DNA of 63,777 nt from a virus (lineage: Duplodnaviria; Caudoviricetes). The notes beneath the pieces were generated by a model. The model was not told the DNA's origin. It did no database searches and was given only the letters and a program-made list of their open reading frames with translations. Below, in pieces: positions 1 through 63,777 of the stretch. The position numbers and the translations under genes were made by a program. Numbering within the stretch: position 1 is the first letter of the stretch; each line of letters opens with the position of its first letter. The DNA is taken from positions 1 through 63,777 of IMG/VR virus record IMGVR_UViG_3300025013_000109; one strand, 5' to 3'.

Positions 1-1149
1 ATGAAGACACAGACAGAAAAATTACCCTACAAAGAAGCATTGTTAAATGACCGACAAGGTAAACTAACCAGCCGGTGGTATATCCAGTTCTGGGTTTGGA
101 GCGATGTCGAGAAAAAGACAATTCGCCGTTGGGACTATGCCATTAATAAAGAGATTGGAAAAGACGAAGCGGACACGATCCGCATCCGCAGGGCTTATGC
201 AAAAGCAAGGATTAAGGCGATCAATCAGTTGCTTGAGGAAGGATATCACATCAGCGATAAAGTTGAAGGAAAATCAATTGATTTGACTCTCCGGAAAGGG
301 ATGGAATATGCGCTTAAGATATCTGGGTTAAAGGCTGGCTCTTACAATTCGTATTCATCGTGTATGAATATCTTCCTTGAATGGGCAAAAACAAACGGTC
401 TGGATTCAATTAACCTGGACAAATTTTCCCGTAAAGATGCCTATCAGTATATTGACTGGAGAATAAGCTCCGGGATAAAAGGTAGTACTATTAATAATGA
501 TGTAAGTTATATCAAGCGGCTCTGGAGCATTCTTAAAAAGCGGGAGATAATTGTAAAAAATCCATTTTCAGAACTCGAAAAACAAAAGGAAGAGCGAAGC
601 CTTCGAAATCTAGCGTATACTGATTCTGAAATTGAATTATTAAAAAATGAAATATCTGTGTCAGATCCTGAGCTTTGGAGTTTTATTCAGATCATTTATA
701 ATTCGTTCATGCGTCCGAATGAAATCAGGCAATTAAAAGTATCTGATATCAGGCTTTCTGATCGAATGATTTATATCGATGCTTCGATATCGAAAAATAA
801 TAAAAGCGAATTTGTAACCATCCCAGATTCATTGATCGATTCAATAATTAACCTGGTTCAATTTAAAAATTCAGGTGACTGGCTTTTCCCTGGCAAAAGA
901 ACATGCATTTCGAAAAACAGGATGAACGACCGGCACCGGCCATTTTTGCAGAAACACAATTTTTCTGAAGATCACACTTTATATAGTTGGAAGCATACCG
1001 GGGTTGTCAGGGCATATAAAGCCGGGGTTGATCTGAAACGGATACAGCTCCAGTGTAGGCATCATTCAATTGCACAAACTGATACTTATCTGAAGAGCAT
1101 GGGTTTGTACGAAAACTTAGAGATCAAGTTAAAAATGCCTCCGCTTTAA
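1..1149 (+). CDS. int: Tyrosine recombinase / phage integrase
   Basis: 382 aa; catalytic motifs MRPNEI, YSWKHTGV (HxxR-like), RHHS..TDTY; N-terminal arm/SAM-like region. Confidence 0.92.
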   Translation: MKTQTEKLPYKEALLNDRQGKLTSRWYIQFWVWSDVEKKTIRRWDYAINKEIGKDEADTIRIRRAYAKARIKAINQLLEEGYHISDKVEGKSIDLTLRKGMEYALKISGLKAGSYNSYSSCMNIFLEWAKTNGLDSINLDKFSRKDAYQYIDWRISSGIKGSTINNDVSYIKRLWSILKKREIIVKNPFSELEKQKEERSLRNLAYTDSEIELLKNEISVSDPELWSFIQIIYNSFMRPNEIRQLKVSDIRLSDRMIYIDASISKNNKSEFVTIPDSLIDSIINLVQFKNSGDWLFPGKRTCISKNRMNDRHRPFLQKHNFSEDHTLYSWKHTGVVRAYKAGVDLKRIQLQCRHHSIAQTDTYLKSMGLYENLEIKLKMPPL

Positions 1150-1152
1150 AAC

Positions 1153-1182
1153 AAAAACCCCCGGACAACTCGTGACCGGGGG
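1153..1182. terminator. Hairpin terminator between convergent int and 1212..1628
   Basis: aaaaacccccgg-loop-ccggggg; A-tract reads as U-tract on the - strand. Confidence 0.6.
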
Positions 1183-1211
1183 GAACCAATAAATCTATTA
1201 ACCTAACTAAC

Positions 1212-1628
1212 CTAAACCGAAGTGTCAGCCCTGATCCTAACCGGGTGTACTGACACAATATTTCGTTGTATGAAGTTCTGACTTTGACGCATCGAGTATC
1301 TGCACAATCGTAAGTCAGTTTTACAATACTGGGTAAAATTGAGCTTTGTCACTTTTTGATTAATTAGATTAGTAGGCTGAGCAACAAGATTCAATACCTG
1401 TACTTCAACACCACCTCCTTTCCTGCAAACCAGTGGCGATTGAGTATTTACATTGCCGATCTGGCTGAAGATGTAGTTATCCTGAACCATTGCTGAAGCG
1501 GGAGCTACAAATTGATGATCGACTACAAAACAAACCTGATCGGAGTTTGCAGCCCGTGCCTGTTCGCCAGGCGGCCACACAACCAACATCCCGATCGCAA
1601 AAATGCAAAGTGCAATGAATCGTTTCAT
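1212..1628 (-). CDS. Hypothetical protein with signal peptide
   Basis: 138 aa ORF, MKRFIALCIFAIGMLVV hydrophobic N-terminus; preceded by the late-promoter motif. Confidence 0.6.
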   Translation of the reverse strand: MKRFIALCIFAIGMLVVWPPGEQARAANSDQVCFVVDHQFVAPASAMVQDNYIFSQIGNVNTQSPLVCRKGGGVEVQVLNLVAQPTNLINQKVTKLNFTQYCKTDLRLCRYSMRQSQNFIQRNIVSVHPVRIRADTSV

Positions 1629-1726
1629 GAGATGAAATTTTAATGATTAATAAATTGAAAATCAAATTTTCTAAATATTTTATACAGGAGAAAGGACAGG
1701 TTCGACAGGCTCACCTAACGATGCCA

Positions 1727-1963
1727 TCATCCTGCGTCCGCCTCGGGCCAGCACCACCGGCAACCGTTATAACCATTGTTTTTAATCAGTTTCAGCGCCT
1801 TTCGTTTGGTGATGTGTTCGCTGGTTTTGCCCGAAATGTGGTTCAGGTGACAGTTGCGGTGCTTTTCGGTAACGCGGTGGATCTCTTTGCTGCGGTGGTT
1901 AACCAGGTAACCAAACCCGAAAATGATCAGTAAAAATTCTTTAAGGCTGATTTCTGTTTCCAT
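1727..1963 (-). CDS. Small hypothetical protein, possibly metal-binding
   Basis: 78 aa; H..C and CRWC motifs; in line with lysis genes. Confidence 0.55.
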   Translation of the reverse strand: METEISLKEFLLIIFGFGYLVNHRSKEIHRVTEKHRNCHLNHISGKTSEHITKRKALKLIKNNGYNGCRWCWPEADAG

Positions 1964-1969
1964 AATGGT

Positions 1970-2572
1970 TTATTTTTTTATAAAGTTTATTTGGGTAAAA
2001 GTCCCCTCGCCACAATCGTTGAAAAGCCGGTATTTTTCGGGGCGGATGGTCCAGAATAAGAATCTTTTCTTTTTCGTTACCACTAATTGATGTGAATTGG
2101 TTGCGGTCTTTTCAGTGATTTCGAGTTTGCTGTTTTGGTCGTTTGACAAAATTTGTCCTTTCATGCCCCAGCAACCGTTGTTTGTTGAAACCGGAATCTT
2201 AAAGCTTTTATCTGGCTGCTGAATTGCCGGTAAATAAACTATCTTTTCAATAACCGTATCCTTATAAACCGTATTAATAACGGTTGCACCCCTGACCGTT
2301 TTGGGCTTGATTTTGACAGCCGCGAACAAGGAGTCAAGTTTAGCCTTATCCCTGGTCTGCATCTGCTGGTATTCGCCCAGCGTGACGTTTAATACAGCGT
2401 TGGTTTGGGTAACCTGCATAAAGTTCTCTTCTATCCGGTTCCGGTCGTGTTTCAGGTAGTCGTTCTGGTTGAAAAGATAAGCTACAATTGCAAATAGTAA
2501 CACTACTGCAACTGCCAACAACTTGATTAAATTGCCTTTAATCCAAAAGAGGGCAGCTTTTAGGAGTTTCAT
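1970..2572 (-). CDS. Membrane-anchored coiled-coil lysis accessory (spanin/Rz-like)
   Basis: N-terminal TM helix then coiled coil; downstream of endolysin and holin-like genes. Confidence 0.55.
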   Translation of the reverse strand: MKLLKAALFWIKGNLIKLLAVAVVLLFAIVAYLFNQNDYLKHDRNRIEENFMQVTQTNAVLNVTLGEYQQMQTRDKAKLDSLFAAVKIKPKTVRGATVINTVYKDTVIEKIVYLPAIQQPDKSFKIPVSTNNGCWGMKGQILSNDQNSKLEITEKTATNSHQLVVTKKKRFLFWTIRPEKYRLFNDCGEGTFTQINFIKK

Positions 2573-2940
2573 TCTGTGGTGGTTTTAGTTGATGTGCTTT
2601 CTGTTTCTATTGTTGATTTTATTCCGGCTTTTGTTTCGGCAAACTTTTGCAATGCCTTGGGCGCAAATACGGCTAATCCAAAAAATCCGAAAATAGTCCA
2701 GTTGATTACCTCCAACTGGTTCAGGAGTGTAATAAATGTTTGTTGCGATATAGCGGGTTCGGGCGTAATGCTTACCATTTTAGAAAGTACGTAAAAATGG
2801 TACTCGTAAGAGGCGCAAAAATAAATGGTTGTTAATACCCAAAACGCGAACGCCCACGATCCTGATTTTCGGGTCCAACTGTCGGCAATCATACCGTTTG
2901 GTTGTAGTTCCTGATAGGTTCCAATGTCTGACTTTTTCAT
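2569..2940 (-). CDS. Two-TM membrane protein, holin-like
   Basis: Two hydrophobic segments, charged C-terminal tail, lysis-cassette position, 4-bp overlap with next gene. Confidence 0.5.
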   Translation of the reverse strand: MKKSDIGTYQELQPNGMIADSWTRKSGSWAFAFWVLTTIYFCASYEYHFYVLSKMVSITPEPAISQQTFITLLNQLEVINWTIFGFFGLAVFAPKALQKFAETKAGIKSTIETESTSTKTTTE

Positions 2941-3066
2941 ATTTTTATAATTTAGCTAATGCATGCGAAACGGCCCACCAGATGGCTTCTTCTTTCAGGT
3001 AAAATAAATGGACGGCCTTCATCCACCCTTTCTTTTTTTCCCTTTTCTCTTTTCTATTTGTGGTTT

Positions 3067-3489
3067 TCATGGCCGTACAATTAAAAGTTCGTTTCCGGTA
3101 CAGAACCTGACATCGCTATGCACCCAGCTTACGCCGTCTTCGATGCAGGTGATACCCAATTCGTGCCAGTGTTCCTGGATATATTTCCGGACTTCTTCGG
3201 CTGGCACCGAAAATAGTTTGTCGGAAGCGCGGCCAAACGAATGCTGACTGGTTGGTGAGTAATCGGGGCTTTCTGGTGTGCGCAATCCCGACCAGTTGCG
3301 CTGACCACCGTTCCACCAGTTGTTGATCGTAACAGAACCGAACACCTCGCGTAGTTTCTGATCAGCTTCAATTAATCGGTTATCCAACAACCCGATTAAA
3401 ATGTGCGGTTTATCCTGATATTTCAGGTACAAGTCTTTTGGAATATATTCGTCCAAATACAGCTTAGCAGTAAGGTTGATGCGTTGCAT
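3067..3489 (-). CDS. Endolysin, peptidase M15 family
   Basis: SQHSFGRASD (SxHxxGxAxD) and WVHSD zinc-peptidase motifs. Confidence 0.85.
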   Translation of the reverse strand: MQRINLTAKLYLDEYIPKDLYLKYQDKPHILIGLLDNRLIEADQKLREVFGSVTINNWWNGGQRNWSGLRTPESPDYSPTSQHSFGRASDKLFSVPAEEVRKYIQEHWHELGITCIEDGVSWVHSDVRFCTGNELLIVRP

Positions 3490-3501
3490 GGTTTTAAAGT
3501 T

Positions 3502-3735
3502 TTATTTACTTCGTTCTTGCTCATTATAATCGGGTAAATTATCCCAATTCCTTAATAAATTTATGTCGTCACAAGGATGCATCCCGTCTTTACTTTTTAG
3601 TTTTTTGCCTATCAGTCGCTCTATTGTACCCCTTTTAAGCTTTTTGATTTCCCAATAACACGCTGGCGCATTTTTATAGGTAAATTTTAACGCTAGTTCA
3701 TCGTGGTGTGTTGCTCCAACAAATAAATCTGCCAT
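3502..3735 (-). CDS. Hypothetical protein
   Basis: 77 aa ORF, start overlaps the stop of the upstream gene. Confidence 0.5.
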   Translation of the reverse strand: MADLFVGATHHDELALKFTYKNAPACYWEIKKLKRGTIERLIGKKLKSKDGMHPCDDINLLRNWDNLPDYNEQERSK

Positions 3736-4235
3736 TACTCTACCAGTTTAATCCTGTATGTAAGACTGATGGTCTCGTACTTATAGTAATCGAGGTTGCC
3801 CAACATCCAATGTTCGTAAAAATCTTTTACCGTTGCGCGGCGCTGGCGTACTAAACAGATTTTCGGACGCAAAAAAAACACGCGGTTAGGAACTGTGATC
3901 GTGTAGGGCTGTATCCGGGTGTTCAGCGAGTTTTCCTTGTAATCTTTACACTTACAAAAATACCAGATGGTGTCAATGGGTTCGTTCCAGAAGTAATACC
4001 GGTCGCCCGCATGGTAGGTTGTGCCGTTCGTGGTGGTAAAGTCGGTCTTTATCTCGGTTACATGCTCGAAACCGCGGCTTCCGGGCTGCTGAATGGTATC
4101 AGGTACCATGGTGCGGCAATAGGCCGAGTATAAGAGCCATTGCGCCTGGTCGGCCTTGCGTACCCGTGTGGGTATTTGAGCGGTAACCGCACTAAAAAAC
4201 AAAAACGCGATGAGTAATAAGAGTAGGTTTTTCAT
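3735..4235 (-). CDS. Hypothetical secreted protein
   Basis: Signal peptide MKNLLLLLIAFLFFSAVTAQ. Confidence 0.6.
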   Translation of the reverse strand: MKNLLLLLIAFLFFSAVTAQIPTRVRKADQAQWLLYSAYCRTMVPDTIQQPGSRGFEHVTEIKTDFTTTNGTTYHAGDRYYFWNEPIDTIWYFCKCKDYKENSLNTRIQPYTITVPNRVFFLRPKICLVRQRRATVKDFYEHWMLGNLDYYKYETISLTYRIKLVE

Positions 4236-4247
4236 ATCGTTACGATT

Positions 4248-4694
4248 TTAGGTTATATCAGCGCCGGTTTCTTTCTCAATTTTCTTTTTAAAAATGTTTT
4301 CAAGCCCCTGAAACCCTTGCCATTTGGTTATTTTGTATCCATTTTTTCCGATACTGAAAATTAGTACTCCGGCGATGAACCAGCCTATCAGGTTGTAAGT
4401 TTGCAGAAATGACTGGTTGAAAACATCGTCCCACATATAGGCCATCATGATTAACAGGATCGATATCAACATCCGCGGCATGGTCGTTCGCCAGACTATG
4501 CGGGTACTGAACTTTTCGCCGCGCAATTTGCGGGCCGCCCAATAGCCCATCAATACATCGAGAAAAAAAAGTAGTACTATAAAATTGACCATATCCTTGA
4601 TTGGCAGAAAATAGCCGATGATTGTTCCCAATATTCCGCAGAGAAGTTCCCAGATGCCTTTTACAAGATTTGGGAAGGTTAAGTATTCGTCCAT
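4248..4694 (-). CDS. Phage holin
   Basis: 148 aa, 3 TM segments, FFLDVLMGYWAA pattern typical of phage holin family 4; head of lysis operon. Confidence 0.75.
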   Translation of the reverse strand: MDEYLTFPNLVKGIWELLCGILGTIIGYFLPIKDMVNFIVLLFFLDVLMGYWAARKLRGEKFSTRIVWRTTMPRMLISILLIMMAYMWDDVFNQSFLQTYNLIGWFIAGVLIFSIGKNGYKITKWQGFQGLENIFKKKIEKETGADIT

Positions 4695-4745
4695 AGCGTT
4701 TTGATTTCAAAGATGGGGCGAAAGCGTATTTAACGAAAGGACAAC

Positions 4746-5240
4746 TTATGAGTTGATAACCGCCCATTTAATCCACACTGTCTCGCTGGCTTCGCCTTCA
4801 ACTACGCATTTATACATAAACCCTTCGTAATAGCTTTCCTCGCCCAGGATTCCGGCATCTATTCCGGTTATTTTTTCGCCTTCTCCAAACTGTGCCGATT
4901 CTCCAGGTTCGCCCTGATCACCAGGATCGCCTTTCAGCTCGTCGCGCTGGTCTTGCGTAAAATCCTGCCACAGGAAGGGGTTTCCCTGTTCGCCCTGATC
5001 TCCGGTTGCACCCGGTTCACCCTGGTTGCCCTGTTCTCCCTTATCACCCTTATCGCCTTTCAGCGAAGCGAACCATTCTTCTTTAGTACCTTCAAAACCT
5101 CCATTCACCATCGCGTCCATATACGCCGAAAGACCCGCAACCGCCTGATTGACCTCAATAGTTACATTTTCGACCTGCTCATTAACTTCGAGGTTAACTG
5201 CAACCGGAAACTCGTTGATAATGATCTGAACTACGTCCAT
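4746..5240 (-). CDS. Collagen-like tail fibre-associated protein
   Basis: G-X-Y repeats, GLSAY..GFEGTKEEWFASLKG and FTQDQRDELKG motifs. Confidence 0.75.
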   Translation of the reverse strand: MDVVQIIINEFPVAVNLEVNEQVENVTIEVNQAVAGLSAYMDAMVNGGFEGTKEEWFASLKGDKGDKGEQGNQGEPGATGDQGEQGNPFLWQDFTQDQRDELKGDPGDQGEPGESAQFGEGEKITGIDAGILGEESYYEGFMYKCVVEGEASETVWIKWAVINS

Positions 5241-5572
5241 TATATCGAGGTTATTACGGGTTTAATGGTCCATTTTCCGCCGATGTATGTTTTGTTCCGC
5301 CCATCAATGAAAATAATTTTCAAGTCCCACTGATACGTTCCAGGTGCAAGTTTCACCAGTTGCTGCGGCACTGTAATGGTCCAGGGTTGGTTGATAACAA
5401 GCGTTCCGTCGCTGGTCTTGAATTCTTTCAGTACCGGCGACCCTACCGATGCGCGTACCTGTATTTTTACCGCGGCATAGGCCAGGCTGTACGCATCTTC
5501 GTTGGGCAGGATAAACTCAACGCCTTCGAAGGTGTTGTTCGAGTTATGGTCAGCTAAATTGTAGTTTTGCAT
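5240..5572 (-). CDS. Small baseplate/tail beta-sandwich protein (BppU N-terminal-like)
   Basis: 110 aa, GTYQWDLKI pattern; translationally coupled to the collagen-like gene. Confidence 0.55.
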   Translation of the reverse strand: MQNYNLADHNSNNTFEGVEFILPNEDAYSLAYAAVKIQVRASVGSPVLKEFKTSDGTLVINQPWTITVPQQLVKLAPGTYQWDLKIIFIDGRNKTYIGGKWTIKPVITSI

Positions 5573-5587
5573 GTGCGTTGCGTATTT

Positions 5588-5629
5588 CGGGTTACGGGTT
5601 ACGGGTTACGGGTTACGGGTTACGGGTTG
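5588..5629. repeat. Heptamer tandem repeat (cgggtta)x6
   Basis: Five perfect units and one variant, intergenic. Confidence 0.9.
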
Positions 5630-5848
5630 CCTTCGGAACTGTTTACTGAATCGAAGATAGGGAAGACGGGAAAAGGGAGAAAGGACAGAAAATTTAAGCC
5701 CGAAGGGTTGTAATGATTATAGAAAAACGATCGAATAAGCCGGGTTAAACCCCGAAGGGGTGGTATAATCCGGGCATGCCTTCGGCATTATTATCCCGTT
5801 CGCTCAGTGCGACAAATTTTCCTCCGTTTGGAGGGGTTAGGGGAGGCT

Positions 5849-8644
5849 CTAATACAACCACAATTTAGTAAAGAACGCGCTTACGTTCAGGTAGCTCCAC
5901 AGTGCTTCGGGGATTTGTAGTTCGGCATTGTATTTGGCTATTTTGGTATAGCCCGAACTATCGCGCACGCTGATGTAGGCGTATTTGGTGGCATCGAAAC
6001 AAGCTCCACCTGCATTTTTGATTCCGGCAGGGGTGATATGGGTACTGGCCGTGTTGACATCTTTAATAAAAATACAGGCATTATCGTCGGCGTTAATAAA
6101 TAGAATATTGTCGCCCAGCAGGGGTTGCAAGGTCCTTTCTTTTTGGTATGGCGACCCGACAAGCCCGGTGCGGTAATATTGCGCCGTATTCGTTTTTTCG
6201 CAATACAGTCCGTCTTCATTCACTTCGGCGACGTAAAGATGCGTGGCCGTTTCGGCAATCGCAATAAATTCGGCAGCTATATCGGCTACCTGGCTCCACA
6301 TCGTCGAAAGGCTGGCCGTGCGGAATACTTCTCCATCGCGGGTAACGGCATGGTAATAGCCACCATAATATATAAAACCGCGCAGGTGGCCGGTTCCATG
6401 ATCGAACGAGGCGGTTTGCACGGCTTCGCTGCTGACATAATCGGCCCAGACAGCATGATAAGGCTGCGCCCATGCCGCCGATCCGTTTCCGTAGCCGATC
6501 AGCAGTGTTTTGGTTGTTCCGTTGTCAACCAGGCTCACGCCGGTTACATTCATTACCCCAAAAACTGAGATCGTTTTGTACCGGATATTGTCCATATCGC
6601 TCAGGTCGCAAACGTGCAACTGGCCGCTGTTACCGCCAACAAAGAGTAATTTGTCGTCAGGAGAATAAGCTACACAGGTAAATTCCGCGTAATCGGCATC
6701 CGAAAGATTTCCGAATACCGGCATCGGGCGGGTCAAACCCGCGGCATCGACCAAAATAGGCGCACCGTATTCGGTTACCCCAACAAACATGGGGACGAAT
6801 AGCGCTCCACCGGCATGTTCGCCGCCGCCTTCGACAATATCAGGGGCCGCAACAAACACATTATCTTCGTTCTTGAAAACCGTTAACGTGGCATCAACAA
6901 ACTCTGAATTTCCGGCCTCGACCTGCATTTCTTTGATGAAAAACGAACCGTCGTGGTCGAGGTAAGGTTTATATATTTCGTTCAGTACCTTGTAAAAAAT
7001 ATTGCCCGGAAACCTGAAATTAGCTTCAACCGGCAGGGCATTCGCATAAAAGGCAGCCGTGCGGCGGTAACGTCTCGGAACGATGCTTTTCCAGTCGATG
7101 GTTAGCCCACTGGGGGTAGTTACCCCACCTGTATTGTTGCCGTTATAAAACAATAATCGCGGGGAAAAATTTTCCGTGAATTGTGAGAACTGGATGTTAT
7201 TTCCTTTCTGGTAGCCAATGGGATAGCCACTTGTATGCATCCGGAGGGTTGAAAATTTGGTCTGAATTTCTTCCGTATCATCACCTGAAGGATTGTATTT
7301 ATAATCCTGAAGGTCGATGGATATCGGCGCCCACATCAATGCCTCTATCGAATTTCCATCTTCATCATCCGTAGTCTCCTGACGGTATTCGTAGTACATT
7401 TTTTCGGAAGTTACCAGGCGGATTTCACTAATAGCGGGTTCGGCAATGGCAACCAAATCGGCATATACAGTTACCGGGTCCTGAATATCAGCTTCACGGG
7501 AGCTGATATCCGTAAAGTTTTCGTTGAATTCCTGATCGTCAGGATCGTGATCGAATTTGAATTTTAGGATCAGGTTTTGACGTTTACCGGGCAACCAACG
7601 GCTTATCCGGTATTTCGAAAGGTTGAACGACTGCATATCGAACAGGCTTTCCCGGTCAATGTTATCCACGTCGTTGATTCCGGAGAAGTGGAAAAACGTA
7701 TTGGTCAGGTTTTGTACCGACAACAGCAGCTCGTTAAGTTCCAATTTGGGCAATAACTTTTTCAGCATAAACTGATCGGTTAACCAAAGCTGCGACTGGA
7801 TCATTAATCCGGGAATGGTGCCAACGTTGCCGGTTACCAAAGCGTGATAATCAATTTTTGTTATTGATGCAAGGATACTGGGTCCATACGCCCGGCAAAT
7901 GGATGTGTTGTGATATAGGCACAGGGTTTTAAGATCGTCGTTATCCTGAATAAAATAATTACGCATGAAAAATTGATTATCGCGCAGCAACAATTCAATC
8001 AGTTTGTGAAGGAACGGGAACGGGCTTACTACTACCACTCCATTCACACCGGCAGCCGTTAATACTCCTCCTGTTACAGTATAGTTGACCTCGAACCCGA
8101 CCGTATCTTCAAATTTGCGGGTTAATATTTCGCGTTCGGTGGCATTTCCATCCAGATCGGTATAAGGTTCGCGTTTTCCTTTATCTACCCAAAAACCTGC
8201 ATTGTTCAGCCTGATGGTGCAATACAGGTCGGTATCAGGATCGTAATCGGGTTTATTCTCGAATGTGAGTTCACCCAGCAAATTGTGGTCGCCAATAAGT
8301 TTCTCGCGCTGGCTATCGCTAAGTGACCGCAGTTCGCTCTGGATGTACCCGGCGTAACCTTTTTCGGATGCGTTAGTGATGACCAGTGTGCCGTAAATAT
8401 ATAAGTAACCTCTCCAGCGCAATTCGGCCCCTGGAAATTTGCGGTCGTTGCTTTTGGCTATTTTGGCAAAGCGACCCGGAAAACCAAGATAGTTACGGTT
8501 CACATCATTATCGGGTATCGACACATCGAGCGCCAACGGTCCAGGGATCTCGTTAAAACACCAGCACGGGTTTTTATAGAGCAACGGAACCCCGAAACCG
8601 GGATCAAGGATTAACTGGCGCGAGTTGATGGTTAATGTGAACAT
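5849..8644 (-). CDS. Large tail/baseplate protein with C-terminal beta-propeller-like region
   Basis: 931 aa in the tail operon; WD40/BNR-like blades in the C-terminal third. Confidence 0.7.
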   Translation of the reverse strand: MFTLTINSRQLILDPGFGVPLLYKNPCWCFNEIPGPLALDVSIPDNDVNRNYLGFPGRFAKIAKSNDRKFPGAELRWRGYLYIYGTLVITNASEKGYAGYIQSELRSLSDSQREKLIGDHNLLGELTFENKPDYDPDTDLYCTIRLNNAGFWVDKGKREPYTDLDGNATEREILTRKFEDTVGFEVNYTVTGGVLTAAGVNGVVVVSPFPFLHKLIELLLRDNQFFMRNYFIQDNDDLKTLCLYHNTSICRAYGPSILASITKIDYHALVTGNVGTIPGLMIQSQLWLTDQFMLKKLLPKLELNELLLSVQNLTNTFFHFSGINDVDNIDRESLFDMQSFNLSKYRISRWLPGKRQNLILKFKFDHDPDDQEFNENFTDISSREADIQDPVTVYADLVAIAEPAISEIRLVTSEKMYYEYRQETTDDEDGNSIEALMWAPISIDLQDYKYNPSGDDTEEIQTKFSTLRMHTSGYPIGYQKGNNIQFSQFTENFSPRLLFYNGNNTGGVTTPSGLTIDWKSIVPRRYRRTAAFYANALPVEANFRFPGNIFYKVLNEIYKPYLDHDGSFFIKEMQVEAGNSEFVDATLTVFKNEDNVFVAAPDIVEGGGEHAGGALFVPMFVGVTEYGAPILVDAAGLTRPMPVFGNLSDADYAEFTCVAYSPDDKLLFVGGNSGQLHVCDLSDMDNIRYKTISVFGVMNVTGVSLVDNGTTKTLLIGYGNGSAAWAQPYHAVWADYVSSEAVQTASFDHGTGHLRGFIYYGGYYHAVTRDGEVFRTASLSTMWSQVADIAAEFIAIAETATHLYVAEVNEDGLYCEKTNTAQYYRTGLVGSPYQKERTLQPLLGDNILFINADDNACIFIKDVNTASTHITPAGIKNAGGACFDATKYAYISVRDSSGYTKIAKYNAELQIPEALWSYLNVSAFFTKLWLY

Positions 8645-8662
8645 CTTGCAAAATTTTAATGT

Positions 8663-10570
8663 TTAACTTACCGTCCATCCTTTAGCTTCTGCAATAGCTT
8701 TATTACAAGTAGCATACCCGGGGTTATTTGTCACATTTATGGTTTTTCCGGTTACTGTAGGCAGGGCGGTGAAAATTCTATCTATTTCTGTGGCATCTAA
8801 ATTATTTTGATCTATTCTCAATTGTGGAGAAGTTCCACTTGAGAAAGTTGAATTAGCCCAATCTATTTCGCAAGACGTTAGCAGTTTGCTTCCTACTTGA
8901 GAAAAAACTCCAAATATTGAGGCGCGTAATGTTGGTTGATTAAATGAAGTTAATAAATGATTAACTAATAGTCCGCCGGCATTTACTTGAGTGGACGGGA
9001 ATGTACAAGTGCTTATATAATTTACTTTAGGAGATACACTAGCAAATGAGGACATATCTGATATAACTGGCAAAGATAATGGTAGATTTATTGTTGTAAG
9101 CTCTGGACAATTAGCGCAACTAGACCCCATAGCAGTAAGAAGATTCATTGAGGTGGGTAATGTAATTGTTACCAAGGCATTACAATTTTGAAACCCTTGA
9201 ACTATATTAGTACATTTATTCATTGAGGTGGGTAATGTAACTGAAACCAGAGCCTTGCAATTATAGCACATAGCATAGGCTGTCAATACCTCGTTCATCG
9301 TTGCCGGAAGTGATAGTGTCGCCAATTCATAGCAATACTGACACATTTGATACATTGTTGTAACAAGTGTTTGAGCGGCAGTTATTACAATGGATGGCAA
9401 AACAGAACAATAAGAAAATGTTTGATACAGCGAAGTATTTTTTGGCATTGATGCTGGCAAGGTGACAGACATTAATGAATAATTATTGACATGCGTTCCG
9501 TTTAATGTTGTCAACTCAGGTAAAGACGAAGGGTATGCCATTGACTTCAGCGCATTGCAGTATTGAAATGTGGTTTCCAATGAAGTGAGTAAGTCCATTG
9601 AAGTTGGAAGTGTGACAGAAGCCAATAATACACAATTATAAAAAGCTGCTCTGAGGTTAGTCAAGGAATTTTGTGTTGCAGGGAATGCAACACTTTTAAG
9701 TTTAACGCAGCTACTAAACGATGAATCCATATTGGCAAGCAAAGGCATTGAACTTGGAAGTGTAACAGAAGAGAGCAAAGAACAGTTCGAATGAGCCGAA
9801 TCGAGCCTTGTTAATGCAGGCATTGAGGCTGGATAAACCAATTTCTCCAGAACTGAACAACCTCCAAAAATACCATTACAGATACTTAACAACGTAATAC
9901 TTGAAGGCCAGGTGATTCTTTTGAATGATGTGCAGTTGCTTAACATTGCCGCCATTGTTGTAACTGCATTCATAGACGAAGGTAAAATCAAATCAACCAA
10001 CGAGGAACAGCCAGAACACATGGATGCCATAGAAGTACATGAATCCATTGCTGTGAGAAATTCAAGTATTCTAAGTACATTAATGTTGTTGAATGCTGAA
10101 GCCAGCGATGTCATATTTGGAGCATTGAACTTTGCACTTAATATTCTCCAGTTTGAAACTTGATTACCACTGATATACCCGACTGCAAATGTAAGCAGGT
10201 TTAATGCGGCTGTTGGTTTAATGCTTACTTTAAAAGTTGTGTATCCATTAGCTGCATATCCGGCTCCTTCAGTAAACCGGTAGTTGTATGCTACTCCGTT
10301 GTTTTTAACCTGAGTGTCAAGCAAAGCATCGCCAGCGCCATAAACCTTAACAGTATAAGTTCCGGCAGATTGAATCGTACATGTAAAAGCTATTCTGCGG
10401 TCGCCTTCATCAGAACACAGAAGTTGAATCTCGTTAGTAACAGGATCTAGCGCTGGCCATTCAGGTTCAGGTACAAAAAAATCTGGCACATAATCATTTA
10501 CAGGGCAAAAAACCGCCGGGTCTGGCGAACCGCCGGTCATCGGTAATCTGAAACTTCCTATCTTGCTCAT
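8663..10570 (-). CDS. Leucine-rich repeat (BspA-like) tail protein, putative receptor-binding protein
   Basis: Many ~24-aa repeats LPxSMxxLTxxxxxFxxCxxLxSVT; more AT-rich than neighbours; coupled to 10567..12054. Confidence 0.75.
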   Translation of the reverse strand: MSKIGSFRLPMTGGSPDPAVFCPVNDYVPDFFVPEPEWPALDPVTNEIQLLCSDEGDRRIAFTCTIQSAGTYTVKVYGAGDALLDTQVKNNGVAYNYRFTEGAGYAANGYTTFKVSIKPTAALNLLTFAVGYISGNQVSNWRILSAKFNAPNMTSLASAFNNINVLRILEFLTAMDSCTSMASMCSGCSSLVDLILPSSMNAVTTMAAMLSNCTSFKRITWPSSITLLSICNGIFGGCSVLEKLVYPASMPALTRLDSAHSNCSLLSSVTLPSSMPLLANMDSSFSSCVKLKSVAFPATQNSLTNLRAAFYNCVLLASVTLPTSMDLLTSLETTFQYCNALKSMAYPSSLPELTTLNGTHVNNYSLMSVTLPASMPKNTSLYQTFSYCSVLPSIVITAAQTLVTTMYQMCQYCYELATLSLPATMNEVLTAYAMCYNCKALVSVTLPTSMNKCTNIVQGFQNCNALVTITLPTSMNLLTAMGSSCANCPELTTINLPLSLPVISDMSSFASVSPKVNYISTCTFPSTQVNAGGLLVNHLLTSFNQPTLRASIFGVFSQVGSKLLTSCEIDWANSTFSSGTSPQLRIDQNNLDATEIDRIFTALPTVTGKTINVTNNPGYATCNKAIAEAKGWTVS

Positions 10571-12054
10571 GGCATGGCCTCCGTTATATTAATGGTTACT
10601 CCTATATTTCCGGTGGGTGCATTGGTTGAATACAATTTCACACTTCCGGCGCTCGAAACGGTTTTCGGCAAAATATCTGCGGCTTTTACAATGGAAATAT
10701 CAGCATTATCAGGGATCACATCTACTATTGAATTGGCGGTAATATTTGCATTGGCAAGGTCGTACTCGTATAATCCGGAAACCAACGACCATGATCCGGA
10801 TGAAAGAGTTATACTGCCTACCTCTATGGGCTGTACTCCCGGAGCGCCATCATCCCCGGGAGGACCAACTAACGATGAAAGTGCAACCAAGTTAATCCAG
10901 TCCGGATCGCCAACATACCTCCATACAATATAACCTCCAGAAGTACTTAATTCAACTTCACGGCCATCGGCAATCGTTATAGAATTTGCGGTTATAGCAG
11001 TTATCCGGCCTTTGGCATCAACGGTAAGCGTGAGCGTATGCGTGGCATCGCCAAACGAGCCTGCTGTAATGATGTTTTTCAGGACTGAAGGTATCGGCGT
11101 TCCTGTTTTTCCTAAAGCAATTACATCGCCGGTAAGTTGTACGGTATCAAAAAAAACAGCAGGGGCCACCCCGGTTTGCAGCTTAATAAGGTCGAGATAA
11201 AAACCTGCGTGGGCAGTAGTTCCCTGAACCCTGCTCCATCTGATTCTTATACTATCAAAAGTGGTATCAGTAAAAGTAAAATCATCTAACATTATTACCG
11301 ATCCCTGCCAATTTGTAGTATCAGCTATTGCCCAGGTAATTGCAACTTCTTGTGATATAGCTACTCCTGCTAACTGAAACCGAATGTAAACTGCATTTTT
11401 TGTTGATGCAACAGCTTTTAGTTTTAAAAAAAGCGATAAAGTTGCGTAGTCAGCAACAGTTAAGGGAACACTATTGGTAAATGTGATCGTATTATTATTT
11501 GCAATTGTTCCTGCATCGGCACATTTAGCTCCATGAAAAGGTAAGGTAGTTGAATTAAAATTAACGGTTACACCTGATGTTGAAGGTGTCCATTCAATGT
11601 TCTCGTCGTAAATCACTTCGTCAGTGATGCCTTCGGGCTCGGTGGCATTGGCCAGTAATAAAACGCTGGTGAGTTCAATCTGGGTGGCCGGATTAACCGA
11701 AGGTTTCTGCGGATTGGCTGAAGGTTCGCCGGTGATCACTTCCACTTCGCCGGTGTTGTTAACCACAATTACATCAATACGCGAATAGGTTGGATCAGCA
11801 TCAGCCAATGTGATGATGCTGGATGGTGAAGTAAATACCTCTCCACCGATGGCATAAACCGTTTGGCTAACGGCATAACTTAAACCATACAGCCAGACAA
11901 CCGTTCCCCCGGAAATAAGCCCGTCCTGTATCAAGGCTTCAGCAGGACTTTTACGATAAAGTGCCCGGATGATCTCCGACAATTGCATATAGGTAACCGG
12001 ATTGCTCTTGCTTACCGCGCGTATTGTTTTCAAAAGTTGCTGAATGGCATCCAT
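10567..12054 (-). CDS. Tail fibre protein with carbohydrate-binding-like domain
   Basis: DPTYSRIDVIV shoulder motif, TLTVDAKGRITA fibre repeat, short collagen segment. Confidence 0.7.
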   Translation of the reverse strand: MDAIQQLLKTIRAVSKSNPVTYMQLSEIIRALYRKSPAEALIQDGLISGGTVVWLYGLSYAVSQTVYAIGGEVFTSPSSIITLADADPTYSRIDVIVVNNTGEVEVITGEPSANPQKPSVNPATQIELTSVLLLANATEPEGITDEVIYDENIEWTPSTSGVTVNFNSTTLPFHGAKCADAGTIANNNTITFTNSVPLTVADYATLSLFLKLKAVASTKNAVYIRFQLAGVAISQEVAITWAIADTTNWQGSVIMLDDFTFTDTTFDSIRIRWSRVQGTTAHAGFYLDLIKLQTGVAPAVFFDTVQLTGDVIALGKTGTPIPSVLKNIITAGSFGDATHTLTLTVDAKGRITAITANSITIADGREVELSTSGGYIVWRYVGDPDWINLVALSSLVGPPGDDGAPGVQPIEVGSITLSSGSWSLVSGLYEYDLANANITANSIVDVIPDNADISIVKAADILPKTVSSAGSVKLYSTNAPTGNIGVTINITEAMP

Positions 12055-12386
12055 TAATTTATTGACTATTTAATTATTTACTATTTACTATTAAAAAAAA
12101 CCTTATTTTCATTTTTTAACCTACTATATAACAAATCGCAATGATCAGTAAATCAAATAATTGCAAACGGTCTATTTTACATGGCATTATTGAACGTGCA
12201 GATTCAAGTTATCTGTATTGAAGTTCGATTCATAAATCGGGAGAACTTAGTAGAAAAATCGACCCTATTTGATTTCAACCTTATTACCTTAATCAATTAG
12301 GCTTCGGCGTGAGCTCAGTCGAACGGTAATAAGGTTGGTTTTTCATTTATCTCCTCTTTCTACTAAGGTTAAACCCCAGCCTTCGG

Positions 12387-13598
12387 TTAAAAATGATTAT
12401 TACGGTGTGCCTCGGTAAATACAAGCTCCAGTTCGTCGTTGATTATCAGGTCGCGCATGGTGTCGGTCAGTTCGAACTCTCCGTTTTCGAGGGTTACCGG
12501 TATGGTTTTGCCGTTCCAAACGAGCCAGATAAACCGGGAATAAATCAGGTCCTGAAGGGCTTCCATTTCGGCCACATTCAGCCGGTTGCCCGGAAAGATG
12601 GACCATTTACGCGCCGCTGTTTTGCTGGTTACAACCGTTGAGCGGTCGCGCGTGGTTGCCGTGCGGTCGAGGATTTGCAGCCCTGTTTCGCCTTCCACAT
12701 TAATACCCATCTTAATGGCGCCGGTCAGCCAGCAATCGTCAATACCGGCCAGCGAATTGGCAAAAAACAGGAAGGTGTTGTTTTCGTAATATGTATGATC
12801 GAAGATGAAGGTACGGGCTTCGCCTACCTGTGTGCCATCGTCAAACTGGTAAACTTTCATCTGTTTGGCATCGGTGGGGATTTCGAGTTTTACAGGATCG
12901 AGTATGAATTCATACAAACCATCCGGATCCAGCGTGATGATTTCGGTGATTACCACTACCTGGTCGTCGGCGTCGGTGTATTCAATTTTGATGACGCGGG
13001 TAACCTGTTCGGTTTCGGGCAGCAAATACCATAACCGCACGGGCTGATTGTACGATATGCGCTGGAAGTCGGGGCGGTGGGTCAGGAACTTATTGCCCTG
13101 GATAAAATCCTGAAAGAAGTTGGTGGCGGCTTCGTTATATTCCGATTGGCGCTGCTGGCTCATCCCTCCTTTCAGGATGCGGATGGCCACGGCTTCTTCA
13201 ACAGCTTGCCAGGCTTCAATTTTTTGCATGTATGTTAAACTCTCCAGATCATTATCAATGTAGCTGGCGCCTGCCAGAATATCAATATCGAAAGCCCGGA
13301 GCGGATGTTTCACCGCAATGGATTCGCCGTATGGATGGGTGAAATTGAAATCGGTTGGCGCATCAAGGTATTCCGAAAAATCGAAGGTTGCCATCCCTTG
13401 ACCTTCGAGAGGAGTAGGCAACGGGAGCCAGGGACGCGAGTCAATGAACGGGCCACCGGCCACTGCCCCGTCGCTACTGGTAGCCTTAAGCAATGCGCGT
13501 GGCGATTCGCCAACGATGGCGTCGTTTATGACTTCTATTTCAACTTTATTGCCTGAGAGTTGAACAGGTCCGCCGTATATGGAGTGATTGACTGCCAT
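12387..13598 (-). CDS. Tail protein (distal tail/hub-like)
   Basis: 403 aa immediately after the tape measure gene; FANSLAGIDDCWLTG pattern. Confidence 0.65.
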   Translation of the reverse strand: MAVNHSIYGGPVQLSGNKVEIEVINDAIVGESPRALLKATSSDGAVAGGPFIDSRPWLPLPTPLEGQGMATFDFSEYLDAPTDFNFTHPYGESIAVKHPLRAFDIDILAGASYIDNDLESLTYMQKIEAWQAVEEAVAIRILKGGMSQQRQSEYNEAATNFFQDFIQGNKFLTHRPDFQRISYNQPVRLWYLLPETEQVTRVIKIEYTDADDQVVVITEIITLDPDGLYEFILDPVKLEIPTDAKQMKVYQFDDGTQVGEARTFIFDHTYYENNTFLFFANSLAGIDDCWLTGAIKMGINVEGETGLQILDRTATTRDRSTVVTSKTAARKWSIFPGNRLNVAEMEALQDLIYSRFIWLVWNGKTIPVTLENGEFELTDTMRDLIINDELELVFTEAHRNNHF

Positions 13599-13772
13599 GA
13601 GAAAATATTTACTATTTATTCATTTACTATTTACGAATATAGCGTAGGGTGCGGGGTCGAGAAAGGACAGAATATTTACGATTTATTTATTTACCATTTA
13701 CTATTATAACCCCAATCGCTCCGATCAGGGCTCCAAATCGTAAATAGTAAATCGTCTAATTGTAAATGGCTG

Positions 13773-16700
13773 TTACTTTTTAAACCCTCTCATTCCAGTT
13801 TGATTAATCAGGTCGGAAACTTCGTCCAACTGCTTTTTAAATGGCACGATCGGGAATTGAACGCCGTTTTTAACCAGAAGGGCAACCGCGCGTGACATGT
13901 TATTGAGAGCGGCGGTGAGCTCGGGGTCACGGGTAGCATATGCCGATGGAGATATTGGAGTAGTAGGGCTTCCAGTTGGTATAATTTCGCTTGCAAAACC
14001 TCCGCTTTGTCTTCCATTTGGCAACGAACCCGTTGCAGCCAGTACAGTAGGTAAATTAAGCTGTGCAATGGTGCCGTTTTTTTGTGCCAGGTTAATAATA
14101 TCAAGAATTGGTTTTACCGTTGGATTTCGCACTGCCGGGGCTGAAGCGATAAATTCTTTTTTATGGTACACACCATCAACCTCATTTTCGGCGCCATCAA
14201 AATTGGCATAACCACCAGACTGTTTGCCATTCACAAAATTGCCAACAGTTTGTGCAACGATAAGACCAGTCTGTAACCCTGCAAATACATTATTTGCGCC
14301 AATTGGGGCAGCTGCCCAAGCCGCGGCCGCAGCAGGAGCCGCTGGGCCAAGTGCGGCAAATTCAACAAGTGCAGTGCCGTAAATGGCTGCATTTGTTGCC
14401 GCTGTTTTTACCCAAATATCAGCAATGGCCAGAGCCTGAGAAAACAAAAACAAAGCTTTACCTAATGCCGATTCCTGTCCAAATATGTTTCCAAGCGCTG
14501 CCACATATGACTGACCAATTTCTATTTTTCTTGAAACCATACCAAAATAGGCTTCGGTCTCATTCTTTTTTAATTCATCAATACGGTTATTATACCGTTC
14601 TTCAGCAGCTATTAACTGTTGCTGATTATCGCCTGCCAGTTTTTTCTCATATTCGTACTGTTGTTCGAGCAGCGATTTCCGGTTGTCGAAATATTGCTGT
14701 AATGTGTCAATGCTTACAAATGGAATAGAAGTATCGTTCTGAGATACCGAATTGAATTTATCGGCAATTTTTTGTTTTTTTCTTATTTCATCTGCCTTAT
14801 CCAGATCCGCCATCTTCTTCAGATGCGCCTTCTGTTTCTCCTCAATAGTCAAGTTAATCGTATCATTCAGCGCTGCTTCTTTAGCGTTAAGATCCTCTTT
14901 TTTGTTTAACTGCTTCCAAAGTCCATCTAACTCTTCCGTCCACCGTTGTTCCTCCAGCGCTTTTTCTTTTTCAATGCCATCCTTCAAATTTTCAATACCT
15001 GCAGAAGCTAATTCGTTTTGGGCTTTCAGAAGTAATTCATTTACGGTTTTCCCTTGTAATTCGTCAAGGTCGGATATTGCTTGCCGTTGATTTTTTGCAT
15101 TTTCAGCAACCATCGCACGCTCCATGTCAGTAATGATTTGGTTTTTCATTTGCTTTTTCATTAGCATCTTTTCATCCATCATTACAGCCATTCCATAACT
15201 ATCTTTCTTTATTTTCAAAATAGCTTCTTGAAGTTCTAATTCTGTTTGCCCTGTTATTTTTGCATTTTCTTTTGCCGCGTTGATTTGAGCATCCATAACA
15301 ATTTTCATGCTCTCTCCCATTTCATCAAAGGAAAGTGAATCTTTAATATTGGCTATAAGTGTAGTAATATCTCGTGCCTGAGTTTCTAAGTCAGCCATTT
15401 GTTTTTCATCAGCAATTTTGAAAGTCCCTTCATCACCTTTTACGATTAATTTTTCCCGCTCTTTCCCTATGTCTTGTAATTTTTTTTCAAGTTGAGCTAA
15501 ATACGATAGTTCTTTATCATCTGCCTTTTCGCCTTTTGAGGTACCCAGTTCATTAAGGGCGTTTATTTCCTTCTGTATGGCTTCTACCTTTTGATTGCGG
15601 GCGGCAACTTCGGCGGGAGTAGTGGCGATCATTTCTTTGGCATCGGCCAATTCTTTTTCTTTTAGCTTGATTAAATCCTGGGCTGGTTTATCTTCGCCAT
15701 TTACGGGTTTTGATCCTGGAGTAATACTACCAGCGATATTACTCCCGCTATCCATCTGTTCAGTAAGCTTCTTTTTAGTCAACATCAAAGCTTTTGTCTT
15801 TTCATTGATGTTGGAAAGGGCCGTATTTACCGACTTTCCGGCATAAACGGCTGCATTTCCGGCAGAAGTGGCCATGTTCCAGGTATCTTGCCAGAATGAT
15901 GTTTCAGCGCCTTTCCCATTTTGTAGATCAATCAACTCTTTTTCGATGTCAACCAATTTCTGAAATCCTGCCTGTGCTTTGGCTTTCTTTTTAATTGACT
16001 CGATGTATTTTTTAGTCGCATCATCTGCCTCCTTAGTCTTAATCGTTTCAAGTGTCAGATTTCCATAATATTCAGGCGATATTTCGTTGAGATCCTTGAT
16101 TGCTTTTAACCTGGTTTCTTTTGATAATTTTTCATTCTTGGCAATTTTAAGCAATTGTTCAACCTTTACTTTTTCTTCAACCATTGCTTTTTGTGCCTCA
16201 ATGTTTACCTCGTTGACTGCTTTTTGTGCCTGCTGAGCAGCTGTAAGCCCACGCGAATACATGGCCAGTGCAACAACTGCAGCAGCAAGTATTCCAACCA
16301 GCAACCCGATTGGATTCATTTTTGTTTCGATATTGAAAAGGCGCATGGCGGCTGTAGCCCTGGTCGTATTTCCGGTCATCAGCGCCTGAGCTGCTGCGGA
16401 TAATAATAGCGCTCCGCGTTCAACTCCATGCCAAAATACTTTCAGCTTTGTAAGTGCAAGTCCAATGCCTTTTTCGGCATTGCTACGGGTTTGCCACAAC
16501 GTGGCCAGTTTTATAGCAACGGTATATCCAACGATTGCAGCAGTGCTTGTAAAAATCAATCCACTATATTTTATAAATACATCGACCAGATAGGATAATA
16601 CAGCCAGTGACTTCCCAAAATAACCGGTAACCAAAGTCATGGCAGGTGAAAGTTTTTCGCCCAGGGCAATGCTGATGACATTGATCCGGTTTTTGGCCTG

Positions 16701-17993
16701 TGCCAGCTTCGCATTATTATTGTCGGTATTGATAGCAGCCTGTTCGATAGCGACATTCGTGCCGGTCATTGCTTTTTCATACCGTTTCAGTTCTTCTATA
16801 TTGGTCAAAAGAATTTGGATGGTGGCAATGTTTTCTGTTCCGAATTTTTTAGTGAGTTCAGTAACTGACAGATTTTTCTTCCCCAGGTTTTCCAAAGCAG
16901 TTGATAGACCAACAATAGCAGGGTTGGTATCATCGGCTCCGGTTTGCATGTCGATTAACACACCTTTTAACGAACGCCCTGCAATTTCAGGCTGTGTAAT
17001 TCGTGGTGCCAGGGTTTCAATTGTCGCCCCAAGGGTTTCGATGCTGATTCCTGCCAGGGAAGCAACTGTTCCGGCTTTTTCAAATGCTGTAGTCAGATAA
17101 GGTATTTCTCCTGCGCCTTCTTTTGAACCTGCAGCCAATACATTAATGATTCGCCTGGCTTCGCTTGCCGGAACATTGTATTGGTTCATGACCATTGTTA
17201 ATGCTTCAATGGCCGGATAGAGTTCGGTTTTGGCAGCGTTAGCCAGTATAATGGCTTCCTGAGTCGTTTCTGCCAGAGCTTCTTTATTTTTGAGTAATTC
17301 AGGCCGGGCAGAACCGGTTTTGGTAAAAGCGTCAACAATATCCTGAGCGCTTTGCTTTACACGTATATTGCCTTCGAGTGTTGATGTGGAAAGGTCTTTT
17401 GCTTTCTGGCTTAACCAGTCGAGATCTTCACCTGCGAGTCCGGTTAGGGCTGATAAGTTATCGACTCGTTCTTCGTAGTCGTTAAACGATTGAACGACTT
17501 GTTTCATTCCCAAAACCAGACCTGCCAATGATGCCGCTCCTGCAGTAATAACGCTGAAATATTTATTGGCTCCATTGGCCATTCGGCTCCAAAGCGGCTC
17601 ATGTACTTTTTGTTCATTGCTAAGTTCTCCCAGTTTAGTTTTAAGGGCAACTACTTTTTGCTGCTGGGCCTGATAACCCGGATCGGTCTGCTGCATTTTC
17701 TTCAGGTCGTTGGTTGCTTTTCGAACTGCCTGTGACAATTCGTTAAAGCTGGCGCCATTGATATTTTTCAATACCCGGTCAACATCGAAGGCTTCTTTCT
17801 TCAGGTTTCGGATCTCGGTTGTTGTAGCCTTAAGCTGTTGTTGAAATCGTTTTTCCTTTTGAGGATCACCGGCCGCAGCGGCCTCCATCATTGCATCGCG
17901 GAATTTCTTTGCTTTGTTGGTAAGGTTCTCCAGTTCCTGCTCGGCCTGTTTGCCATCGAGTATTACTTTTGGGCGGGCTACTTCGTTCTTCAT
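13773..17993 (-). CDS. Tail tape measure protein
   Basis: 1406 aa, long helical/coiled-coil, TP901-type core (INVLAAGSKEG, AGRSLKGVL), hydrophobic mid-segment. Confidence 0.92.
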   Translation of the reverse strand: MKNEVARPKVILDGKQAEQELENLTNKAKKFRDAMMEAAAAGDPQKEKRFQQQLKATTTEIRNLKKEAFDVDRVLKNINGASFNELSQAVRKATNDLKKMQQTDPGYQAQQQKVVALKTKLGELSNEQKVHEPLWSRMANGANKYFSVITAGAASLAGLVLGMKQVVQSFNDYEERVDNLSALTGLAGEDLDWLSQKAKDLSTSTLEGNIRVKQSAQDIVDAFTKTGSARPELLKNKEALAETTQEAIILANAAKTELYPAIEALTMVMNQYNVPASEARRIINVLAAGSKEGAGEIPYLTTAFEKAGTVASLAGISIETLGATIETLAPRITQPEIAGRSLKGVLIDMQTGADDTNPAIVGLSTALENLGKKNLSVTELTKKFGTENIATIQILLTNIEELKRYEKAMTGTNVAIEQAAINTDNNNAKLAQAKNRINVISIALGEKLSPAMTLVTGYFGKSLAVLSYLVDVFIKYSGLIFTSTAAIVGYTVAIKLATLWQTRSNAEKGIGLALTKLKVFWHGVERGALLLSAAAQALMTGNTTRATAAMRLFNIETKMNPIGLLVGILAAAVVALAMYSRGLTAAQQAQKAVNEVNIEAQKAMVEEKVKVEQLLKIAKNEKLSKETRLKAIKDLNEISPEYYGNLTLETIKTKEADDATKKYIESIKKKAKAQAGFQKLVDIEKELIDLQNGKGAETSFWQDTWNMATSAGNAAVYAGKSVNTALSNINEKTKALMLTKKKLTEQMDSGSNIAGSITPGSKPVNGEDKPAQDLIKLKEKELADAKEMIATTPAEVAARNQKVEAIQKEINALNELGTSKGEKADDKELSYLAQLEKKLQDIGKEREKLIVKGDEGTFKIADEKQMADLETQARDITTLIANIKDSLSFDEMGESMKIVMDAQINAAKENAKITGQTELELQEAILKIKKDSYGMAVMMDEKMLMKKQMKNQIITDMERAMVAENAKNQRQAISDLDELQGKTVNELLLKAQNELASAGIENLKDGIEKEKALEEQRWTEELDGLWKQLNKKEDLNAKEAALNDTINLTIEEKQKAHLKKMADLDKADEIRKKQKIADKFNSVSQNDTSIPFVSIDTLQQYFDNRKSLLEQQYEYEKKLAGDNQQQLIAAEERYNNRIDELKKNETEAYFGMVSRKIEIGQSYVAALGNIFGQESALGKALFLFSQALAIADIWVKTAATNAAIYGTALVEFAALGPAAPAAAAAWAAAPIGANNVFAGLQTGLIVAQTVGNFVNGKQSGGYANFDGAENEVDGVYHKKEFIASAPAVRNPTVKPILDIINLAQKNGTIAQLNLPTVLAATGSLPNGRQSGGFASEIIPTGSPTTPISPSAYATRDPELTAALNNMSRAVALLVKNGVQFPIVPFKKQLDEVSDLINQTGMRGFKK

Positions 17994-18099
17994 AACTTCC
18001 TGAGTTTAAAGTTTCAAGTTTCAGGTTCCAAGTTAGGGCTGGATGGAGGCGAAATAAAGGACATCTTAGATGTGCTGCGCTGCTCAGGTACCGCAAAAG

Positions 18100-18128
18100 A
18101 AAAACCCGCTGAGTGAGCGGGTTTTTTT
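18100..18128. terminator. Bidirectional intrinsic terminator
   Basis: aaaaacccgct-gagtg-agcgggtttttt. Confidence 0.8.
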
Positions 18129-18242
18129 GTTATATGATGCCGAGTAAATATAGTACGGATGATAAAAGAATGAGGATAAGCCCAGGAATAAGGTAGGGTT
18201 TAATACGGTAACGCCAGATTTGTTTTGAGAGGTTGGACATGG

Positions 18243-18791
18243 TTACCAGTTATCAGTTGATTTCATTTTAATTTTTAAGGATTCAATTGTTTTTTGAAAT
18301 TCCAGGTTTGATCCTTCATAAATAGCAGCATTAAATGCCGCTGTTTTTTTTAACAGCTTATCTGACGGATTATTCATACCTGCATCTTTCATAACTTGCC
18401 TGGCGCCTTCAATCGTTGAAGCATTCTTATATTCATCAATGGAATGTGGTCCGCCACTATCAATGAAAATAGAGCCAATTTCATATTTATATGTTGAGTC
18501 TTTAACTGACACCTTTATTGTAAACTCCAGAGATAATTTAATTGGCAAAGTCATTAATGCTGAATTATATGGAAGTACAATAATTAATGATCCTTTTCCA
18601 ATCAATTTTCCTGATATAGGATCATCCATTTGCAATACATTATTTGCAGATTTGAATGATTCTGCAAACCATTCACGGCCGGAAACGTAAAGCTGATTCT
18701 TGTTTTTACCTGGTACTTTTATCACTTCGGAATAATTCTGTGCGAAGGAAATGAATGGGATTAAAAGGATGAATAATAAAAGTTTTTTCAT
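18243..18791 (-). CDS. Secreted protein, DUF4468-like (moron)
   Basis: Signal peptide; WFAESFKSANNVLQMDD..GKLIGKG pattern; AT-rich. Confidence 0.65.
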   Translation of the reverse strand: MKKLLLFILLIPFISFAQNYSEVIKVPGKNKNQLYVSGREWFAESFKSANNVLQMDDPISGKLIGKGSLIIVLPYNSALMTLPIKLSLEFTIKVSVKDSTYKYEIGSIFIDSGGPHSIDEYKNASTIEGARQVMKDAGMNNPSDKLLKKTAAFNAAIYEGSNLEFQKTIESLKIKMKSTDNW

Positions 18792-18796
18792 GGTTA

Positions 18797-19678
18797 TTAG
18801 AGTAAATCAATGAAATAAAGCAAAGGTATAATTTTAATACTAGCCTTGCCAGAAGAGTTTAAGGCATCTATTTTTGTTAGTTTCGCTGGCCCTACTCCAA
18901 TTCCAGCGATTAAAAAATCAAGATTAGAACTTATATCTTCTTTGATAATTCCACCTTTTGCAATAATTGCTTTTTTAATTTTATCTCTTGAAAATGATTC
19001 AATGGAATCTCCTGAAATAATAAAGGATTTATCTTTAAAATCAATAGTCTTCAGTTCTGCATAAGTTATCTGATATTTTTCTTCAGCATCTTCAATGCTA
19101 TTATTATAAACATCTGATTTTATAAATGAAATAGGAAAAGCATCTTTCAGATATTTGTTGATTTTGAATTTTGGGCTTTTTGAAAGCTCTAAAAATAACT
19201 TTCCTAATGCAACTGCATCTTCATCCGATTTGTGGTTATCTGAATATGGAATGTTGTAAAGATTGCATAACTCCTTCATCCCAAATTTATTAACGTCTAC
19301 CTTTAAATTTTTAGCAATTTCAAGCGTTGAAATATATTTAAAATCAACCTGATCAAGTTCATACAATTCAATACACTTGCGAATTACAGAAATATCAGTT
19401 GCTGTTTGATGAACGATAACAATATTCTCTCTGACCAGTGATTTAAGAACTTTATTCCACAGTTCAATAAAATCGGGCGCATGTTTAACCTTTTCGTAGG
19501 TTAGTCCGTGTTTTCCTATACTTATTTGATTAAAGATTGTTGTCCTTGGATTTATCAGAGAAAAGAAAGTCTGATCAAAATTCAATTCGTTGTTTTCGAT
19601 TTTTACAATGCCTACAGAAATCGGAGTGGTTCTTTGTTCACTTGCAGTTTCAAAGTCAATGGCGATAAAATTATTCAT
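18797..19678 (-). CDS. DEDDh 3'-5' exonuclease (DnaQ-like) with C-terminal BRCT domain (moron)
   Basis: IAIDFETA, HKSDEDA motifs; C-terminal FSRDKIKKAIIAKGG..LDFLIAG..GPAKL BRCT pattern. Confidence 0.85.
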   Translation of the reverse strand: MNNFIAIDFETASEQRTTPISVGIVKIENNELNFDQTFFSLINPRTTIFNQISIGKHGLTYEKVKHAPDFIELWNKVLKSLVRENIVIVHQTATDISVIRKCIELYELDQVDFKYISTLEIAKNLKVDVNKFGMKELCNLYNIPYSDNHKSDEDAVALGKLFLELSKSPKFKINKYLKDAFPISFIKSDVYNNSIEDAEEKYQITYAELKTIDFKDKSFIISGDSIESFSRDKIKKAIIAKGGIIKEDISSNLDFLIAGIGVGPAKLTKIDALNSSGKASIKIIPLLYFIDLL

Positions 19679-19727
19679 TGGTTGATTTTTGGTTTACCCA
19701 TACAAGTTATAACAATTTGATGGAATA

Positions 19728-19762
19728 AAAAAACCCTCCGGCATTTTTACCGAAGGGTTTAC
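19728..19762. terminator. Intrinsic terminator ending the DGR1 operon
   Basis: aaaaaaccctccgg-catttta-ccgaagggttt. Confidence 0.65.
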
Positions 19763-19797
19763 TTTTTTTCTTTTTCCCTTTTTCCAACGCCTCTTTT

Positions 19798-20115
19798 CTA
19801 TTTAAACACGTACCCGTGCTCGTTTACGATGGTTGCTTTAAAGGGCAGGTCTTCGGGTTTTACCTGGCTGATCTGGTCGATCAGGTACATGTAGCTGCCC
19901 CAGAGTACGCGTTTTTGTCCACCAACTTCAATTTGAAGGTACAGGCACTCTTTTCGCTCGCCTTTCCAGTTAGGGTCGTTTTCTTTGCTTAGTTTGCTGG
20001 CGCGTACTTCGTAATCGAGTACAATAATTTCGGCGCCTTCAATCTTTTCAATCTTGATTTTATCGCCAACAAACCTCCTGTTTGTGGTTACCCCAAGTTC
20101 GCTGAATGACTTCAT
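19798..20115 (-). CDS. DGR-linked ~100-aa protein, homolog of 60060..60365
   Basis: Shares F.GDKIK..KI...EI.V, CL.LQI and PF..TIV motifs with 60060..60365; downstream of RT1. Confidence 0.8.
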   Translation of the reverse strand: MKSFSELGVTTNRRFVGDKIKIEKIEGAEIIVLDYEVRASKLSKENDPNWKGERKECLYLQIEVGGQKRVLWGSYMYLIDQISQVKPEDLPFKATIVNEHGYVFK

Positions 20116-20124
20116 GCAAAGCCA

Positions 20125-20736
20125 TTAAAACAAAAAGGGCTGAAACTGGGCTTCGATGGCTGCAACGTCTTCGGCACGAATTCTGAATCTTTGTGCTACT
20201 TTTAAATCAGAAAACGAATTGATTGCCGTAACTGTTGTTTCGCGTACCTGGTTGGTATAAGCAATAAGGCCTTCCAACTGTGCATTTCCGGAGCCGTTAA
20301 TTAACCTTGCTCTTGTTGCCAATAACGTGAATTTGTTGATCGTAACCGAAAACTCTTTCAGCAGCTTGGCTTTTACCTGGTCGAGCGTTAGGCTTATATC
20401 TTCTCCAACACCTTCGCTGGCACACTTTGCTTTAATGGCTTCAACAAAATTGTTGAAGGCAATAAACTCGGCATTGGTGGCATCTACAATGCCTTTACGC
20501 AGTGCGGCTGTGTCTTCGCCATCGGGGTAATTGGCCTGTATTACCGCATTGATGATACGGGCACGGGTTGCAGGGTTGGTTACACGGTACTGCTCGGCGG
20601 TAATAATCACATTGCGGGGCTGGCCCGTTTGCTCGTCGGTTACTACTTCGGCGCGACGGTCGAAATTGACGTACGAATGACCGGTTTTTAGGTCTTCGAT
20701 AAATACGTCGGCGTTAATTTGTACGTTTTTTTGCAT
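20125..20736 (-). CDS. Hypothetical protein within the DGR1 operon
   Basis: 203 aa ORF overlapping the RT1 stop. Confidence 0.7.
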   Translation of the reverse strand: MQKNVQINADVFIEDLKTGHSYVNFDRRAEVVTDEQTGQPRNVIITAEQYRVTNPATRARIINAVIQANYPDGEDTAALRKGIVDATNAEFIAFNNFVEAIKAKCASEGVGEDISLTLDQVKAKLLKEFSVTINKFTLLATRARLINGSGNAQLEGLIAYTNQVRETTVTAINSFSDLKVAQRFRIRAEDVAAIEAQFQPFLF

Positions 20737-21694
20737 GATTGTCCAATTCTAAAATGTTATAAATTAAATGTCTGGAATCACACCATTTCAGCATTCCCTT
20801 GTACGAGGCAACCGATTTGGCATTGTGCCGTTTCTTTATAAAATTCTTTTTAATCCGCTTCCGGATTCGCGTGTGCGTATGCCTGAAAACATAGCCCACA
20901 TAATCAATGCCCCGTTCGTCGACTTCAAAGATCTGCCAGTTTTTCTTCAGCTCCAGTTCAAGGTTATACCACAAATAATTGCGGACGCGCCACAGTGCCT
21001 GGTGCAGGCTTGGTTTATCGGCGGCCAGAAAAACCATATCGTCGGCATAGCGGTAATAATACCTCACTTTCAGTTCTTCCTTGATGTAATGATCGAGCCG
21101 GTTGACGTAGGTATTCGAAAATATCTGCGAAAGCAGGCCGCCAATGCTTAATCCATCGGTGGTATCGAGTACTTCGTCGATAATTGCCAGGAACCATTTG
21201 TCTTTGATGTAACGCCGCAGCTCTTCTTTAATTCGGTTACACGGCACCGAAGGATAAAACTTCCGGATATCTATTTTCAGGCAATATCTGGTTCCCTCCG
21301 GATCGACGTGCAAGTCGTGTTTGAGCCTTTGATTGAGCAAATGTATGCCGCGATGCTTGATGCTGTTGAACGTGTTTGCAATAAATGAGCGGGTAAGCCG
21401 CTCTTCGATCATGTTTAAAATGGCATGATGCGCAATCCGATCGGGAAAATAGGGCATTTTGGTAATCTCCCTCACTTTACCGGCATCGGCCATCATGGTA
21501 AATGTTTTAGGCTTGCTCGATCGGTACCGGTCTTCGGTGAACAGTTTAATCAGTTCCTGAAGGTTTCCCTCCCTGTTTTTGTCGAATTGTATTACTCCGT
21601 ACGTGTCGGCCTTATTTTTACGGGCTTTCCGTTCGGCTTTGTCGAAATTGGCATACGTTAAAAATTCGTCCCTGATATTTCCTTTTCGTTTCAT
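20714..21694 (-). CDS. DGR reverse transcriptase (RT1)
   Basis: FPDRIAHHA, KIDIRKFYPS, GLSIGGLLSQ (DGR-type SQ), RYADD, IDYVGY; no maturase/endonuclease domain; adjacent TR/VR pair. Confidence 0.95.
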   Translation of the reverse strand: MKRKGNIRDEFLTYANFDKAERKARKNKADTYGVIQFDKNREGNLQELIKLFTEDRYRSSKPKTFTMMADAGKVREITKMPYFPDRIAHHAILNMIEERLTRSFIANTFNSIKHRGIHLLNQRLKHDLHVDPEGTRYCLKIDIRKFYPSVPCNRIKEELRRYIKDKWFLAIIDEVLDTTDGLSIGGLLSQIFSNTYVNRLDHYIKEELKVRYYYRYADDMVFLAADKPSLHQALWRVRNYLWYNLELELKKNWQIFEVDERGIDYVGYVFRHTHTRIRKRIKKNFIKKRHNAKSVASYKGMLKWCDSRHLIYNILELDNHAKKRTN

Positions 21695-21817
21695 ACTTTT
21701 TGTTTCGCTGGTGCATCCGTGCTGCCACCACGCCAGGTTTCAGTTTCCCTACTAACAGGCTTTTGTTTTTGTCGTGTTCCGGCATCCTGCCGGGGCTCTC
21801 ATTCCTTTAATTCCTTG

Positions 21818-21932
21818 GCACGTTAGCTGCTGCCGATGTTCACGTTCGAATTCGAAGGACCGTTGTTCGCATTCGCCGACCCGAGGGCGCAATTGCTACC
21901 GTTATTCAAGTTCGCCCCGAAAAGCACACCGC
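21818..21932 (-). repeat. DGR1 template repeat (TR1)
   Basis: 115 bp ungapped match to 22166..22280; 19 mismatches, all at TR adenines on the - strand; AAC/AAT-rich. Confidence 0.95.
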
Positions 21933-22115
21933 AGAGAATGAGCCGCCCAGCCCCACCCCTACCCTCCCCGCACTTCGACAAGCTCAGTGACCAGGAGGGA
22001 GGAAGAAAGGCTTCGTTTATCTTCATTTTAAAATTCAATTTCATTCAATTCACTTTTTTCAAGTTTTTCGCTTTGCCAGGACTTTCAATTTTGAGGAGCC
22101 CGGCTGCGGTTTCGG

Positions 22116-22133
22116 CCTCGCTGAAACGCGAGG
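22116..22133. promoter_or_regulatory. GC hairpin just downstream of VR1 (candidate DGR target-recognition stem-loop)
   Basis: cctcgc-tgaaac-gcgagg, 16 nt past the target stop codon. Confidence 0.55.
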
Positions 22134-22149
22134 ATTTTTCGACCCCGAT

Positions 22150-23445
22150 TTATCCGGACACGTTAGCACGGAAGCCGCCGCCGATGGACACGTTCGAACT
22201 CGAAGGACCGTAGAACGCACCCGCCGACCCGAGGGCGCAAGCGCTACCGTAAAGCAAGGACGCCCCGAAAAGCACACCGCGTCGCACAGTTCCAGAAGCT
22301 GGTAGGTTGGCGTTCCAATTGTAGGCGCAGCCATAGGTTGTTTCTCCAACTCCTGTATTTACATTTCCATAGAGTGTTCCCGGAAAAATTGTTTTTGCCC
22401 ATCCATCAGTTCGCGGAAGTTCTCCAATCAGTGTGTAAGCATTTTTAAATGCAAAACTGGCATCGCTGTGGTTAGCATCCAGAAGCGCATTGTTATAACA
22501 CACATAAAGAAATGTTTTGCCACCATCGGCAACTGATTGCATTTCGATATCGATTCCAGATATCCATGCCCATAAATTTCCCCACAATAAATTTTTACCC
22601 CGGTAAACCGGTACTTGTGTATTGTATGCCGGACTTGTAAATACGCGGGTGTATATGCCCGTCATGTAACCTTTGGTGTTTATTCCGGAAGTATTGGAAA
22701 GAGCTAACTGCGCTTCGAACATTTTAATTACCGGATAGTAACCGTTGTAGGTATTCCAGTCGGCGCTTGACCAGTTCGATGCTCCCGGTCCATTGGCCAC
22801 CTTTAAATTTTTAGTGCGGTATTCGATATACATCATACAAGCCAGGTACAGGCGGTCGAGATAAGTAAGCGCCAGCCAACTTGCACCCTTGGCTGCTGCT
22901 GCCGTTTCGTAGCCATAGCGCGAAATACTTGTGCGCGGATAGCCTAGACCCCCGGCTGTATTACCCGATCCGGAACCTGCAAAGTTTGCAGTTTCGTTGC
23001 GTATCGAGCGCGATTTGCCTGTAGTGCGGTCGATGGTACAATAATCGGGGCTATCGACAAAGCGTGGCATTTCAATAGCCACGTCGGCGCCATAAGTAAA
23101 TGGCTGTGCACATACAATCCAGCGTTCGTAAACCGGATCGGTGCCACCCAGTATCATCCAGCAGGCGGGGTTATCGATCATCACATCCAGCCCGTCGGAT
23201 CCGTCGAGAACCGAAGCTGATTCATCGGCGTTTTTGGTCCAGTCGGTAGGTTTCAGGTAATTCACAATCTGGCGGCTTTCGTTTACCTTACACGCCCTGA
23301 TCTGGTTGTGAAGTGGTAAACTGGCGTGTAAATCGGCATCGCCAATGAGGTATGGGAACGAGGGGTCGGAAACACTACGGAGCCGTTCGACCCCGTAGAT
23401 GCCTTGTCCCGCTTTCTTTTTTGCCAATATAGGGATGAGATCCAT
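22150..23445 (-). CDS. DGR1 target protein (C-type-lectin/FGE-like C-terminus), likely receptor-binding/tail protein
   Basis: NLLWGNLWAW motif and terminal VR ending GFR; start reassigned to ATG 23445, which overlaps the upstream stop (TAATG). Confidence 0.85.
   Translation of the reverse strand: MDLIPILAKKKAGQGIYGVERLRSVSDPSFPYLIGDADLHASLPLHNQIRACKVNESRQIVNYLKPTDWTKNADESASVLDGSDGLDVMIDNPACWMILGGTDPVYERWIVCAQPFTYGADVAIEMPRFVDSPDYCTIDRTTGKSRSIRNETANFAGSGSGNTAGGLGYPRTSISRYGYETAAAAKGASWLALTYLDRLYLACMMYIEYRTKNLKVANGPGASNWSSADWNTYNGYYPVIKMFEAQLALSNTSGINTKGYMTGIYTRVFTSPAYNTQVPVYRGKNLLWGNLWAWISGIDIEMQSVADGGKTFLYVCYNNALLDANHSDASFAFKNAYTLIGELPRTDGWAKTIFPGTLYGNVNTGVGETTYGCAYNWNANLPASGTVRRGVLFGASLLYGSACALGSAGAFYGPSSSNVSIGGGFRANVSG
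22166..22280 (-). repeat. DGR1 variable repeat (VR1)
   Basis: Encodes C-terminal RGVLFGASLLYGSACALGSAGAFYGPSSSNVSIGGGFRA of the target. Confidence 0.95.
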
Positions 23446-24344
23446 TACAGTTGGGTTAGGGTAAAAGTGAAATCGATGAACCCGCCCGAAGTTGGGGTGA
23501 ACGCTGTGAGGGTTTGAACCCGCAATTTCAGGTCTTTGCTGGCTGCATCGCACACATAGTTCCACACCGGCGAATTCTGTCCGAGAACTGAGGAACTACC
23601 GGCCAACAGCGAATTAAATTTCACGTCAATATAATGACGGCCATTGGTAATGTTTGCCGTGCTATTGGTCATGGCTACATTATCGCCAACAATTCCGGTT
23701 GGCTCGGTGCGGTAAAACCACAGCCTTAGCGTTGCATCGGCCAGGTTAAGCATATCGCTGGCTGCATCAATCTGCATCAGGTATCCACCACGCCCATTGG
23801 CTAAAGCCATATCGGGCAGATTAAGTGATACCGGGGCTCCAACGCTCGAATTGATTGCATCGTTGGCCGCATATTGAACGGTATCTGACGGACGTGTAAG
23901 CCTTACTTCGACAAACGCGGCCTTTGAGCTTGGCAGTGGCGCAGCGCGAAGCTGTGTGTCGGTTAAAGGGCCTGAGACTGGAACTGCGGAAGCACGAAGT
24001 TGGGTGTCGGTGACAGGTCCTGAGACTGGTAATGCGGTTGCACGAAGCTGGGCGTCGGTTAATGCACCGGTTACCGTAATGGCAGCTCCCGGATCTGCCC
24101 CGGGATCGAAAAAAGTAGCGGTAGCTGCATCAAGTTCAGCAAAATTGGCATAAGGAGAGCCATCGGCCTTTAAAAACTCACCAACCAATTTATTGGCAAT
24201 AAACTGTTTTCCATTTCCAGTCAGATAGATGTCAATCCTGGTGCGGTCGGCTGAAGGATCGATGCGAAATTTTCCGGACTGACAAGCACTGTCTGTGGTT
24301 CTGCCAAAGATGAACTTGCCGGATGTTTTTTCGAATATGTACAT
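23445..24344 (-). CDS. Putative virion protein with three 17-aa repeats
   Basis: V(T/S)G(A/P)(L/V)TD(A/T)QLRA repeated three times; first gene after a late-promoter motif. Confidence 0.65.
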   Translation of the reverse strand: MYIFEKTSGKFIFGRTTDSACQSGKFRIDPSADRTRIDIYLTGNGKQFIANKLVGEFLKADGSPYANFAELDAATATFFDPGADPGAAITVTGALTDAQLRATALPVSGPVTDTQLRASAVPVSGPLTDTQLRAAPLPSSKAAFVEVRLTRPSDTVQYAANDAINSSVGAPVSLNLPDMALANGRGGYLMQIDAASDMLNLADATLRLWFYRTEPTGIVGDNVAMTNSTANITNGRHYIDVKFNSLLAGSSSVLGQNSPVWNYVCDAASKDLKLRVQTLTAFTPTSGGFIDFTFTLTQL

Positions 24345-24713
24345 GATAAACTGTTTTAAGTGATTACTTCACGAATATATAACGTGGGCACATGCTGGCA
24401 AAGGACAAAAAAACAGCTTGTAATTTTTGAAAAGTAGTATGGTAATACTTAATTCGGAATTGACCTGCTCACTGCTCATGCTTAAAAATCGGGTTATGTC
24501 GTTTTTACTATTGGCATAAAAGACCCCGATAGCAGGTTGCCAAACCACACATTCAGTATCAGAACATCTAACGCTGAAATTGCTACCGGGGAAAACCTTC
24601 CCTTCAGCAATGTTCTGATATATGATATATGTGTGTGTTTGGCGCTGTAAATATAGAGATAAATGTGAAAAAGAAAACCGGCATTAATAAACTCTGATAT
24701 ATAGATTTTAATC

Positions 24714-25002
24714 TTACACTTTCACTTTATCGATCAGTTCCCAAATCAGATCGAGCTGCATGAATGAATAATGATCCTGAATACCGGCAATTTCAATTTT
24801 TGATTCTATATGTTTGCCATAATCCCAAATCAATTGATTTTTATTGAGTAACAAAATCGCCACCATGAATGTGGCAAGCAGCACGGCACGATCCGGCGCT
24901 CTCGTACTGGTTTTCGGGTTTGGTGATGGAGAACCAAAATTGTGCAGTAATACTCCTGTTTACATTGGCAGCACATACGAATAAAATGTTTTTATCATCC
25001 AT
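24714..25002 (-). pseudogene. Disrupted low-molecular-weight protein tyrosine phosphatase-like gene
   Basis: MDDKNILFVCAANVNRSITAQ (CX5R P-loop); TAA at 24841-24843; the C-terminal part (IQDHYSFMQLDLI) continues in another frame. Confidence 0.7.
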
Positions 25003-25023
25003 TGTTTTTGCGGTTTTACTGAA

Positions 25024-25548
25024 TTAGTATCCTCGTCCCCTAGCCTTATCGTAAGCTTTTGCTGTTGGATTTGTATTCGATCCGGCTGATTGCGAACTTT
25101 TATTTTCCCGTTGTTGTGCACTTTTAGATGAAATTATTTTCTCCCCTTCAGCATCGAACGATTCCAGGTTGATCATGATTACCTGTGATGCTTTCATGGC
25201 ATATTTTTCGGCGAGTAATTCACGAAGGACCTGCAACTGATGATAGAATGTTTTGCTGTACCAGGGCTTTGCATGTCGGCCATTCATTCCGGCAGCAACC
25301 AGTTCGGTTGCTTCTGATTTGGATACCCCATTTCCCACGCCCATATCAACAAACTTGCCGTAATACAAAAATGCAAACTCAATACGCTCCGGATCACCGT
25401 TGGCATTGGTAATGACATGGTGTGCAAAGCTGTTGTATAAAGCATGGCTGTAATTGATATTCAGACGAATGATCTTTTCGAGCCAGGTCTTAATTACAAT
25501 CTCTGCCCATGCTTCGATGGTGAGTGATAGGTTGATGTTATCGGACAT
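25024..25548 (-). CDS. Putative neck/tail-completion protein
   Basis: FAFLYYGKFVDMGVG..KPWYSK motif; position after head-tail genes. Confidence 0.6.
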   Translation of the reverse strand: MSDNINLSLTIEAWAEIVIKTWLEKIIRLNINYSHALYNSFAHHVITNANGDPERIEFAFLYYGKFVDMGVGNGVSKSEATELVAAGMNGRHAKPWYSKTFYHQLQVLRELLAEKYAMKASQVIMINLESFDAEGEKIISSKSAQQRENKSSQSAGSNTNPTAKAYDKARGRGY

Positions 25549-25648
25549 CGTGAAAAAGTTTGCCTTCGACTGCTTCGCGCTCAGGCAACGTAGCTTTGAA
25601 CAATGCGCCGCCCACTGAGCAGCGAAGCGTGTCGAAGTGGGTTGTTAA

Positions 25649-26152
25649 TTAGCTCCAATCGTTTGTATTGTATACTAACCGAGAATCTCCATCGGTTACG
25701 GTGAACGAAAACATGACTCCGTGAAAGTTTACACCAACAGGTCCCACGTTTTGATAAGGAACGCTGGTAAAGTCGAGAAAATCGAGTCCGTTTAATCCTA
25801 ACCTTTTTTCACGGATCATTCGGGAAAGGATTTTAAATCCGTCGGTTTTACAATTCTGTTTGGCCAGTTCTTCAGAATCAAAATCGTTGTAATTCTCAAC
25901 CTTTTCGAGCACATAAAAAACGTAATAAGGCGAATCCAAAAAATTGTCGGAATGTACCATATCTCCCACAGATCCTTCCTCATTGTTATGAATAACCAAT
26001 ACGCGGCCAGTGATATCGGTCTGTTGATTAAGCAACTCTTCCAATCCGGCAATTCCGGAGCAGCGAAAAAAACGATGCACATAATCGGTGTGGCCAATGG
26101 TTTTTAACCGGGTGGCACAGTCGAGCATGTATGTTTTGAAGTTGAAAGCCAT
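25649..26152 (-). CDS. Putative tail terminator-like structural protein
   Basis: Structural operon position; likely start MAFNFK at 26152. Confidence 0.55.
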   Translation of the reverse strand: MAFNFKTYMLDCATRLKTIGHTDYVHRFFRCSGIAGLEELLNQQTDITGRVLVIHNNEEGSVGDMVHSDNFLDSPYYVFYVLEKVENYNDFDSEELAKQNCKTDGFKILSRMIREKRLGLNGLDFLDFTSVPYQNVGPVGVNFHGVMFSFTVTDGDSRLVYNTNDWS

Positions 26153-26243
26153 GATATTGAGTTTTGCCTTCCCCTTCGACACGCTACGCTGCTCAGGGAG
26201 TAGCGCTGGCTGAGCAGCGTAGCGTATCGAAGCCAGAAGTGGG

Positions 26244-27071
26244 TTATTTTTTCACTGGTTTTTGTTTTTCGATCATTCGTTCGAGCAGGTCTAAAACATC
26301 CCATCCCGGTGAGTTGAAAATCTGTTCGTTTTTAGTGACGTCGCCCTGATTAAGATCTGATACCAATTGGATAAAACCTTTTACCGGACTTGCCGGGGCT
26401 TCGGATGAAACGCCTGAAGGCTTAAACACCTGCGGATGAGCTTCGACCATGGCATTGCGGCAACCGGCATAGAAGGTATAAATGGCATAACGTTTATTCA
26501 TTGAAAGCAAACGGAATCGGTTTGCACGGCGCGGATAGACAAAATCATTAAACGGCTGACGACGATCTCCGTTATAATCGGGCCTCATGGGGTGATAATG
26601 CGGTTGCTGCGGACGATACAAAACTGCACAAAGCATATTCAGGTAAAAAACTTTGCGCTGTGATTTGGCGTTATTATATGCAAAAAACTGGCCTTCGGCA
26701 TGAATGAATTCTTTCCACGAAATATTACGGCATTCTTTACATGGACCCCAGTAACGACGAATGCCAATACGGAATGACGGAAACAGATTGACGGTTAACC
26801 TGCAATTTTCGGTCAGGTAATTGACAAATTGAAGAAACCAGGTTAATTCCATGTCGGTTAACCAAAATACTTCTTTTCGTTTTTTGAATGCCCAGTACAC
26901 CTGATCCTTTTCGATTTTCTGAGGTAGCGCCTTAATTCCCGTAAGGTTCAGAAATGCCTTGAGCCGAAAAGTATTTTGGTCGAATCCGTTCCGGAACAGT
27001 TGGCAGATATACAACAACTGTTTACGGGTGAGTTCGTTCCATTTGGGCAGGTGAAGGTTTATTTCGTTCAT
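26244..27071 (-). CDS. Phage structural-module hypothetical protein
   Basis: 275 aa, 4-bp overlap with upstream gene; LCAVLYRP motif. Confidence 0.65.
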   Translation of the reverse strand: MNEINLHLPKWNELTRKQLLYICQLFRNGFDQNTFRLKAFLNLTGIKALPQKIEKDQVYWAFKKRKEVFWLTDMELTWFLQFVNYLTENCRLTVNLFPSFRIGIRRYWGPCKECRNISWKEFIHAEGQFFAYNNAKSQRKVFYLNMLCAVLYRPQQPHYHPMRPDYNGDRRQPFNDFVYPRRANRFRLLSMNKRYAIYTFYAGCRNAMVEAHPQVFKPSGVSSEAPASPVKGFIQLVSDLNQGDVTKNEQIFNSPGWDVLDLLERMIEKQKPVKK

Positions 27072-27970
27072 CCGGTTATTCCTCCAATAAAAAAGCCGTA
27101 AGCATCGCCATCGTCATCGGTAGCAGTGGCATTGTCAAAAGGGGCTTCGTAGGCGTTGTCGGCATAGGTTGTATAGGTATCGAGGTTATTTCGCAAATAC
27201 GAGAGCGCAACACTTAATGCGGTAAGATATTTATTGAGCAAAAACGAATGATCGCCCACCGGGTCTACTGATGCCTGAAAATGAATTTCTGCTTTTAGTG
27301 CCAATGCCTGCTGAATAAGCGGTTTAACAGCGATATCGTTTCCGTCACGTAATTCGGTCAGAAATTCGGCGCTGAATACGTTGGTAAACGTGGTTAGTTC
27401 CTCGAAGTTAATGTGCCTTTTTAGATCGACAAAGCGGCGACGACTGCAGCTGATATCAATGAACTGATCGAACACTGAAGCTGAAGGAATCAAACTTCCG
27501 GTATTGATGCAGGATTTGTTCCAGGAGCTATAAGTTGCCACATTTTGTTCGAGGTAATACAACAGCCGGTCTAAGCCATCGTTGGCAGCCTGGAGGCAGG
27601 AATCTTTCAGATCTCGGACGCGCTCCATGCTGGCAGGCGCCTGATTGGGATTACTGACGATGCCAAAACCTGATCCGGTGGCCACCAGGTTAAACTGCGG
27701 AATGCTTTCGAGAATGGTTAGGTTGGCCAGTACTGGTTTGAGCTTCAAGAGCAGCGATTCATAAATTTCAGATTCAGGATAGATAACCACGTCTGACCCA
27801 CCGTCCGAAACAAGGAGCAATCCTTCGTATAGTTGTTCAACCACTTCTTCGCCCAGGTATTTCGGCAGGTATTTAAAGAATGCCCGGATCTCGAATGGTT
27901 CGTATTTTGAGCCGTCGGTTATTGAATTTAGCGGCAAATATTCCTTGATGTTGTCGATGGTAAGTATCAT
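27068..27970 (-). CDS. Putative head-tail adaptor
   Basis: 300 aa directly after portal; GFGIVSNPNQAPASMERV motif. Confidence 0.6.
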   Translation of the reverse strand: MILTIDNIKEYLPLNSITDGSKYEPFEIRAFFKYLPKYLGEEVVEQLYEGLLLVSDGGSDVVIYPESEIYESLLLKLKPVLANLTILESIPQFNLVATGSGFGIVSNPNQAPASMERVRDLKDSCLQAANDGLDRLLYYLEQNVATYSSWNKSCINTGSLIPSASVFDQFIDISCSRRRFVDLKRHINFEELTTFTNVFSAEFLTELRDGNDIAVKPLIQQALALKAEIHFQASVDPVGDHSFLLNKYLTALSVALSYLRNNLDTYTTYADNAYEAPFDNATATDDDGDAYGFFIGGITG

Positions 27971-29373
27971 TTTGTTGGGTCGTTTACTTTAGTTACACTT
28001 CCGGTTTTATTGTTGTCGAGCGTGGTAAGCTCCAGGTTGGGGATTACAAAATGAAGATCGGCAGGCCACTTGTTAATTGATTTGATCAGGTAAAGCGGGC
28101 GAAGTATCCGGTCGCGGAATGGTTTCATGAGCGCCTGCTTAATGATGAACAGTTCGCGGGCTTCTGTTCCGTTAATGGTTTTATTTTTACCAGGCGATGG
28201 ACCTACCAGCGATGGTTGCGTTAGCATTCCGTAGGCAATCAGGTTCGATATTTCTTCCGAGTCTTCGATGTAGGCGCCATCTTTTATTTCATTTTTCACA
28301 ACCTCAATTTTGATCATGGGGTATGGCTGTCCCTGCGGGTCTTTTTTCTGGAAGGTGATAATCGATTTTCCGCTGTTCTCATTGCCCTTTATGAAATCAT
28401 TGATGTCTTTATATTCTTTTTTGATCCGGGCCTTTTGTTCTTTATCGGCGGTAATGCTCTCGCGACGGAATATTTCTTTGAAATAGTCCGGATCGAGCAG
28501 GATGATGTAATTGATCAATGCCTGATTTTTCATGATGGCATCCTTAAACGGGATAATCTTCATGGCAAAATCGTATAGGCCACCGGCAAAAATCGCATAC
28601 CAGTAGGGCTTCTGATAATAGTTGCGACCTGGTGAAGGGAAGTTTACCGGAACGATAAACCGGTTACGACGGGCTTTCACCGCTTTTTTTTCATCTTCCT
28701 TCATAAGTTCACGCAAATGGCGCAACGGGCTGTAATTATCGAGCACGTTGGTTGCAGTGCAGGGATATTCGTCGCCGGGCGTCTTCTCGCCCCAATAGGC
28801 AAAATAATAATGCCATTCAATCCGTCCGTTTTCTTTGTTCATTTCGCTCCAGCGCGAGAAACAAGCTTCTTTACTCCTAATCTCCACGATCTTTCTTTTT
28901 TCGCCATCCTCTGCATTGAAAATAATTTCGGGGAAACAATTGAAAAACCAATGCATGTCGCTCATTTGTTCGAGCAGGTATAATTGCATGTCGTTTTCTT
29001 CGAAAAAGCGATCAACCTCTGCATTCCCGATATAGGATTCAATCTTTTTTGTTTCGCCTTCACCTATAATTTTTACGGGTTTAATGCCGTCGCCGTAACT
29101 GAGCAATACGTTAAACCACAGATTGGCATTCATCTGTGCCAAAGTTCCGGCCTTCTCTATGATTTGTTTAGGCAAATCGTTGGTTGTTCCCCAGGGGACC
29201 ATTTTAGGCATATTATCTTTTTCGCGACCTTTTACCGCAATTTGGGAAGGATCCCGGTCGGGAGTTGAGAACATATTGGAAGAGTCGGATGTTTGCAAAA
29301 AAACGGCAGATGTACCCGTTGCATAAGCAGTGGTTCCGTCGTAATGCATGATTATTTCTTCCTTGTTTTTCAT
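27967..29373 (-). CDS. Portal protein
   Basis: 468 aa; VPWGTTNDLP, YYQKPYW, G.ENSGKS, GTEARELF patterns; position in head module. Confidence 0.75.
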   Translation of the reverse strand: MKNKEEIIMHYDGTTAYATGTSAVFLQTSDSSNMFSTPDRDPSQIAVKGREKDNMPKMVPWGTTNDLPKQIIEKAGTLAQMNANLWFNVLLSYGDGIKPVKIIGEGETKKIESYIGNAEVDRFFEENDMQLYLLEQMSDMHWFFNCFPEIIFNAEDGEKRKIVEIRSKEACFSRWSEMNKENGRIEWHYYFAYWGEKTPGDEYPCTATNVLDNYSPLRHLRELMKEDEKKAVKARRNRFIVPVNFPSPGRNYYQKPYWYAIFAGGLYDFAMKIIPFKDAIMKNQALINYIILLDPDYFKEIFRRESITADKEQKARIKKEYKDINDFIKGNENSGKSIITFQKKDPQGQPYPMIKIEVVKNEIKDGAYIEDSEEISNLIAYGMLTQPSLVGPSPGKNKTINGTEARELFIIKQALMKPFRDRILRPLYLIKSINKWPADLHFVIPNLELTTLDNNKTGSVTKVNDPTK

Positions 29374-29615
29374 ATCATTACCTCCATACCATTAACATTA
29401 AAAAGCAACTGGGCGTGGACGGTGCGAACCTCGCCACTTTCGGGATATTTAAAATTGAACGTATCGTTTTTGAAATTTGACGATGTGCAGACGACCCGTG
29501 CATTGACTACGGTGCCGTCTTTTTCGCCGTAAACTACATCGAAGGGTTTACGCTCGACAGACCGGTCGAATGGATCGAGCAGGTGACGAAGTGCTTTCAG
29601 GAAAATTTGTTTCAT
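29370..29615 (-). CDS. Small protein preceding portal
   Basis: 81 aa, 4-bp overlap with portal, after a late-promoter motif. Confidence 0.65.
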   Translation of the reverse strand: MKQIFLKALRHLLDPFDRSVERKPFDVVYGEKDGTVVNARVVCTSSNFKNDTFNFKYPESGEVRTVHAQLLFNVNGMEVMI

Positions 29616-29773
29616 AGTAAAAAGTTAGAAGCCTCACCCCGACCCTCTCCGAAGGAGAGGGAGGAAAAATGGCTTCGATTGTTTATGATTCAAATATCAG
29701 AGATGCTTTATTTTAACAAAAGGACAATAAATAGATTGCTTCGTACCTCGCAATGACGACGAACAGTGCGATT

Positions 29774-30706
29774 TTAAGCTCTACCCCGTGGGGAGGGTTT
29801 GGGTGGGGCTGTGAGATATCCATTATAGTAATCTGAAATGTATTCCTGAAGGGCGGTTTTCCATGGGCGCATGTGATTCACTGCACGTAAATCGAGTTTA
29901 CGGGTTGATAAGCGTTCGGAGGCAGGGCGATCGGCAAAATAGGTTTGCTTAAAGTAGTCGGATGTTACCGGGGTAATTTTTACCTGATCGTGCAGCCCGG
30001 TTATTCTAAGCAGTTCCTGGGCCACTTCAAAGCGGCTGGTTTGGCCTCCGCACACACAATTATACAGGCCCCAGTATTCTTTTTCGAGCAATGCCCTTAC
30101 CGTCCTGGCAAAATCGTGCGTATAGGTTGGCGTGCCATCTTTATCGTTCACCACAAAAAGTTCTTTTTTGCCGTCCTTTAATTGATGCATTAGTTTTTGA
30201 ATGAATTTTTTATCTTTTTGCGGACCGGCGCCCATCATCCATCCGGCACGGCATACCAGGTAACGGGTTGCATTTTCGACCACAAAACGTTCGCCCATAT
30301 ATTTCGAGCGGGCATAAACCCCCAAAGGGTTCGGTGTGTCCCAGTCGTCGTACAATGCTTTTTGGCCATCAAATATTCCGGCAGTACTGATATACAGAAT
30401 TGGAATGTTTAATTGGTTGGCCAGGTAAACGGCATTTTCGACGCCCAATGTATTGGTGAGGTATGTTTCATCCGGATTGTGTTCACAGAATTCGAGATCG
30501 GTATATGCTCCCAAGTGAAAAAGATAATCGGCATTGAAATTGAAAACATCTTCACGATAGGCATTGAAATCGCGGAAATCGAGAAATGAAAGCCAATCGT
30601 CGTTCACATCTTTATCGGTACATTTCAGTATATAATCGGCGCTGAACTGTTTATAAAAGGCTTCGCCGAGCATTCCGCCACAACCGGCGATGTAGATTTT
30701 TTTCAT
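29774..30706 (-). CDS. rmlD: dTDP-4-dehydrorhamnose reductase-like SDR
   Basis: GCGGMLG, AYTDLE, YIST, YARSK, GTPTYT motifs. Confidence 0.8.
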   Translation of the reverse strand: MKKIYIAGCGGMLGEAFYKQFSADYILKCTDKDVNDDWLSFLDFRDFNAYREDVFNFNADYLFHLGAYTDLEFCEHNPDETYLTNTLGVENAVYLANQLNIPILYISTAGIFDGQKALYDDWDTPNPLGVYARSKYMGERFVVENATRYLVCRAGWMMGAGPQKDKKFIQKLMHQLKDGKKELFVVNDKDGTPTYTHDFARTVRALLEKEYWGLYNCVCGGQTSRFEVAQELLRITGLHDQVKITPVTSDYFKQTYFADRPASERLSTRKLDLRAVNHMRPWKTALQEYISDYYNGYLTAPPKPSPRGRA

Positions 30707-30787
30707 CTTAAACTATTTACAATTTAACTATTTACAATTTACTATTGAACCCCAATTGCGCTGATCAAGGCGCAAATAGTAAATTGT

Positions 30788-32668
30788 CTAATTGTCAATT
30801 TTTAATTCTTTCTTTTCCCTTGCCAAAAATTCGTGATAGCCTTCGGGGCGGCGGCCTTCTTTTTCGTAAACACGGTAACGGATTAAAACATCAGGAAGAT
30901 TGGCGATGATATAACCGGCTTTTAAAAACTTACACCACAGGTGATAATCTTCGGCCCATCCCTGTTTGGTGTAACCATAACCGCCGACTTTTAGCAGGGC
31001 AGCTTTTCGCATGGCAACGCCTGGGTGGTTGACAAACCAATGATTGGGCATGTTGGCAGCCAGTTGCCTGGTGACCCGTTCGGGGTGATGTGTAATGAGT
31101 TGTTTGGCGCCAAAAAACTGAAGCTGAACGCCGCAAACACTAATTTGAGGATTCTCAAACATAAAATTAACCAGGGTCGTGATGAGCCGGGTATTGGCAA
31201 TGTCGTCGTGATCCATCCGCACAATAATTTCACCACTGCAAAGCGATACGCCAACGTCGAGCACTTCTGAAAACTGAAGGGTATCATTGTCAACTTCGTG
31301 GTAAATCACAGGTCTTTCAGGATTTGTTTTTTGTTCGGCCAGTTTTTTAATTATGGATGATTTACTTAACCTGGAATCGTGATTGACAATGACCAGTTCC
31401 ATTTCTCCGGCATAGTTTTGCTTCAGTACACTGTCAATAGCCAATTCGATCCATTCTTCGTTTGGATCACGGGTTGGCATAAGGACACTTACTTTTTGAA
31501 AATCCGCGTTACGGGTTGCAGGTTGCGGGTTCGGGGTTCCGTTTAAGAATTTAAGAAATTCGATTTCCTGGTATTTTAAACTTCTGTTTTGGCAAATAAA
31601 CTTCCGGGCAGCATTGGCCAATTGCTTTATGTTCGTGGTATTCTTATAAAGTGAAGAAATAGCGGTGACAAATAGATGAATTTCCTGCTGAGTATAGCAG
31701 GGATCGGCAAATATTTCACGGGCTTCGTACCGCTGCCGGATTGAAATAACAATACCTCTTGAGGTAAGCACACCGGGGATATCTCCAACGCCAGGCATGA
31801 CACAACAAATACCGGCAGCCATCATTTCGAGCAGCGCAATTGGCAAACCTTCGGATGGTGAACAATTCAGGCCAAGATCAAAAGCCTGCATGGTTTGATA
31901 CACCTTCTCCATTTCAAGGTTACCCGTAATTTTAATAATTTTCCGGAGCCGAATGTCGCCTTGAATGTATGTGTTTACTTTTTTGAAATAATTCTGGCTT
32001 TGTATATTTTCTGAAGGACCGCCAACGATCAGTAATTTCGCATTTAGGGTTATGGGAAGCTGCCTGATTATTTTAAGGGCATCGAGAATATTTTTATCCT
32101 GGGCAACGCGCGTAATCATTCCTATTACAAAATCCTGACTGGTAAACCCGAAGCTTTTTCTAATCGAAGACCGGTTGATGTGTGATGCTTTATCAATCAG
32201 ATCAACATCGACACAGTTGGGTATGACCATAAATTTTCGGGCATCGATACCATCCCAACTGGTAAATGAATCCACTATTTTTTGATGAATGGCATAGTAC
32301 CCGTCGGTAAACTGATCATACTTTAGCACCTGCGCATAAATATGGTCGATTTGGGTATGCAAAATGGTTAAATACCTGAATCCAAGTTTTTGTTTTAACG
32401 ACGTTACAGCTGGCATCATGCCACCGGCATTGCAGTTAAAAACGACATCGCAACCAATCAAAAATGGTTCAATGATTTTACTTTCAGGACAGAGGCCAAC
32501 TACCACGATGCGTACACCTGCAGCTTTAATTAAATCGTAAAATTTACCGGTTGTACCACTGAGCACAATCACATCCAGGCCGTTTCGATATGCCATTAAA
32601 ACGTGGTGGTATGAAACGAATTCGGCACCGCCAATGTCGTTGGTGCCAATAAGAAAGGCTATTTTCAT
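30788..32668 (-). CDS. Bifunctional glycosyltransferase (GT4 + GT2)
   Basis: IGGAE and EGLPIALLEMMAAG (GT4); VSVLMP, RMDHDD, AEDYHLW (GT2). Confidence 0.9.
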   Translation of the reverse strand: MKIAFLIGTNDIGGAEFVSYHHVLMAYRNGLDVIVLSGTTGKFYDLIKAAGVRIVVVGLCPESKIIEPFLIGCDVVFNCNAGGMMPAVTSLKQKLGFRYLTILHTQIDHIYAQVLKYDQFTDGYYAIHQKIVDSFTSWDGIDARKFMVIPNCVDVDLIDKASHINRSSIRKSFGFTSQDFVIGMITRVAQDKNILDALKIIRQLPITLNAKLLIVGGPSENIQSQNYFKKVNTYIQGDIRLRKIIKITGNLEMEKVYQTMQAFDLGLNCSPSEGLPIALLEMMAAGICCVMPGVGDIPGVLTSRGIVISIRQRYEAREIFADPCYTQQEIHLFVTAISSLYKNTTNIKQLANAARKFICQNRSLKYQEIEFLKFLNGTPNPQPATRNADFQKVSVLMPTRDPNEEWIELAIDSVLKQNYAGEMELVIVNHDSRLSKSSIIKKLAEQKTNPERPVIYHEVDNDTLQFSEVLDVGVSLCSGEIIVRMDHDDIANTRLITTLVNFMFENPQISVCGVQLQFFGAKQLITHHPERVTRQLAANMPNHWFVNHPGVAMRKAALLKVGGYGYTKQGWAEDYHLWCKFLKAGYIIANLPDVLIRYRVYEKEGRRPEGYHEFLAREKKELKIDN

Positions 32669-32765
32669 AAATTCTGAAGTTTGATCAGATCAAATTTTCA
32701 GAATTTTAGCAGGCAGGGAAAGGACAGGAGAAGTGGTCAGTGGTCAGTCGCAGTTTTCAGTAAAA

Positions 32766-32921
32766 TCAATTTTCGGGTGGGGATAAAAGTTTTTCGAGTT
32801 CTTTTATTTTGCGTTTGATGCGGAGAAGTTGGTTTTTGGCCTGATCGAATTGAACCCGTGCAGCTTCCTCGAGATGACGGAGTTCAATGAGTTGTTGACG
32901 GATATCGGTTGCGCGTATCAT
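32766..32921 (-). CDS. Small coiled-coil protein behind a structured leader
   Basis: MIRATDIRQQLIELR..; follows the 32945..33043 hairpin. Confidence 0.5.
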   Translation of the reverse strand: MIRATDIRQQLIELRHLEEAARVQFDQAKNQLLRIKRKIKELEKLLSPPEN

Positions 32922-33178
32922 AAAAGCCCCTCCCATCTTAATTTGCACAACACTACCCTCAAGGATAAATGTATATAAGACAGAAAGGGCCAAAAGTGTG
33001 ACCCGTTCTGTCCTTGAGGGAATAATGGATAAAAGTGTTGTGCGGGGGTAAAGATAAAGAGATTTACAATTTATTCATTTACGATTTGCGATTTAGGTAG
33101 AAAAAAAGCCTCACATTTTTGCGAGGCATTCGTTCCATAGCTGCGGAGAGCTTATTCGATATCCTACTTTTTTTGTTT

Positions 33179-33925
33179 TTAAAATAATTTTAGCTGCTGT
33201 GTTTTGTTTTGAATAAGTAAATCGTCGAGAATATCTGTTTGTTCGGAAATTTCCGAAATTGTTACGGATTGCGGGTTGCGTGTTACATTTTTGGGCATTT
33301 TAAGTACGATTTGGCTTTCGGATTCGGTGATTGGTAAAATGTATAATCCTTTGCCGGTGGGATGAAGTTGCACCTGCCAAGCTCCGTAGAATTGATTTGA
33401 TAGTGAGTTCATCCAAGCTACTTCGCCAAACATTCCGTTCAGGCACATGTTTATCAGGCACATCATACAACAGTTACGGTCGATATCGGCTCCGTAAAAC
33501 AGTGCATTGCGGTTGATCTTAGCGGCTGCCATCAGTATGCGTCCACTTCCACAGGCGCAATCGAGAATGCGGTCGCCAAAGCTGATAGGATCATTAAGTA
33601 GTGCCATAAGGTCGCAAATTGGTTCGGGTGTGAAGAACTGTCCGTTATGTCCAAAGCTGATGTGCTCCATGAAGAAATCGCCAAATACATCGCGTAATCC
33701 TTCGCCGTTGTTATCCATTTCGATGACCAGTGCGCCAAATGCTTCTGTCATGAGGTAGGCTTCGGGTTTATCATATCCGCGTACTATTTCGAGGTACCGA
33801 TTTTCCATAGCTCCCAGCGACAGGGCGCAAACTGCCATTTCCAAGAAGTCGCTGAATACGTTACTGATGCTGTTCCGACGCGCCAACTGCTGCATGTACT
33901 GGGCAAAGCTTTTCTGTTTTTCCAT
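33179..33925 (-). CDS. N-6 DNA methylase-like (HsdM-like) protein
   Basis: GQFFTPEPI and ILDCACGSG SAM-binding motifs; no NPPY/F motif seen. Confidence 0.8.
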   Translation of the reverse strand: MEKQKSFAQYMQQLARRNSISNVFSDFLEMAVCALSLGAMENRYLEIVRGYDKPEAYLMTEAFGALVIEMDNNGEGLRDVFGDFFMEHISFGHNGQFFTPEPICDLMALLNDPISFGDRILDCACGSGRILMAAAKINRNALFYGADIDRNCCMMCLINMCLNGMFGEVAWMNSLSNQFYGAWQVQLHPTGKGLYILPITESESQIVLKMPKNVTRNPQSVTISEISEQTDILDDLLIQNKTQQLKLF

Positions 33926-33928
33926 GTC

Positions 33929-34108
33929 TCAGTCTTTTACAATTATTATCATTTTCCCGTTTTCGACTGTGACATGCACTGTTTGGTGTGGCTGAAACCC
34001 GGCATCGGCCAACCAGTTTCCTTTTAGTGTGAGTTTTGGCACCTGGTGGTAATTGTCGTGGTACTTGCCTTTTACATACTCGGGTTGAAGCTTAATCACT
34101 TTTGTCAT
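33929..34108 (-). CDS. symE: SymE-family (type I toxin-like, AbrB fold) protein
   Basis: PKLTLKGNWLADAGF..V.V.VENGKMII signature; likely start ATG 34108. Confidence 0.8.
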   Translation of the reverse strand: MTKVIKLQPEYVKGKYHDNYHQVPKLTLKGNWLADAGFQPHQTVHVTVENGKMIIIVKD

Positions 34109-34145
34109 TTGTTGTACCACTGCCCTGTGGATTTATGTAGGCTGG

Positions 34146-34333
34146 CTCTCCTGTTAATTTTGAGCCAACACTGAATTGAGCAGACCGGAATTAGTCAAGG
34201 GCCACTTCGACACGTTCGGTTCGACTGCTTCGCGCTCACCGACCGTCTCAGTGACCGATCGAAGTGAGCTTGTATTACCCTTTACTTTTCCGGGATGCGA
34301 TCAATACCTTCGGGGCAAAATTGAGTGAGAGAG
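34146..34333 (+). promoter_or_regulatory. Long imperfect hairpin, Frpo-like ssDNA promoter A
   Basis: Arms attgagcagaccgga..gtcaaggg and ccctttacttttccgggatgcgatcaat; unpaired TACCTTCG -7 box; REP elements in the loop. Confidence 0.65.
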
Positions 34334-34472
34334 AACCTTCTGTGATTTACGATTAGCCTATTTACTATTTACAATTTGGGGTTAACAATGTGGACACCTC
34401 TGGAAACAATGTGGACACCTCGGGGCACAAAAAAAGGAGGCGTGAGCCTCCTCAGATTTGAAGTTGAAACGA

Positions 34473-34646
34473 TTAACTTCCGTAACAACTGATGTAAGCG
34501 TTGTATTCGAAAGAAACGAGTTCTTTGTCAAGCAATTCGGCTGCTCCTTCGAAATAAACCGAATCGAGATAAGTAACGAAGGCTTCCCAAAGGTTGGTAC
34601 TGTTTTCCTGAACTTCTGCGGCTGATTTTAATCTGTAAGTTTTCAT
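34473..34646 (-). CDS. 57-aa protein (not in ORF track)
   Basis: MKTYRLKSAAEVQENSTNLWEAFVTYLDSVYFEGAAELLDKELVSFEYNAYISCYGS; own hairpin upstream and terminator (34427..34452) downstream. Confidence 0.65.
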   Translation of the reverse strand: MKTYRLKSAAEVQENSTNLWEAFVTYLDSVYFEGAAELLDKELVSFEYNAYISCYGS

Positions 34647-34647
34647 A

Positions 34648-34823
34648 CTGTAGTTTTGTTAAAAATTATATGCAGTTTTTCACGGTCAAACATCTGGGGT
34701 AAACAAAGAGGAACTGGAATAACGGATCGAAGTGAGTATATGCCGGGAAAATCCTTGTTTAGGTGAAACCCTTAGCCCAGGATATTGACCGTTTCTTAGC
34801 GTGTAATTTTGCTACAAAACCAG
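34648..34823 (+). promoter_or_regulatory. Hairpin, Frpo-like element B (second family)
   Basis: cacggtcaa/ttgaccgt and aaaattatatgc/gcgtgtaatttt pairing; TAATTTTG box; core shared with element C. Confidence 0.55.
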
Positions 34824-35040
34824 AGTGGAAACACCAAATGCAGAGAGCAGTGGGCGTTGAGAAAACAGCAACGCAGGGAAGCTCACCAACCTAAGATCGG
34901 TTTATGGGGCGGCTGGAATTGCCTGTAAATATGAGATTGCTTCCCGCTTCGTGCCTCGCGGTCGCAATGACGGCCCTTCGACTGGCTCAGGGATCCGGAG
35001 CGACATAAAAAAAAGCCTTTCGGCTTTTCTTGGGTTTCAG

Positions 35041-35352
35041 TTAAAATGGAAGGTCGTCTTCGGCGGGTTTTGCTTGTTTTTTTCGTGATGGCTTTTGTGC
35101 CTTTTTTTGTTCTTCAGGACCATAGGGCTGTGTTGGGATGGCTGCCGAAACTTTGGTCTGATAATAACAGGTGTGGGTGCGTCCGAATTTGTCTTCTTGT
35201 TTCAGTTTAGCCACTTCAAATGAGAGGTACTTTACTCCGTTCTTTTCGAACACGGCTTTTTCGAGGCCTTCAACTGGTAATACAATTCTCACGATGTCGA
35301 GGTTTTCTACCTGAGTTCCTTTTCCGATGTAATGTTTTTCAAAAGTTGCCAT
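35041..35352 (-). CDS. Small protein with SSB-like acidic tail
   Basis: Start MATFEKHYIGKG at 35352; ends EDDLPF. Confidence 0.7.
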   Translation of the reverse strand: MATFEKHYIGKGTQVENLDIVRIVLPVEGLEKAVFEKNGVKYLSFEVAKLKQEDKFGRTHTCYYQTKVSAAIPTQPYGPEEQKKAQKPSRKKQAKPAEDDLPF

Positions 35353-35530
35353 AATATTGAATTTAAGGTTATAAAAAAAATTTATACCGGGTGAACTTAT
35401 TCTGAATGAGGGTGGCAATGGAGGAACTGGAATACCGGAACGTAGCGAGGATATGCCGGGAAAATCCATTGACGGGAACCACCTTGAAAGAATACACCTT
35501 TGTATATAATTTTGACTAACACTCAATATT
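35353..35530 (+). promoter_or_regulatory. Hairpin, Frpo-like element C (second family)
   Basis: TTG-20 nt-TAATTTTG in the right arm; core gaggaactggaata..atatgccgggaaaatcc shared with B. Confidence 0.6.
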
Positions 35531-35927
35531 CTGTCAACCATAGAAAATTTGCACCGGCGAATGGGTACTAAGGTAAACCGGGAGATTGGGATAGTATTGT
35601 TGCCAGGTGATGGCCTGATCGTGTTCGGTAGAATATCGGTGAAGTAACTATTGAGGCTGTGCCAACGAAACGAAGATGACCGGCGGCCCACGTTAATCAG
35701 ACCATGGCGGCGACATCAACAGCATGGTGTCCGGAACAAAAACACAAAAGGAGCGAACAAGCATTCCGGAAGATGGCCTTACCAACTGAAACTAAATGAC
35801 GAAAGGCTTTTAGGGGAGCGGTGGTTCGACTGCTCGGTTCGATACGCTTCGCTACTCACCCACCATCGGTGAGTGCGACAATTTATGAGTTAGCGAATAA
35901 AAAAGGGGAGCGTTAGCTCCCCTTTGG

Positions 35928-36305
35928 TTAAAGATTGATCAGTTCTTCAACGTCGTGCACTTTCACGTCAAGTGTCCGTTTCATTTCGTCGATCACTGAG
36001 CTGATCACTGCCGAGTTTGAAGTTTTGAACTCGTTCCCGCTTGCATCCCGCAGACTAATCACAGAACTCAGCGAATCGGCCCCGATCTGGAAGGTCTGTA
36101 ACTTCCGGCGCGAATCGTTCAACGTTTTCCACCGGTCAATCAGCATCGACAAATCTTCCACCCGCTGGATGCGTTCTTCGAGGGTCATTTTACGAGCTGC
36201 TTCTTCAACTACGTCTTTCACAACTGTCATAGTTGGAGTAACTTCTACCACTTCAACAACTTCAGCAACACTGGCTGCTTTTTCGGCATTATTTGATTTA
36301 CCCAT
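35928..36305 (-). CDS. Hypothetical protein
   Basis: 125 aa ORF with hairpin upstream and terminator (35899..35926) downstream. Confidence 0.7.
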   Translation of the reverse strand: MGKSNNAEKAASVAEVVEVVEVTPTMTVVKDVVEEAARKMTLEERIQRVEDLSMLIDRWKTLNDSRRKLQTFQIGADSLSSVISLRDASGNEFKTSNSAVISSVIDEMKRTLDVKVHDVEELINL

Positions 36306-36357
36306 AACATTTTGCCCATGCCCTTGGGTCTTATTTTGGCATCTGGCTCGCCGGTTA

Positions 36358-36570
36358 AAATTAAATTACGGGTAGTATCCATTGAGCCGGGCGGAATCTA
36401 GTCAAGGGCGAATGTCAGGTTTAACGAGTTGCGGGTTTCGGGTTACGTGTTACGAGTTAAAGGTGACCGAGTGCGAAGCAAGGTTTAGTTATGTCTATAC
36501 CGCTAAACTAAACCACTAAACCTCCCTTTACTTTTCCGGGCGGCGATCAATAACTTTATCCGGAATTTGA
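36358..36570 (+). promoter_or_regulatory. Hairpin, Frpo-like element D
   Basis: attgagccgggcgga..gtcaaggg / ccctttacttttccgggcggcgatcaataacttta. Confidence 0.6.
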
Positions 36571-36648
36571 GTGTAACTACTTTCTCCGTCATCACCGGTA
36601 AGCCTGATTTTTAGAAACAACCAAAAAAAGGGGCGAAAGCCCCTTGAG

Positions 36649-36801
36649 TTACAATCCCGGATCAGCATCTGAATACCCATCGTAAACTTCACCGTAATAA
36701 TTAAGTTCATCATCCTGATTACAGATATCTTCATCTTCATGATAGGCTGAACATACTGTACAATCACCATCCGGACGGCAACAATTTGAATTTTGAAACA
36801 T
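36649..36801 (-). CDS. 50-aa acidic Cys-containing protein (not in ORF track)
   Basis: MFQNSNCCRPDGDCTVCSAYHEDEDICNQDDELNYYGEVYDGYSDADPGL; preceded by the repeated leader motif, followed by a terminator. Confidence 0.65.
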   Translation of the reverse strand: MFQNSNCCRPDGDCTVCSAYHEDEDICNQDDELNYYGEVYDGYSDADPGL

Positions 36802-36856
36802 AGTTTTTGCCGCTGCCCTGCGGACTTATAAAGGCATCTGGCACGCCTGGTTGTTT

Positions 36857-37342
36857 TTACTGAATGAAATTTTCCTGATTAGCAAACTTTGATTCCACTT
36901 GTTCGCATCCCCATGCATCGCGCATATCTTCCATCGACATGATTTTACCTGACTTCTTGAAATATTCTCCTTTGTGCCAGTACCATGCCGTTTTCGGATG
37001 TGAGAATCGGTAACCTTCGCCTTTCAAAGTTTCCCTTACTGCGAAGGTGTTTCCGGTAATCCAGATCCATGAGCCAATCAGTTCGATTGTAATATCTGGT
37101 AAGCAGATGATCCGATCAAGCCGCTCGCGCATTTCTTCTGAAACCTGCTGCTCATATTCCTTCCTTGCTTCCGAAAAATCAGTATTACTGTTGATAAGCT
37201 TTCTTGAAAGCCGGTCATACAAATCATTGATCACCTGCATGATTGCCGTATCACCACCTTTGTCCGGGTGATACAAGAAAGCAAGGCGACGGTACTCCTT
37301 GCGCAATTCATCCAACGTCTTAACACCTTCAAAAAATTTCAT
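36857..37342 (-). CDS. J-domain (DnaJ-like) protein
   Basis: LRKEYRRLAFLYHPDKGGD (HPD motif) plus C-terminal GSWIWITGNT domain. Confidence 0.88.
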   Translation of the reverse strand: MKFFEGVKTLDELRKEYRRLAFLYHPDKGGDTAIMQVINDLYDRLSRKLINSNTDFSEARKEYEQQVSEEMRERLDRIICLPDITIELIGSWIWITGNTFAVRETLKGEGYRFSHPKTAWYWHKGEYFKKSGKIMSMEDMRDAWGCEQVESKFANQENFIQ

Positions 37343-37379
37343 AGTTTTTACCGCTGCCCTGCGGATTTATGTAGGCTGG

Positions 37380-37569
37380 CTCTCCTGTTAATTTTGAGCC
37401 AGCACCAATTGAGCAGACCGGATTCTAGTCAAGGGCGAATGTCAGTTTCGAGGCACGCAGAAAGTGACCGAGCGCGAAGCGTTGTTTATGCAAATCACAT
37501 CCGGGAAGCACAAACCCTTTACTTTTCCGGGATGCGATCAATAACTTCGGGCCAAAATTGTAGGAGAGA
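37380..37569 (+). promoter_or_regulatory. Hairpin, Frpo-like element E
   Basis: ctctcct/aggagag, aattttgagcc/ggccaaaatt, attgagca/tgcgatcaat, gtcaaggg/ccctttac pairing; TAACTTCG in a bubble. Confidence 0.65.
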
Positions 37570-38161
37570 TAATACCTCTCTGCCTGAATAGGCGCTTAGT
37601 CGGCATTCTCTTTTGGTTCTTTTCTCTGATGCCGGGCGGAAAATCTAAGTAGCAAAATCAGAGAAAAGAACGGCGCAAAATTTTCAGGCCGTAGGTGGTC
37701 CCTGAAAATTCAGATCCCGAGTACTCGGGAGATGGCGCAAGGTTCTTTTTGCCCGCTTTTTCTTACAAGAAAAAGCGTAGAGAAAGTTCTGTGCTTAGAA
37801 TCAATCTAAATAGTATTGATTTTCGCATCTAAAAAAAAGCAAAAAACTAAAATTCAAATAAATAGGTATCTAAAAGGGTGGAAAAACACCCTTCTACTTA
37901 TAGTTAATCCCGAACCGCCCTGATCGTCTTTTGTGCGCACAAGGTCAAAAATGGCGTTATATGCTGAAAGTTGCATATGTTCTGTATAGTGGAGGCTCTA
38001 TCCAAAAACCCATCGCACGGACGAAGGTAGTGCGATACCGAATGTGTTTGAAAGCAAAAAACAGGTGAATGCGAAGCACATTCTCCTGTTGTGGGTAGTG
38101 GAACAATCATTCTGAATTGAATGAAAGGATGTAATGAAATTATGAATGTTTGTGTATCGGG

Positions 38162-39817
38162 CTATTGGTTAAACACCGTTGACATTGGTATTGATGTGAC
38201 TTGCCTTGGAAAGAAGTTCAATCCAATAAACAGATCATCCCATGCATCAGTACCGTCGGTACGAAGTTCGAGCGGATCATCTTCAGTCTCTCCAAGTTTC
38301 TCGCCAGCCTTATTCTTTTCAAAACCAGTACGGCCAATTCGGATCCCACACATCTCCATTGATGGAAGCAATGCCGGATTGTTCGCCCGGTTAAACTTTG
38401 GAAACAGATACTTCCGACCCTTAAGTGAATCATCTATAACCTGATGCTTTACTTTGTGTGTCCAGGTATTGCCGATATAAACCGGTTCAACACTCCAGCC
38501 ACGGCGCGACAGTTCTTCAACAACTATCTCCTGAAAGTTTGGTGCATCTTCATCAGCATAAGCGCCATCCAATGCAGTGGAGTTGTAATAGTAGATCACA
38601 TCCTTATTGCGGATGTACTGGTAGTAGTCGCACCAATCGCGGCAGAGTTCCCTGATCTTTCGGTTGAACTTCACATACTTGCTCGATAGGGTTTTCATAA
38701 CAGGCTCAGCACGTTGGCCTGTTATGATCCAATTGATGTTTGCATTATAGTCTAATGTAATGGCTAGTGGCACTGATGGATCAATGTCACCATCCTTCAG
38801 GCAATTGTCTTCAGCAATGCGGTCAAGGTCGAGTGTGCCTTTTGCGGTCCGGAGGTTATCCAGATAAGTAGTATTGTCGGCATCATAGTAATGCACTTCA
38901 GGTGTAAGATTAGGATAGAAACCATCAGTCAGTTTGCGTATCCGTTTGTTCATGATTGAAGTCATGAAGATGACCGGCGGCAAAATAAGTTTCTGCTTTT
39001 TAATGTATTCGATACCAACTATTTCAAGGTTTTCAATGGTGTCGTATTCTTTGTACAGGAAAGCGTTTTGCCTCAGGAAAAACAGTTCGTCGCGTTGCTG
39101 TTGCATTTTCCTGACAGCATTCGCGGGCATTTCAGGCATAAACCGGTATTTGTCTTTCAGGTAATTGATATGGGCAATCGTATTTTCAATGGCCTGTATC
39201 AATTCAGGGTCCATAAGCTTTTCCTGGTCAAGTATCCATTGACCTTCTTTACTGGTTGGCATATCCGAAACAATGGTATAGCCTTTCCATTTATGGCAAC
39301 TTTCGAAGCGAGGTTCTGTGCCCGACAATGTTGGCATAACTTCCTCAAAAAGTTTTTCCTTATTGATTGATCGTCCTTCGTCAATCTTTCCCCAATCAGT
39401 TGTTAATGAGTTGGCCGAAAACCTCACGTCCTGGCTTAATAAATAAACACAAGTTCCATTATAAAAATGTATTGCCTGGTCCCAACTAACAGGTTCAACT
39501 ATCGGAAGCTTAAAGTTCATCCATTTGGGAGCTTTGCGGCCAACAAAATAATGAACATCGCGCTGATATCCGTAACGTTTCAAAAAGGCAAGGGTGTGTG
39601 ATAATGTTTTACCAAGCAACTGTTTGAAGTTGCGCTGGTAAAGAAAACCTGATGAGCCTGGCATGTTTTGAATATCGTATAATAAATCAGGACCTTCAAT
39701 GCCGTCAGATTTTCCGAAACGGCGGGCGCCAACGATACATTTACTGTTTGGGCTGATCTCGTGCACGTACATTTGTGCCGGGTTGAAATACGCTTTCTTA
39801 TTCGCTTTCTTCTCCAT
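38162..39817 (-). CDS. terL: Terminase large subunit
   Basis: Walker A GARRFGKS, Walker B KIDE, C-terminal nuclease acidic residues (ITLDYN, TDGTDAWD). Confidence 0.85.
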   Translation of the reverse strand: MEKKANKKAYFNPAQMYVHEISPNSKCIVGARRFGKSDGIEGPDLLYDIQNMPGSSGFLYQRNFKQLLGKTLSHTLAFLKRYGYQRDVHYFVGRKAPKWMNFKLPIVEPVSWDQAIHFYNGTCVYLLSQDVRFSANSLTTDWGKIDEGRSINKEKLFEEVMPTLSGTEPRFESCHKWKGYTIVSDMPTSKEGQWILDQEKLMDPELIQAIENTIAHINYLKDKYRFMPEMPANAVRKMQQQRDELFFLRQNAFLYKEYDTIENLEIVGIEYIKKQKLILPPVIFMTSIMNKRIRKLTDGFYPNLTPEVHYYDADNTTYLDNLRTAKGTLDLDRIAEDNCLKDGDIDPSVPLAITLDYNANINWIITGQRAEPVMKTLSSKYVKFNRKIRELCRDWCDYYQYIRNKDVIYYYNSTALDGAYADEDAPNFQEIVVEELSRRGWSVEPVYIGNTWTHKVKHQVIDDSLKGRKYLFPKFNRANNPALLPSMEMCGIRIGRTGFEKNKAGEKLGETEDDPLELRTDGTDAWDDLFIGLNFFPRQVTSIPMSTVFNQ

Positions 39818-40403
39818 TGCTCACCTCGGTATAACTGACCTCTTCAACTTGTACACCATATTTTTTCCGGAGTTTTGCCTGAATTTCTTTCAAATTTGCG
39901 ATAGGTTTTCTGCCGATAACCGAAACGTCGGTTGATGGCTCCAGGTCGAGTGGTACAATATCTTCCCAGGGCAGCGCTTCCGATTCATCTTTATCCAATT
40001 TGTTCACTTTTACCAGGGCCTGACCGGCACGGATCATGGCTTCGGCCTGTTTTACCTCCAGCAAACTTTCTGCATCAACGGCCATCTTATAACCTTCTCG
40101 GATCATGTGGTTTGCCGTGTGCCGGTGAAATTCGCGGCTAACGCTTTTCACGTTTCCTATTAATATTTTTACCCGTGGAAGATCGCGGTAAGCTGTTGAT
40201 TGGCTTACATCATAAGTTTCCGTGATGTAATTAATCATTTCACTGTCGTTTTTCTCCGGATGGGCAAGCCAGTGAACGTAAGCATCCCTGAGGCGGATGA
40301 TCATGTTTTGTTCGTCGGCATCAAAATGAACGGGGAGTTCAGATTGATCATCAAACAGGTATTTGTTGCACTTTTCCAGAAAACTATCGGTCTCTTTTTG
40401 CAC
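39798..40403 (-). CDS. Putative terminase small subunit
   Basis: HTH-like YDVSQSTAYRD; overlaps terL start. Confidence 0.6.
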   Translation of the reverse strand: MQKETDSFLEKCNKYLFDDQSELPVHFDADEQNMIIRLRDAYVHWLAHPEKNDSEMINYITETYDVSQSTAYRDLPRVKILIGNVKSVSREFHRHTANHMIREGYKMAVDAESLLEVKQAEAMIRAGQALVKVNKLDKDESEALPWEDIVPLDLEPSTDVSVIGRKPIANLKEIQAKLRKKYGVQVEEVSYTEVSNGEESE

Positions 40404-40680
40404 GGCGTTCGGCTAAGGTTTGTTGAGTGATCATTTGTTTGGCCATTTCTTCAGCCTGAGGGCTTCCATGTTTAGCCATTTTCACAATGTTAGTGTGGAT
40501 ATCCTTTTTGCTTTCAGTTTTTCCCCGGAAATAAGCGTTCCATATATTGCCTTTTTTTTTCCGGATATCGTTCATAAATTCAGCTTCGTCTAGATCCAGC
40601 AAAATGGCTATTTCTTCAGGCTCCAGGAATATTCCCGAAAACGATTCAATTTCTTTGAGTTGTACTTCAGTTAAATTCAT
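40384..40680 (-). CDS. Small HTH-like packaging-module protein
   Basis: 98 aa, EEIAILLD..AYFRGK..AKHGSPQA; overlaps neighbours. Confidence 0.6.
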   Translation of the reverse strand: MNLTEVQLKEIESFSGIFLEPEEIAILLDLDEAEFMNDIRKKKGNIWNAYFRGKTESKKDIHTNIVKMAKHGSPQAEEMAKQMITQQTLAERRAKRDR

Positions 40681-41173
40681 CCGGAGTTACTTTTAAACTT
40701 TCAGCATACCAGGTTTCGTAATGGATTAACATTGATTGATAATGCCAGGGATTGGTAATGATTACACCGGCTTCTTTTTTGTCGTTGATGTTCAGGTTCG
40801 CGCTGGTGATGACAAGCACTTTCCAATTCTCGTTTTCGATGAAAACCAATTTTGCATGAATGTTCGTCATCCCAATTTCGCTAACAACATTCGACGCGAA
40901 AAAGAGCAATCCAACACGGTACCGCTTTACGCTCAGGTCGAACAGACAGGTAAGCGATGTGATCATGCCTGATTCCTGAAGGTGCAGAAAACTCCGGATA
41001 GCAGTTTCGGTAATCGAAAACGAACTGATCCGGACTATGGCAGGCCCTGTCTGATCCAACAAATGGGCAATCAGCTCATGGGTCGAAAAATCAGCATCCG
41101 AAACGTATGGGATTGTGCTGTCAGGCTTAAGCCGTATTGAAATCTGATTTTTCAATGTCTTCGGTATAATCAA
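40667..41173 (-). CDS. Phospholipase D-like (HKD) nuclease
   Basis: IHAKLVFI..ITSANLN..E motif; true start may be slightly downstream. Confidence 0.75.
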   Translation of the reverse strand: MIIPKTLKNQISIRLKPDSTIPYVSDADFSTHELIAHLLDQTGPAIVRISSFSITETAIRSFLHLQESGMITSLTCLFDLSVKRYRVGLLFFASNVVSEIGMTNIHAKLVFIENENWKVLVITSANLNINDKKEAGVIITNPWHYQSMLIHYETWYAESLKVTPDEFN

Positions 41174-41882
41174 TTCCCCAACCTTCCAATTCTTTCATCC
41201 GGGCAGCAAGTTCATCCGCTTTTTTACCGGTTCCGTAAGTTCTCCGGATATAGGTTTTGTTGGCCTTAATGCGCTTCAGTTTATCAACGGCATCCCTTCC
41301 GGCCTTGTCGGCAATGCGCTGCTCCATGGCTTTATCTTTGTTTTCGGCCCACCACCGGTCAATATCATCCCAAAACTGGCGGACCGTCTTTTTGTTGTCA
41401 ATTATTTGAGCGCTCAGCTCACCACGGCGCTCCTTTTTCGTCGGTTCATCAATCAGTTGCTTCAGTTCAGCATGAAGCGTTTTGTTCTGATTCGACAATT
41501 CGCCGGCTTGTTTGTATTTATCCTGGAATACTGCAGGCAATTCTTCAAACCGTACAACCGGGTTCGCATCAATCGTTACCCGCCCTGATCCTCCGGTAGT
41601 TTTTTCAGTACCGACGACTTTACTCACTGCATTTCTTACTCCCTCCCCCCGCGGGGAGGGCCGGGGAGGGGCTGTAGTTATTTTTGCCTTTATCTCATAC
41701 ACCCTCGCGTAATGCTGCAATTTATTCCGGAGCATGTTAACATGGATTTTGCCGGGGTTTGGAGTACTCAAAAAATTATTTGCATCCTGGTCAACACCCA
41801 GGTTTTTGAAAATCCGGACACCAGCCGGGTAATCCTTCATTCCGGTGGCCAGGTAATTGGCCAATTCTTCCTGTGGGGTCAT
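41127..41882 (-). CDS. Hypothetical coiled-coil protein
   Basis: 251 aa; contains REP-derived APPRPSPRGEG. Confidence 0.7.
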   Translation of the reverse strand: MTPQEELANYLATGMKDYPAGVRIFKNLGVDQDANNFLSTPNPGKIHVNMLRNKLQHYARVYEIKAKITTAPPRPSPRGEGVRNAVSKVVGTEKTTGGSGRVTIDANPVVRFEELPAVFQDKYKQAGELSNQNKTLHAELKQLIDEPTKKERRGELSAQIIDNKKTVRQFWDDIDRWWAENKDKAMEQRIADKAGRDAVDKLKRIKANKTYIRRTYGTGKKADELAARMKELEGWGIDYTEDIEKSDFNTA

Positions 41883-41887
41883 GTTAT

Positions 41888-42118
41888 TTAAGTTGTTCGT
41901 TTATACCAAATAAAAGTAAATCCAAGTAGTGTACACCATAAGCAATTCTTTGGATTATAGAACCTCAAGAACCACAACCAGGGTTTTGGGGTCGAAAATT
42001 TTAGATTGTCATACCGAAGCAAACTATTCCAACTGATGTGCCATCTACCTTTATTAATTAACCGATACGATTTCCATATCGTTCCCCGATTGTATAATGG
42101 GTTCACAAAGTCTTTCAT
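41888..42118 (-). CDS. Small aromatic/basic hypothetical protein
   Basis: 76 aa, AT-rich, co-oriented. Confidence 0.45.
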   Translation of the reverse strand: MKDFVNPLYNRGTIWKSYRLINKGRWHISWNSLLRYDNLKFSTPKPWLWFLRFYNPKNCLWCTLLGFTFIWYKRTT

Positions 42119-42145
42119 AGTTCGTTTTTTTAATATCTTCTATTT

Positions 42146-42349
42146 TTAATTGCTTCGCTTGAAATAAAGTTCAACTGTTTGGCAGATTTTACTTATTTCC
42201 GATATTAATTCAACAGCAACATTTACAACTATATTGCTGCAATCTTTTGGAAGGGGAATAACCTCGAAATCAGTGAATCCTTTTAAAATAAGTTCTTCTT
42301 TGAATTTATTGACTTTATAATTATCGCAAACTATTCCAACCTTTTTCAT
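42146..42349 (-). CDS. Hypothetical protein
   Basis: 67 aa, 4-bp overlap with upstream gene. Confidence 0.55.
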   Translation of the reverse strand: MKKVGIVCDNYKVNKFKEELILKGFTDFEVIPLPKDCSNIVVNVAVELISEISKICQTVELYFKRSN

Positions 42350-42828
42350 GAGCCAACTCTTTCATTCGTTCCATCCCACACAAACTCATTAACTGGCAGA
42401 TGCTTTTGGCAGAAGCAACAGTAAGTTGCCCCGTAGAATTTAGGATCTCTGGCATAGGTTTCAGCAATGGTTAGGTTCATTGTAGTGAACGATCCACAAC
42501 CACCAATATTTTTTCCAACATTATCAACTTCTTTCTGTGTGAGTGCCTTACCTACTAAAGGAGATTCAGATTCAGGATAACGTAAGAAGGCAACATACTT
42601 ATCAGGATCGCCAAATCTGGATGCTTCTTCTCTTGATAGTGGTTCAATTGTTCCACCCTTCAATTCAGTTATTTTGCCTACATGAATATATGACCTCCTG
42701 ACAGGCCGGATAAATCCCTTGGCAATTTCTTCTGCAGAAAGTACCAAATAGACTTCGTTTTGTGGAACGGGTTGGTCGTCTGCTCCATGTCCAAGCCTGG
42801 GATCGCGGGAATCTGTTGTTAAACTCAT
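42346..42828 (-). CDS. Zinc-finger-like phage protein
   Basis: CG..T.M..IAETYARDP.FYGATYCCFC; likely start MSLTTD at 42828. Confidence 0.65.
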   Translation of the reverse strand: MSLTTDSRDPRLGHGADDQPVPQNEVYLVLSAEEIAKGFIRPVRRSYIHVGKITELKGGTIEPLSREEASRFGDPDKYVAFLRYPESESPLVGKALTQKEVDNVGKNIGGCGSFTTMNLTIAETYARDPKFYGATYCCFCQKHLPVNEFVWDGTNERVGS

Positions 42829-42926
42829 GATAATGGATTTATTATTTGTGCTAAACATCCTTTTTTTGTGCGCACAAAAAAAGGACGATAAAAAAAGCCC
42901 CGATTACCCAGGGCTTTACAATTCGT

Positions 42927-43757
42927 TTACTTTTCGAATCGCGACTTATCAGGAAACAGCTTCATAATTACCTTTTTAATTTCTTCGCTCATTCCTCCCT
43001 CCGAATTATTAAGGTATTTCTTCACCTTCATTTGGGCTTTCATATTTTCCCAGTTGGGATATGGCCGGTTAATGCAAAATCCCTGGTTGTTTTTCAAGTC
43101 CAAAGCGCTCCAGTACGGTAAAAAATCTTTAAACCAGTAGTTATAATAAATTTGCTCCAACACAATCGGATCGGCAAGCATATTATATTTTTCAACCAGG
43201 TATTTTACCTTGCTTTTTTCGAAACGGTGCGGAATATGTACCGCATAGTTCCATGTTGGTAAACCTTCCTGCTGTAATAACTTGAGGCTTCTGAGGTTGT
43301 CGCGGCCCCAAACAGTTTGCAGTGATAGCATTGGAGCCTTGCTGTTTAAATCGTTAACCGCTACGGGCAGGCATAAATCGGCATACATCACTTTATTGAT
43401 CAGGTAGATGTCGTCATTCATCCAGAAATATTCTTCGTTTACATCCGGGTGATTGATCACTGCCATGTGTTTGTGCAAAATATCGATGCGCGGGGTTTCG
43501 CCGGAATATTCAACCGGGATAAAATGAACTTCATCGGTGTTAATCCACTCCGGAAGTTCGCCAACGATCAAAATCCTGAATTTTACTACGGTCAGGTTTT
43601 TTTCGAGCGACCGGAGCGAATATTTCATTTCTTCCCATTGAACAAACTTTTTAACATTGGGGTATATCACATCAACTACACGTTCACCATTCCGGTAAGC
43701 GTCCAGTTCATTCTGGAGCTTCTTTATTTCATTTTCAAGTTTAATTTTTGTTGCCAT
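42927..43757 (-). CDS. Stealth-like glycosyl/phosphotransferase
   Basis: EEMKYSLRSLEKN, GELPEWIN, YFWMNDDIYL motifs resembling Stealth CR2. Confidence 0.7.
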   Translation of the reverse strand: MATKIKLENEIKKLQNELDAYRNGERVVDVIYPNVKKFVQWEEMKYSLRSLEKNLTVVKFRILIVGELPEWINTDEVHFIPVEYSGETPRIDILHKHMAVINHPDVNEEYFWMNDDIYLINKVMYADLCLPVAVNDLNSKAPMLSLQTVWGRDNLRSLKLLQQEGLPTWNYAVHIPHRFEKSKVKYLVEKYNMLADPIVLEQIYYNYWFKDFLPYWSALDLKNNQGFCINRPYPNWENMKAQMKVKKYLNNSEGGMSEEIKKVIMKLFPDKSRFEK

Positions 43758-43767
43758 TATTTAGGTA

Positions 43768-43800
43768 TAAAAAAAGCCCCCGAGTACTCGGGGGCTTTCT
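43768..43800. terminator. Terminator after capsid/tail-tube genes, built on the cccgagtactcggg palindrome
   Basis: aaaaaaagcccccgagtactcgggggcttt. Confidence 0.8.
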
Positions 43801-43817
43801 GATATTTCAAAGAGCGC

Positions 43818-44363
43818 TTAAACTCCCAAATCCATTGCTGAATCAACAGGAATTGCTCCTTCGTAAATTGGGCAGGGGCCAAAACCACTGTCAGCGATGG
43901 TGAAGGTTACACCCTTACGGTCGGTTACTGCAGTACCGGTAGTGTCGTTGGCCGAAACTTCAGCAGGAAAGGAAGGAGATCCGTGTAAACGGTATTTACC
44001 ATCATGTTCCTGATACACGAAAAACATTCTCCGGTTCTGAAATTTCAATGCAGCTCCCAGCGTTTTCTTGCTGGTAGTTGGGTAAAACCATGTAGCTGTA
44101 CGTTTAGTGCTTTTACCGTCGCGTTCGCCCTGGCTTTCACCATTTAAACCGGCAGTTTCAGCAGTTCCATACATCGAGTACATTGTTTTTCCGGCTTTCA
44201 GAACAATATCTTCGGTGATCACGATCGATTCTTCCAATGTTGCAGGAGCTGCCGGAAGTTCCGGGAACGATTCAACATCGGCAATAAAGCCGTAATAACC
44301 GATCGAGCGTAAACCGCCCATATTGTTCATGCCTTCCTCAAAATCTAATACATCAAAGTTCAT
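43818..44363 (-). CDS. Putative major tail tube protein
   Basis: 181 aa beta-rich protein right after the capsid gene. Confidence 0.6.
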   Translation of the reverse strand: MNFDVLDFEEGMNNMGGLRSIGYYGFIADVESFPELPAAPATLEESIVITEDIVLKAGKTMYSMYGTAETAGLNGESQGERDGKSTKRTATWFYPTTSKKTLGAALKFQNRRMFFVYQEHDGKYRLHGSPSFPAEVSANDTTGTAVTDRKGVTFTIADSGFGPCPIYEGAIPVDSAMDLGV

Positions 44364-44393
44364 AGTAGTTCCTCCTTTTTTAGATTTTTTAGA

Positions 44394-45449
44394 TTATACT
44401 CCGAGATCTGCACCCGAGCCGGTGTAATCTCCTGAAAGTTCATTACCAGTTACTGAACCATCGCTGATCATGAATCCGTTTTTGTTCAGATTTTTGATAC
44501 GCATACCAATTTCAAACTGGTTCCAGAACTGTACTTCGTTAGGATCTTCGAAAGGTGAACGGACCTGAACAAAACCGGCATCGCCGAAAGTGTTCATACC
44601 CAAATCGAGGTTACCAGGTTGGGTAAGCATCAGGCGATCTCCAATACCCAAACAGTAGTGCGATACAATCTGCAAATTAGGAATTCCGGCATCTTCCTGC
44701 AGCTGGGTGAGCAAGCTGGCAAAAGTCACATCCTTGTACGATGTTTTTTTGTTTTCCAGCGAATCTTTCACGTTGATCAGCGAATTGTAAGGAATATACA
44801 GAACGGCAGGTTTCTGACGCCATTTTGGATAGATGTTACGCAACCAGTCGCGAAGGCTGTTGAAAGCAGTCAGGTCAGTTGCATTGGCAGGAGCAGTCAA
44901 ATCACCGCAGGCAACCAGGTTACCTTTGGCTTCAGAAATGTCACCGGCAACAATCTCTGCATCGGCAAGGGTATAGAAACCATTGGCCATACCTTGTGGG
45001 GTTTGGTCGGCTACATTACGAACTGCATGGAAAAGGCAGTCGATAATATCTTCACCAACAGTGGTAATAATGTCGGCAATAATATCGCGTTCGAGCGGAT
45101 GTTGTTTGCTTTGATTATTAACCTTGTTTTTTGCAGCATCGAACAATACCTGTTTGGTACTGTAATTCGTAATGTTGTCCCGAATAGGAGCAACAGCACG
45201 GTAGGTTTGCAATTCGCGTTCGATCAAACGTGAAATTTCGTTTTTGTAGTTTATCGTTCCGGCCACGTATGGACGGGCAGCGCCGCCAGCACGTTCTTTC
45301 ACAATCACAATGTCTTTATTGTTCACCTCAAGCATCGAGATTTTAAGCTCTTGCAATACAGGAATCAATACAGCATAAGGGAGCAGCATGAAATCTTTCT
45401 GATAAGTTACAGCTGCCCTTTGTAGTCCGCTAATATTTACAGCATCCAT
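44394..45449 (-). CDS. Major capsid protein
   Basis: 351 aa directly after protease/scaffold; size and position typical. Confidence 0.75.
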   Translation of the reverse strand: MDAVNISGLQRAAVTYQKDFMLLPYAVLIPVLQELKISMLEVNNKDIVIVKERAGGAARPYVAGTINYKNEISRLIERELQTYRAVAPIRDNITNYSTKQVLFDAAKNKVNNQSKQHPLERDIIADIITTVGEDIIDCLFHAVRNVADQTPQGMANGFYTLADAEIVAGDISEAKGNLVACGDLTAPANATDLTAFNSLRDWLRNIYPKWRQKPAVLYIPYNSLINVKDSLENKKTSYKDVTFASLLTQLQEDAGIPNLQIVSHYCLGIGDRLMLTQPGNLDLGMNTFGDAGFVQVRSPFEDPNEVQFWNQFEIGMRIKNLNKNGFMISDGSVTGNELSGDYTGSGADLGV

Positions 45450-45457
45450 TATATAAA

Positions 45458-46852
45458 TTATTTAAGGGTTTTACCAAGGTATTCCTGTGATACAGCTTCG
45501 AGCTGTGAACCAAGGTCTTCGTGTTTAGAACTTACCGCGCCAGGTTTTACTGCGCCATCAACGTCTTGTTCTGTAACAGCAATGGCAGCTTGTTCGGCTG
45601 GTCCTGCTTTGAGGGTAGCGATTTCGCCCTGTAACGAGGCGATAGCCTGGTCGCGTTCGGTAACCAACTGTTCAGCGGCCGTTGCGGCCTCCTGGGCAGT
45701 TTGCAAACTGGCTTCAGCAGCAAGTCTGGCCGAATTTTCCAGTTCAAGTTGGTGTTCCAGTTCGGCTGAACCGGGTTCACCAATAGCAGTTTCGAGCGCC
45801 GTCATTTCATCTTCGGTGAAAGTGCGGCGACCATCGGCTTCGAATTCAAGTGAATCCTGGGCCAGGGCGGATTGGATTTTTGGAAACTTCATGGATGACT
45901 TAATTTTTGAATTATTATTTTCCGTCTGACCTCCTGAATTGGAAGCAGGGATTTCTTTTTTAGTGTAGTTGGCCAGCTCAATCACGCGGTTAACGGCATC
46001 GTCAAAACTTCCGATCCGGTCAACCAGTGAGCCTATCACTTCACCGGCCTGGAATGTGCGTCCATGCAGATGCTTATCTTCCACTCCCGAAAGTTGAGCC
46101 TTCATGTCGTTCACAAATTGAATCATATGAGGATTCAGTATTCTTTCTTTGGCAAGTTTGAAATCGAATTCATTAATGGCCGTTTCATATTCCTCGTTTT
46201 TTTCGAAAGCATCATCGGCATAAATGGTTACCTCGCGTTCTTTCATCATGTCTTCATCGCTTTTCGCAATGCGGCCCGAATAAACCAACATGGTACCAAT
46301 GCAACCAACCAGGTCGGTTGGTCTGGATGCAATACGCTCATTTGCAAACGCGCCAACATACATGTGCGCGCTGGCCATCATGCCATCGACCCACACTACA
46401 ATTGGTTTGGTACATTTCTGTATGGCATCGGTTAATTCCGGCACGGCATTGGCAGCACCACCCGGTCCTTCAATAATCATTACATGGCCAATTACCGATT
46501 CATCGTTATCAGCATTTATCAGCCTGCGGGCTAATGTTCTGGATCCAACCGGACCACATATCATATCGTTCTTCATCAGTACGCCACGTACCGGTAGTAC
46601 ATGCACTACTTTTTCGTAAGTAGGCTCATCAACTTCCGGAGCGTCATCGTCCTCGTCATCGTCCCAATAACTGGCGACTGGAGTAAGGGTGTTGGCTGAA
46701 ATGGCAAAAGGAATATTTTCTTTGGGTTCTGTTTCTTCAACAATCATGGCGCCGCCCAGCATCCCGCGAACGATTGGCATATATTGCTGTAATCCTCGTG
46801 CATGCAAATACCAGGGTGAACCAAAAATGTCTTTCGCGATAGAGTATTGCAT
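45458..46852 (-). CDS. S49-family prohead protease with C-terminal scaffold
   Basis: GPGG, MMASAHM, VGCIGT motifs; acidic coiled-coil C-terminus; start MQYSIAK at 46852. Confidence 0.88.
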   Translation of the reverse strand: MQYSIAKDIFGSPWYLHARGLQQYMPIVRGMLGGAMIVEETEPKENIPFAISANTLTPVASYWDDDEDDDAPEVDEPTYEKVVHVLPVRGVLMKNDMICGPVGSRTLARRLINADNDESVIGHVMIIEGPGGAANAVPELTDAIQKCTKPIVVWVDGMMASAHMYVGAFANERIASRPTDLVGCIGTMLVYSGRIAKSDEDMMKEREVTIYADDAFEKNEEYETAINEFDFKLAKERILNPHMIQFVNDMKAQLSGVEDKHLHGRTFQAGEVIGSLVDRIGSFDDAVNRVIELANYTKKEIPASNSGGQTENNNSKIKSSMKFPKIQSALAQDSLEFEADGRRTFTEDEMTALETAIGEPGSAELEHQLELENSARLAAEASLQTAQEAATAAEQLVTERDQAIASLQGEIATLKAGPAEQAAIAVTEQDVDGAVKPGAVSSKHEDLGSQLEAVSQEYLGKTLK

Positions 46853-46913
46853 AGTTGTAGCTTTTAAGCATACAACTTTACAATAGAACAAAGGGTAAAT
46901 AAAGGACTAAAGG

Positions 46914-47378
46914 CTATGGAAGGTCTGTAATTACAGGTGATTCGCTGATTGAACTGCCGGTCAAATTCACCATTATGGCATTAATTGAAGTTATTTGCCC
47001 CGGAATTTGTTTTTTTCTCAAAATTCTGACCGGAAAAACCAAAAAACTGGTATTATTCATATCGGTAACCAAAGCGGCATTCTTCCGGTTTTCGAAGGTT
47101 TTAAGCCCCGCGATGATTTCAGACCTGATTTTTGGAATCTGGATGTTAATTTCCTTTTTCCATACACTTCCGGCATTGGTCCTGTCTTCATTTTCACTGA
47201 ACGATCCGGTATCGGGAGTAAAGTATATCTCCTGAAATGCGCTGCCTGAATTAAAACTTAGATCATTGAAACTAATTTCACCGGCTAAAGGCTCGGGTAT
47301 TGTAAGCAAGTCGTCAAGTGCAATCAAACTGATATAACTTATACCTCCCAGGTTTTGGCATTCAGGTGCTGTGTTCAT
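46914..47378 (-). CDS. Hypothetical protein, tail-tube-like N-terminus
   Basis: NLGGISYI resembles NMGGLRSI of 43818..44363. Confidence 0.55.
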   Translation of the reverse strand: MNTAPECQNLGGISYISLIALDDLLTIPEPLAGEISFNDLSFNSGSAFQEIYFTPDTGSFSENEDRTNAGSVWKKEINIQIPKIRSEIIAGLKTFENRKNAALVTDMNNTSFLVFPVRILRKKQIPGQITSINAIMVNLTGSSISESPVITDLP

Positions 47379-47446
47379 GATGGCTGTTTTTTCTAATATA
47401 TATCACTGTATTTGATCTGCATTTTAGAAAAATATTTTTCGGATTG

Positions 47447-47971
47447 TTAAGCTGTTGATAATCTTTGTCTTAATATTCGCTTCGACCGTTCGCGTATCTC
47501 CGACTTTGTTTTTCGGTAGTCACGTTTTTTGATTTGGTCGAAGTTTGCTGTATTCATCCGCTGGTTTAAAATATCCAAAACCGATTCAATAATATCGAGC
47601 TGGCAAAGATTCATCGCATATCCATCCTGAAAGAAAACGTCAATCCATTTATTAAAAAATACCTCGATGCGGTCAATAATTTGCTCCTGGTCTTCCCTGC
47701 TAATATACACATACATGGTCTCCAGCGAGTACCAATTGTGAGGGGTTCGCGGTATCAGGATGTGAACAGGATTTTCGGACGGGATATGGTCAGGTGGCTT
47801 GGTCGATTTCGATAGAAAAGCATTGATCAGTTTCCCAAATTCGGTTTTTCTGGTCACTACTATTTCGGTCTGATCTTTGGGAGTTTCGGTAGCAAAGCGC
47901 AGAAAGGCTTCGAGAATGGGCGGAATATCGATAACTACTGAGGGCTTAATCGGTTGATTTTTATCGGACAT
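47447..47971 (-). CDS. Hypothetical protein at the early/late boundary (candidate late regulator)
   Basis: 174 aa, basic helical C-terminus; function inferred from position only. Confidence 0.55.
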   Translation of the reverse strand: MSDKNQPIKPSVVIDIPPILEAFLRFATETPKDQTEIVVTRKTEFGKLINAFLSKSTKPPDHIPSENPVHILIPRTPHNWYSLETMYVYISREDQEQIIDRIEVFFNKWIDVFFQDGYAMNLCQLDIIESVLDILNQRMNTANFDQIKKRDYRKTKSEIRERSKRILRQRLSTA

Positions 47972-48156
47972 ACGGAAATATTCATGGGTTAAAGGTTGAC
48001 TCTTAAAACCGGTGAATGAAGCGGACTAATATACATATAAAAATAGATATAGACTTGAATATTTATAAACTATTTCTCCGGACTGAATTAAAAAAGCCAG
48101 ACCCCGAGTGCTCGGAGTATCTGGCTGCGGTTGAGATGGTTTCAGCATCTAATCAT

Positions 48157-48417
48157 TTATCGCCCCCACTTTCTTTTGCCTGGGAAGTATATTGACTTTT
48201 TATCATCTGGCAAATTCATTCCTTGCCCTGCAACTTTCTGTATCAATTCAGGTGATAATATTTCGTCAGGCTTAAGAAATTTATAGCCTGAACATGGTCG
48301 GGTTGTGCAATACGATGCTCTTACCCATCCTAACTCATTTTCTTGCCATAATACTGCAACTTCCGAAATTTTGTTGTCTTCGTAGACTTGATGTACTTCG
48401 ATAATTTTGTAGCTCAT
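48157..48417 (-). CDS. Hypothetical protein
   Basis: 86 aa; followed by terminator-like hairpin 48089..48126. Confidence 0.6.
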   Translation of the reverse strand: MSYKIIEVHQVYEDNKISEVAVLWQENELGWVRASYCTTRPCSGYKFLKPDEILSPELIQKVAGQGMNLPDDKKSIYFPGKRKWGR

Positions 48418-48455
48418 AATTTTTGTTTTAAAAAGGTTTTATAATGGTATTGAAT

Positions 48456-48674
48456 CTATACTCCTATCCGTATCGGTCTCCTGGGTACCGGATAAACAAA
48501 TACTGCCAGCGCTTCAGTTTTGTTATCCGCAATAGTCTGGCCGGTTACCTGGTACCACTGCCCATGCTGTTCGATGTATTGACCGTTCATGATCAGGCTG
48601 CATTCCTGGCTGAACAGGTAATTGCCCACGGTAGGTGCTAACTGTTCGTTGCTGGTGTAAAAATCTACTTTCAT
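48456..48674 (-). CDS. Hypothetical protein
   Basis: 72 aa, 4-bp overlap with the MTase stop. Confidence 0.6.
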   Translation of the reverse strand: MKVDFYTSNEQLAPTVGNYLFSQECSLIMNGQYIEQHGQWYQVTGQTIADNKTEALAVFVYPVPRRPIRIGV

Positions 48675-50455
48675 ACGGCTATTTTATTATAATATATTTC
48701 AATGGCTTTACTATTGCTTTTTACCAATGCTTTGGCAACTACCGGAACTACAGCATTTCCGATAAACTTCTTTTGCTCAGTTTGAGTGCCTTCTAGCTTA
48801 TATCCATCCGGAAAACCCTGAATTCTCAGGAGCTCGTCAATGATCAGCATCCGCATTTTTATATCTACGATTCCGTAAATGGCCATGAACATCCTGATCT
48901 TTTGCATCGTTGCACATTCGCGTTCAAAGATTGGCATGGCGAAGATCTTCCCGGAACTGGCGGCAACAATGTATGGTGGCATTTTATCCATTCTGGCAAT
49001 TAAAGTAAAGCAAGGTTTATCAAGTGATCCTCCTTTATTGGCATATTGTGGATTCAGTAAAAAATGTTCTGCTGATATCAGATTTAATTTGGGGTTGCTG
49101 GTAATCGTTCCTGCCGGTTCTTCAATGCTCGATGGTTTTGAGTGGCCATATTGTTGGTCCATAAAGTTTATGGTAGTCAGTCGTTGTTTAGGTACTCCTG
49201 TAATGGTTGGGTTTGGTTGTTCAATGCTGCCCAGCTGTCCGCCGCCTGAATAATAGTTCTGAATAAACTGCGATTCAATCTTTGCAACCCGTTCTTTGGT
49301 GGTGATGGTTGGGCAAGGATCATCCAATGAAGTGTTGAATCCATTGCCATAATAATGACTCAGGAAAACTGCTGAATGGCTGTCTTTCGTGGTGATGGAT
49401 CCAGCCGGTTGATTAACTGATATGTTCTTGCTTTCCGGATGGCCGGAATAATACTTCGAAAGGAAAACTGACTTAATCAATCCATGTCGGTTACTGGTGG
49501 CAATTGCTCCCAATGGGTTCAATACCGATTTCGATTTCTCTTTCATATCGCCACCGTTGTAACGGATGGTAAATAGATCTTCACCACCGGCAACGAACTT
49601 GACCAGACCGGCATAAATACGCTCCAGTGTTTTTTCTGAGAGTGGTTTCTTTCGGGTAAATATGCTCCGGCCTTCGTCTTCCAGATCGAGTACTTCGCGC
49701 ACGGGTTTCCATTTGGCTTTGGCGCCGAATAATCCACCATGATCAGGAGACTTTGAATGTGTTGTTTCAGGCCATTTCATGGGTAGTCCAATCTTTGCAA
49801 ATTGCCCGAAATACCTTTCTCGGCTGGTATATGCTCCGTGATCGGCTGAATTGATCAGCTGGTAATCGTACTGATATCCGTAACTGCATAATTCTTTAAT
49901 CCAGCGCAGGTAATCGCGGCCATTCAGTTTTGATATCGGACGGCCTTTTTCGTCCAAAGGGCCCCAACTCATAAATTCCCGAACATTTTCGATGTACACG
50001 TAATCGGGCTGCAATTCTTCGATGTACATAAACAGGGCATGTGCCAGGGTTCGGCTGTCGGCATCGCGGGGTAAACCGCCTTTGGCTTTACTGTAGTTGG
50101 TACATTCCAGACTGGCCCACAGGTTAATCACGCATTCCGGAAATTGCGACCGTAATTCGGCAACCAGGTTACTCAGGGCAACAACTACTTTAAAGTCGCG
50201 AACATCTTCAACAAAGTGCATGCAGTCTGGATGGTTGTGCCAGTGACTCATCAGCGCATTGTGATCGTGGTTCACACAGGCCACAACCTTTACATTTTCC
50301 AATCCGGCCAGATGGATACCTGTTGTAGTTCCGCCAGCTCCGGCAAATAAATCGATCCAGAAGATCATTCGTCCATTGGCCACATCGTAACCTTTATTTA
50401 GGTGCAACATCAACGGGCCTAACTTTATTTCTTCGAATAGGTGTTGTGGTTTCAT
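48671..50455 (-). CDS. C5-cytosine DNA methyltransferase
   Basis: DLFAGAGG (I), ASLECTNYS (IV), IENVREF (VI), TSRERYF (VIII), RIQGFP, IGNAV (X). Confidence 0.92.
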   Translation of the reverse strand: MKPQHLFEEIKLGPLMLHLNKGYDVANGRMIFWIDLFAGAGGTTTGIHLAGLENVKVVACVNHDHNALMSHWHNHPDCMHFVEDVRDFKVVVALSNLVAELRSQFPECVINLWASLECTNYSKAKGGLPRDADSRTLAHALFMYIEELQPDYVYIENVREFMSWGPLDEKGRPISKLNGRDYLRWIKELCSYGYQYDYQLINSADHGAYTSRERYFGQFAKIGLPMKWPETTHSKSPDHGGLFGAKAKWKPVREVLDLEDEGRSIFTRKKPLSEKTLERIYAGLVKFVAGGEDLFTIRYNGGDMKEKSKSVLNPLGAIATSNRHGLIKSVFLSKYYSGHPESKNISVNQPAGSITTKDSHSAVFLSHYYGNGFNTSLDDPCPTITTKERVAKIESQFIQNYYSGGGQLGSIEQPNPTITGVPKQRLTTINFMDQQYGHSKPSSIEEPAGTITSNPKLNLISAEHFLLNPQYANKGGSLDKPCFTLIARMDKMPPYIVAASSGKIFAMPIFERECATMQKIRMFMAIYGIVDIKMRMLIIDELLRIQGFPDGYKLEGTQTEQKKFIGNAVVPVVAKALVKSNSKAIEIYYNKIAV

Positions 50456-50727
50456 AGGCGGTCGTATAGAGGTTCTGTTAATTTCAAAATTGACCGCTCT
50501 AATCCTTCCAGATAATAAAGCAATTTGTAATTGCCTTCGATCCCGAGCTCCTTACTTCTTTTCAATATCCGTTCATCTTCAATCTTTTTCCAATAGGCAT
50601 CCATTTCAAGTCTATATTGAAGAAGTTCGTCATAATGTTCTTCAAAGCCTTCTGTTAGTTCGATGTCCCAACACGGATCACATCTCCAGTCGGTTTTTAA
50701 ATCGAGTAATTCTTGTTTTGTTTTCAT
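50452..50727 (-). CDS. Hypothetical protein
   Basis: 91 aa, W..DPCWDIE.TEGFEEH motif; coupled overlaps. Confidence 0.65.
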   Translation of the reverse strand: MKTKQELLDLKTDWRCDPCWDIELTEGFEEHYDELLQYRLEMDAYWKKIEDERILKRSKELGIEGNYKLLYYLEGLERSILKLTEPLYDRL

Positions 50728-51095
50728 AGATTAATTGTTAATTGAATTGGTTTATTCCTGTTTTTATATGCCAATTGACTTGCCTTAAAACGCTTGTTTG
50801 TTTCAAATTGTCCGACTGCCTCCCAGGTAGTATGATACTTTACAAAACAATTACCACACAAACACTGGTTGGTATAATGTTTAATGTAATGTGCACCGCA
50901 TTTATAGCAGTTATCATCCACGTAATTGTAATTCTCCCAATGATCAATCATCCAGATTGAACCTGGTTTGGGAATTACATCTTCCTGTCGTTCAAGAAAC
51001 TTGCCGATCAGATACGCTTCATCTATTCTGAACTGTTTGCAGTCCTCTTCAGTAATCAGAGCTTGCCTGCACCAATTGTGGTCGTATGAAATCAT
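50724..51095 (-). CDS. Zinc-finger-like hypothetical protein
   Basis: CYKC..CLCGNC; coupled overlaps. Confidence 0.6.
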   Translation of the reverse strand: MISYDHNWCRQALITEEDCKQFRIDEAYLIGKFLERQEDVIPKPGSIWMIDHWENYNYVDDNCYKCGAHYIKHYTNQCLCGNCFVKYHTTWEAVGQFETNKRFKASQLAYKNRNKPIQLTINL

Positions 51096-51364
51096 AGTTT
51101 CTGATTTTTAGGTGTTAATTCCATCGCAATACGGCCAGATATTACATCTTTTAAACCTCGTTTTTTATTCAGCAATGCTTTTAATTTCTGAAGTTTAAGC
51201 AAATCATTGATCATATTCAGTTCGTTCATTAATTGTTCAGGTTCTGCTATTGCCGGATAAACTTCGCCGTCCTGGTCTACCTGATCGTTACTTAATACAT
51301 TAATCCAAACAACCAGTTCGTCGTTCTTAATCATGCTTAATCCGAGTACGCTTTCGTGTTTCAT
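51092..51364 (-). CDS. Hypothetical protein
   Basis: 90 aa; first gene after hairpin element F. Confidence 0.6.
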   Translation of the reverse strand: MKHESVLGLSMIKNDELVVWINVLSNDQVDQDGEVYPAIAEPEQLMNELNMINDLLKLQKLKALLNKKRGLKDVISGRIAMELTPKNQKL

Positions 51365-51386
51365 AATTTTTACGTTTTAGGTGAAA

Positions 51387-51504
51387 CTTAATTTTAGCTT
51401 CCTGATCATTGAGCAGTGCCGGATTCTGTCAAGGGTAGCTGGGTGGAGCAGCTTCGTTCCCCTTGACTTTTCCGGGATGCGATCAATAACTTTGCGCAAT
51501 TAAG
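51387..51504 (+). promoter_or_regulatory. Hairpin, Frpo-like element F (compact copy)
   Basis: attgagcagtgccgga..gtcaaggg / cccTTGacttttccgggatgcgatcaaTAACTTTG, consensus TTG-21-TAnnTTTG. Confidence 0.65.
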
Positions 51505-51688
51505 TTTCAAGTCTCTCCGCTGCTTCAGTAAGCCCTGATTTTGTTCGCTCAATGAGTTCGTTGTATTCATCAACAGGTACGATCGCAAATTCGCAGTAAG
51601 GCTTGTTTGCTCCATCTTCAATCAGCTGGAGCGTAATAATCCTTTGTTTTGAATTGCATGATAATAATTCTCCAAATTGGGTGCTCAT
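51500..51688 (-). CDS. Hypothetical protein
   Basis: 62 aa ORF with A-rich start context. Confidence 0.5.
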   Translation of the reverse strand: MSTQFGELLSCNSKQRIITLQLIEDGANKPYCEFAIVPVDEYNELIERTKSGLTEAAERLET

Positions 51689-51689
51689 T

Positions 51690-52232
51690 TTATTAGTTTT
51701 TTATTGTTTTTTACAAAATTGTTAAATAGTTTTTTGGGTTACTTTTTATCACTTTTCTAATTTTTTGAACATTTTTTAATATTATTCGATTCAAAAAATC
51801 TATTGATTATTAAAAATTAATAAGCTGACATTGTTTTATTTGCTGTTTTTGATCGTTTTTCGGGCAAAAAAAATATTTTTTTTTTCAGAAGGTCTTTTTT
51901 TGTCCTTTCTCTATCCCGCGTTCCCGCGACTATCCGCATCGGATTAACACATTAATTTTCAACACCTTATTTTTATTAAAAGTTGGGGCACGGCTAAAAA
52001 CGTCCGTCCCGCCGTGACCCAGCGTGACCCAATTTTTAGTAATTTTTAGAGCGTGACCCAGCGTGACCCAGCGTGCCCGCAACACAGATAGAGAGATTAT
52101 TGGTTTTTTTATCATTATTATTATCCTTTATCGGTCTGGTTTTCAATGGCATGAGTTTTGAAAATTCGTTTTACTCTAATTTTTTGAGAGCGTGGGGCGC
52201 GGGGTGCGGGAACGCGGGAACGCGGGAACACC
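51690..52232. other. Putative replication origin
   Basis: AT-rich tract, four cgtgaccca iterons (52013..52070), inverted tcccgcgttcccgc (51915) / gcgggaac x3 (52206..52229); directly downstream of primase-helicase. Confidence 0.6.
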
Positions 52233-52322
52233 CTTTTGACTGTCAGTTGCTTTTTTTATTATTTTTTTCCTTGCACTGAGCTTGTCGAAGTGACCGTTGC
52301 TTGATTATGGAAATGTCCGGCT

Positions 52323-55300
52323 TCAGTATGGCAACCCATCTCCTTTTCCATTCGGATACATCTGCAATTGCAAACTGACGGCCTGTTGTTCGGGCGATGG
52401 TGGCTTCGCGCTCTCCATCTGGCTCGAACTACCCAAATCAATACCCAGCTTCTCGTAGTCCAACGCAATGGCGCTGGTGCGTTTCGATTCTTCGAACATG
52501 GTCGAAATTACCCTACCGCTTCCATCGTCGGCCAGATTGCGTATTTCGTTCTGCCATGTGAATGTGGTATGCTTTACCGCTCCCAGATAGGCTGGGTGAT
52601 CTTTCAGGTAGTTCTGGAGGTTGTTCATTTTCAAATGTTCCTGTATACCTACCTTATCCCGGTATTTGGGATGGATCACTTCCAAACGAACAAACAATAC
52701 TCTCTTTGGCCCTTCTTCAAAAGTCTTGATACTGCTGTTCTTTTGCCCTTCGCGAATGGTGATATCGTCGAGCAATTCAATCTTGTATTCCTTTCCACGG
52801 ATCAATCCATTGCGGGTATCTTCGGTGAGTTGTACAAACGTATCGAAGAACACGGCCAAGCGGTTCGAACTGGTAATGCTTTCGCTCTGGTGGATCAGCT
52901 GCTTTCGTGCAATCTGGTAAAACTCCTTGTAAGTGAATGGTAATTCCAGTCCGGGAATATGCTCTTCGAATAATTTCACCATGGCCAGAAACAGTGAAAT
53001 AGTATTCAATACGCGGTTTTGAAATCCGGAATGATCGTCGATTAAATCTTTTCGAAGTTCCTTTTGCACAATGCGAAGTTTGTTCTGGTAATGATCTCTA
53101 ACAATGGTGCGGCATTTCAATACTTCTACCAGTATCTCTGTAAGCCCTTCCTTCTCCCAGCGTTTCAGGAGTTGGAAATTGGCAATCTCGTTATCGCTCC
53201 ACAATTCTCTTTTTTGTACACTCAGTAGAACTGCTCTATTGCCAAGTGATGCATCATCACGTTCCGGAGCTTCCTGCCCCAACAAAATCGGAACGGCATT
53301 CACCTGGCTAACATCAAGCGCCATTCCTTGGGCGCCTTGCCGTTTGGTTTTTCCTTCACCGTCGTAAATACTGGCTTTAATTCCCTGAAACTTAATATCA
53401 GATATCTGCTGGTCGTTGTATTCTTCCATGATGACCGGAGCATCCCGGTAACGCTGGAGCATAGTAAAGAATGCGGCATCGGTTCCGGAGTTTAGGTTAA
53501 ACATCGGCGCATCGGGATGAATATACAGTGCACGGATCGATTGTGCCAATTGCGATTTTCCGCACTCTGTAGGGCCGATAAAAAACAGAGTGGTAAATAA
53601 CCGGTCAATCTTGAAAATGTCGCTCCGGAAGGCGCACATAATAGCCATAAGAACCGTCCAGCATCCATTGTCGTTGTATTTATATACTTCGCGCACCAGG
53701 GCAGCCCAGTCCTTGAAATTGACGTTTTTGTTTTCGCGGTAAATAAAAAAACGGTCGAGTGCAAACTGATCTTCATCCTTTCGAACGTCCTTATAGATGA
53801 CCGATATGGATGGCGAATAAAACGTGGTATCACCGTGCTCGATGAGCCCAAGTTCGTCCATGTATTTGATCTTGTTTTCGGCAAATACCGCATTACTGAA
53901 GGCATAGAAATCTTCGTTCTGCTGACCGAAAATGGTTAGTTCGTAGGCTACCGGGAACTGAAGCGCAATCGAGTCAAGAATGGTATCCAAATGAAATACT
54001 TTGGCATTCCGGAGCAGGTAAGGACCCTGACGAAATAGAAACTTTTTGAATGCCCCAAATTCAATCATTTCGTTGCTGGGGATCTCCACGTATTTCGACG
54101 AGCGCAAATCGGCATGGTTAAGTTTGCAGATGCGTTTATTCTTCAGCGGATCGTCGGAGAATACCTGAAACTGAGGTTCCATGTAGAAGTTACCAACCTT
54201 GGTCAGGGTGCCATGTTCGGTAGCAAATACATAGAATATCTTTTTGCCGTCTTTATTCTGGGCTGCAAAGTGATTGTATTTATTGAAGAACTTCTGATCG
54301 ACGTAATCGGGTAGTTTCTCAATCGAAAAAACGTAATGCTCATCGTCGATCATGATTTCCTCATTGCGCTGCTGTACCTTATTCTTTACCTTGCTCAGGA
54401 AAGGTTTCAGCACTTGCGCAAAATCGGCTTTCGAAAGACCGAAACGCTTGGCAATTTCGGCAGTCTTAATCGATATCGTTGTATTGTCCAGCTTACTCAG
54501 GAATTCGGCAGCCGTTTCAACAGCTTCTTTCTTCGAATCCGGATCATAAGCTTTCACACTTTCGGCCAGATAGTCAAAATAAAAGGTAGAGAACGACACG
54601 TATTCCTGATCATTTCCATACCGGTCGCCACAATTTAACGAAACTGCAAATCCGTTCTCGGCCAGAAACTTCATTTGCTTGACCTGCCGTTGAATTTTAA
54701 TAAGTTCTTCCGGAGATACTCCTGAGCCTGCGCGAATTGATGCAGAATGTTCGTAGTCAAACTCTTCGGCAAAAACTAAATTCTTAGTTATACCTGAAAG
54801 TTTTCCAATCTGTACGGCGGTCAATAATCCGGAGATAACAATCGAATTTGTTTCAAGATCCGATCCGGTATTGGCAAAAGCGGTTTCTTTTGAAGTGTAG
54901 ATAAATACCTGGTCTTTTTCGCGGATGGCTGTTTCGTTCACAATCATTCCGAATAGTTCGTCAGCCTTTTCTTCCTTGAAAATTCCGGCTTCTACCTTTT
55001 TGCGGTCGATACCGAATTTGTTGGCAACTTCCGAAAAGTAAGTTTCACGGGTAACCAGATCAGGAACTTTCTTAACAGTATCCAGTAACTCATTGATCAG
55101 CTTTCCTTTTTCGGCAGGTTTTTGCTCAATGTCTTTTGCGGCCAAATCGCACATCAGCAAAATAAAATCTTTCTCATTATCTTCAATCCAACGGTACAGT
55201 TCGTCGCGGCTTTTTCCTTTGGCAAACGTGTCGGGATCTTCACCTGTTGGCAATAGTGCCACATACACATTCAGCCCTTCGGCAATACAGATATCGATGC

Positions 55301-56258
55301 CTTTCACTGCTGCTTTCAAGCCTGCGCCGTCGCCATCGAACAGGATAGTCAGGTTACTGGTAAACCGGCGGATCAGCCGGGCATGTTCAACCGTTAAAGC
55401 GGTTCCCGAAGTGCAAATAGTATTGGTCAGTCCTTGTTTATGAAAGCGGATCACATCGGTATTGCCTTCAACCAGGTATGCCTTGCCCTCTTTTACGATG
55501 GCCGCTTTGGCCTGAAACAAACCGTACAATAACCGGCCCTTATGGAACAATTCAGTTTCCGGAGAATTAAGGTATTTGGAGTCGTTTTTACCCGGATTCG
55601 GGTCGAGTATACGTCCGGTAAAGCCAACCACATGCCCCATCAGATCGAAATACGGGAATATCACCCGATCGCGGAAGCGGTCGAAGTATTTACCGTTATC
55701 GCTTTTGCTTAATAAACCGGCTTTATGCAATTGCTGCGGATTATATCCCAGCGAACTCATGTATTCCAGTAATCCGCCCCAGGCAGTGGCAATACTTCCC
55801 AATTCAAATTTTGCCAGATCCATCCGGTCAAAATCGCGATCTTTCAAATAATTGATAGCCTGTCCGTGGTTTTTCAGGTTGTCGGCGTAAAATGTGGCTG
55901 CTACACGGTTCATCAGGAACATCGTATCGCGCTCACTCCGCTGCTGAAGTTCATCAGCGGTCATTTCAACCTTCGGAATCTCGACATGGTATTTTTTAGC
56001 CACGTATTCAATCGCTTCCGGATAAGTCATAACTTCATGCTCCATCACAAAGCTGATGGCATTACCTGCCTTTCCGCAGCCAAAGCATTTAAAAATACCC
56101 TTGGCCGGGCTGACGATCATTGACGGGGTTTTCTCGTTATGAAAAGGGCATACGCCAAGGTAATTTACGCCTTTCTTCTTCAGGTTCACAAATTCGGAAA
56201 CCACTTCGGTAATATTGGCGGCTGACAGTACTTTCTGGATAGTATCTTGTGGAATCAT
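52323..56258 (-). CDS. DNA primase (CHC2 zinc finger + TOPRIM) fused to a P-loop helicase-like domain
   Basis: CPFHNEKTPS..CFGC, KYLNSPET, VEGNTD, FDGDGAG; Walker A GPTECGKS, Walker B IMEEY. Confidence 0.9.
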   Translation of the reverse strand: MIPQDTIQKVLSAANITEVVSEFVNLKKKGVNYLGVCPFHNEKTPSMIVSPAKGIFKCFGCGKAGNAISFVMEHEVMTYPEAIEYVAKKYHVEIPKVEMTADELQQRSERDTMFLMNRVAATFYADNLKNHGQAINYLKDRDFDRMDLAKFELGSIATAWGGLLEYMSSLGYNPQQLHKAGLLSKSDNGKYFDRFRDRVIFPYFDLMGHVVGFTGRILDPNPGKNDSKYLNSPETELFHKGRLLYGLFQAKAAIVKEGKAYLVEGNTDVIRFHKQGLTNTICTSGTALTVEHARLIRRFTSNLTILFDGDGAGLKAAVKGIDICIAEGLNVYVALLPTGEDPDTFAKGKSRDELYRWIEDNEKDFILLMCDLAAKDIEQKPAEKGKLINELLDTVKKVPDLVTRETYFSEVANKFGIDRKKVEAGIFKEEKADELFGMIVNETAIREKDQVFIYTSKETAFANTGSDLETNSIVISGLLTAVQIGKLSGITKNLVFAEEFDYEHSASIRAGSGVSPEELIKIQRQVKQMKFLAENGFAVSLNCGDRYGNDQEYVSFSTFYFDYLAESVKAYDPDSKKEAVETAAEFLSKLDNTTISIKTAEIAKRFGLSKADFAQVLKPFLSKVKNKVQQRNEEIMIDDEHYVFSIEKLPDYVDQKFFNKYNHFAAQNKDGKKIFYVFATEHGTLTKVGNFYMEPQFQVFSDDPLKNKRICKLNHADLRSSKYVEIPSNEMIEFGAFKKFLFRQGPYLLRNAKVFHLDTILDSIALQFPVAYELTIFGQQNEDFYAFSNAVFAENKIKYMDELGLIEHGDTTFYSPSISVIYKDVRKDEDQFALDRFFIYRENKNVNFKDWAALVREVYKYNDNGCWTVLMAIMCAFRSDIFKIDRLFTTLFFIGPTECGKSQLAQSIRALYIHPDAPMFNLNSGTDAAFFTMLQRYRDAPVIMEEYNDQQISDIKFQGIKASIYDGEGKTKRQGAQGMALDVSQVNAVPILLGQEAPERDDASLGNRAVLLSVQKRELWSDNEIANFQLLKRWEKEGLTEILVEVLKCRTIVRDHYQNKLRIVQKELRKDLIDDHSGFQNRVLNTISLFLAMVKLFEEHIPGLELPFTYKEFYQIARKQLIHQSESITSSNRLAVFFDTFVQLTEDTRNGLIRGKEYKIELLDDITIREGQKNSSIKTFEEGPKRVLFVRLEVIHPKYRDKVGIQEHLKMNNLQNYLKDHPAYLGAVKHTTFTWQNEIRNLADDGSGRVISTMFEESKRTSAIALDYEKLGIDLGSSSQMESAKPPSPEQQAVSLQLQMYPNGKGDGLPY

Positions 56259-56316
56259 TCGGTTTGGATATTGTGTGTTACGGGTTATTTGGTTTAACTT
56301 TTAAAATTGACTGTTT

Positions 56317-57039
56317 TTATAGCCTGTATAAATATTCTGTTGACATTGGAATTTCTGTTATTCCTGACATATAAATCATTCGATTACAATCCCTGTCAAA
56401 AAAAACAACATTTCTTCTTGGCGTAATATATTTGGTATATATCTTGATTTTATTCCCTCTAGCATCATACATTTTTTTAATTGTTTCCCTGAAGCTATCT
56501 GATTTTGAATTGCCAATGTAGCATTCAAAGCAAATTGTTGTTGTTTTACAGAGTATAAATACAGGCTGTCTGGAACCACATATTTCACAAGTCCTAATTG
56601 CCAATTCGGTTCCCCAAAAACAGTTTATAGTGTCTATTTTAGATTTATTCTGTCTGGTAGTTTCTTTGCCTTTTTCCCAACATTGAAAAGCCGTTAAGCC
56701 TGATTCAATCACTTCTCCAGTTGCTATATTAAGCTGAAGTATGGGTTTTACTTCTAAACCGGAAATAACATAAAACATGCGACTAAAAACATTAAGTAAC
56801 CATTTTTCGAACCTATATTGAATTCCGTTAATGGTATTGCCTTTTTTAGTAAATAGGTATTGTTTTAAGTATGTTGAGAACTGCATTTCACGTATTTCGA
56901 ATGGAATACTTAAAAAGTAAAATGTCAATATCCCGATTGATAAACTATCTGAATTGCATTCAAAATAGGGCTCATGCGTAAAATGCCGTTCTCTAAACCC
57001 ATTTGTATGGCTAAGAATTACCCAATTAATCTGGTTCAT
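56317..57039 (-). CDS. AT-rich hypothetical protein with CxxC motifs
   Basis: 240 aa, CEIC..CFEC; composition differs from neighbours. Confidence 0.55.
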   Translation of the reverse strand: MNQINWVILSHTNGFRERHFTHEPYFECNSDSLSIGILTFYFLSIPFEIREMQFSTYLKQYLFTKKGNTINGIQYRFEKWLLNVFSRMFYVISGLEVKPILQLNIATGEVIESGLTAFQCWEKGKETTRQNKSKIDTINCFWGTELAIRTCEICGSRQPVFILCKTTTICFECYIGNSKSDSFRETIKKMYDARGNKIKIYTKYITPRRNVVFFDRDCNRMIYMSGITEIPMSTEYLYRL

Positions 57040-57051
57040 TTTCTTATAGTG

Positions 57052-57384
57052 TTAATCCTTGTTATCCGTAGTTTTCACCTTTTTAAACAGAAAAAAAGCA
57101 ATCATGCTATCCTCCTCCAGATAAGGGTATTTTTGTTTCAGGTGGCGGCTGGTCCATGCGGCATCGTGGCCGTAAGTAATCTCACAAATCAGGTTGCTCA
57201 TTGTGCCGAGTGGGTATCTGAAAAAATCGCCACGTATCACCTTTGTTTCGTTTTTACCGTCAACAATCACCATTTCAGTGGGATTCTCGGCAATATCAAT
57301 CAGGTCTTTTTGTGGCGCTGGAAATGCCAGAAAAAACGTTGCGGTATCGGGGATTTGTGCTTCAATGCGTTTGGGTTCGGTCAT
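57052..57384 (-). CDS. Hypothetical protein
   Basis: 110 aa co-oriented ORF. Confidence 0.6.
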   Translation of the reverse strand: MTEPKRIEAQIPDTATFFLAFPAPQKDLIDIAENPTEMVIVDGKNETKVIRGDFFRYPLGTMSNLICEITYGHDAAWTSRHLKQKYPYLEEDSMIAFFLFKKVKTTDNKD

Positions 57385-57397
57385 TTTATATCTCTAA

Positions 57398-58135
57398 TTA
57401 TAATAGTGTGTATTGCACTCCGTAATTGTAATCCCTGCTTAACTCCTCCAGTGCTTTCATTCCCTTTGCCATTGTTGGTGAGTTCATCGAACCAGCCATT
57501 TCGGGAGTTACCTCAATCGTTTTGCTTGTTTGCTCCAGCTCCAATTTAAAGCCTGCTGCTTTTATTTTTCGGTTCAGGTAATACTTGCGATCATAAGTTT
57601 CGAGGCTTTTAACTGGCGGCATTAATTCAAAAGCCTTAAACAGGGTTTCTTTTTCCCATCCTTTTACCAACTCAAAAACTGCCGTCTGGATCCGTACATA
57701 TTTAAAAGTCTTCCTGGGCAAAATGGTGATCGATTTCAACCCAAATGTTTTCAGGTACCGGAGTCGAACGTCTGAATCGGAAATGGTGAATAATGGCATC
57801 AGGGCAATAATGCGATCCGACATTTTCATACACTCCTGAAGGATATAGTATCCAAGTCGTAATCCTTTCAAATTAAGGTCTTCCGGGACTCTAAACGCAT
57901 ACTTCATCGAGAAAGGCGGGTTCATGATGATACAATCATATCGCGATGGATCCAGCGTGAAAAAATTATCGGGAGCGGTTACCTGAAAATCTTCCAAAAA
58001 TTTCAGGATATTTCCTTCACCGGGAGTTGGCTCCAATATGGTTACGGTTTCTTTTGGAATCAAACTACACATGTATTCGGCAACTGCTGCAGGTGTTTGG
58101 AATTCGGCTCCGATTTCAAATTTGGTTTGGGTCAT
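57398..58135 (-). CDS. Amino (N6-adenine type) DNA methyltransferase
   Basis: FQTP, ILEPTPGEGNI, IIMNPPF motifs. Confidence 0.85.
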   Translation of the reverse strand: MTQTKFEIGAEFQTPAAVAEYMCSLIPKETVTILEPTPGEGNILKFLEDFQVTAPDNFFTLDPSRYDCIIMNPPFSMKYAFRVPEDLNLKGLRLGYYILQECMKMSDRIIALMPLFTISDSDVRLRYLKTFGLKSITILPRKTFKYVRIQTAVFELVKGWEKETLFKAFELMPPVKSLETYDRKYYLNRKIKAAGFKLELEQTSKTIEVTPEMAGSMNSPTMAKGMKALEELSRDYNYGVQYTLL

Positions 58136-58162
58136 AAATCGATGGATTGAAGGATTGAATTA

Positions 58163-58915
58163 TTAAAGGATTGATTGCGGCCTGCCGGTGGTTGACAACA
58201 CTTTAACTTTCACCACCCAAACCCACGGGTTTTGCTCCCAGCTTTCGGGTCCGTTAATTTTACCCCACAGAGATTGAAAGGAAGTGATAGCCTGGAGAAA
58301 ACCGGATTTATCGTCTGGATTATTATAATTTTTAAACCTCCAGTTGATCGTAAAAAATCTTGTTACACCTTCAGCAATCGCGTCTTTCTCCGTAACATCC
58401 TGCAACCGTTCCACCTTTATTTCTTCAATCTGTAACCAAATTCGGGCGGCGGATTTGGGCATAAACCGGGGCGACTTCCATTTCACTTCTTTGGCCAAAG
58501 CTTCGTCGTGCCACTGACAGGCGGTTTCGCCTTTCATATCATCGTTCGGGTAAAAACTCCAGTGAAAACTGTCGGCAAAATAGCTGTAAGTTGTTTCCGG
58601 CTCATACTTGCCCAATGTGCAGGCGAATTTTTCCCGCACCCAAAGCACATCACCCGGTTGACCGTAAGGGCATTCTATGGGTTCAACGCAATAGCCTGGG
58701 CTTTCAATAATTGAATTTGAATTTTTATCAAAAATAAATGGCTCTTTGGGTTGTGGTTTTACAATTCTCCTGGTCAGGGTTTTCCGGCCTTCCAGATTTG
58801 CCTGCACCATTGGGGTACTGTAGATGATTGGTTTTGAAGCCCCACCCCAACCCTCCCCAAACGGGGAGGGAGCCGGAACCGCTTCGTTTAACATTTTTGT
58901 TTTTTGCATGATCAT
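58163..58915 (-). CDS. ASCH/PUA-like phage protein
   Basis: GRKTLTRR, CPYGQPGDVLWVRE, FMPKSAARIWL, SWEQNPWVWV; in-frame REP near N-terminus. Confidence 0.8.
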   Translation of the reverse strand: MIMQKTKMLNEAVPAPSPFGEGWGGASKPIIYSTPMVQANLEGRKTLTRRIVKPQPKEPFIFDKNSNSIIESPGYCVEPIECPYGQPGDVLWVREKFACTLGKYEPETTYSYFADSFHWSFYPNDDMKGETACQWHDEALAKEVKWKSPRFMPKSAARIWLQIEEIKVERLQDVTEKDAIAEGVTRFFTINWRFKNYNNPDDKSGFLQAITSFQSLWGKINGPESWEQNPWVWVVKVKVLSTTGRPQSIL

Positions 58916-58979
58916 AGATTTATTTTATTCAATGCGACACCCCCTCCGTTTGCCTGCCTGTCCGGTAGGCAGGGAGGGG

Positions 58980-59993
58980 TTAGGGGAGGCTTTTCGGCCA
59001 TTCGTGCCATTCCTTCCCATCAAGCAGATCACCGGCAGCTTTGCGGCCAACTTTAGCATAAACCATACGATGATCAGTTATGCCTTTTAAAATCGAAAGC
59101 GGATATTTTTTTACATCTCCTATATTGGCCGATACCCATTCCCCCCACTGCTTAAAGAAAAACGGCACTCCGGCTTTCTGGCATTGATCTCGGATCGTTC
59201 TAACCCAATCGGGGTGCATGGGCCGGGCCTTGGGTCCCGATTCACCTCCACAGATTACCCAATCGAGTCCTTTTTCAATGACATTATTATCGTGCGTAAT
59301 TGAATTATTATCAAGCGAATCAATAGCATGAATTGAACTATCTGCAATCCAGGCTAAATCCACCGGCCCCAGCATCGGCTCAATGCTCACAAACCGTTTG
59401 GCGGCAGGTATCTGGAGTAAGATTGGGATTCGTTTATTGGCTTCCTCCTGATTTTCGGCGGTAACTCCGAGCCATAGGTTTGGAAAATTGGCGGCAACAT
59501 TACTATTCTTAAGCCAGGAGAAAAACTTCGCCATGCTTTCGGGACGTTTGGTAAGAACGACGAAAATATGAGTTGGTTTGTCGTGGATAACCTGAAAAAC
59601 CAACTTTTTAAATTCGTGTGAAACTGATTCGTGAAACAGGTCGCCCATAGAGCATACGAAGATCATGCGTGGAGTTTTCCATTTAAAGGGGATAAGAAGC
59701 TGCTCCTGACGAAAAATCGTATGGCCGTTCCATGAAGTTTGTTTGTTATTTTGATCTGGAAACAGGACGCATTTGTAGTCAAGGCTTACTGACTGATTGG
59801 GCATTGAAGCCAAACGTACAGCCATTCGTTCGGCATAGCAATTGTCGCATCCTGGCGATACTTTGCTACAACCAACAATCGGGTTCCATGTTTCGGGTTT
59901 GTAGCCTGGCATATTGAGCCAGGAGATTTTATGCAGTTTGCCGCGTTGTCCGGCTTCAATCTGATCGTGGTAATGTTCTTTGGTCGCTGACAT
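58980..59993 (-). CDS. DUF5131 / Gp37Gp68-family protein
   Basis: WNPIVGCSKVSPGCDNCYA, FVCSMGDLFH, WVICGGESG, PFFFKQWG. Confidence 0.9.
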   Translation of the reverse strand: MSATKEHYHDQIEAGQRGKLHKISWLNMPGYKPETWNPIVGCSKVSPGCDNCYAERMAVRLASMPNQSVSLDYKCVLFPDQNNKQTSWNGHTIFRQEQLLIPFKWKTPRMIFVCSMGDLFHESVSHEFKKLVFQVIHDKPTHIFVVLTKRPESMAKFFSWLKNSNVAANFPNLWLGVTAENQEEANKRIPILLQIPAAKRFVSIEPMLGPVDLAWIADSSIHAIDSLDNNSITHDNNVIEKGLDWVICGGESGPKARPMHPDWVRTIRDQCQKAGVPFFFKQWGEWVSANIGDVKKYPLSILKGITDHRMVYAKVGRKAAGDLLDGKEWHEWPKSLP

Positions 59994-60059
59994 GATTTTA
60001 AAATTTACTATTTTGTTATTTACTATTTACTATTTGTTGTTTGGGTGAGAGAGGGGGCA

Positions 60060-60365
60060 TTAGGTAAATAAGTATCTCTCATTTTCTTCAACTATTGTGG
60101 TGGTAAAAGGGAATCCGGTTTCCGGAATCTTCTGAATCACTTCAATCAAGCCGGTTGATCCGGTAAAAACAACATGTTTTCGCTGATCAAATGATATTTG
60201 CAAACACAAACATTTACCTGATCCTCGCTCTTTAAATACTTTCGAGTCTTCAATTCTGAAATGATGGACCACAATTTCACGGTTCATAATCTTCGACATT
60301 TTAATCTTGTCTCCTTCAAAAGCCTGGCTTTCGACCTTGATATTGAACTGGCTAAACGTGTTCAT
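60060..60365 (-). CDS. DGR-linked ~100-aa protein, homolog of 19798..20115
   Basis: Overlaps the RT2 stop; motif similarity to 19798..20115. Confidence 0.8.
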   Translation of the reverse strand: MNTFSQFNIKVESQAFEGDKIKMSKIMNREIVVHHFRIEDSKVFKERGSGKCLCLQISFDQRKHVVFTGSTGLIEVIQKIPETGFPFTTTIVEENERYLFT

Positions 60366-61311
60366 GGAGCAATTTTTTCAGAAGGTTTTTACTGTCGCAG
60401 TGCGATGCCCATCCATTGTATGATGCAATTGATTTGGCGTTCCGGTTACGGACCATCATCCGTGCAAAGTTTTTCTTGATGCTCTTCCGGAGCAGCGTAT
60501 GAGTGTGACGGAAGACATAACCGACAAAATCAATTCCCCGTTCATCGACCGGGAATATTTGATAGTTACCTTTGACGGTAAGCTTCAGCCGGTCATTCAG
60601 ATAAGTCCTGATTTCAGCAAGTAATTGATGTAAATAATGCTTGCTGCTTGAAAGGATTACAAGATCATCGGCATAGCGGAAATAGTATCTCACCTGTCTA
60701 TTTTCCTTCATCCAGTGATCAAAATAGCTCAGGTAAAAATTGGCAAAATACTGGCTCAGGTAATTTCCGATCGGAAGGCCATCGGTTGAATCAATAATCT
60801 CATTGAGAAGCCACAGTAGGTCATTATCCTTTATTTTTCGACGGAGCAGCTGCTTGAGTATTTCATGATCAACATTCGGGTAAAACTTGGTGATGTCCAG
60901 CTTCAGGCAGTATTGGGTATTGTCAACATCTTTCAGGGCACGTTTCACCGCATTGGCCGCAGCGTGGATGCCTTTGCCTTTGATGCAACTGTAAGTATCG
61001 GCAGTAAATGTTGAGACAAAAATCGGCTCAAGGACGTTCATCACAGCGTGATGGGTGATCCGGTCAGGAAAATAAGGCAACCGGAAGATCAGCCGCTCTT
61101 TAGGTTCAAAGATGGTGAACGTGGTATATTCAGACGTTTGATAAGTTTTCTCCTTCAGCATTTCATGAAGCTTTTGAATGTTTTCTTCCCGATTCCGGTC
61201 ATGCTCGATTACTCCAGGTTGTTTCGATTTACCTTTCCGGGCAATCGTATCAGCCAACTGGAGGTTTTCGATGCTGTAAATTTTCTCGTACAAATTATTG
61301 ATCCGTTTCAT
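60352..61311 (-). CDS. DGR reverse transcriptase (RT2)
   Basis: FPDRITHHA, KLDITKFYP, GLPIGNYLSQ, RYADD, IDFVGY; start reassigned to MKRINNLY at 61311. Confidence 0.95.
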   Translation of the reverse strand: MKRINNLYEKIYSIENLQLADTIARKGKSKQPGVIEHDRNREENIQKLHEMLKEKTYQTSEYTTFTIFEPKERLIFRLPYFPDRITHHAVMNVLEPIFVSTFTADTYSCIKGKGIHAAANAVKRALKDVDNTQYCLKLDITKFYPNVDHEILKQLLRRKIKDNDLLWLLNEIIDSTDGLPIGNYLSQYFANFYLSYFDHWMKENRQVRYYFRYADDLVILSSSKHYLHQLLAEIRTYLNDRLKLTVKGNYQIFPVDERGIDFVGYVFRHTHTLLRKSIKKNFARMMVRNRNAKSIASYNGWASHCDSKNLLKKLLHEHV

Positions 61312-61444
61312 GTTTGGTTCCTGAGCCCGTCGAAGGGCCTTTGCTTTTAATGGATCGTTTTCTCCCGAGTACTCGGGATACCAACGCTCCGTTAAAGAAT
61401 TCGTTATTTTTTGCACTGTTGGCAAGGTCTACACTGAAAGTTTC

Positions 61445-61525
61445 GCATAGGTGAGAGCTGACATTCGTATTCGTGTTATCGTAGTTGTAATTCGAGTTCG
61501 AAAAACTGAAACTGGAAGACAGAAC
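61445..61525 (-). repeat. DGR2 template repeat (TR2)
   Basis: Matches 61639..61719 (17/81 mismatches) and 62052..62129 (16/78); all mismatches at TR adenines. Confidence 0.95.
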
Positions 61526-61557
61526 TAACAGCAACGCAGCGTACAACCTTTTTTATT

Positions 61558-61965
61558 TCACTCCGGATACAGGAAGAATTCCTGGTATTCGGCCTTGAAC
61601 TGTTCTGCTATATAAAGGGCCTTTTCACTTGTATCAGTGCAAAGGCGAGAGCCGACACACGTATGCGAGTAAGCGCAGAGGTAACCCGAGTACGAAAAAC
61701 CGAAACCGGAAGACAGAACCCTATACCATGGGAAGTATTTGTATTGCGATAATTTGCTCCAGTCTGGACGCCATCCGTCGTTTATCGCCTTGAAAATAAT
61801 CAGGAGTTTATAAGCGTTGATGATTGGCTTTCTGAACTCTTTCGGGATCATCGATACATCGGGCAATGCAGTTGGATCAATGTTTTCTTTTGTACAAGCA
61901 TCCTCGAATGTTTTGATTGTTCTGAAATCGAATACAGGTTGGTTTTTCACTGATTTTTTGGCCAT
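61558..61965 (-). CDS. DGR2 target protein A
   Basis: 135 aa; contains VR2a; paralog of 61971..62435. Confidence 0.9.
   Translation of the reverse strand: MAKKSVKNQPVFDFRTIKTFEDACTKENIDPTALPDVSMIPKEFRKPIINAYKLLIIFKAINDGWRPDWSKLSQYKYFPWYRVLSSGFGFSYSGYLCAYSHTCVGSRLCTDTSEKALYIAEQFKAEYQEFFLYPE
61639..61719 (-). repeat. DGR2 variable repeat VR2a
   Basis: Encodes VLSSGFGFSYSGYLCAYSHTCVGSRLC. Confidence 0.93.
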
Positions 61966-61970
61966 GATTT

Positions 61971-62435
61971 TTATTTTTTAATGGTTATAAATTGTTCGTA
62001 GATATCAAGGAATTGCTTGGCTGCATAAGTGCATTTAGCCTCAGACTCGAAGCAAAGGCGAGAGCCGACAGACGTAAACGTGACAACGTAGTAGTAACAC
62101 GAGTACGAAAAACCGAAACCGGAAGACAGCTTGAAGTAAGGCCACCATTTTTGCTGATTGGCATTGTCCCAATCGGGTGTCCAGTTCTGGTTAATTGCCT
62201 TTGCGATAACCTTTAATTTTTTGTAGGCTACTTCATCAGAGCAGTCATTTGCGTTGAATACATCTTCCGGATATATTTCCAGTTCTTCGCAAGCATCCTC
62301 AAAGGTTTTAATGTCTTCGAAGGTTTTTTTCTTGAAACAGTCATCTCCAAATGTTTCGGTTAATACTTTCCGGAACCACTCTGGTGATTCGGGATAGAGT
62401 TTTTTTGCAGTTGTTTTTTCAAGTGTTAATTTCAT
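61971..62435 (-). CDS. DGR2 target protein B
   Basis: 154 aa; IKTFEDAC..AYKKL..I.KAIN..W.PDW shared with target A; contains VR2b. Confidence 0.9.
   Translation of the reverse strand: MKLTLEKTTAKKLYPESPEWFRKVLTETFGDDCFKKKTFEDIKTFEDACEELEIYPEDVFNANDCSDEVAYKKLKVIAKAINQNWTPDWDNANQQKWWPYFKLSSGFGFSYSCYYYVVTFTSVGSRLCFESEAKCTYAAKQFLDIYEQFITIKK
62052..62129 (-). repeat. DGR2 variable repeat VR2b
   Basis: Encodes LSSGFGFSYSCYYYVVTFTSVGSRLC. Confidence 0.93.
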
Positions 62436-62635
62436 GATTTTAAAGTTGTTTTTATTACTTGGTTACTATTCAATTGCTTTTTATCAGCAGCCGGTGCATA
62501 AGTCCCATGCATCGTTTTTTGATGGCGTGGCGAGTTCAGGAGTAAATCAGTTTCAATTAATTCTTCACGGGAACAGTTGCGGAGAAATTGCTCCGGAGTT
62601 ACCTCCAGCGAGAACATCTTATCGAGTTTTGGCAT
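62432..62635 (-). CDS. Hypothetical protein
   Basis: 67 aa, 4-bp overlap with target B. Confidence 0.6.
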   Translation of the reverse strand: MPKLDKMFSLEVTPEQFLRNCSREELIETDLLLNSPRHQKTMHGTYAPAADKKQLNSNQVIKTTLKS

Positions 62636-62656
62636 AAAAGTTAACTTATAGGTTAA

Positions 62657-62881
62657 TTATTGTAAAAATTGGAAGGGCCAGTGACCAATCGGACGCATTG
62701 ACCAATAGAAATTTTGCCTTTGCGACCGGTCTATTTTTAGTTTTCCGTGCAACCTTATTTCCTTCTGTATCAGCTTGCAATTGTGTTGCCTGATGGCGTA
62801 TTTCATAGATGTGCATCCGGTAAATGATGACAATTGCAACCACAGAACCAGAAGTGCAATAACTTTTACTGATCTTTTCAT
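62657..62881 (-). CDS. Putative small lipoprotein
   Basis: Basic + hydrophobic N-terminus and FTGC lipobox-like motif. Confidence 0.5.
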   Translation of the reverse strand: MKRSVKVIALLVLWLQLSSFTGCTSMKYAIRQHNCKLIQKEIRLHGKLKIDRSQRQNFYWSMRPIGHWPFQFLQ

Positions 62882-63270
62882 TTGGCTAATTTTCGGCGGT
62901 GATATTCGGTCGGAACGTATGATTTTCGGATGACTTCGTGAAAAAGTTGCCCTTCGCCTTTACAGGTTGTACATGGGTGAAATTCAATTTCTTCTTTTCG
63001 GTCATCAGGGAATATCTTCCGGCATTGGCTACCTCCACAATCAGGACAGGTAATAATCATTCCATGTGTTTTCTGGAATATGGCAGGCCGGTCTTCATTG
63101 GCCGGGTCTTCCAACATTCGTTTCAGCTTCATTGCACGGTCGCGTAGTTCTATTGATCCGAATTGATGGGAGAGCATGGCTTCCATGGCTTCGCGTACCA
63201 GATACTTCGTTTCTTGGTCCATCTGCAGCGATTGTTCGTGGTGGTCAGTTTTGGTGAGTTTTGTAATCAT
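62878..63270 (-). CDS. Hypothetical protein with CxxCxGxG zinc finger
   Basis: CPDCGGS and CTTCKGEG. Confidence 0.65.
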   Translation of the reverse strand: MITKLTKTDHHEQSLQMDQETKYLVREAMEAMLSHQFGSIELRDRAMKLKRMLEDPANEDRPAIFQKTHGMIITCPDCGGSQCRKIFPDDRKEEIEFHPCTTCKGEGQLFHEVIRKSYVPTEYHRRKLAK

Positions 63271-63542
63271 TGGTTTTGGAGGTTAATAAATTCGGTCATT
63301 AGTTTTTTAAAGCACCGGTGACTTTCGCTTGGTATTAGTCCACGTATTTCGCTGCGGTGATGGTCCCAGAACCGGCGCATTTTATCGTCGGTATTGTAAG
63401 GATAGAATTCAAGCTGATTTTTTAAATGCTCGCGGGCTTGCTTAACTGCGCCGTGATCGATGTACCGGTAACCTTTCGCTTCAATTTTTTTCTGAAGGCG
63501 AATCAGCTTCTCGATATATTGTCGGGCTTCCTGGGCAAACAT
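63267..63542 (-). CDS. Hypothetical protein
   Basis: 91 aa, coupled overlap. Confidence 0.6.
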   Translation of the reverse strand: MFAQEARQYIEKLIRLQKKIEAKGYRYIDHGAVKQAREHLKNQLEFYPYNTDDKMRRFWDHHRSEIRGLIPSESHRCFKKLMTEFINLQNQ

Positions 63543-63564
63543 GGGACGAATATTTACGATTTAT

Positions 63565-63777
63565 TTATTTGCTATTTACCATTTCAATCATCTGTTCACC
63601 AAAATCGCGCGACATGCGGGTGTATTGCAACGATAGGGCGGCGATGGTAATTTGTCGTTCCAGGTCAGGATCCTTCTCGGCAGCTTCGGCAAGCTTATCG
63701 CCAAAGTCGGTAACCTCGCCACCATAAATAATAATCCTACGGCTGCCGTCTTTTAAATTGGCTATTCCTGATTTCAT
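63565..63777 (-). CDS. Hypothetical protein at window edge
   Basis: 70 aa ORF starting at the last base of the window. Confidence 0.5.
   Translation of the reverse strand: MKSGIANLKDGSRRIIIYGGEVTDFGDKLAEAAEKDPDLERQITIAALSLQYTRMSRDFGEQMIEMVNSK

Follow-up and report, generated by a model that had tools for sequence, protein, structure and literature searches.

What would a temperate phage do with a DGR that rewrites two small proteins encoded among its early genes? This question is raised by the DGR2 cassette in the 63,777-nt window analyzed here, the whole stretch of DNA taken from IMG/VR virus record IMGVR_UViG_3300025013_000109 (Duplodnaviria; Caudoviricetes). As far as the sources used here go, the literature pictures DGR variable proteins as C-type lectins (CLec), and the phage proteins that DGRs target as belonging mostly to tails. 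DGR2 departs from this picture in its large target family, its small, paired targets in the early region, the lack of a detectable lectin fold, and the lack of Avd together with the presence of a conserved protein that in some cases forms a fusion with the reverse transcriptase (RT). Our preferred reading, with a probability of about 0.55, is that an active DGR cassette (target genes A and B, TR, RT and a 101-aa partner) makes a hypervariable binder inside the infected cell for use in conflict.

Organization and genomic position of the DGR2 cassette

The gene order on the minus strand is 154-aa gene A, its 135-aa paralogue B, the TR, the DGR RT, and the 101-aa gene. The cassette is a working mutagenic retroelement of the prophage, which rewrites a short loop in two small neighboring proteins. 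The features of the region are as follows, those noted in the first-pass annotation being where it placed them.

63544-63586, minus strand: AT-rich repeated motif (repeat family D2), immediately preceding the gene start at 63542
61971-62435, minus strand: target gene A, an ORF of 154 aa (long paralogue); phrog_11581, E 1.6e-26
62052-62129, minus strand: VR of gene A, 78 nt homologous to the TR; 16/16 mismatches on TR adenines
62071-62105, minus strand: diversified tract of VR-A (residues 111-122)
62052-62069, minus strand: invariant IMH-like end of VR-A (last 18 nt)
61558-61965, minus strand: target gene B, an ORF of 135 aa (short paralogue); phrog_11581, E 3.7e-24
61639-61716, minus strand: VR of gene B; 17/17 mismatches on TR adenines
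61658-61692, minus strand: diversified tract of VR-B (residues 92-103)
61639-61656, minus strand: IMH-like end of VR-B
61445-61522, minus strand: TR core, 78 nt; the IMH*-like end occupies 61445-61462 (final 18 nt)
61312-61444, minus strand: non-coding spacer from the TR to the probable RT start
60352-61311, minus strand: DGR RT of 319 aa, counted from the ATG at 61311 (RVT_1 and phrog_1423)
60060-60365, minus strand: conserved 101-aa gene, overlapping the RT stop by 14 nt; candidate DGR accessory protein
59995-60037, minus strand: second copy of the AT-rich motif (D2), separating the 101-aa gene from the DUF5131 gene (start at 59993)

Repeat family D2 has seven copies, five of which abut gene starts. 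It was noted that the two copies listed bracket four small genes together with the DGR2 cassette.

The cassette lies inside the early operon, with a CI/Cro-like switch approximately 3.5 kb upstream of it. A divergent pair of HTH genes, one CI-like and one Cro-like, is located immediately beyond the window edge, on the upstream side with respect to the coding strand, together with a LuxR-type regulator gene and tRNA-Met. The neighbors within the window include DUF5131, methyltransferase, and primase genes. Among the genes scanned, the closest one with a head or tail PHROG match encodes the head protease (45458-46891), at a distance of about 15 kb. This agrees with the first-pass annotation, in which the two target genes had been placed among early genes far from morphogenesis. 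The cassette is oriented with the Cro-like gene and the replication genes and opposite to the CI-like gene. No separate sigma-70-like promoter stood out (5 promoter-like sites compared to 9.0 expected from shuffles), and a search for att sites found no repeat longer than 12 nt linking the tRNA-Met region to the integrase end.

Adenine-specific differences between the TR and the two VRs

We compared the VRs with the TR, whose 78-nt core contains 22 adenines. Every mismatch was found on a TR adenine, both in VR-A (16 of 16; hypergeometric P 4e-12) and in VR-B (17 of 17; P 4e-13). The earlier proposal of a single TR of about 80 nt serving two tandem paralogues of 135 and 154 aa is borne out, and the mismatches of the two VRs together are adenine-only (33 of 33). 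The same specificity was observed across the family, with 1388 of 1423 mismatches in 94 VR/TR pairs on TR adenines; columns 20-56 of these pairs were diversified and the flanks were fixed. Diversification was confined to VR codons 9-20, and the TR read in the VR frame encodes LSSSFSFSNSNYNYDNTNTNVSSHLC. Both VRs are in frame and internal, each being followed by exactly 26 more codons as had been noticed at the outset, and this 26-codon tail was found in 95 of the 139 related VR-bearing ORFs. Equivalent TRs were located in 57 related loci, approximately 194 nt past the last VR.

The two VRs have the flanks SSGFGFSYS and VGSRLC in common and differ in their centers. The first-pass annotation had read this as selection on a scaffold around a variable loop; the pattern is as it described, but selection on the protein is not the whole explanation. 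The last 18 nt of the VR, the IMH-like end GTCGGYTCNCGCCTTTGC, show no DNA variation in either paralogue (27 + 27 sequences), and three fixed positions distinguish the TR end from both VRs. The fixed VR bases are G (91/92), G (86/86), and a synonymous T (79/79), the last being a difference in the 3' flank between CTA in the TR and CTT in the VR. Because this difference is synonymous, selection at the protein level cannot explain it, and it suggests that the 3' VR end and its TR counterpart form an IMH/IMH*-like cis element outside the mutagenized tract. Downstream of the VRs, a GC-rich inverted repeat or hairpin was sought with RNAalifold in 27 A-type and 27 B-type regions; no conserved stem with compensatory changes was detected, the only stem being one of 3 bp inside the IMH-like element.

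The reverse transcriptase and the conserved 101-aa gene

The RT matched RVT_1 (E 6.9e-18) and phrog_1423 (E 1.4e-133) and carries YADD and IGNYLSQ, an instance of [ILV]GxxxSQ. The GxxxSQ motif is given as a mark of DGR RTs in the relevant part of PMC11054128. The open frame extends up to a TTG at 61425, and the RT homologues, including RT1 and P0272, begin at an MKR equivalent to position 61311. The RT of DGR1, which is carried by the same phage and serves a tail protein, is 48% identical to that of DGR2. The gene after the DGR1 RT is unrelated to the 101-aa gene.

An Avd gene was not found, as the cassette proteins had no PF05635 match and none of the 15 PF05635 matches in the genome were on the prophage contig C92. 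The 101-aa gene directly follows the RT in 65 of 80 IMG/VR loci, and both genes follow the target pair in 25 of 41 genome loci, whose hosts are nearly all Bacteroidota. The 101-aa protein has a mean column identity of 72% and no Pfam or PDB relative. Its fusion to the RT in three clusters (P0270-P0272) marks it as a candidate for a new DGR accessory factor acting as an RT partner. Phi29_Phage_SSB was considered for this protein from a rank-19 ESM Atlas cluster (44% of members) and was dropped, since a match to that Pfam family was found in 0 of 49 members and nothing was returned by the PDB profile search.

A family of paired target proteins with no detectable lectin fold

Both targets belong to phrog_11581, a phage protein family of unknown function, and are without a Pfam family (no match above the cut-off for A). 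Searches at E<=1e-3 returned 428 relatives for gene A and 4291 cluster representatives for the target family. Two VR motifs, indicating the tandem pair, were present in 59 of 80 IMG/VR loci, and the A-type and B-type genes were reciprocally monophyletic (SH-aLRT of 100 for the B clade). Natural double-domain fusions of A and B were also encountered (L078/L079 and P0121-P0123; 12 of 12 longer relatives). Among phage GenBank entries, there was no nucleotide match to window positions 52000-63777 and only one distant protein match, from Dulem virus 41 (27% identity), where the relative is also located among small early genes. Our literature search returned no description of the target family, and the supplementary target clusters of Roux 2021 or the VR classes of Wu 2018 may list it.

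The protein encoded by gene A is laid out as an N-terminal helical extension followed by a core of helix, helix, strand, strand, VR loop, and helix; the gene B product is without the first ~35 residues of A. The AF2 model of A reached a pLDDT of 87.6 with a 139-sequence alignment, superseding an earlier model from 38 sequences (pLDDT 73.5, with the VR below 50). In this model, the diversified codons are predicted to form the end of a beta-strand and the following loop, between the helical scaffold and the conserved C-terminal helix. Folding the A alignment jointly with the B alignment gave scores of 0.43, 0.09, and 0.11, with a median under the tool's mark.

We considered it somewhat doubtful that the scaffold represents a C-type-lectin domain in a minimal and divergent form, which would make A and B ordinary CLec targets with a short C-terminal helix. 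The VR ending VGSRLC, which we take to resemble the GFR-type endings of CLec VRs, and the model's order of helix, helix, strands, and VR, which is loosely CLec-like, would fit such a domain. New C-Lec variants are also what Roux et al. 2021, in the part bearing on this point, expect uncharacterized VR domains to be. However, a Foldseek comparison of the pLDDT-87.6 model against 350,542 PDB chains returned 0 matches at E<=1e-3 (best E 0.99, TM 0.16), and no DGR variable protein turned up at E<=10 when PDB sequences were searched with profiles. Lectin, FGE-sulfatase, and DUF1566 families were absent from the 25 most frequently matched of the 67 Pfam families hit by the 139 members at E<=1. The structure matches of the A model in BFVD were uncharacterized phage proteins only, and the ESM Atlas gave only unnamed viral clusters. 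No CLec fold was found around the VR in A or B, and the VR is not at the extreme C-terminus. With a confident model and no PDB match, a C-type lectin was not detected in the targets, and a stripped-down CLec could escape Foldseek. The first-pass annotation had named a minimal CLec or a new fold as the outcomes to look for by AlphaFold and Foldseek; no lectin match was returned by that route.

Distribution of the cassette and where its products may act

The cassette is a widespread module. Its neighbors in 40 other loci were mostly regulators, replication genes, and methyltransferases, and a few packaging or head genes were encountered among 237 neighboring ORFs (terminase large subunit, n = 4, from two PHROG families; head maturation protease, n = 3; tail completion, n = 2), so the cassette sometimes borders the late module. 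Prophages with the cassette were found in the cultured strains Maribellus mangrovi FJH33, Flavobacterium sp. AED, Chryseobacterium koreense CCUG 49689, Epilithonimonas sp. UC225_85, and Paludibacter sp. 221, which makes the role of A and B directly testable.

Position and export signals both bear on the site of action. Neither a transmembrane segment nor a signal peptide was found in A or B by hydropathy and inspection (maximum Kyte-Doolittle 19-residue means of 0.70 and 0.74), in line with what had been noticed in the first reading. As the target genes are beside replication genes and not tail genes, their products may be variable binders that act inside the cell.

It appeared unlikely that A and B are instead virion-associated, as receptor-binding adaptors or decoration encoded outside the morphogenesis module, with DGR2 tuning adsorption like DGR1. 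Phage DGR targets are described mostly as tail or receptor-binding proteins in the sections of Roux 2021 that cover them, a DGR devoted to a tail protein is already present in this phage, and at a small number of related loci the cassette has a terminase, head protease, or neck gene as its direct neighbor. These points are set against a cassette that directly follows the lysogeny switch, some 15 kb from the nearest scanned head or tail gene, flanks in 40 loci that are mostly regulators, replication, and DNA-modification genes, and a relative in Dulem virus 41 that is likewise among small early genes. Furthermore, none of the 139 family members had a structural PHROG or Pfam match.

We regard as a little less probable again that the proteins serve the lysogen, through exclusion or sensing of incoming phages, or that they act extracellularly, being released at lysis to bind the surfaces of neighboring cells. 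The cassette of this temperate phage is indeed near its immunity region, and the closest precedent, as reported in the pertinent section of Benler 2021 (PMC8008677), puts a phage DGR target in a defense-related island. Both variants are however at odds with genes that run with the Cro-like and replication genes and not with the CI-like gene, with the lack of a separate sigma-70-like promoter that stands out, and with the lack of an export signal by hydropathy.

Recent activity of DGR2

The activity of the element was judged from comparisons of near-identical contigs and not from read-level data. The window and locus L002 differ at 19 positions over 3021 nt, comprising 9 in VR-A, all at TR-A sites, 10 at the 3' end of the 101-aa gene, and 0 elsewhere. 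Locus L001 is otherwise 99.5% identical to the window, with indels that fall in the spacer between the TR and the RT. A comparison of L039 and L040 over 4705 nt revealed 12 differences, of which 11 were in one B-type VR and one was 14 nt upstream. L039 and L034 were separated by 21 mismatches and 4 gap openings in BLAST, and all 23 differing positions listed fall in or beside two VRs. Since near-identical contigs differ almost only inside the VRs, these comparisons indicate that the element is recently active, and the VRs are not invariant between closely related phages. VR-B was the same in the window and its three near-identical relatives, and VR-B differences were found in 0 of 7 near-identical locus pairs; activity on B in this phage is therefore deduced from its adenine-only mismatches and from the relatives. 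That the cassette is a decaying relic with old VR differences, as the unchanged VR-B in four near-identical sequences might suggest, is very improbable given the intact RT, TR, and target frames, the 9 TR-A sites at which VR-A differs between contigs otherwise identical over ~2.9 kb, and a like pattern of VR differences in a related lineage for both paralogue types.

A proposed mechanism and its relation to known systems

We propose that the RT would copy the TR transcript with errors opposite adenines and that the cDNA would replace a tract of ~35 nt in each of the two tandem paralogous genes, rewriting 11 codons and giving about 1e10 protein variants per VR. The 18-nt VR end would act as a homing signal embedded in coding sequence, of which the TR would have a disabled version. 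A and B are predicted to be small, soluble, phage-specific proteins whose transcription is shared with the early genes just after the CI/Cro-like switch, with the 101-aa protein in a putative accessory role. They would operate as a two-domain unit, most likely a hypervariable intracellular binder in phage-host or phage-phage conflict. Judging by the gene position, the missing export signals, the conserved pairing, and the natural fusions, A and B may be cytoplasmic, may bind host-defense or rival-phage proteins, and may form a heterodimer.

The closest match in anatomy is BPP-1 (mtd-avd-TR-brt), for which the DGR comparison in Wu 2018 (PMC5758913) describes a target-TR-RT order, adenine-specific transfer from TR to VR, an AAY-rich TR, a GC-rich IMH-like VR end with a non-identical TR counterpart, and a spacer of ~133 nt before the RT, all as in DGR2. 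Unlike BPP-1, DGR2 has two tandem targets, neither a tail fiber nor a detected CLec protein, with internal VRs followed by 26 codons; it also lacks Avd, has a different conserved gene after the RT, and has no conserved downstream hairpin.

The second DGR target of Quimbyvirus, which was proposed to be non-structural, resembles the DGR2 targets in lying away from structural genes and beside methyltransferases and conflict genes, according to the account of that phage in Benler et al. 2021 (PMC8008677). The same account describes a single gene with a C-type-lectin domain, a frameshifted RT, and a TR shared with a structural target, in contrast to DGR2, which is a second DGR dedicated to two small proteins in which no lectin fold is detectable.

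TvpA and TaqVP are minimal CLec variable proteins (PDB 2Y3C and 5VF4, as quoted in PMC11054128). They are, like A and B, small soluble DGR variable proteins whose ligand is unknown, whereas A and B gave no structural or sequence match to them, have VRs that are not C-terminal, and occur as a paralogous pair or as fusions. The VRs of TvpA and TaqVP end in a G-x-R-L/V-type strand, as do those of A and B.

Avd-less DGRs with CH1, as far as they are treated in Wu et al. 2018 (PMC5758913), resemble DGR2 in having no avd, HRDC, or MSL and in being flanked by a conserved small gene whose fold is unknown. The CH1 proteins have a length of 160-169 aa and a pI of ~4.7. The 101-aa protein is set apart, by the CH1 description only, through its pI of 7.8, its place directly after the RT, and its fusion to the RT in some genomes.

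These results raise the possibility, which we hold only tentatively, that temperate phages of Bacteroidota possess an antibody-like countermeasure, in which a dedicated, Avd-less DGR with a novel RT-bound accessory protein would keep diversifying the loops of a non-CLec, two-domain, early intracellular binder that neutralizes fast-evolving host-defense proteins or rival-phage proteins. If true, DGR2 would provide the first DGR scaffold that is not a lectin, as well as the first early phage protein with programmed hypervariability. If the fold is truly new, it would add to the scaffolds known to tolerate massive variation and may be of use in protein engineering. If A and B act inside the cell, DGRs would serve phage counter-defense besides adsorption.

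Organization of the DGR2 cassette

The second diversity-generating retroelement of this phage (DGR2) comprises two target genes (A and B, with variable repeats VR-A and VR-B), one template repeat (TR), a reverse transcriptase (RT) gene and a 101-aa gene. Every gene in this region is encoded on the minus strand.

Features of DGR2 (window positions, minus strand)
62435 to 61971: target gene A, ORF of 154 aa
62129 to 62052: VR-A, the TR-matching segment within A (IMH-like end at 62052-62069)
61965 to 61558: target gene B, 135-aa paralogue, beginning 5 nt past A
61716 to 61639: VR-B, the TR-matching segment within B (IMH-like end at 61639-61656)
61522 to 61445: TR, 78 nt, 36 nt beyond B (corresponding end at 61445-61462)
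Between TR and RT: spacer of approximately 133 nt
61311 to 60352: RT, with an open frame extending up to a TTG at 61425
60365 to 60060: 101-aa gene, overlapping the RT stop by 14 nt

It was noted that all 16 mismatches of VR-A and all 17 mismatches of VR-B to the TR fall on its 22 adenines (hypergeometric P 4e-12 and 4e-13, respectively). Both VRs are in frame, and exactly 26 codons follow each. The RT matched RVT_1 (E 6.9e-18) and phrog_1423 (E 1.4e-133) and carries IGNYLSQ and YADD motifs. Because the VR/TR matches, adenine-only mismatches, 26-codon tails and RT hits all hold, the first-pass annotation, which described one TR serving two tandem genes of 135 and 154 aa, was upheld in every detail. 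The identity of the cassette as a DGR is certain.

Diversified tract and putative coding homing signal

The TR was found in 57 loci, and VRs were located by matching non-adenine TR positions only. Among 94 unique VR/TR pairs, 35 of 1423 mismatches were at non-adenine positions. Across columns 20-56 (75-nt core), approximately 12-70% of VRs kept the TR adenine, and each of the four bases was seen. The diversified tract consists of VR codons 9 and 11-20, equivalent to A residues 111-122 and B residues 92-103, and the tract of the window TR permits approximately 1.2e10 protein variants per VR.

Outside this tract, the TR/VR differences among the 94 pairs were fixed. On the 5' side, VRs carried G in 16/16 (a synonymous Ser position), 54/55 and 82/83, and rare exceptions (for example, Cys in the related protein P0001 and Ser in the locus L046) fit the imprecise 5' boundary described for the BPP-1 DGR in Wu 2018 (PMC5758913). 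On the 3' side, VRs carried G in 91/92, G in 86/86 and T in 79/79; the last of these changes is synonymous, CTA of the TR and CTT of the VR both encoding Leu. The TR of the lineage of locus L039 has C at this last position, yet the VR has T. The flanks shared by both VRs had initially been ascribed to selection on a protein scaffold; since this family-wide fixed difference is synonymous, such selection cannot explain it and is at most a partial cause of the shared flanks. The 18-nt VR end, GTCGGYTCNCGCCTTTGC, is near-invariant as DNA in both paralogues, and we read it as a putative IMH-like homing signal within coding sequence, with the TR holding the IMH* version.

No conserved hairpin was found 3' of the VRs in A-type or B-type downstream regions. 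The two 3' positions fixed as G in the VRs and A in the TR lie one on each arm of a 3-bp GGY/GCC stem whose loop has 4 nt, so that the stem can form in the VRs and not in the TR, and it is too short to be called a structure.

Recent activity of the cassette

We compared near-identical loci across the cassette. Locus L002 differed from the window at 19 of 3021 aligned nt, with nine differences inside the 78-nt VR-A, all at TR-adenine positions (clustering P 3.7e-10), ten at the 3' end of the 101-aa gene, and none in the rest of A, B, the TR or the RT. In a related lineage, L039 and L040 differed at 12 positions over 4705 nt (9 on TR adenines); 11 were within the VR of the B-type (second) gene, and the remaining one was located 14 nt upstream of that VR. 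The BLAST alignment of L039 with L034 (4081 columns) contained 21 mismatches and 4 gap openings, and the 23 listed positions were divided between the A-type VR (11) and the B-type VR or the sequence just upstream of it (12). VR-B of the window phage was unchanged across its three near-identical relatives, and among seven near-identical locus pairs VR-A differed in one and VR-B in none. The VRs are thus not invariant, as near-identical contigs differ in VR-A (L002) and in both VR types (L039 lineage), and the cassette is, or recently was, active.

Distribution and pairing of the target genes

Among proteins of comparable length, A had 428 relatives at E<=1e-3, and a family profile search of 1.84 billion cluster representatives returned 4291 at the same cut-off; 2626 of these passed E<=1e-10 and 288 passed E<=1e-30. 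From an IMG/VR scan with 258 pattern matches, of which 110 encoded a relative, 80 loci were kept. The VR peptide motif was present as two copies in 59 of these loci, as a single copy in 10 and as three copies in 4; the other 7 lacked it. The tail after the VR measured 26 codons in 95 of 139 VR-bearing ORFs and 23 codons in another 23. The RT (68/80) and the 101-aa gene (65/80) were found at fixed offsets, and each of the window's remaining neighbour genes was present in 13 or fewer of the 80 loci. A second sample, drawn from one-genome-per-species contigs, yielded 41 loci, by record title 39 of them in Bacteroidota lineages and the other two in one Ignavibacteria and one Bacilli MAG; the RT and 101-aa gene were both present in 25. 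On a 3954-nt contig of a Prolixibacteraceae MAG, the 101-aa gene directly follows the A/B pair with no RT match between them, which may be a deletion derivative of the cassette.

Adjacent long and short genes were found in 46 loci (41 unique pairs). A single branch parts the long from the short forms in a tree of the 82 proteins (SH-aLRT 100), so the duplication is old, with both copies kept. All 12 longer relatives (282-349 aa) are double-domain proteins that have no further Pfam domain; one occurs on 11 contigs, and additional fusions were seen beyond these. Together with the conserved pairing, the fusions suggest that the two domains function as a single unit. Loci L078 and L079 carry a fused 318-aa ORF with two VRs. 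The L078 gene shares its 61-kb viral contig with a complete A-B-TR-RT cassette approximately 40 kb away, has no TR of its own nearby, and is probably a remote target pair of that DGR.

Fold of the target proteins

Both A and B belong to phrog_11581, a family without assigned function, and neither had a Pfam match above cut-off. The first-pass annotation had raised a minimal C-type lectin or a new fold. AlphaFold2 gave a confident model of A (139-sequence alignment; pLDDT 87.6, pTM 0.76). It contains helices at 7-16, 19-29, 31-34, 45-52, 66-82, 132-141 and 143-150 and strands at 97-102 and 108-114, with the diversified residues at the end of the second strand and in the loop that follows (block pLDDT 65-73). 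Foldseek against 350,542 PDB chains gave no match at E<=1e-3 (best E 0.99, TM 0.16). Against BFVD it gave five at this cut-off, each to an uncharacterised protein of a phage; a crAss-like virus and an uncultured phage labelled cr128_1 supplied one match each. No DGR variable protein appeared at E<=10 when PDB sequences were searched by profile, and among the 67 Pfam families matched by the 139 members, the 25 matched most often included no lectin-type family. From these searches, the modelled fold is apparently one without a detectable C-type lectin. A very reduced, hidden C-type lectin is doubtful, and would be compatible with any functional reading.

A candidate accessory protein

No cassette protein matched PF05635 (23S_rRNA_IVP), the family including the common DGR accessory protein Avd. 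The genome has 15 matches to this family, none on the prophage contig; 14 of the 15 exceed the curated cut-off. The 101-aa protein has no Pfam or PDB relative and a mean column identity of 72%, above the conservation of the targets. Three protein clusters from metagenomes (P0270-P0272; 415-416 aa) carry the RT fused to this protein at the C-terminal side; in P0272, residues 1-315 correspond to the RT (81% identity) and 316-416 to the 101-aa protein (66%). Based on these fusions, its conservation and the absence of Avd, we propose the 101-aa protein as a putative RT partner and a candidate new DGR accessory domain replacing Avd. Comparison with the gene following the RT of the phage's other DGR (DGR1) showed no relation. 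Size and charge ruled out CH1, as that protein is described in Wu 2018 (PMC5758913).

Prophage context

The window corresponds to C92:21959-85735 (minus strand) of a 4.99-Mb, 105-contig genome, in which A, B and the TR are the sole copies of their family. Host multihaem cytochrome genes upstream of the window end at L125:17649 (L125 being a stretch of C92).

Further features of the prophage
L125:17838-19570, just past window position 63777: CI-like HTH gene (opposite strand), Cro-like HTH gene, LuxR/GerE-type regulator, tRNA-Met
20714-23565: DGR1 (TR about 21815-21932, VR about 22163-22280)
12053-12095, 13599-13641, 13666-13708, 30707-30749, 33054-33096, 59995-60037, 63544-63586: AT-rich motif, 7 copies

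The divergent CI-like/Cro-like pair, the regulator and the tRNA-Met mark the prophage immunity end; no att repeat longer than 12 nt joins it to the integrase end. In the direction of transcription, five small genes lie between the window start and A. The cassette is followed by DUF5131, an unnamed 250-aa protein (phrog_874), a methyltransferase and a primase, then by head, tail and DGR1 genes, with the integrase at the far end. With the CI/Cro-like switch upstream, the placement of A and B among early genes far from morphogenesis was borne out. The DGR1 target is a 471-aa tail protein (phrog_5302), and the two RTs are 48% identical; a single prophage thus has two DGRs whose RTs are related but whose TRs are separate and whose targets differ greatly.

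The AT-rich motif consists of repeats of TTTAC[TA]ATTTA (plus strand). Five of its seven copies lie immediately upstream of minus-strand gene starts, and two flank a unit made up of four small genes and the DGR2 cassette. The motif may serve as a promoter or leader element specific to the phage. A 7-nt unit (GGGTTAC and variants) is repeated in runs at 5571-5644, 31495-31554 and 36415-36488. In the mid-prophage, several segments of 60-70 nt have second copies a few kb away (77-90% identity; 34105-34335 versus 37339-37572; also 36361-36421 and 36523-36581), which points to duplication of small genes or regulatory regions. A 299-aa gene upstream of the DGR1 target contains, at 23925-24068, three tandem repeats of 48 nt (71-73% identity).

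Possible role of the diversified pair

The DGR itself is a known kind of element. Our literature search found no published description of this family of targets or its apparently non-lectin fold, an obligate tandem or fused target pair, an internal VR with a coding IMH, an early-gene location of such a DGR, or an RT-associated 101-aa protein, and the supplements of large surveys probably hold these loci as unnamed clusters.

We surveyed three ORFs on either side in 40 other loci (120 upstream, 117 downstream). The neighbours were mostly unnamed PHROGs, regulators or a sigma factor, replication proteins, DNA methyltransferases and nucleotide-metabolism enzymes. Late-type neighbours were infrequent: terminase large subunit accounted for 4 hits (from two PHROG families), head maturation protease for 3 and tail completion protein for 2. 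No membrane-like segment was found in A or B, in agreement with the first-pass annotation. Association of A and B with the virion is unlikely, and so is a lysogen-protective or extracellular role. We favour, at a probability of roughly 55%, a diversified intracellular binder because the genes lie in the early operon, show neither export signals nor any structural signature, are conserved as pairs and fusions, and adjoin DNA-modification genes; the same line of argument is used for the second target of Quimbyvirus in Benler et al. 2021 (PMC8008677). Such a binder would act in phage-host or phage-phage conflict.
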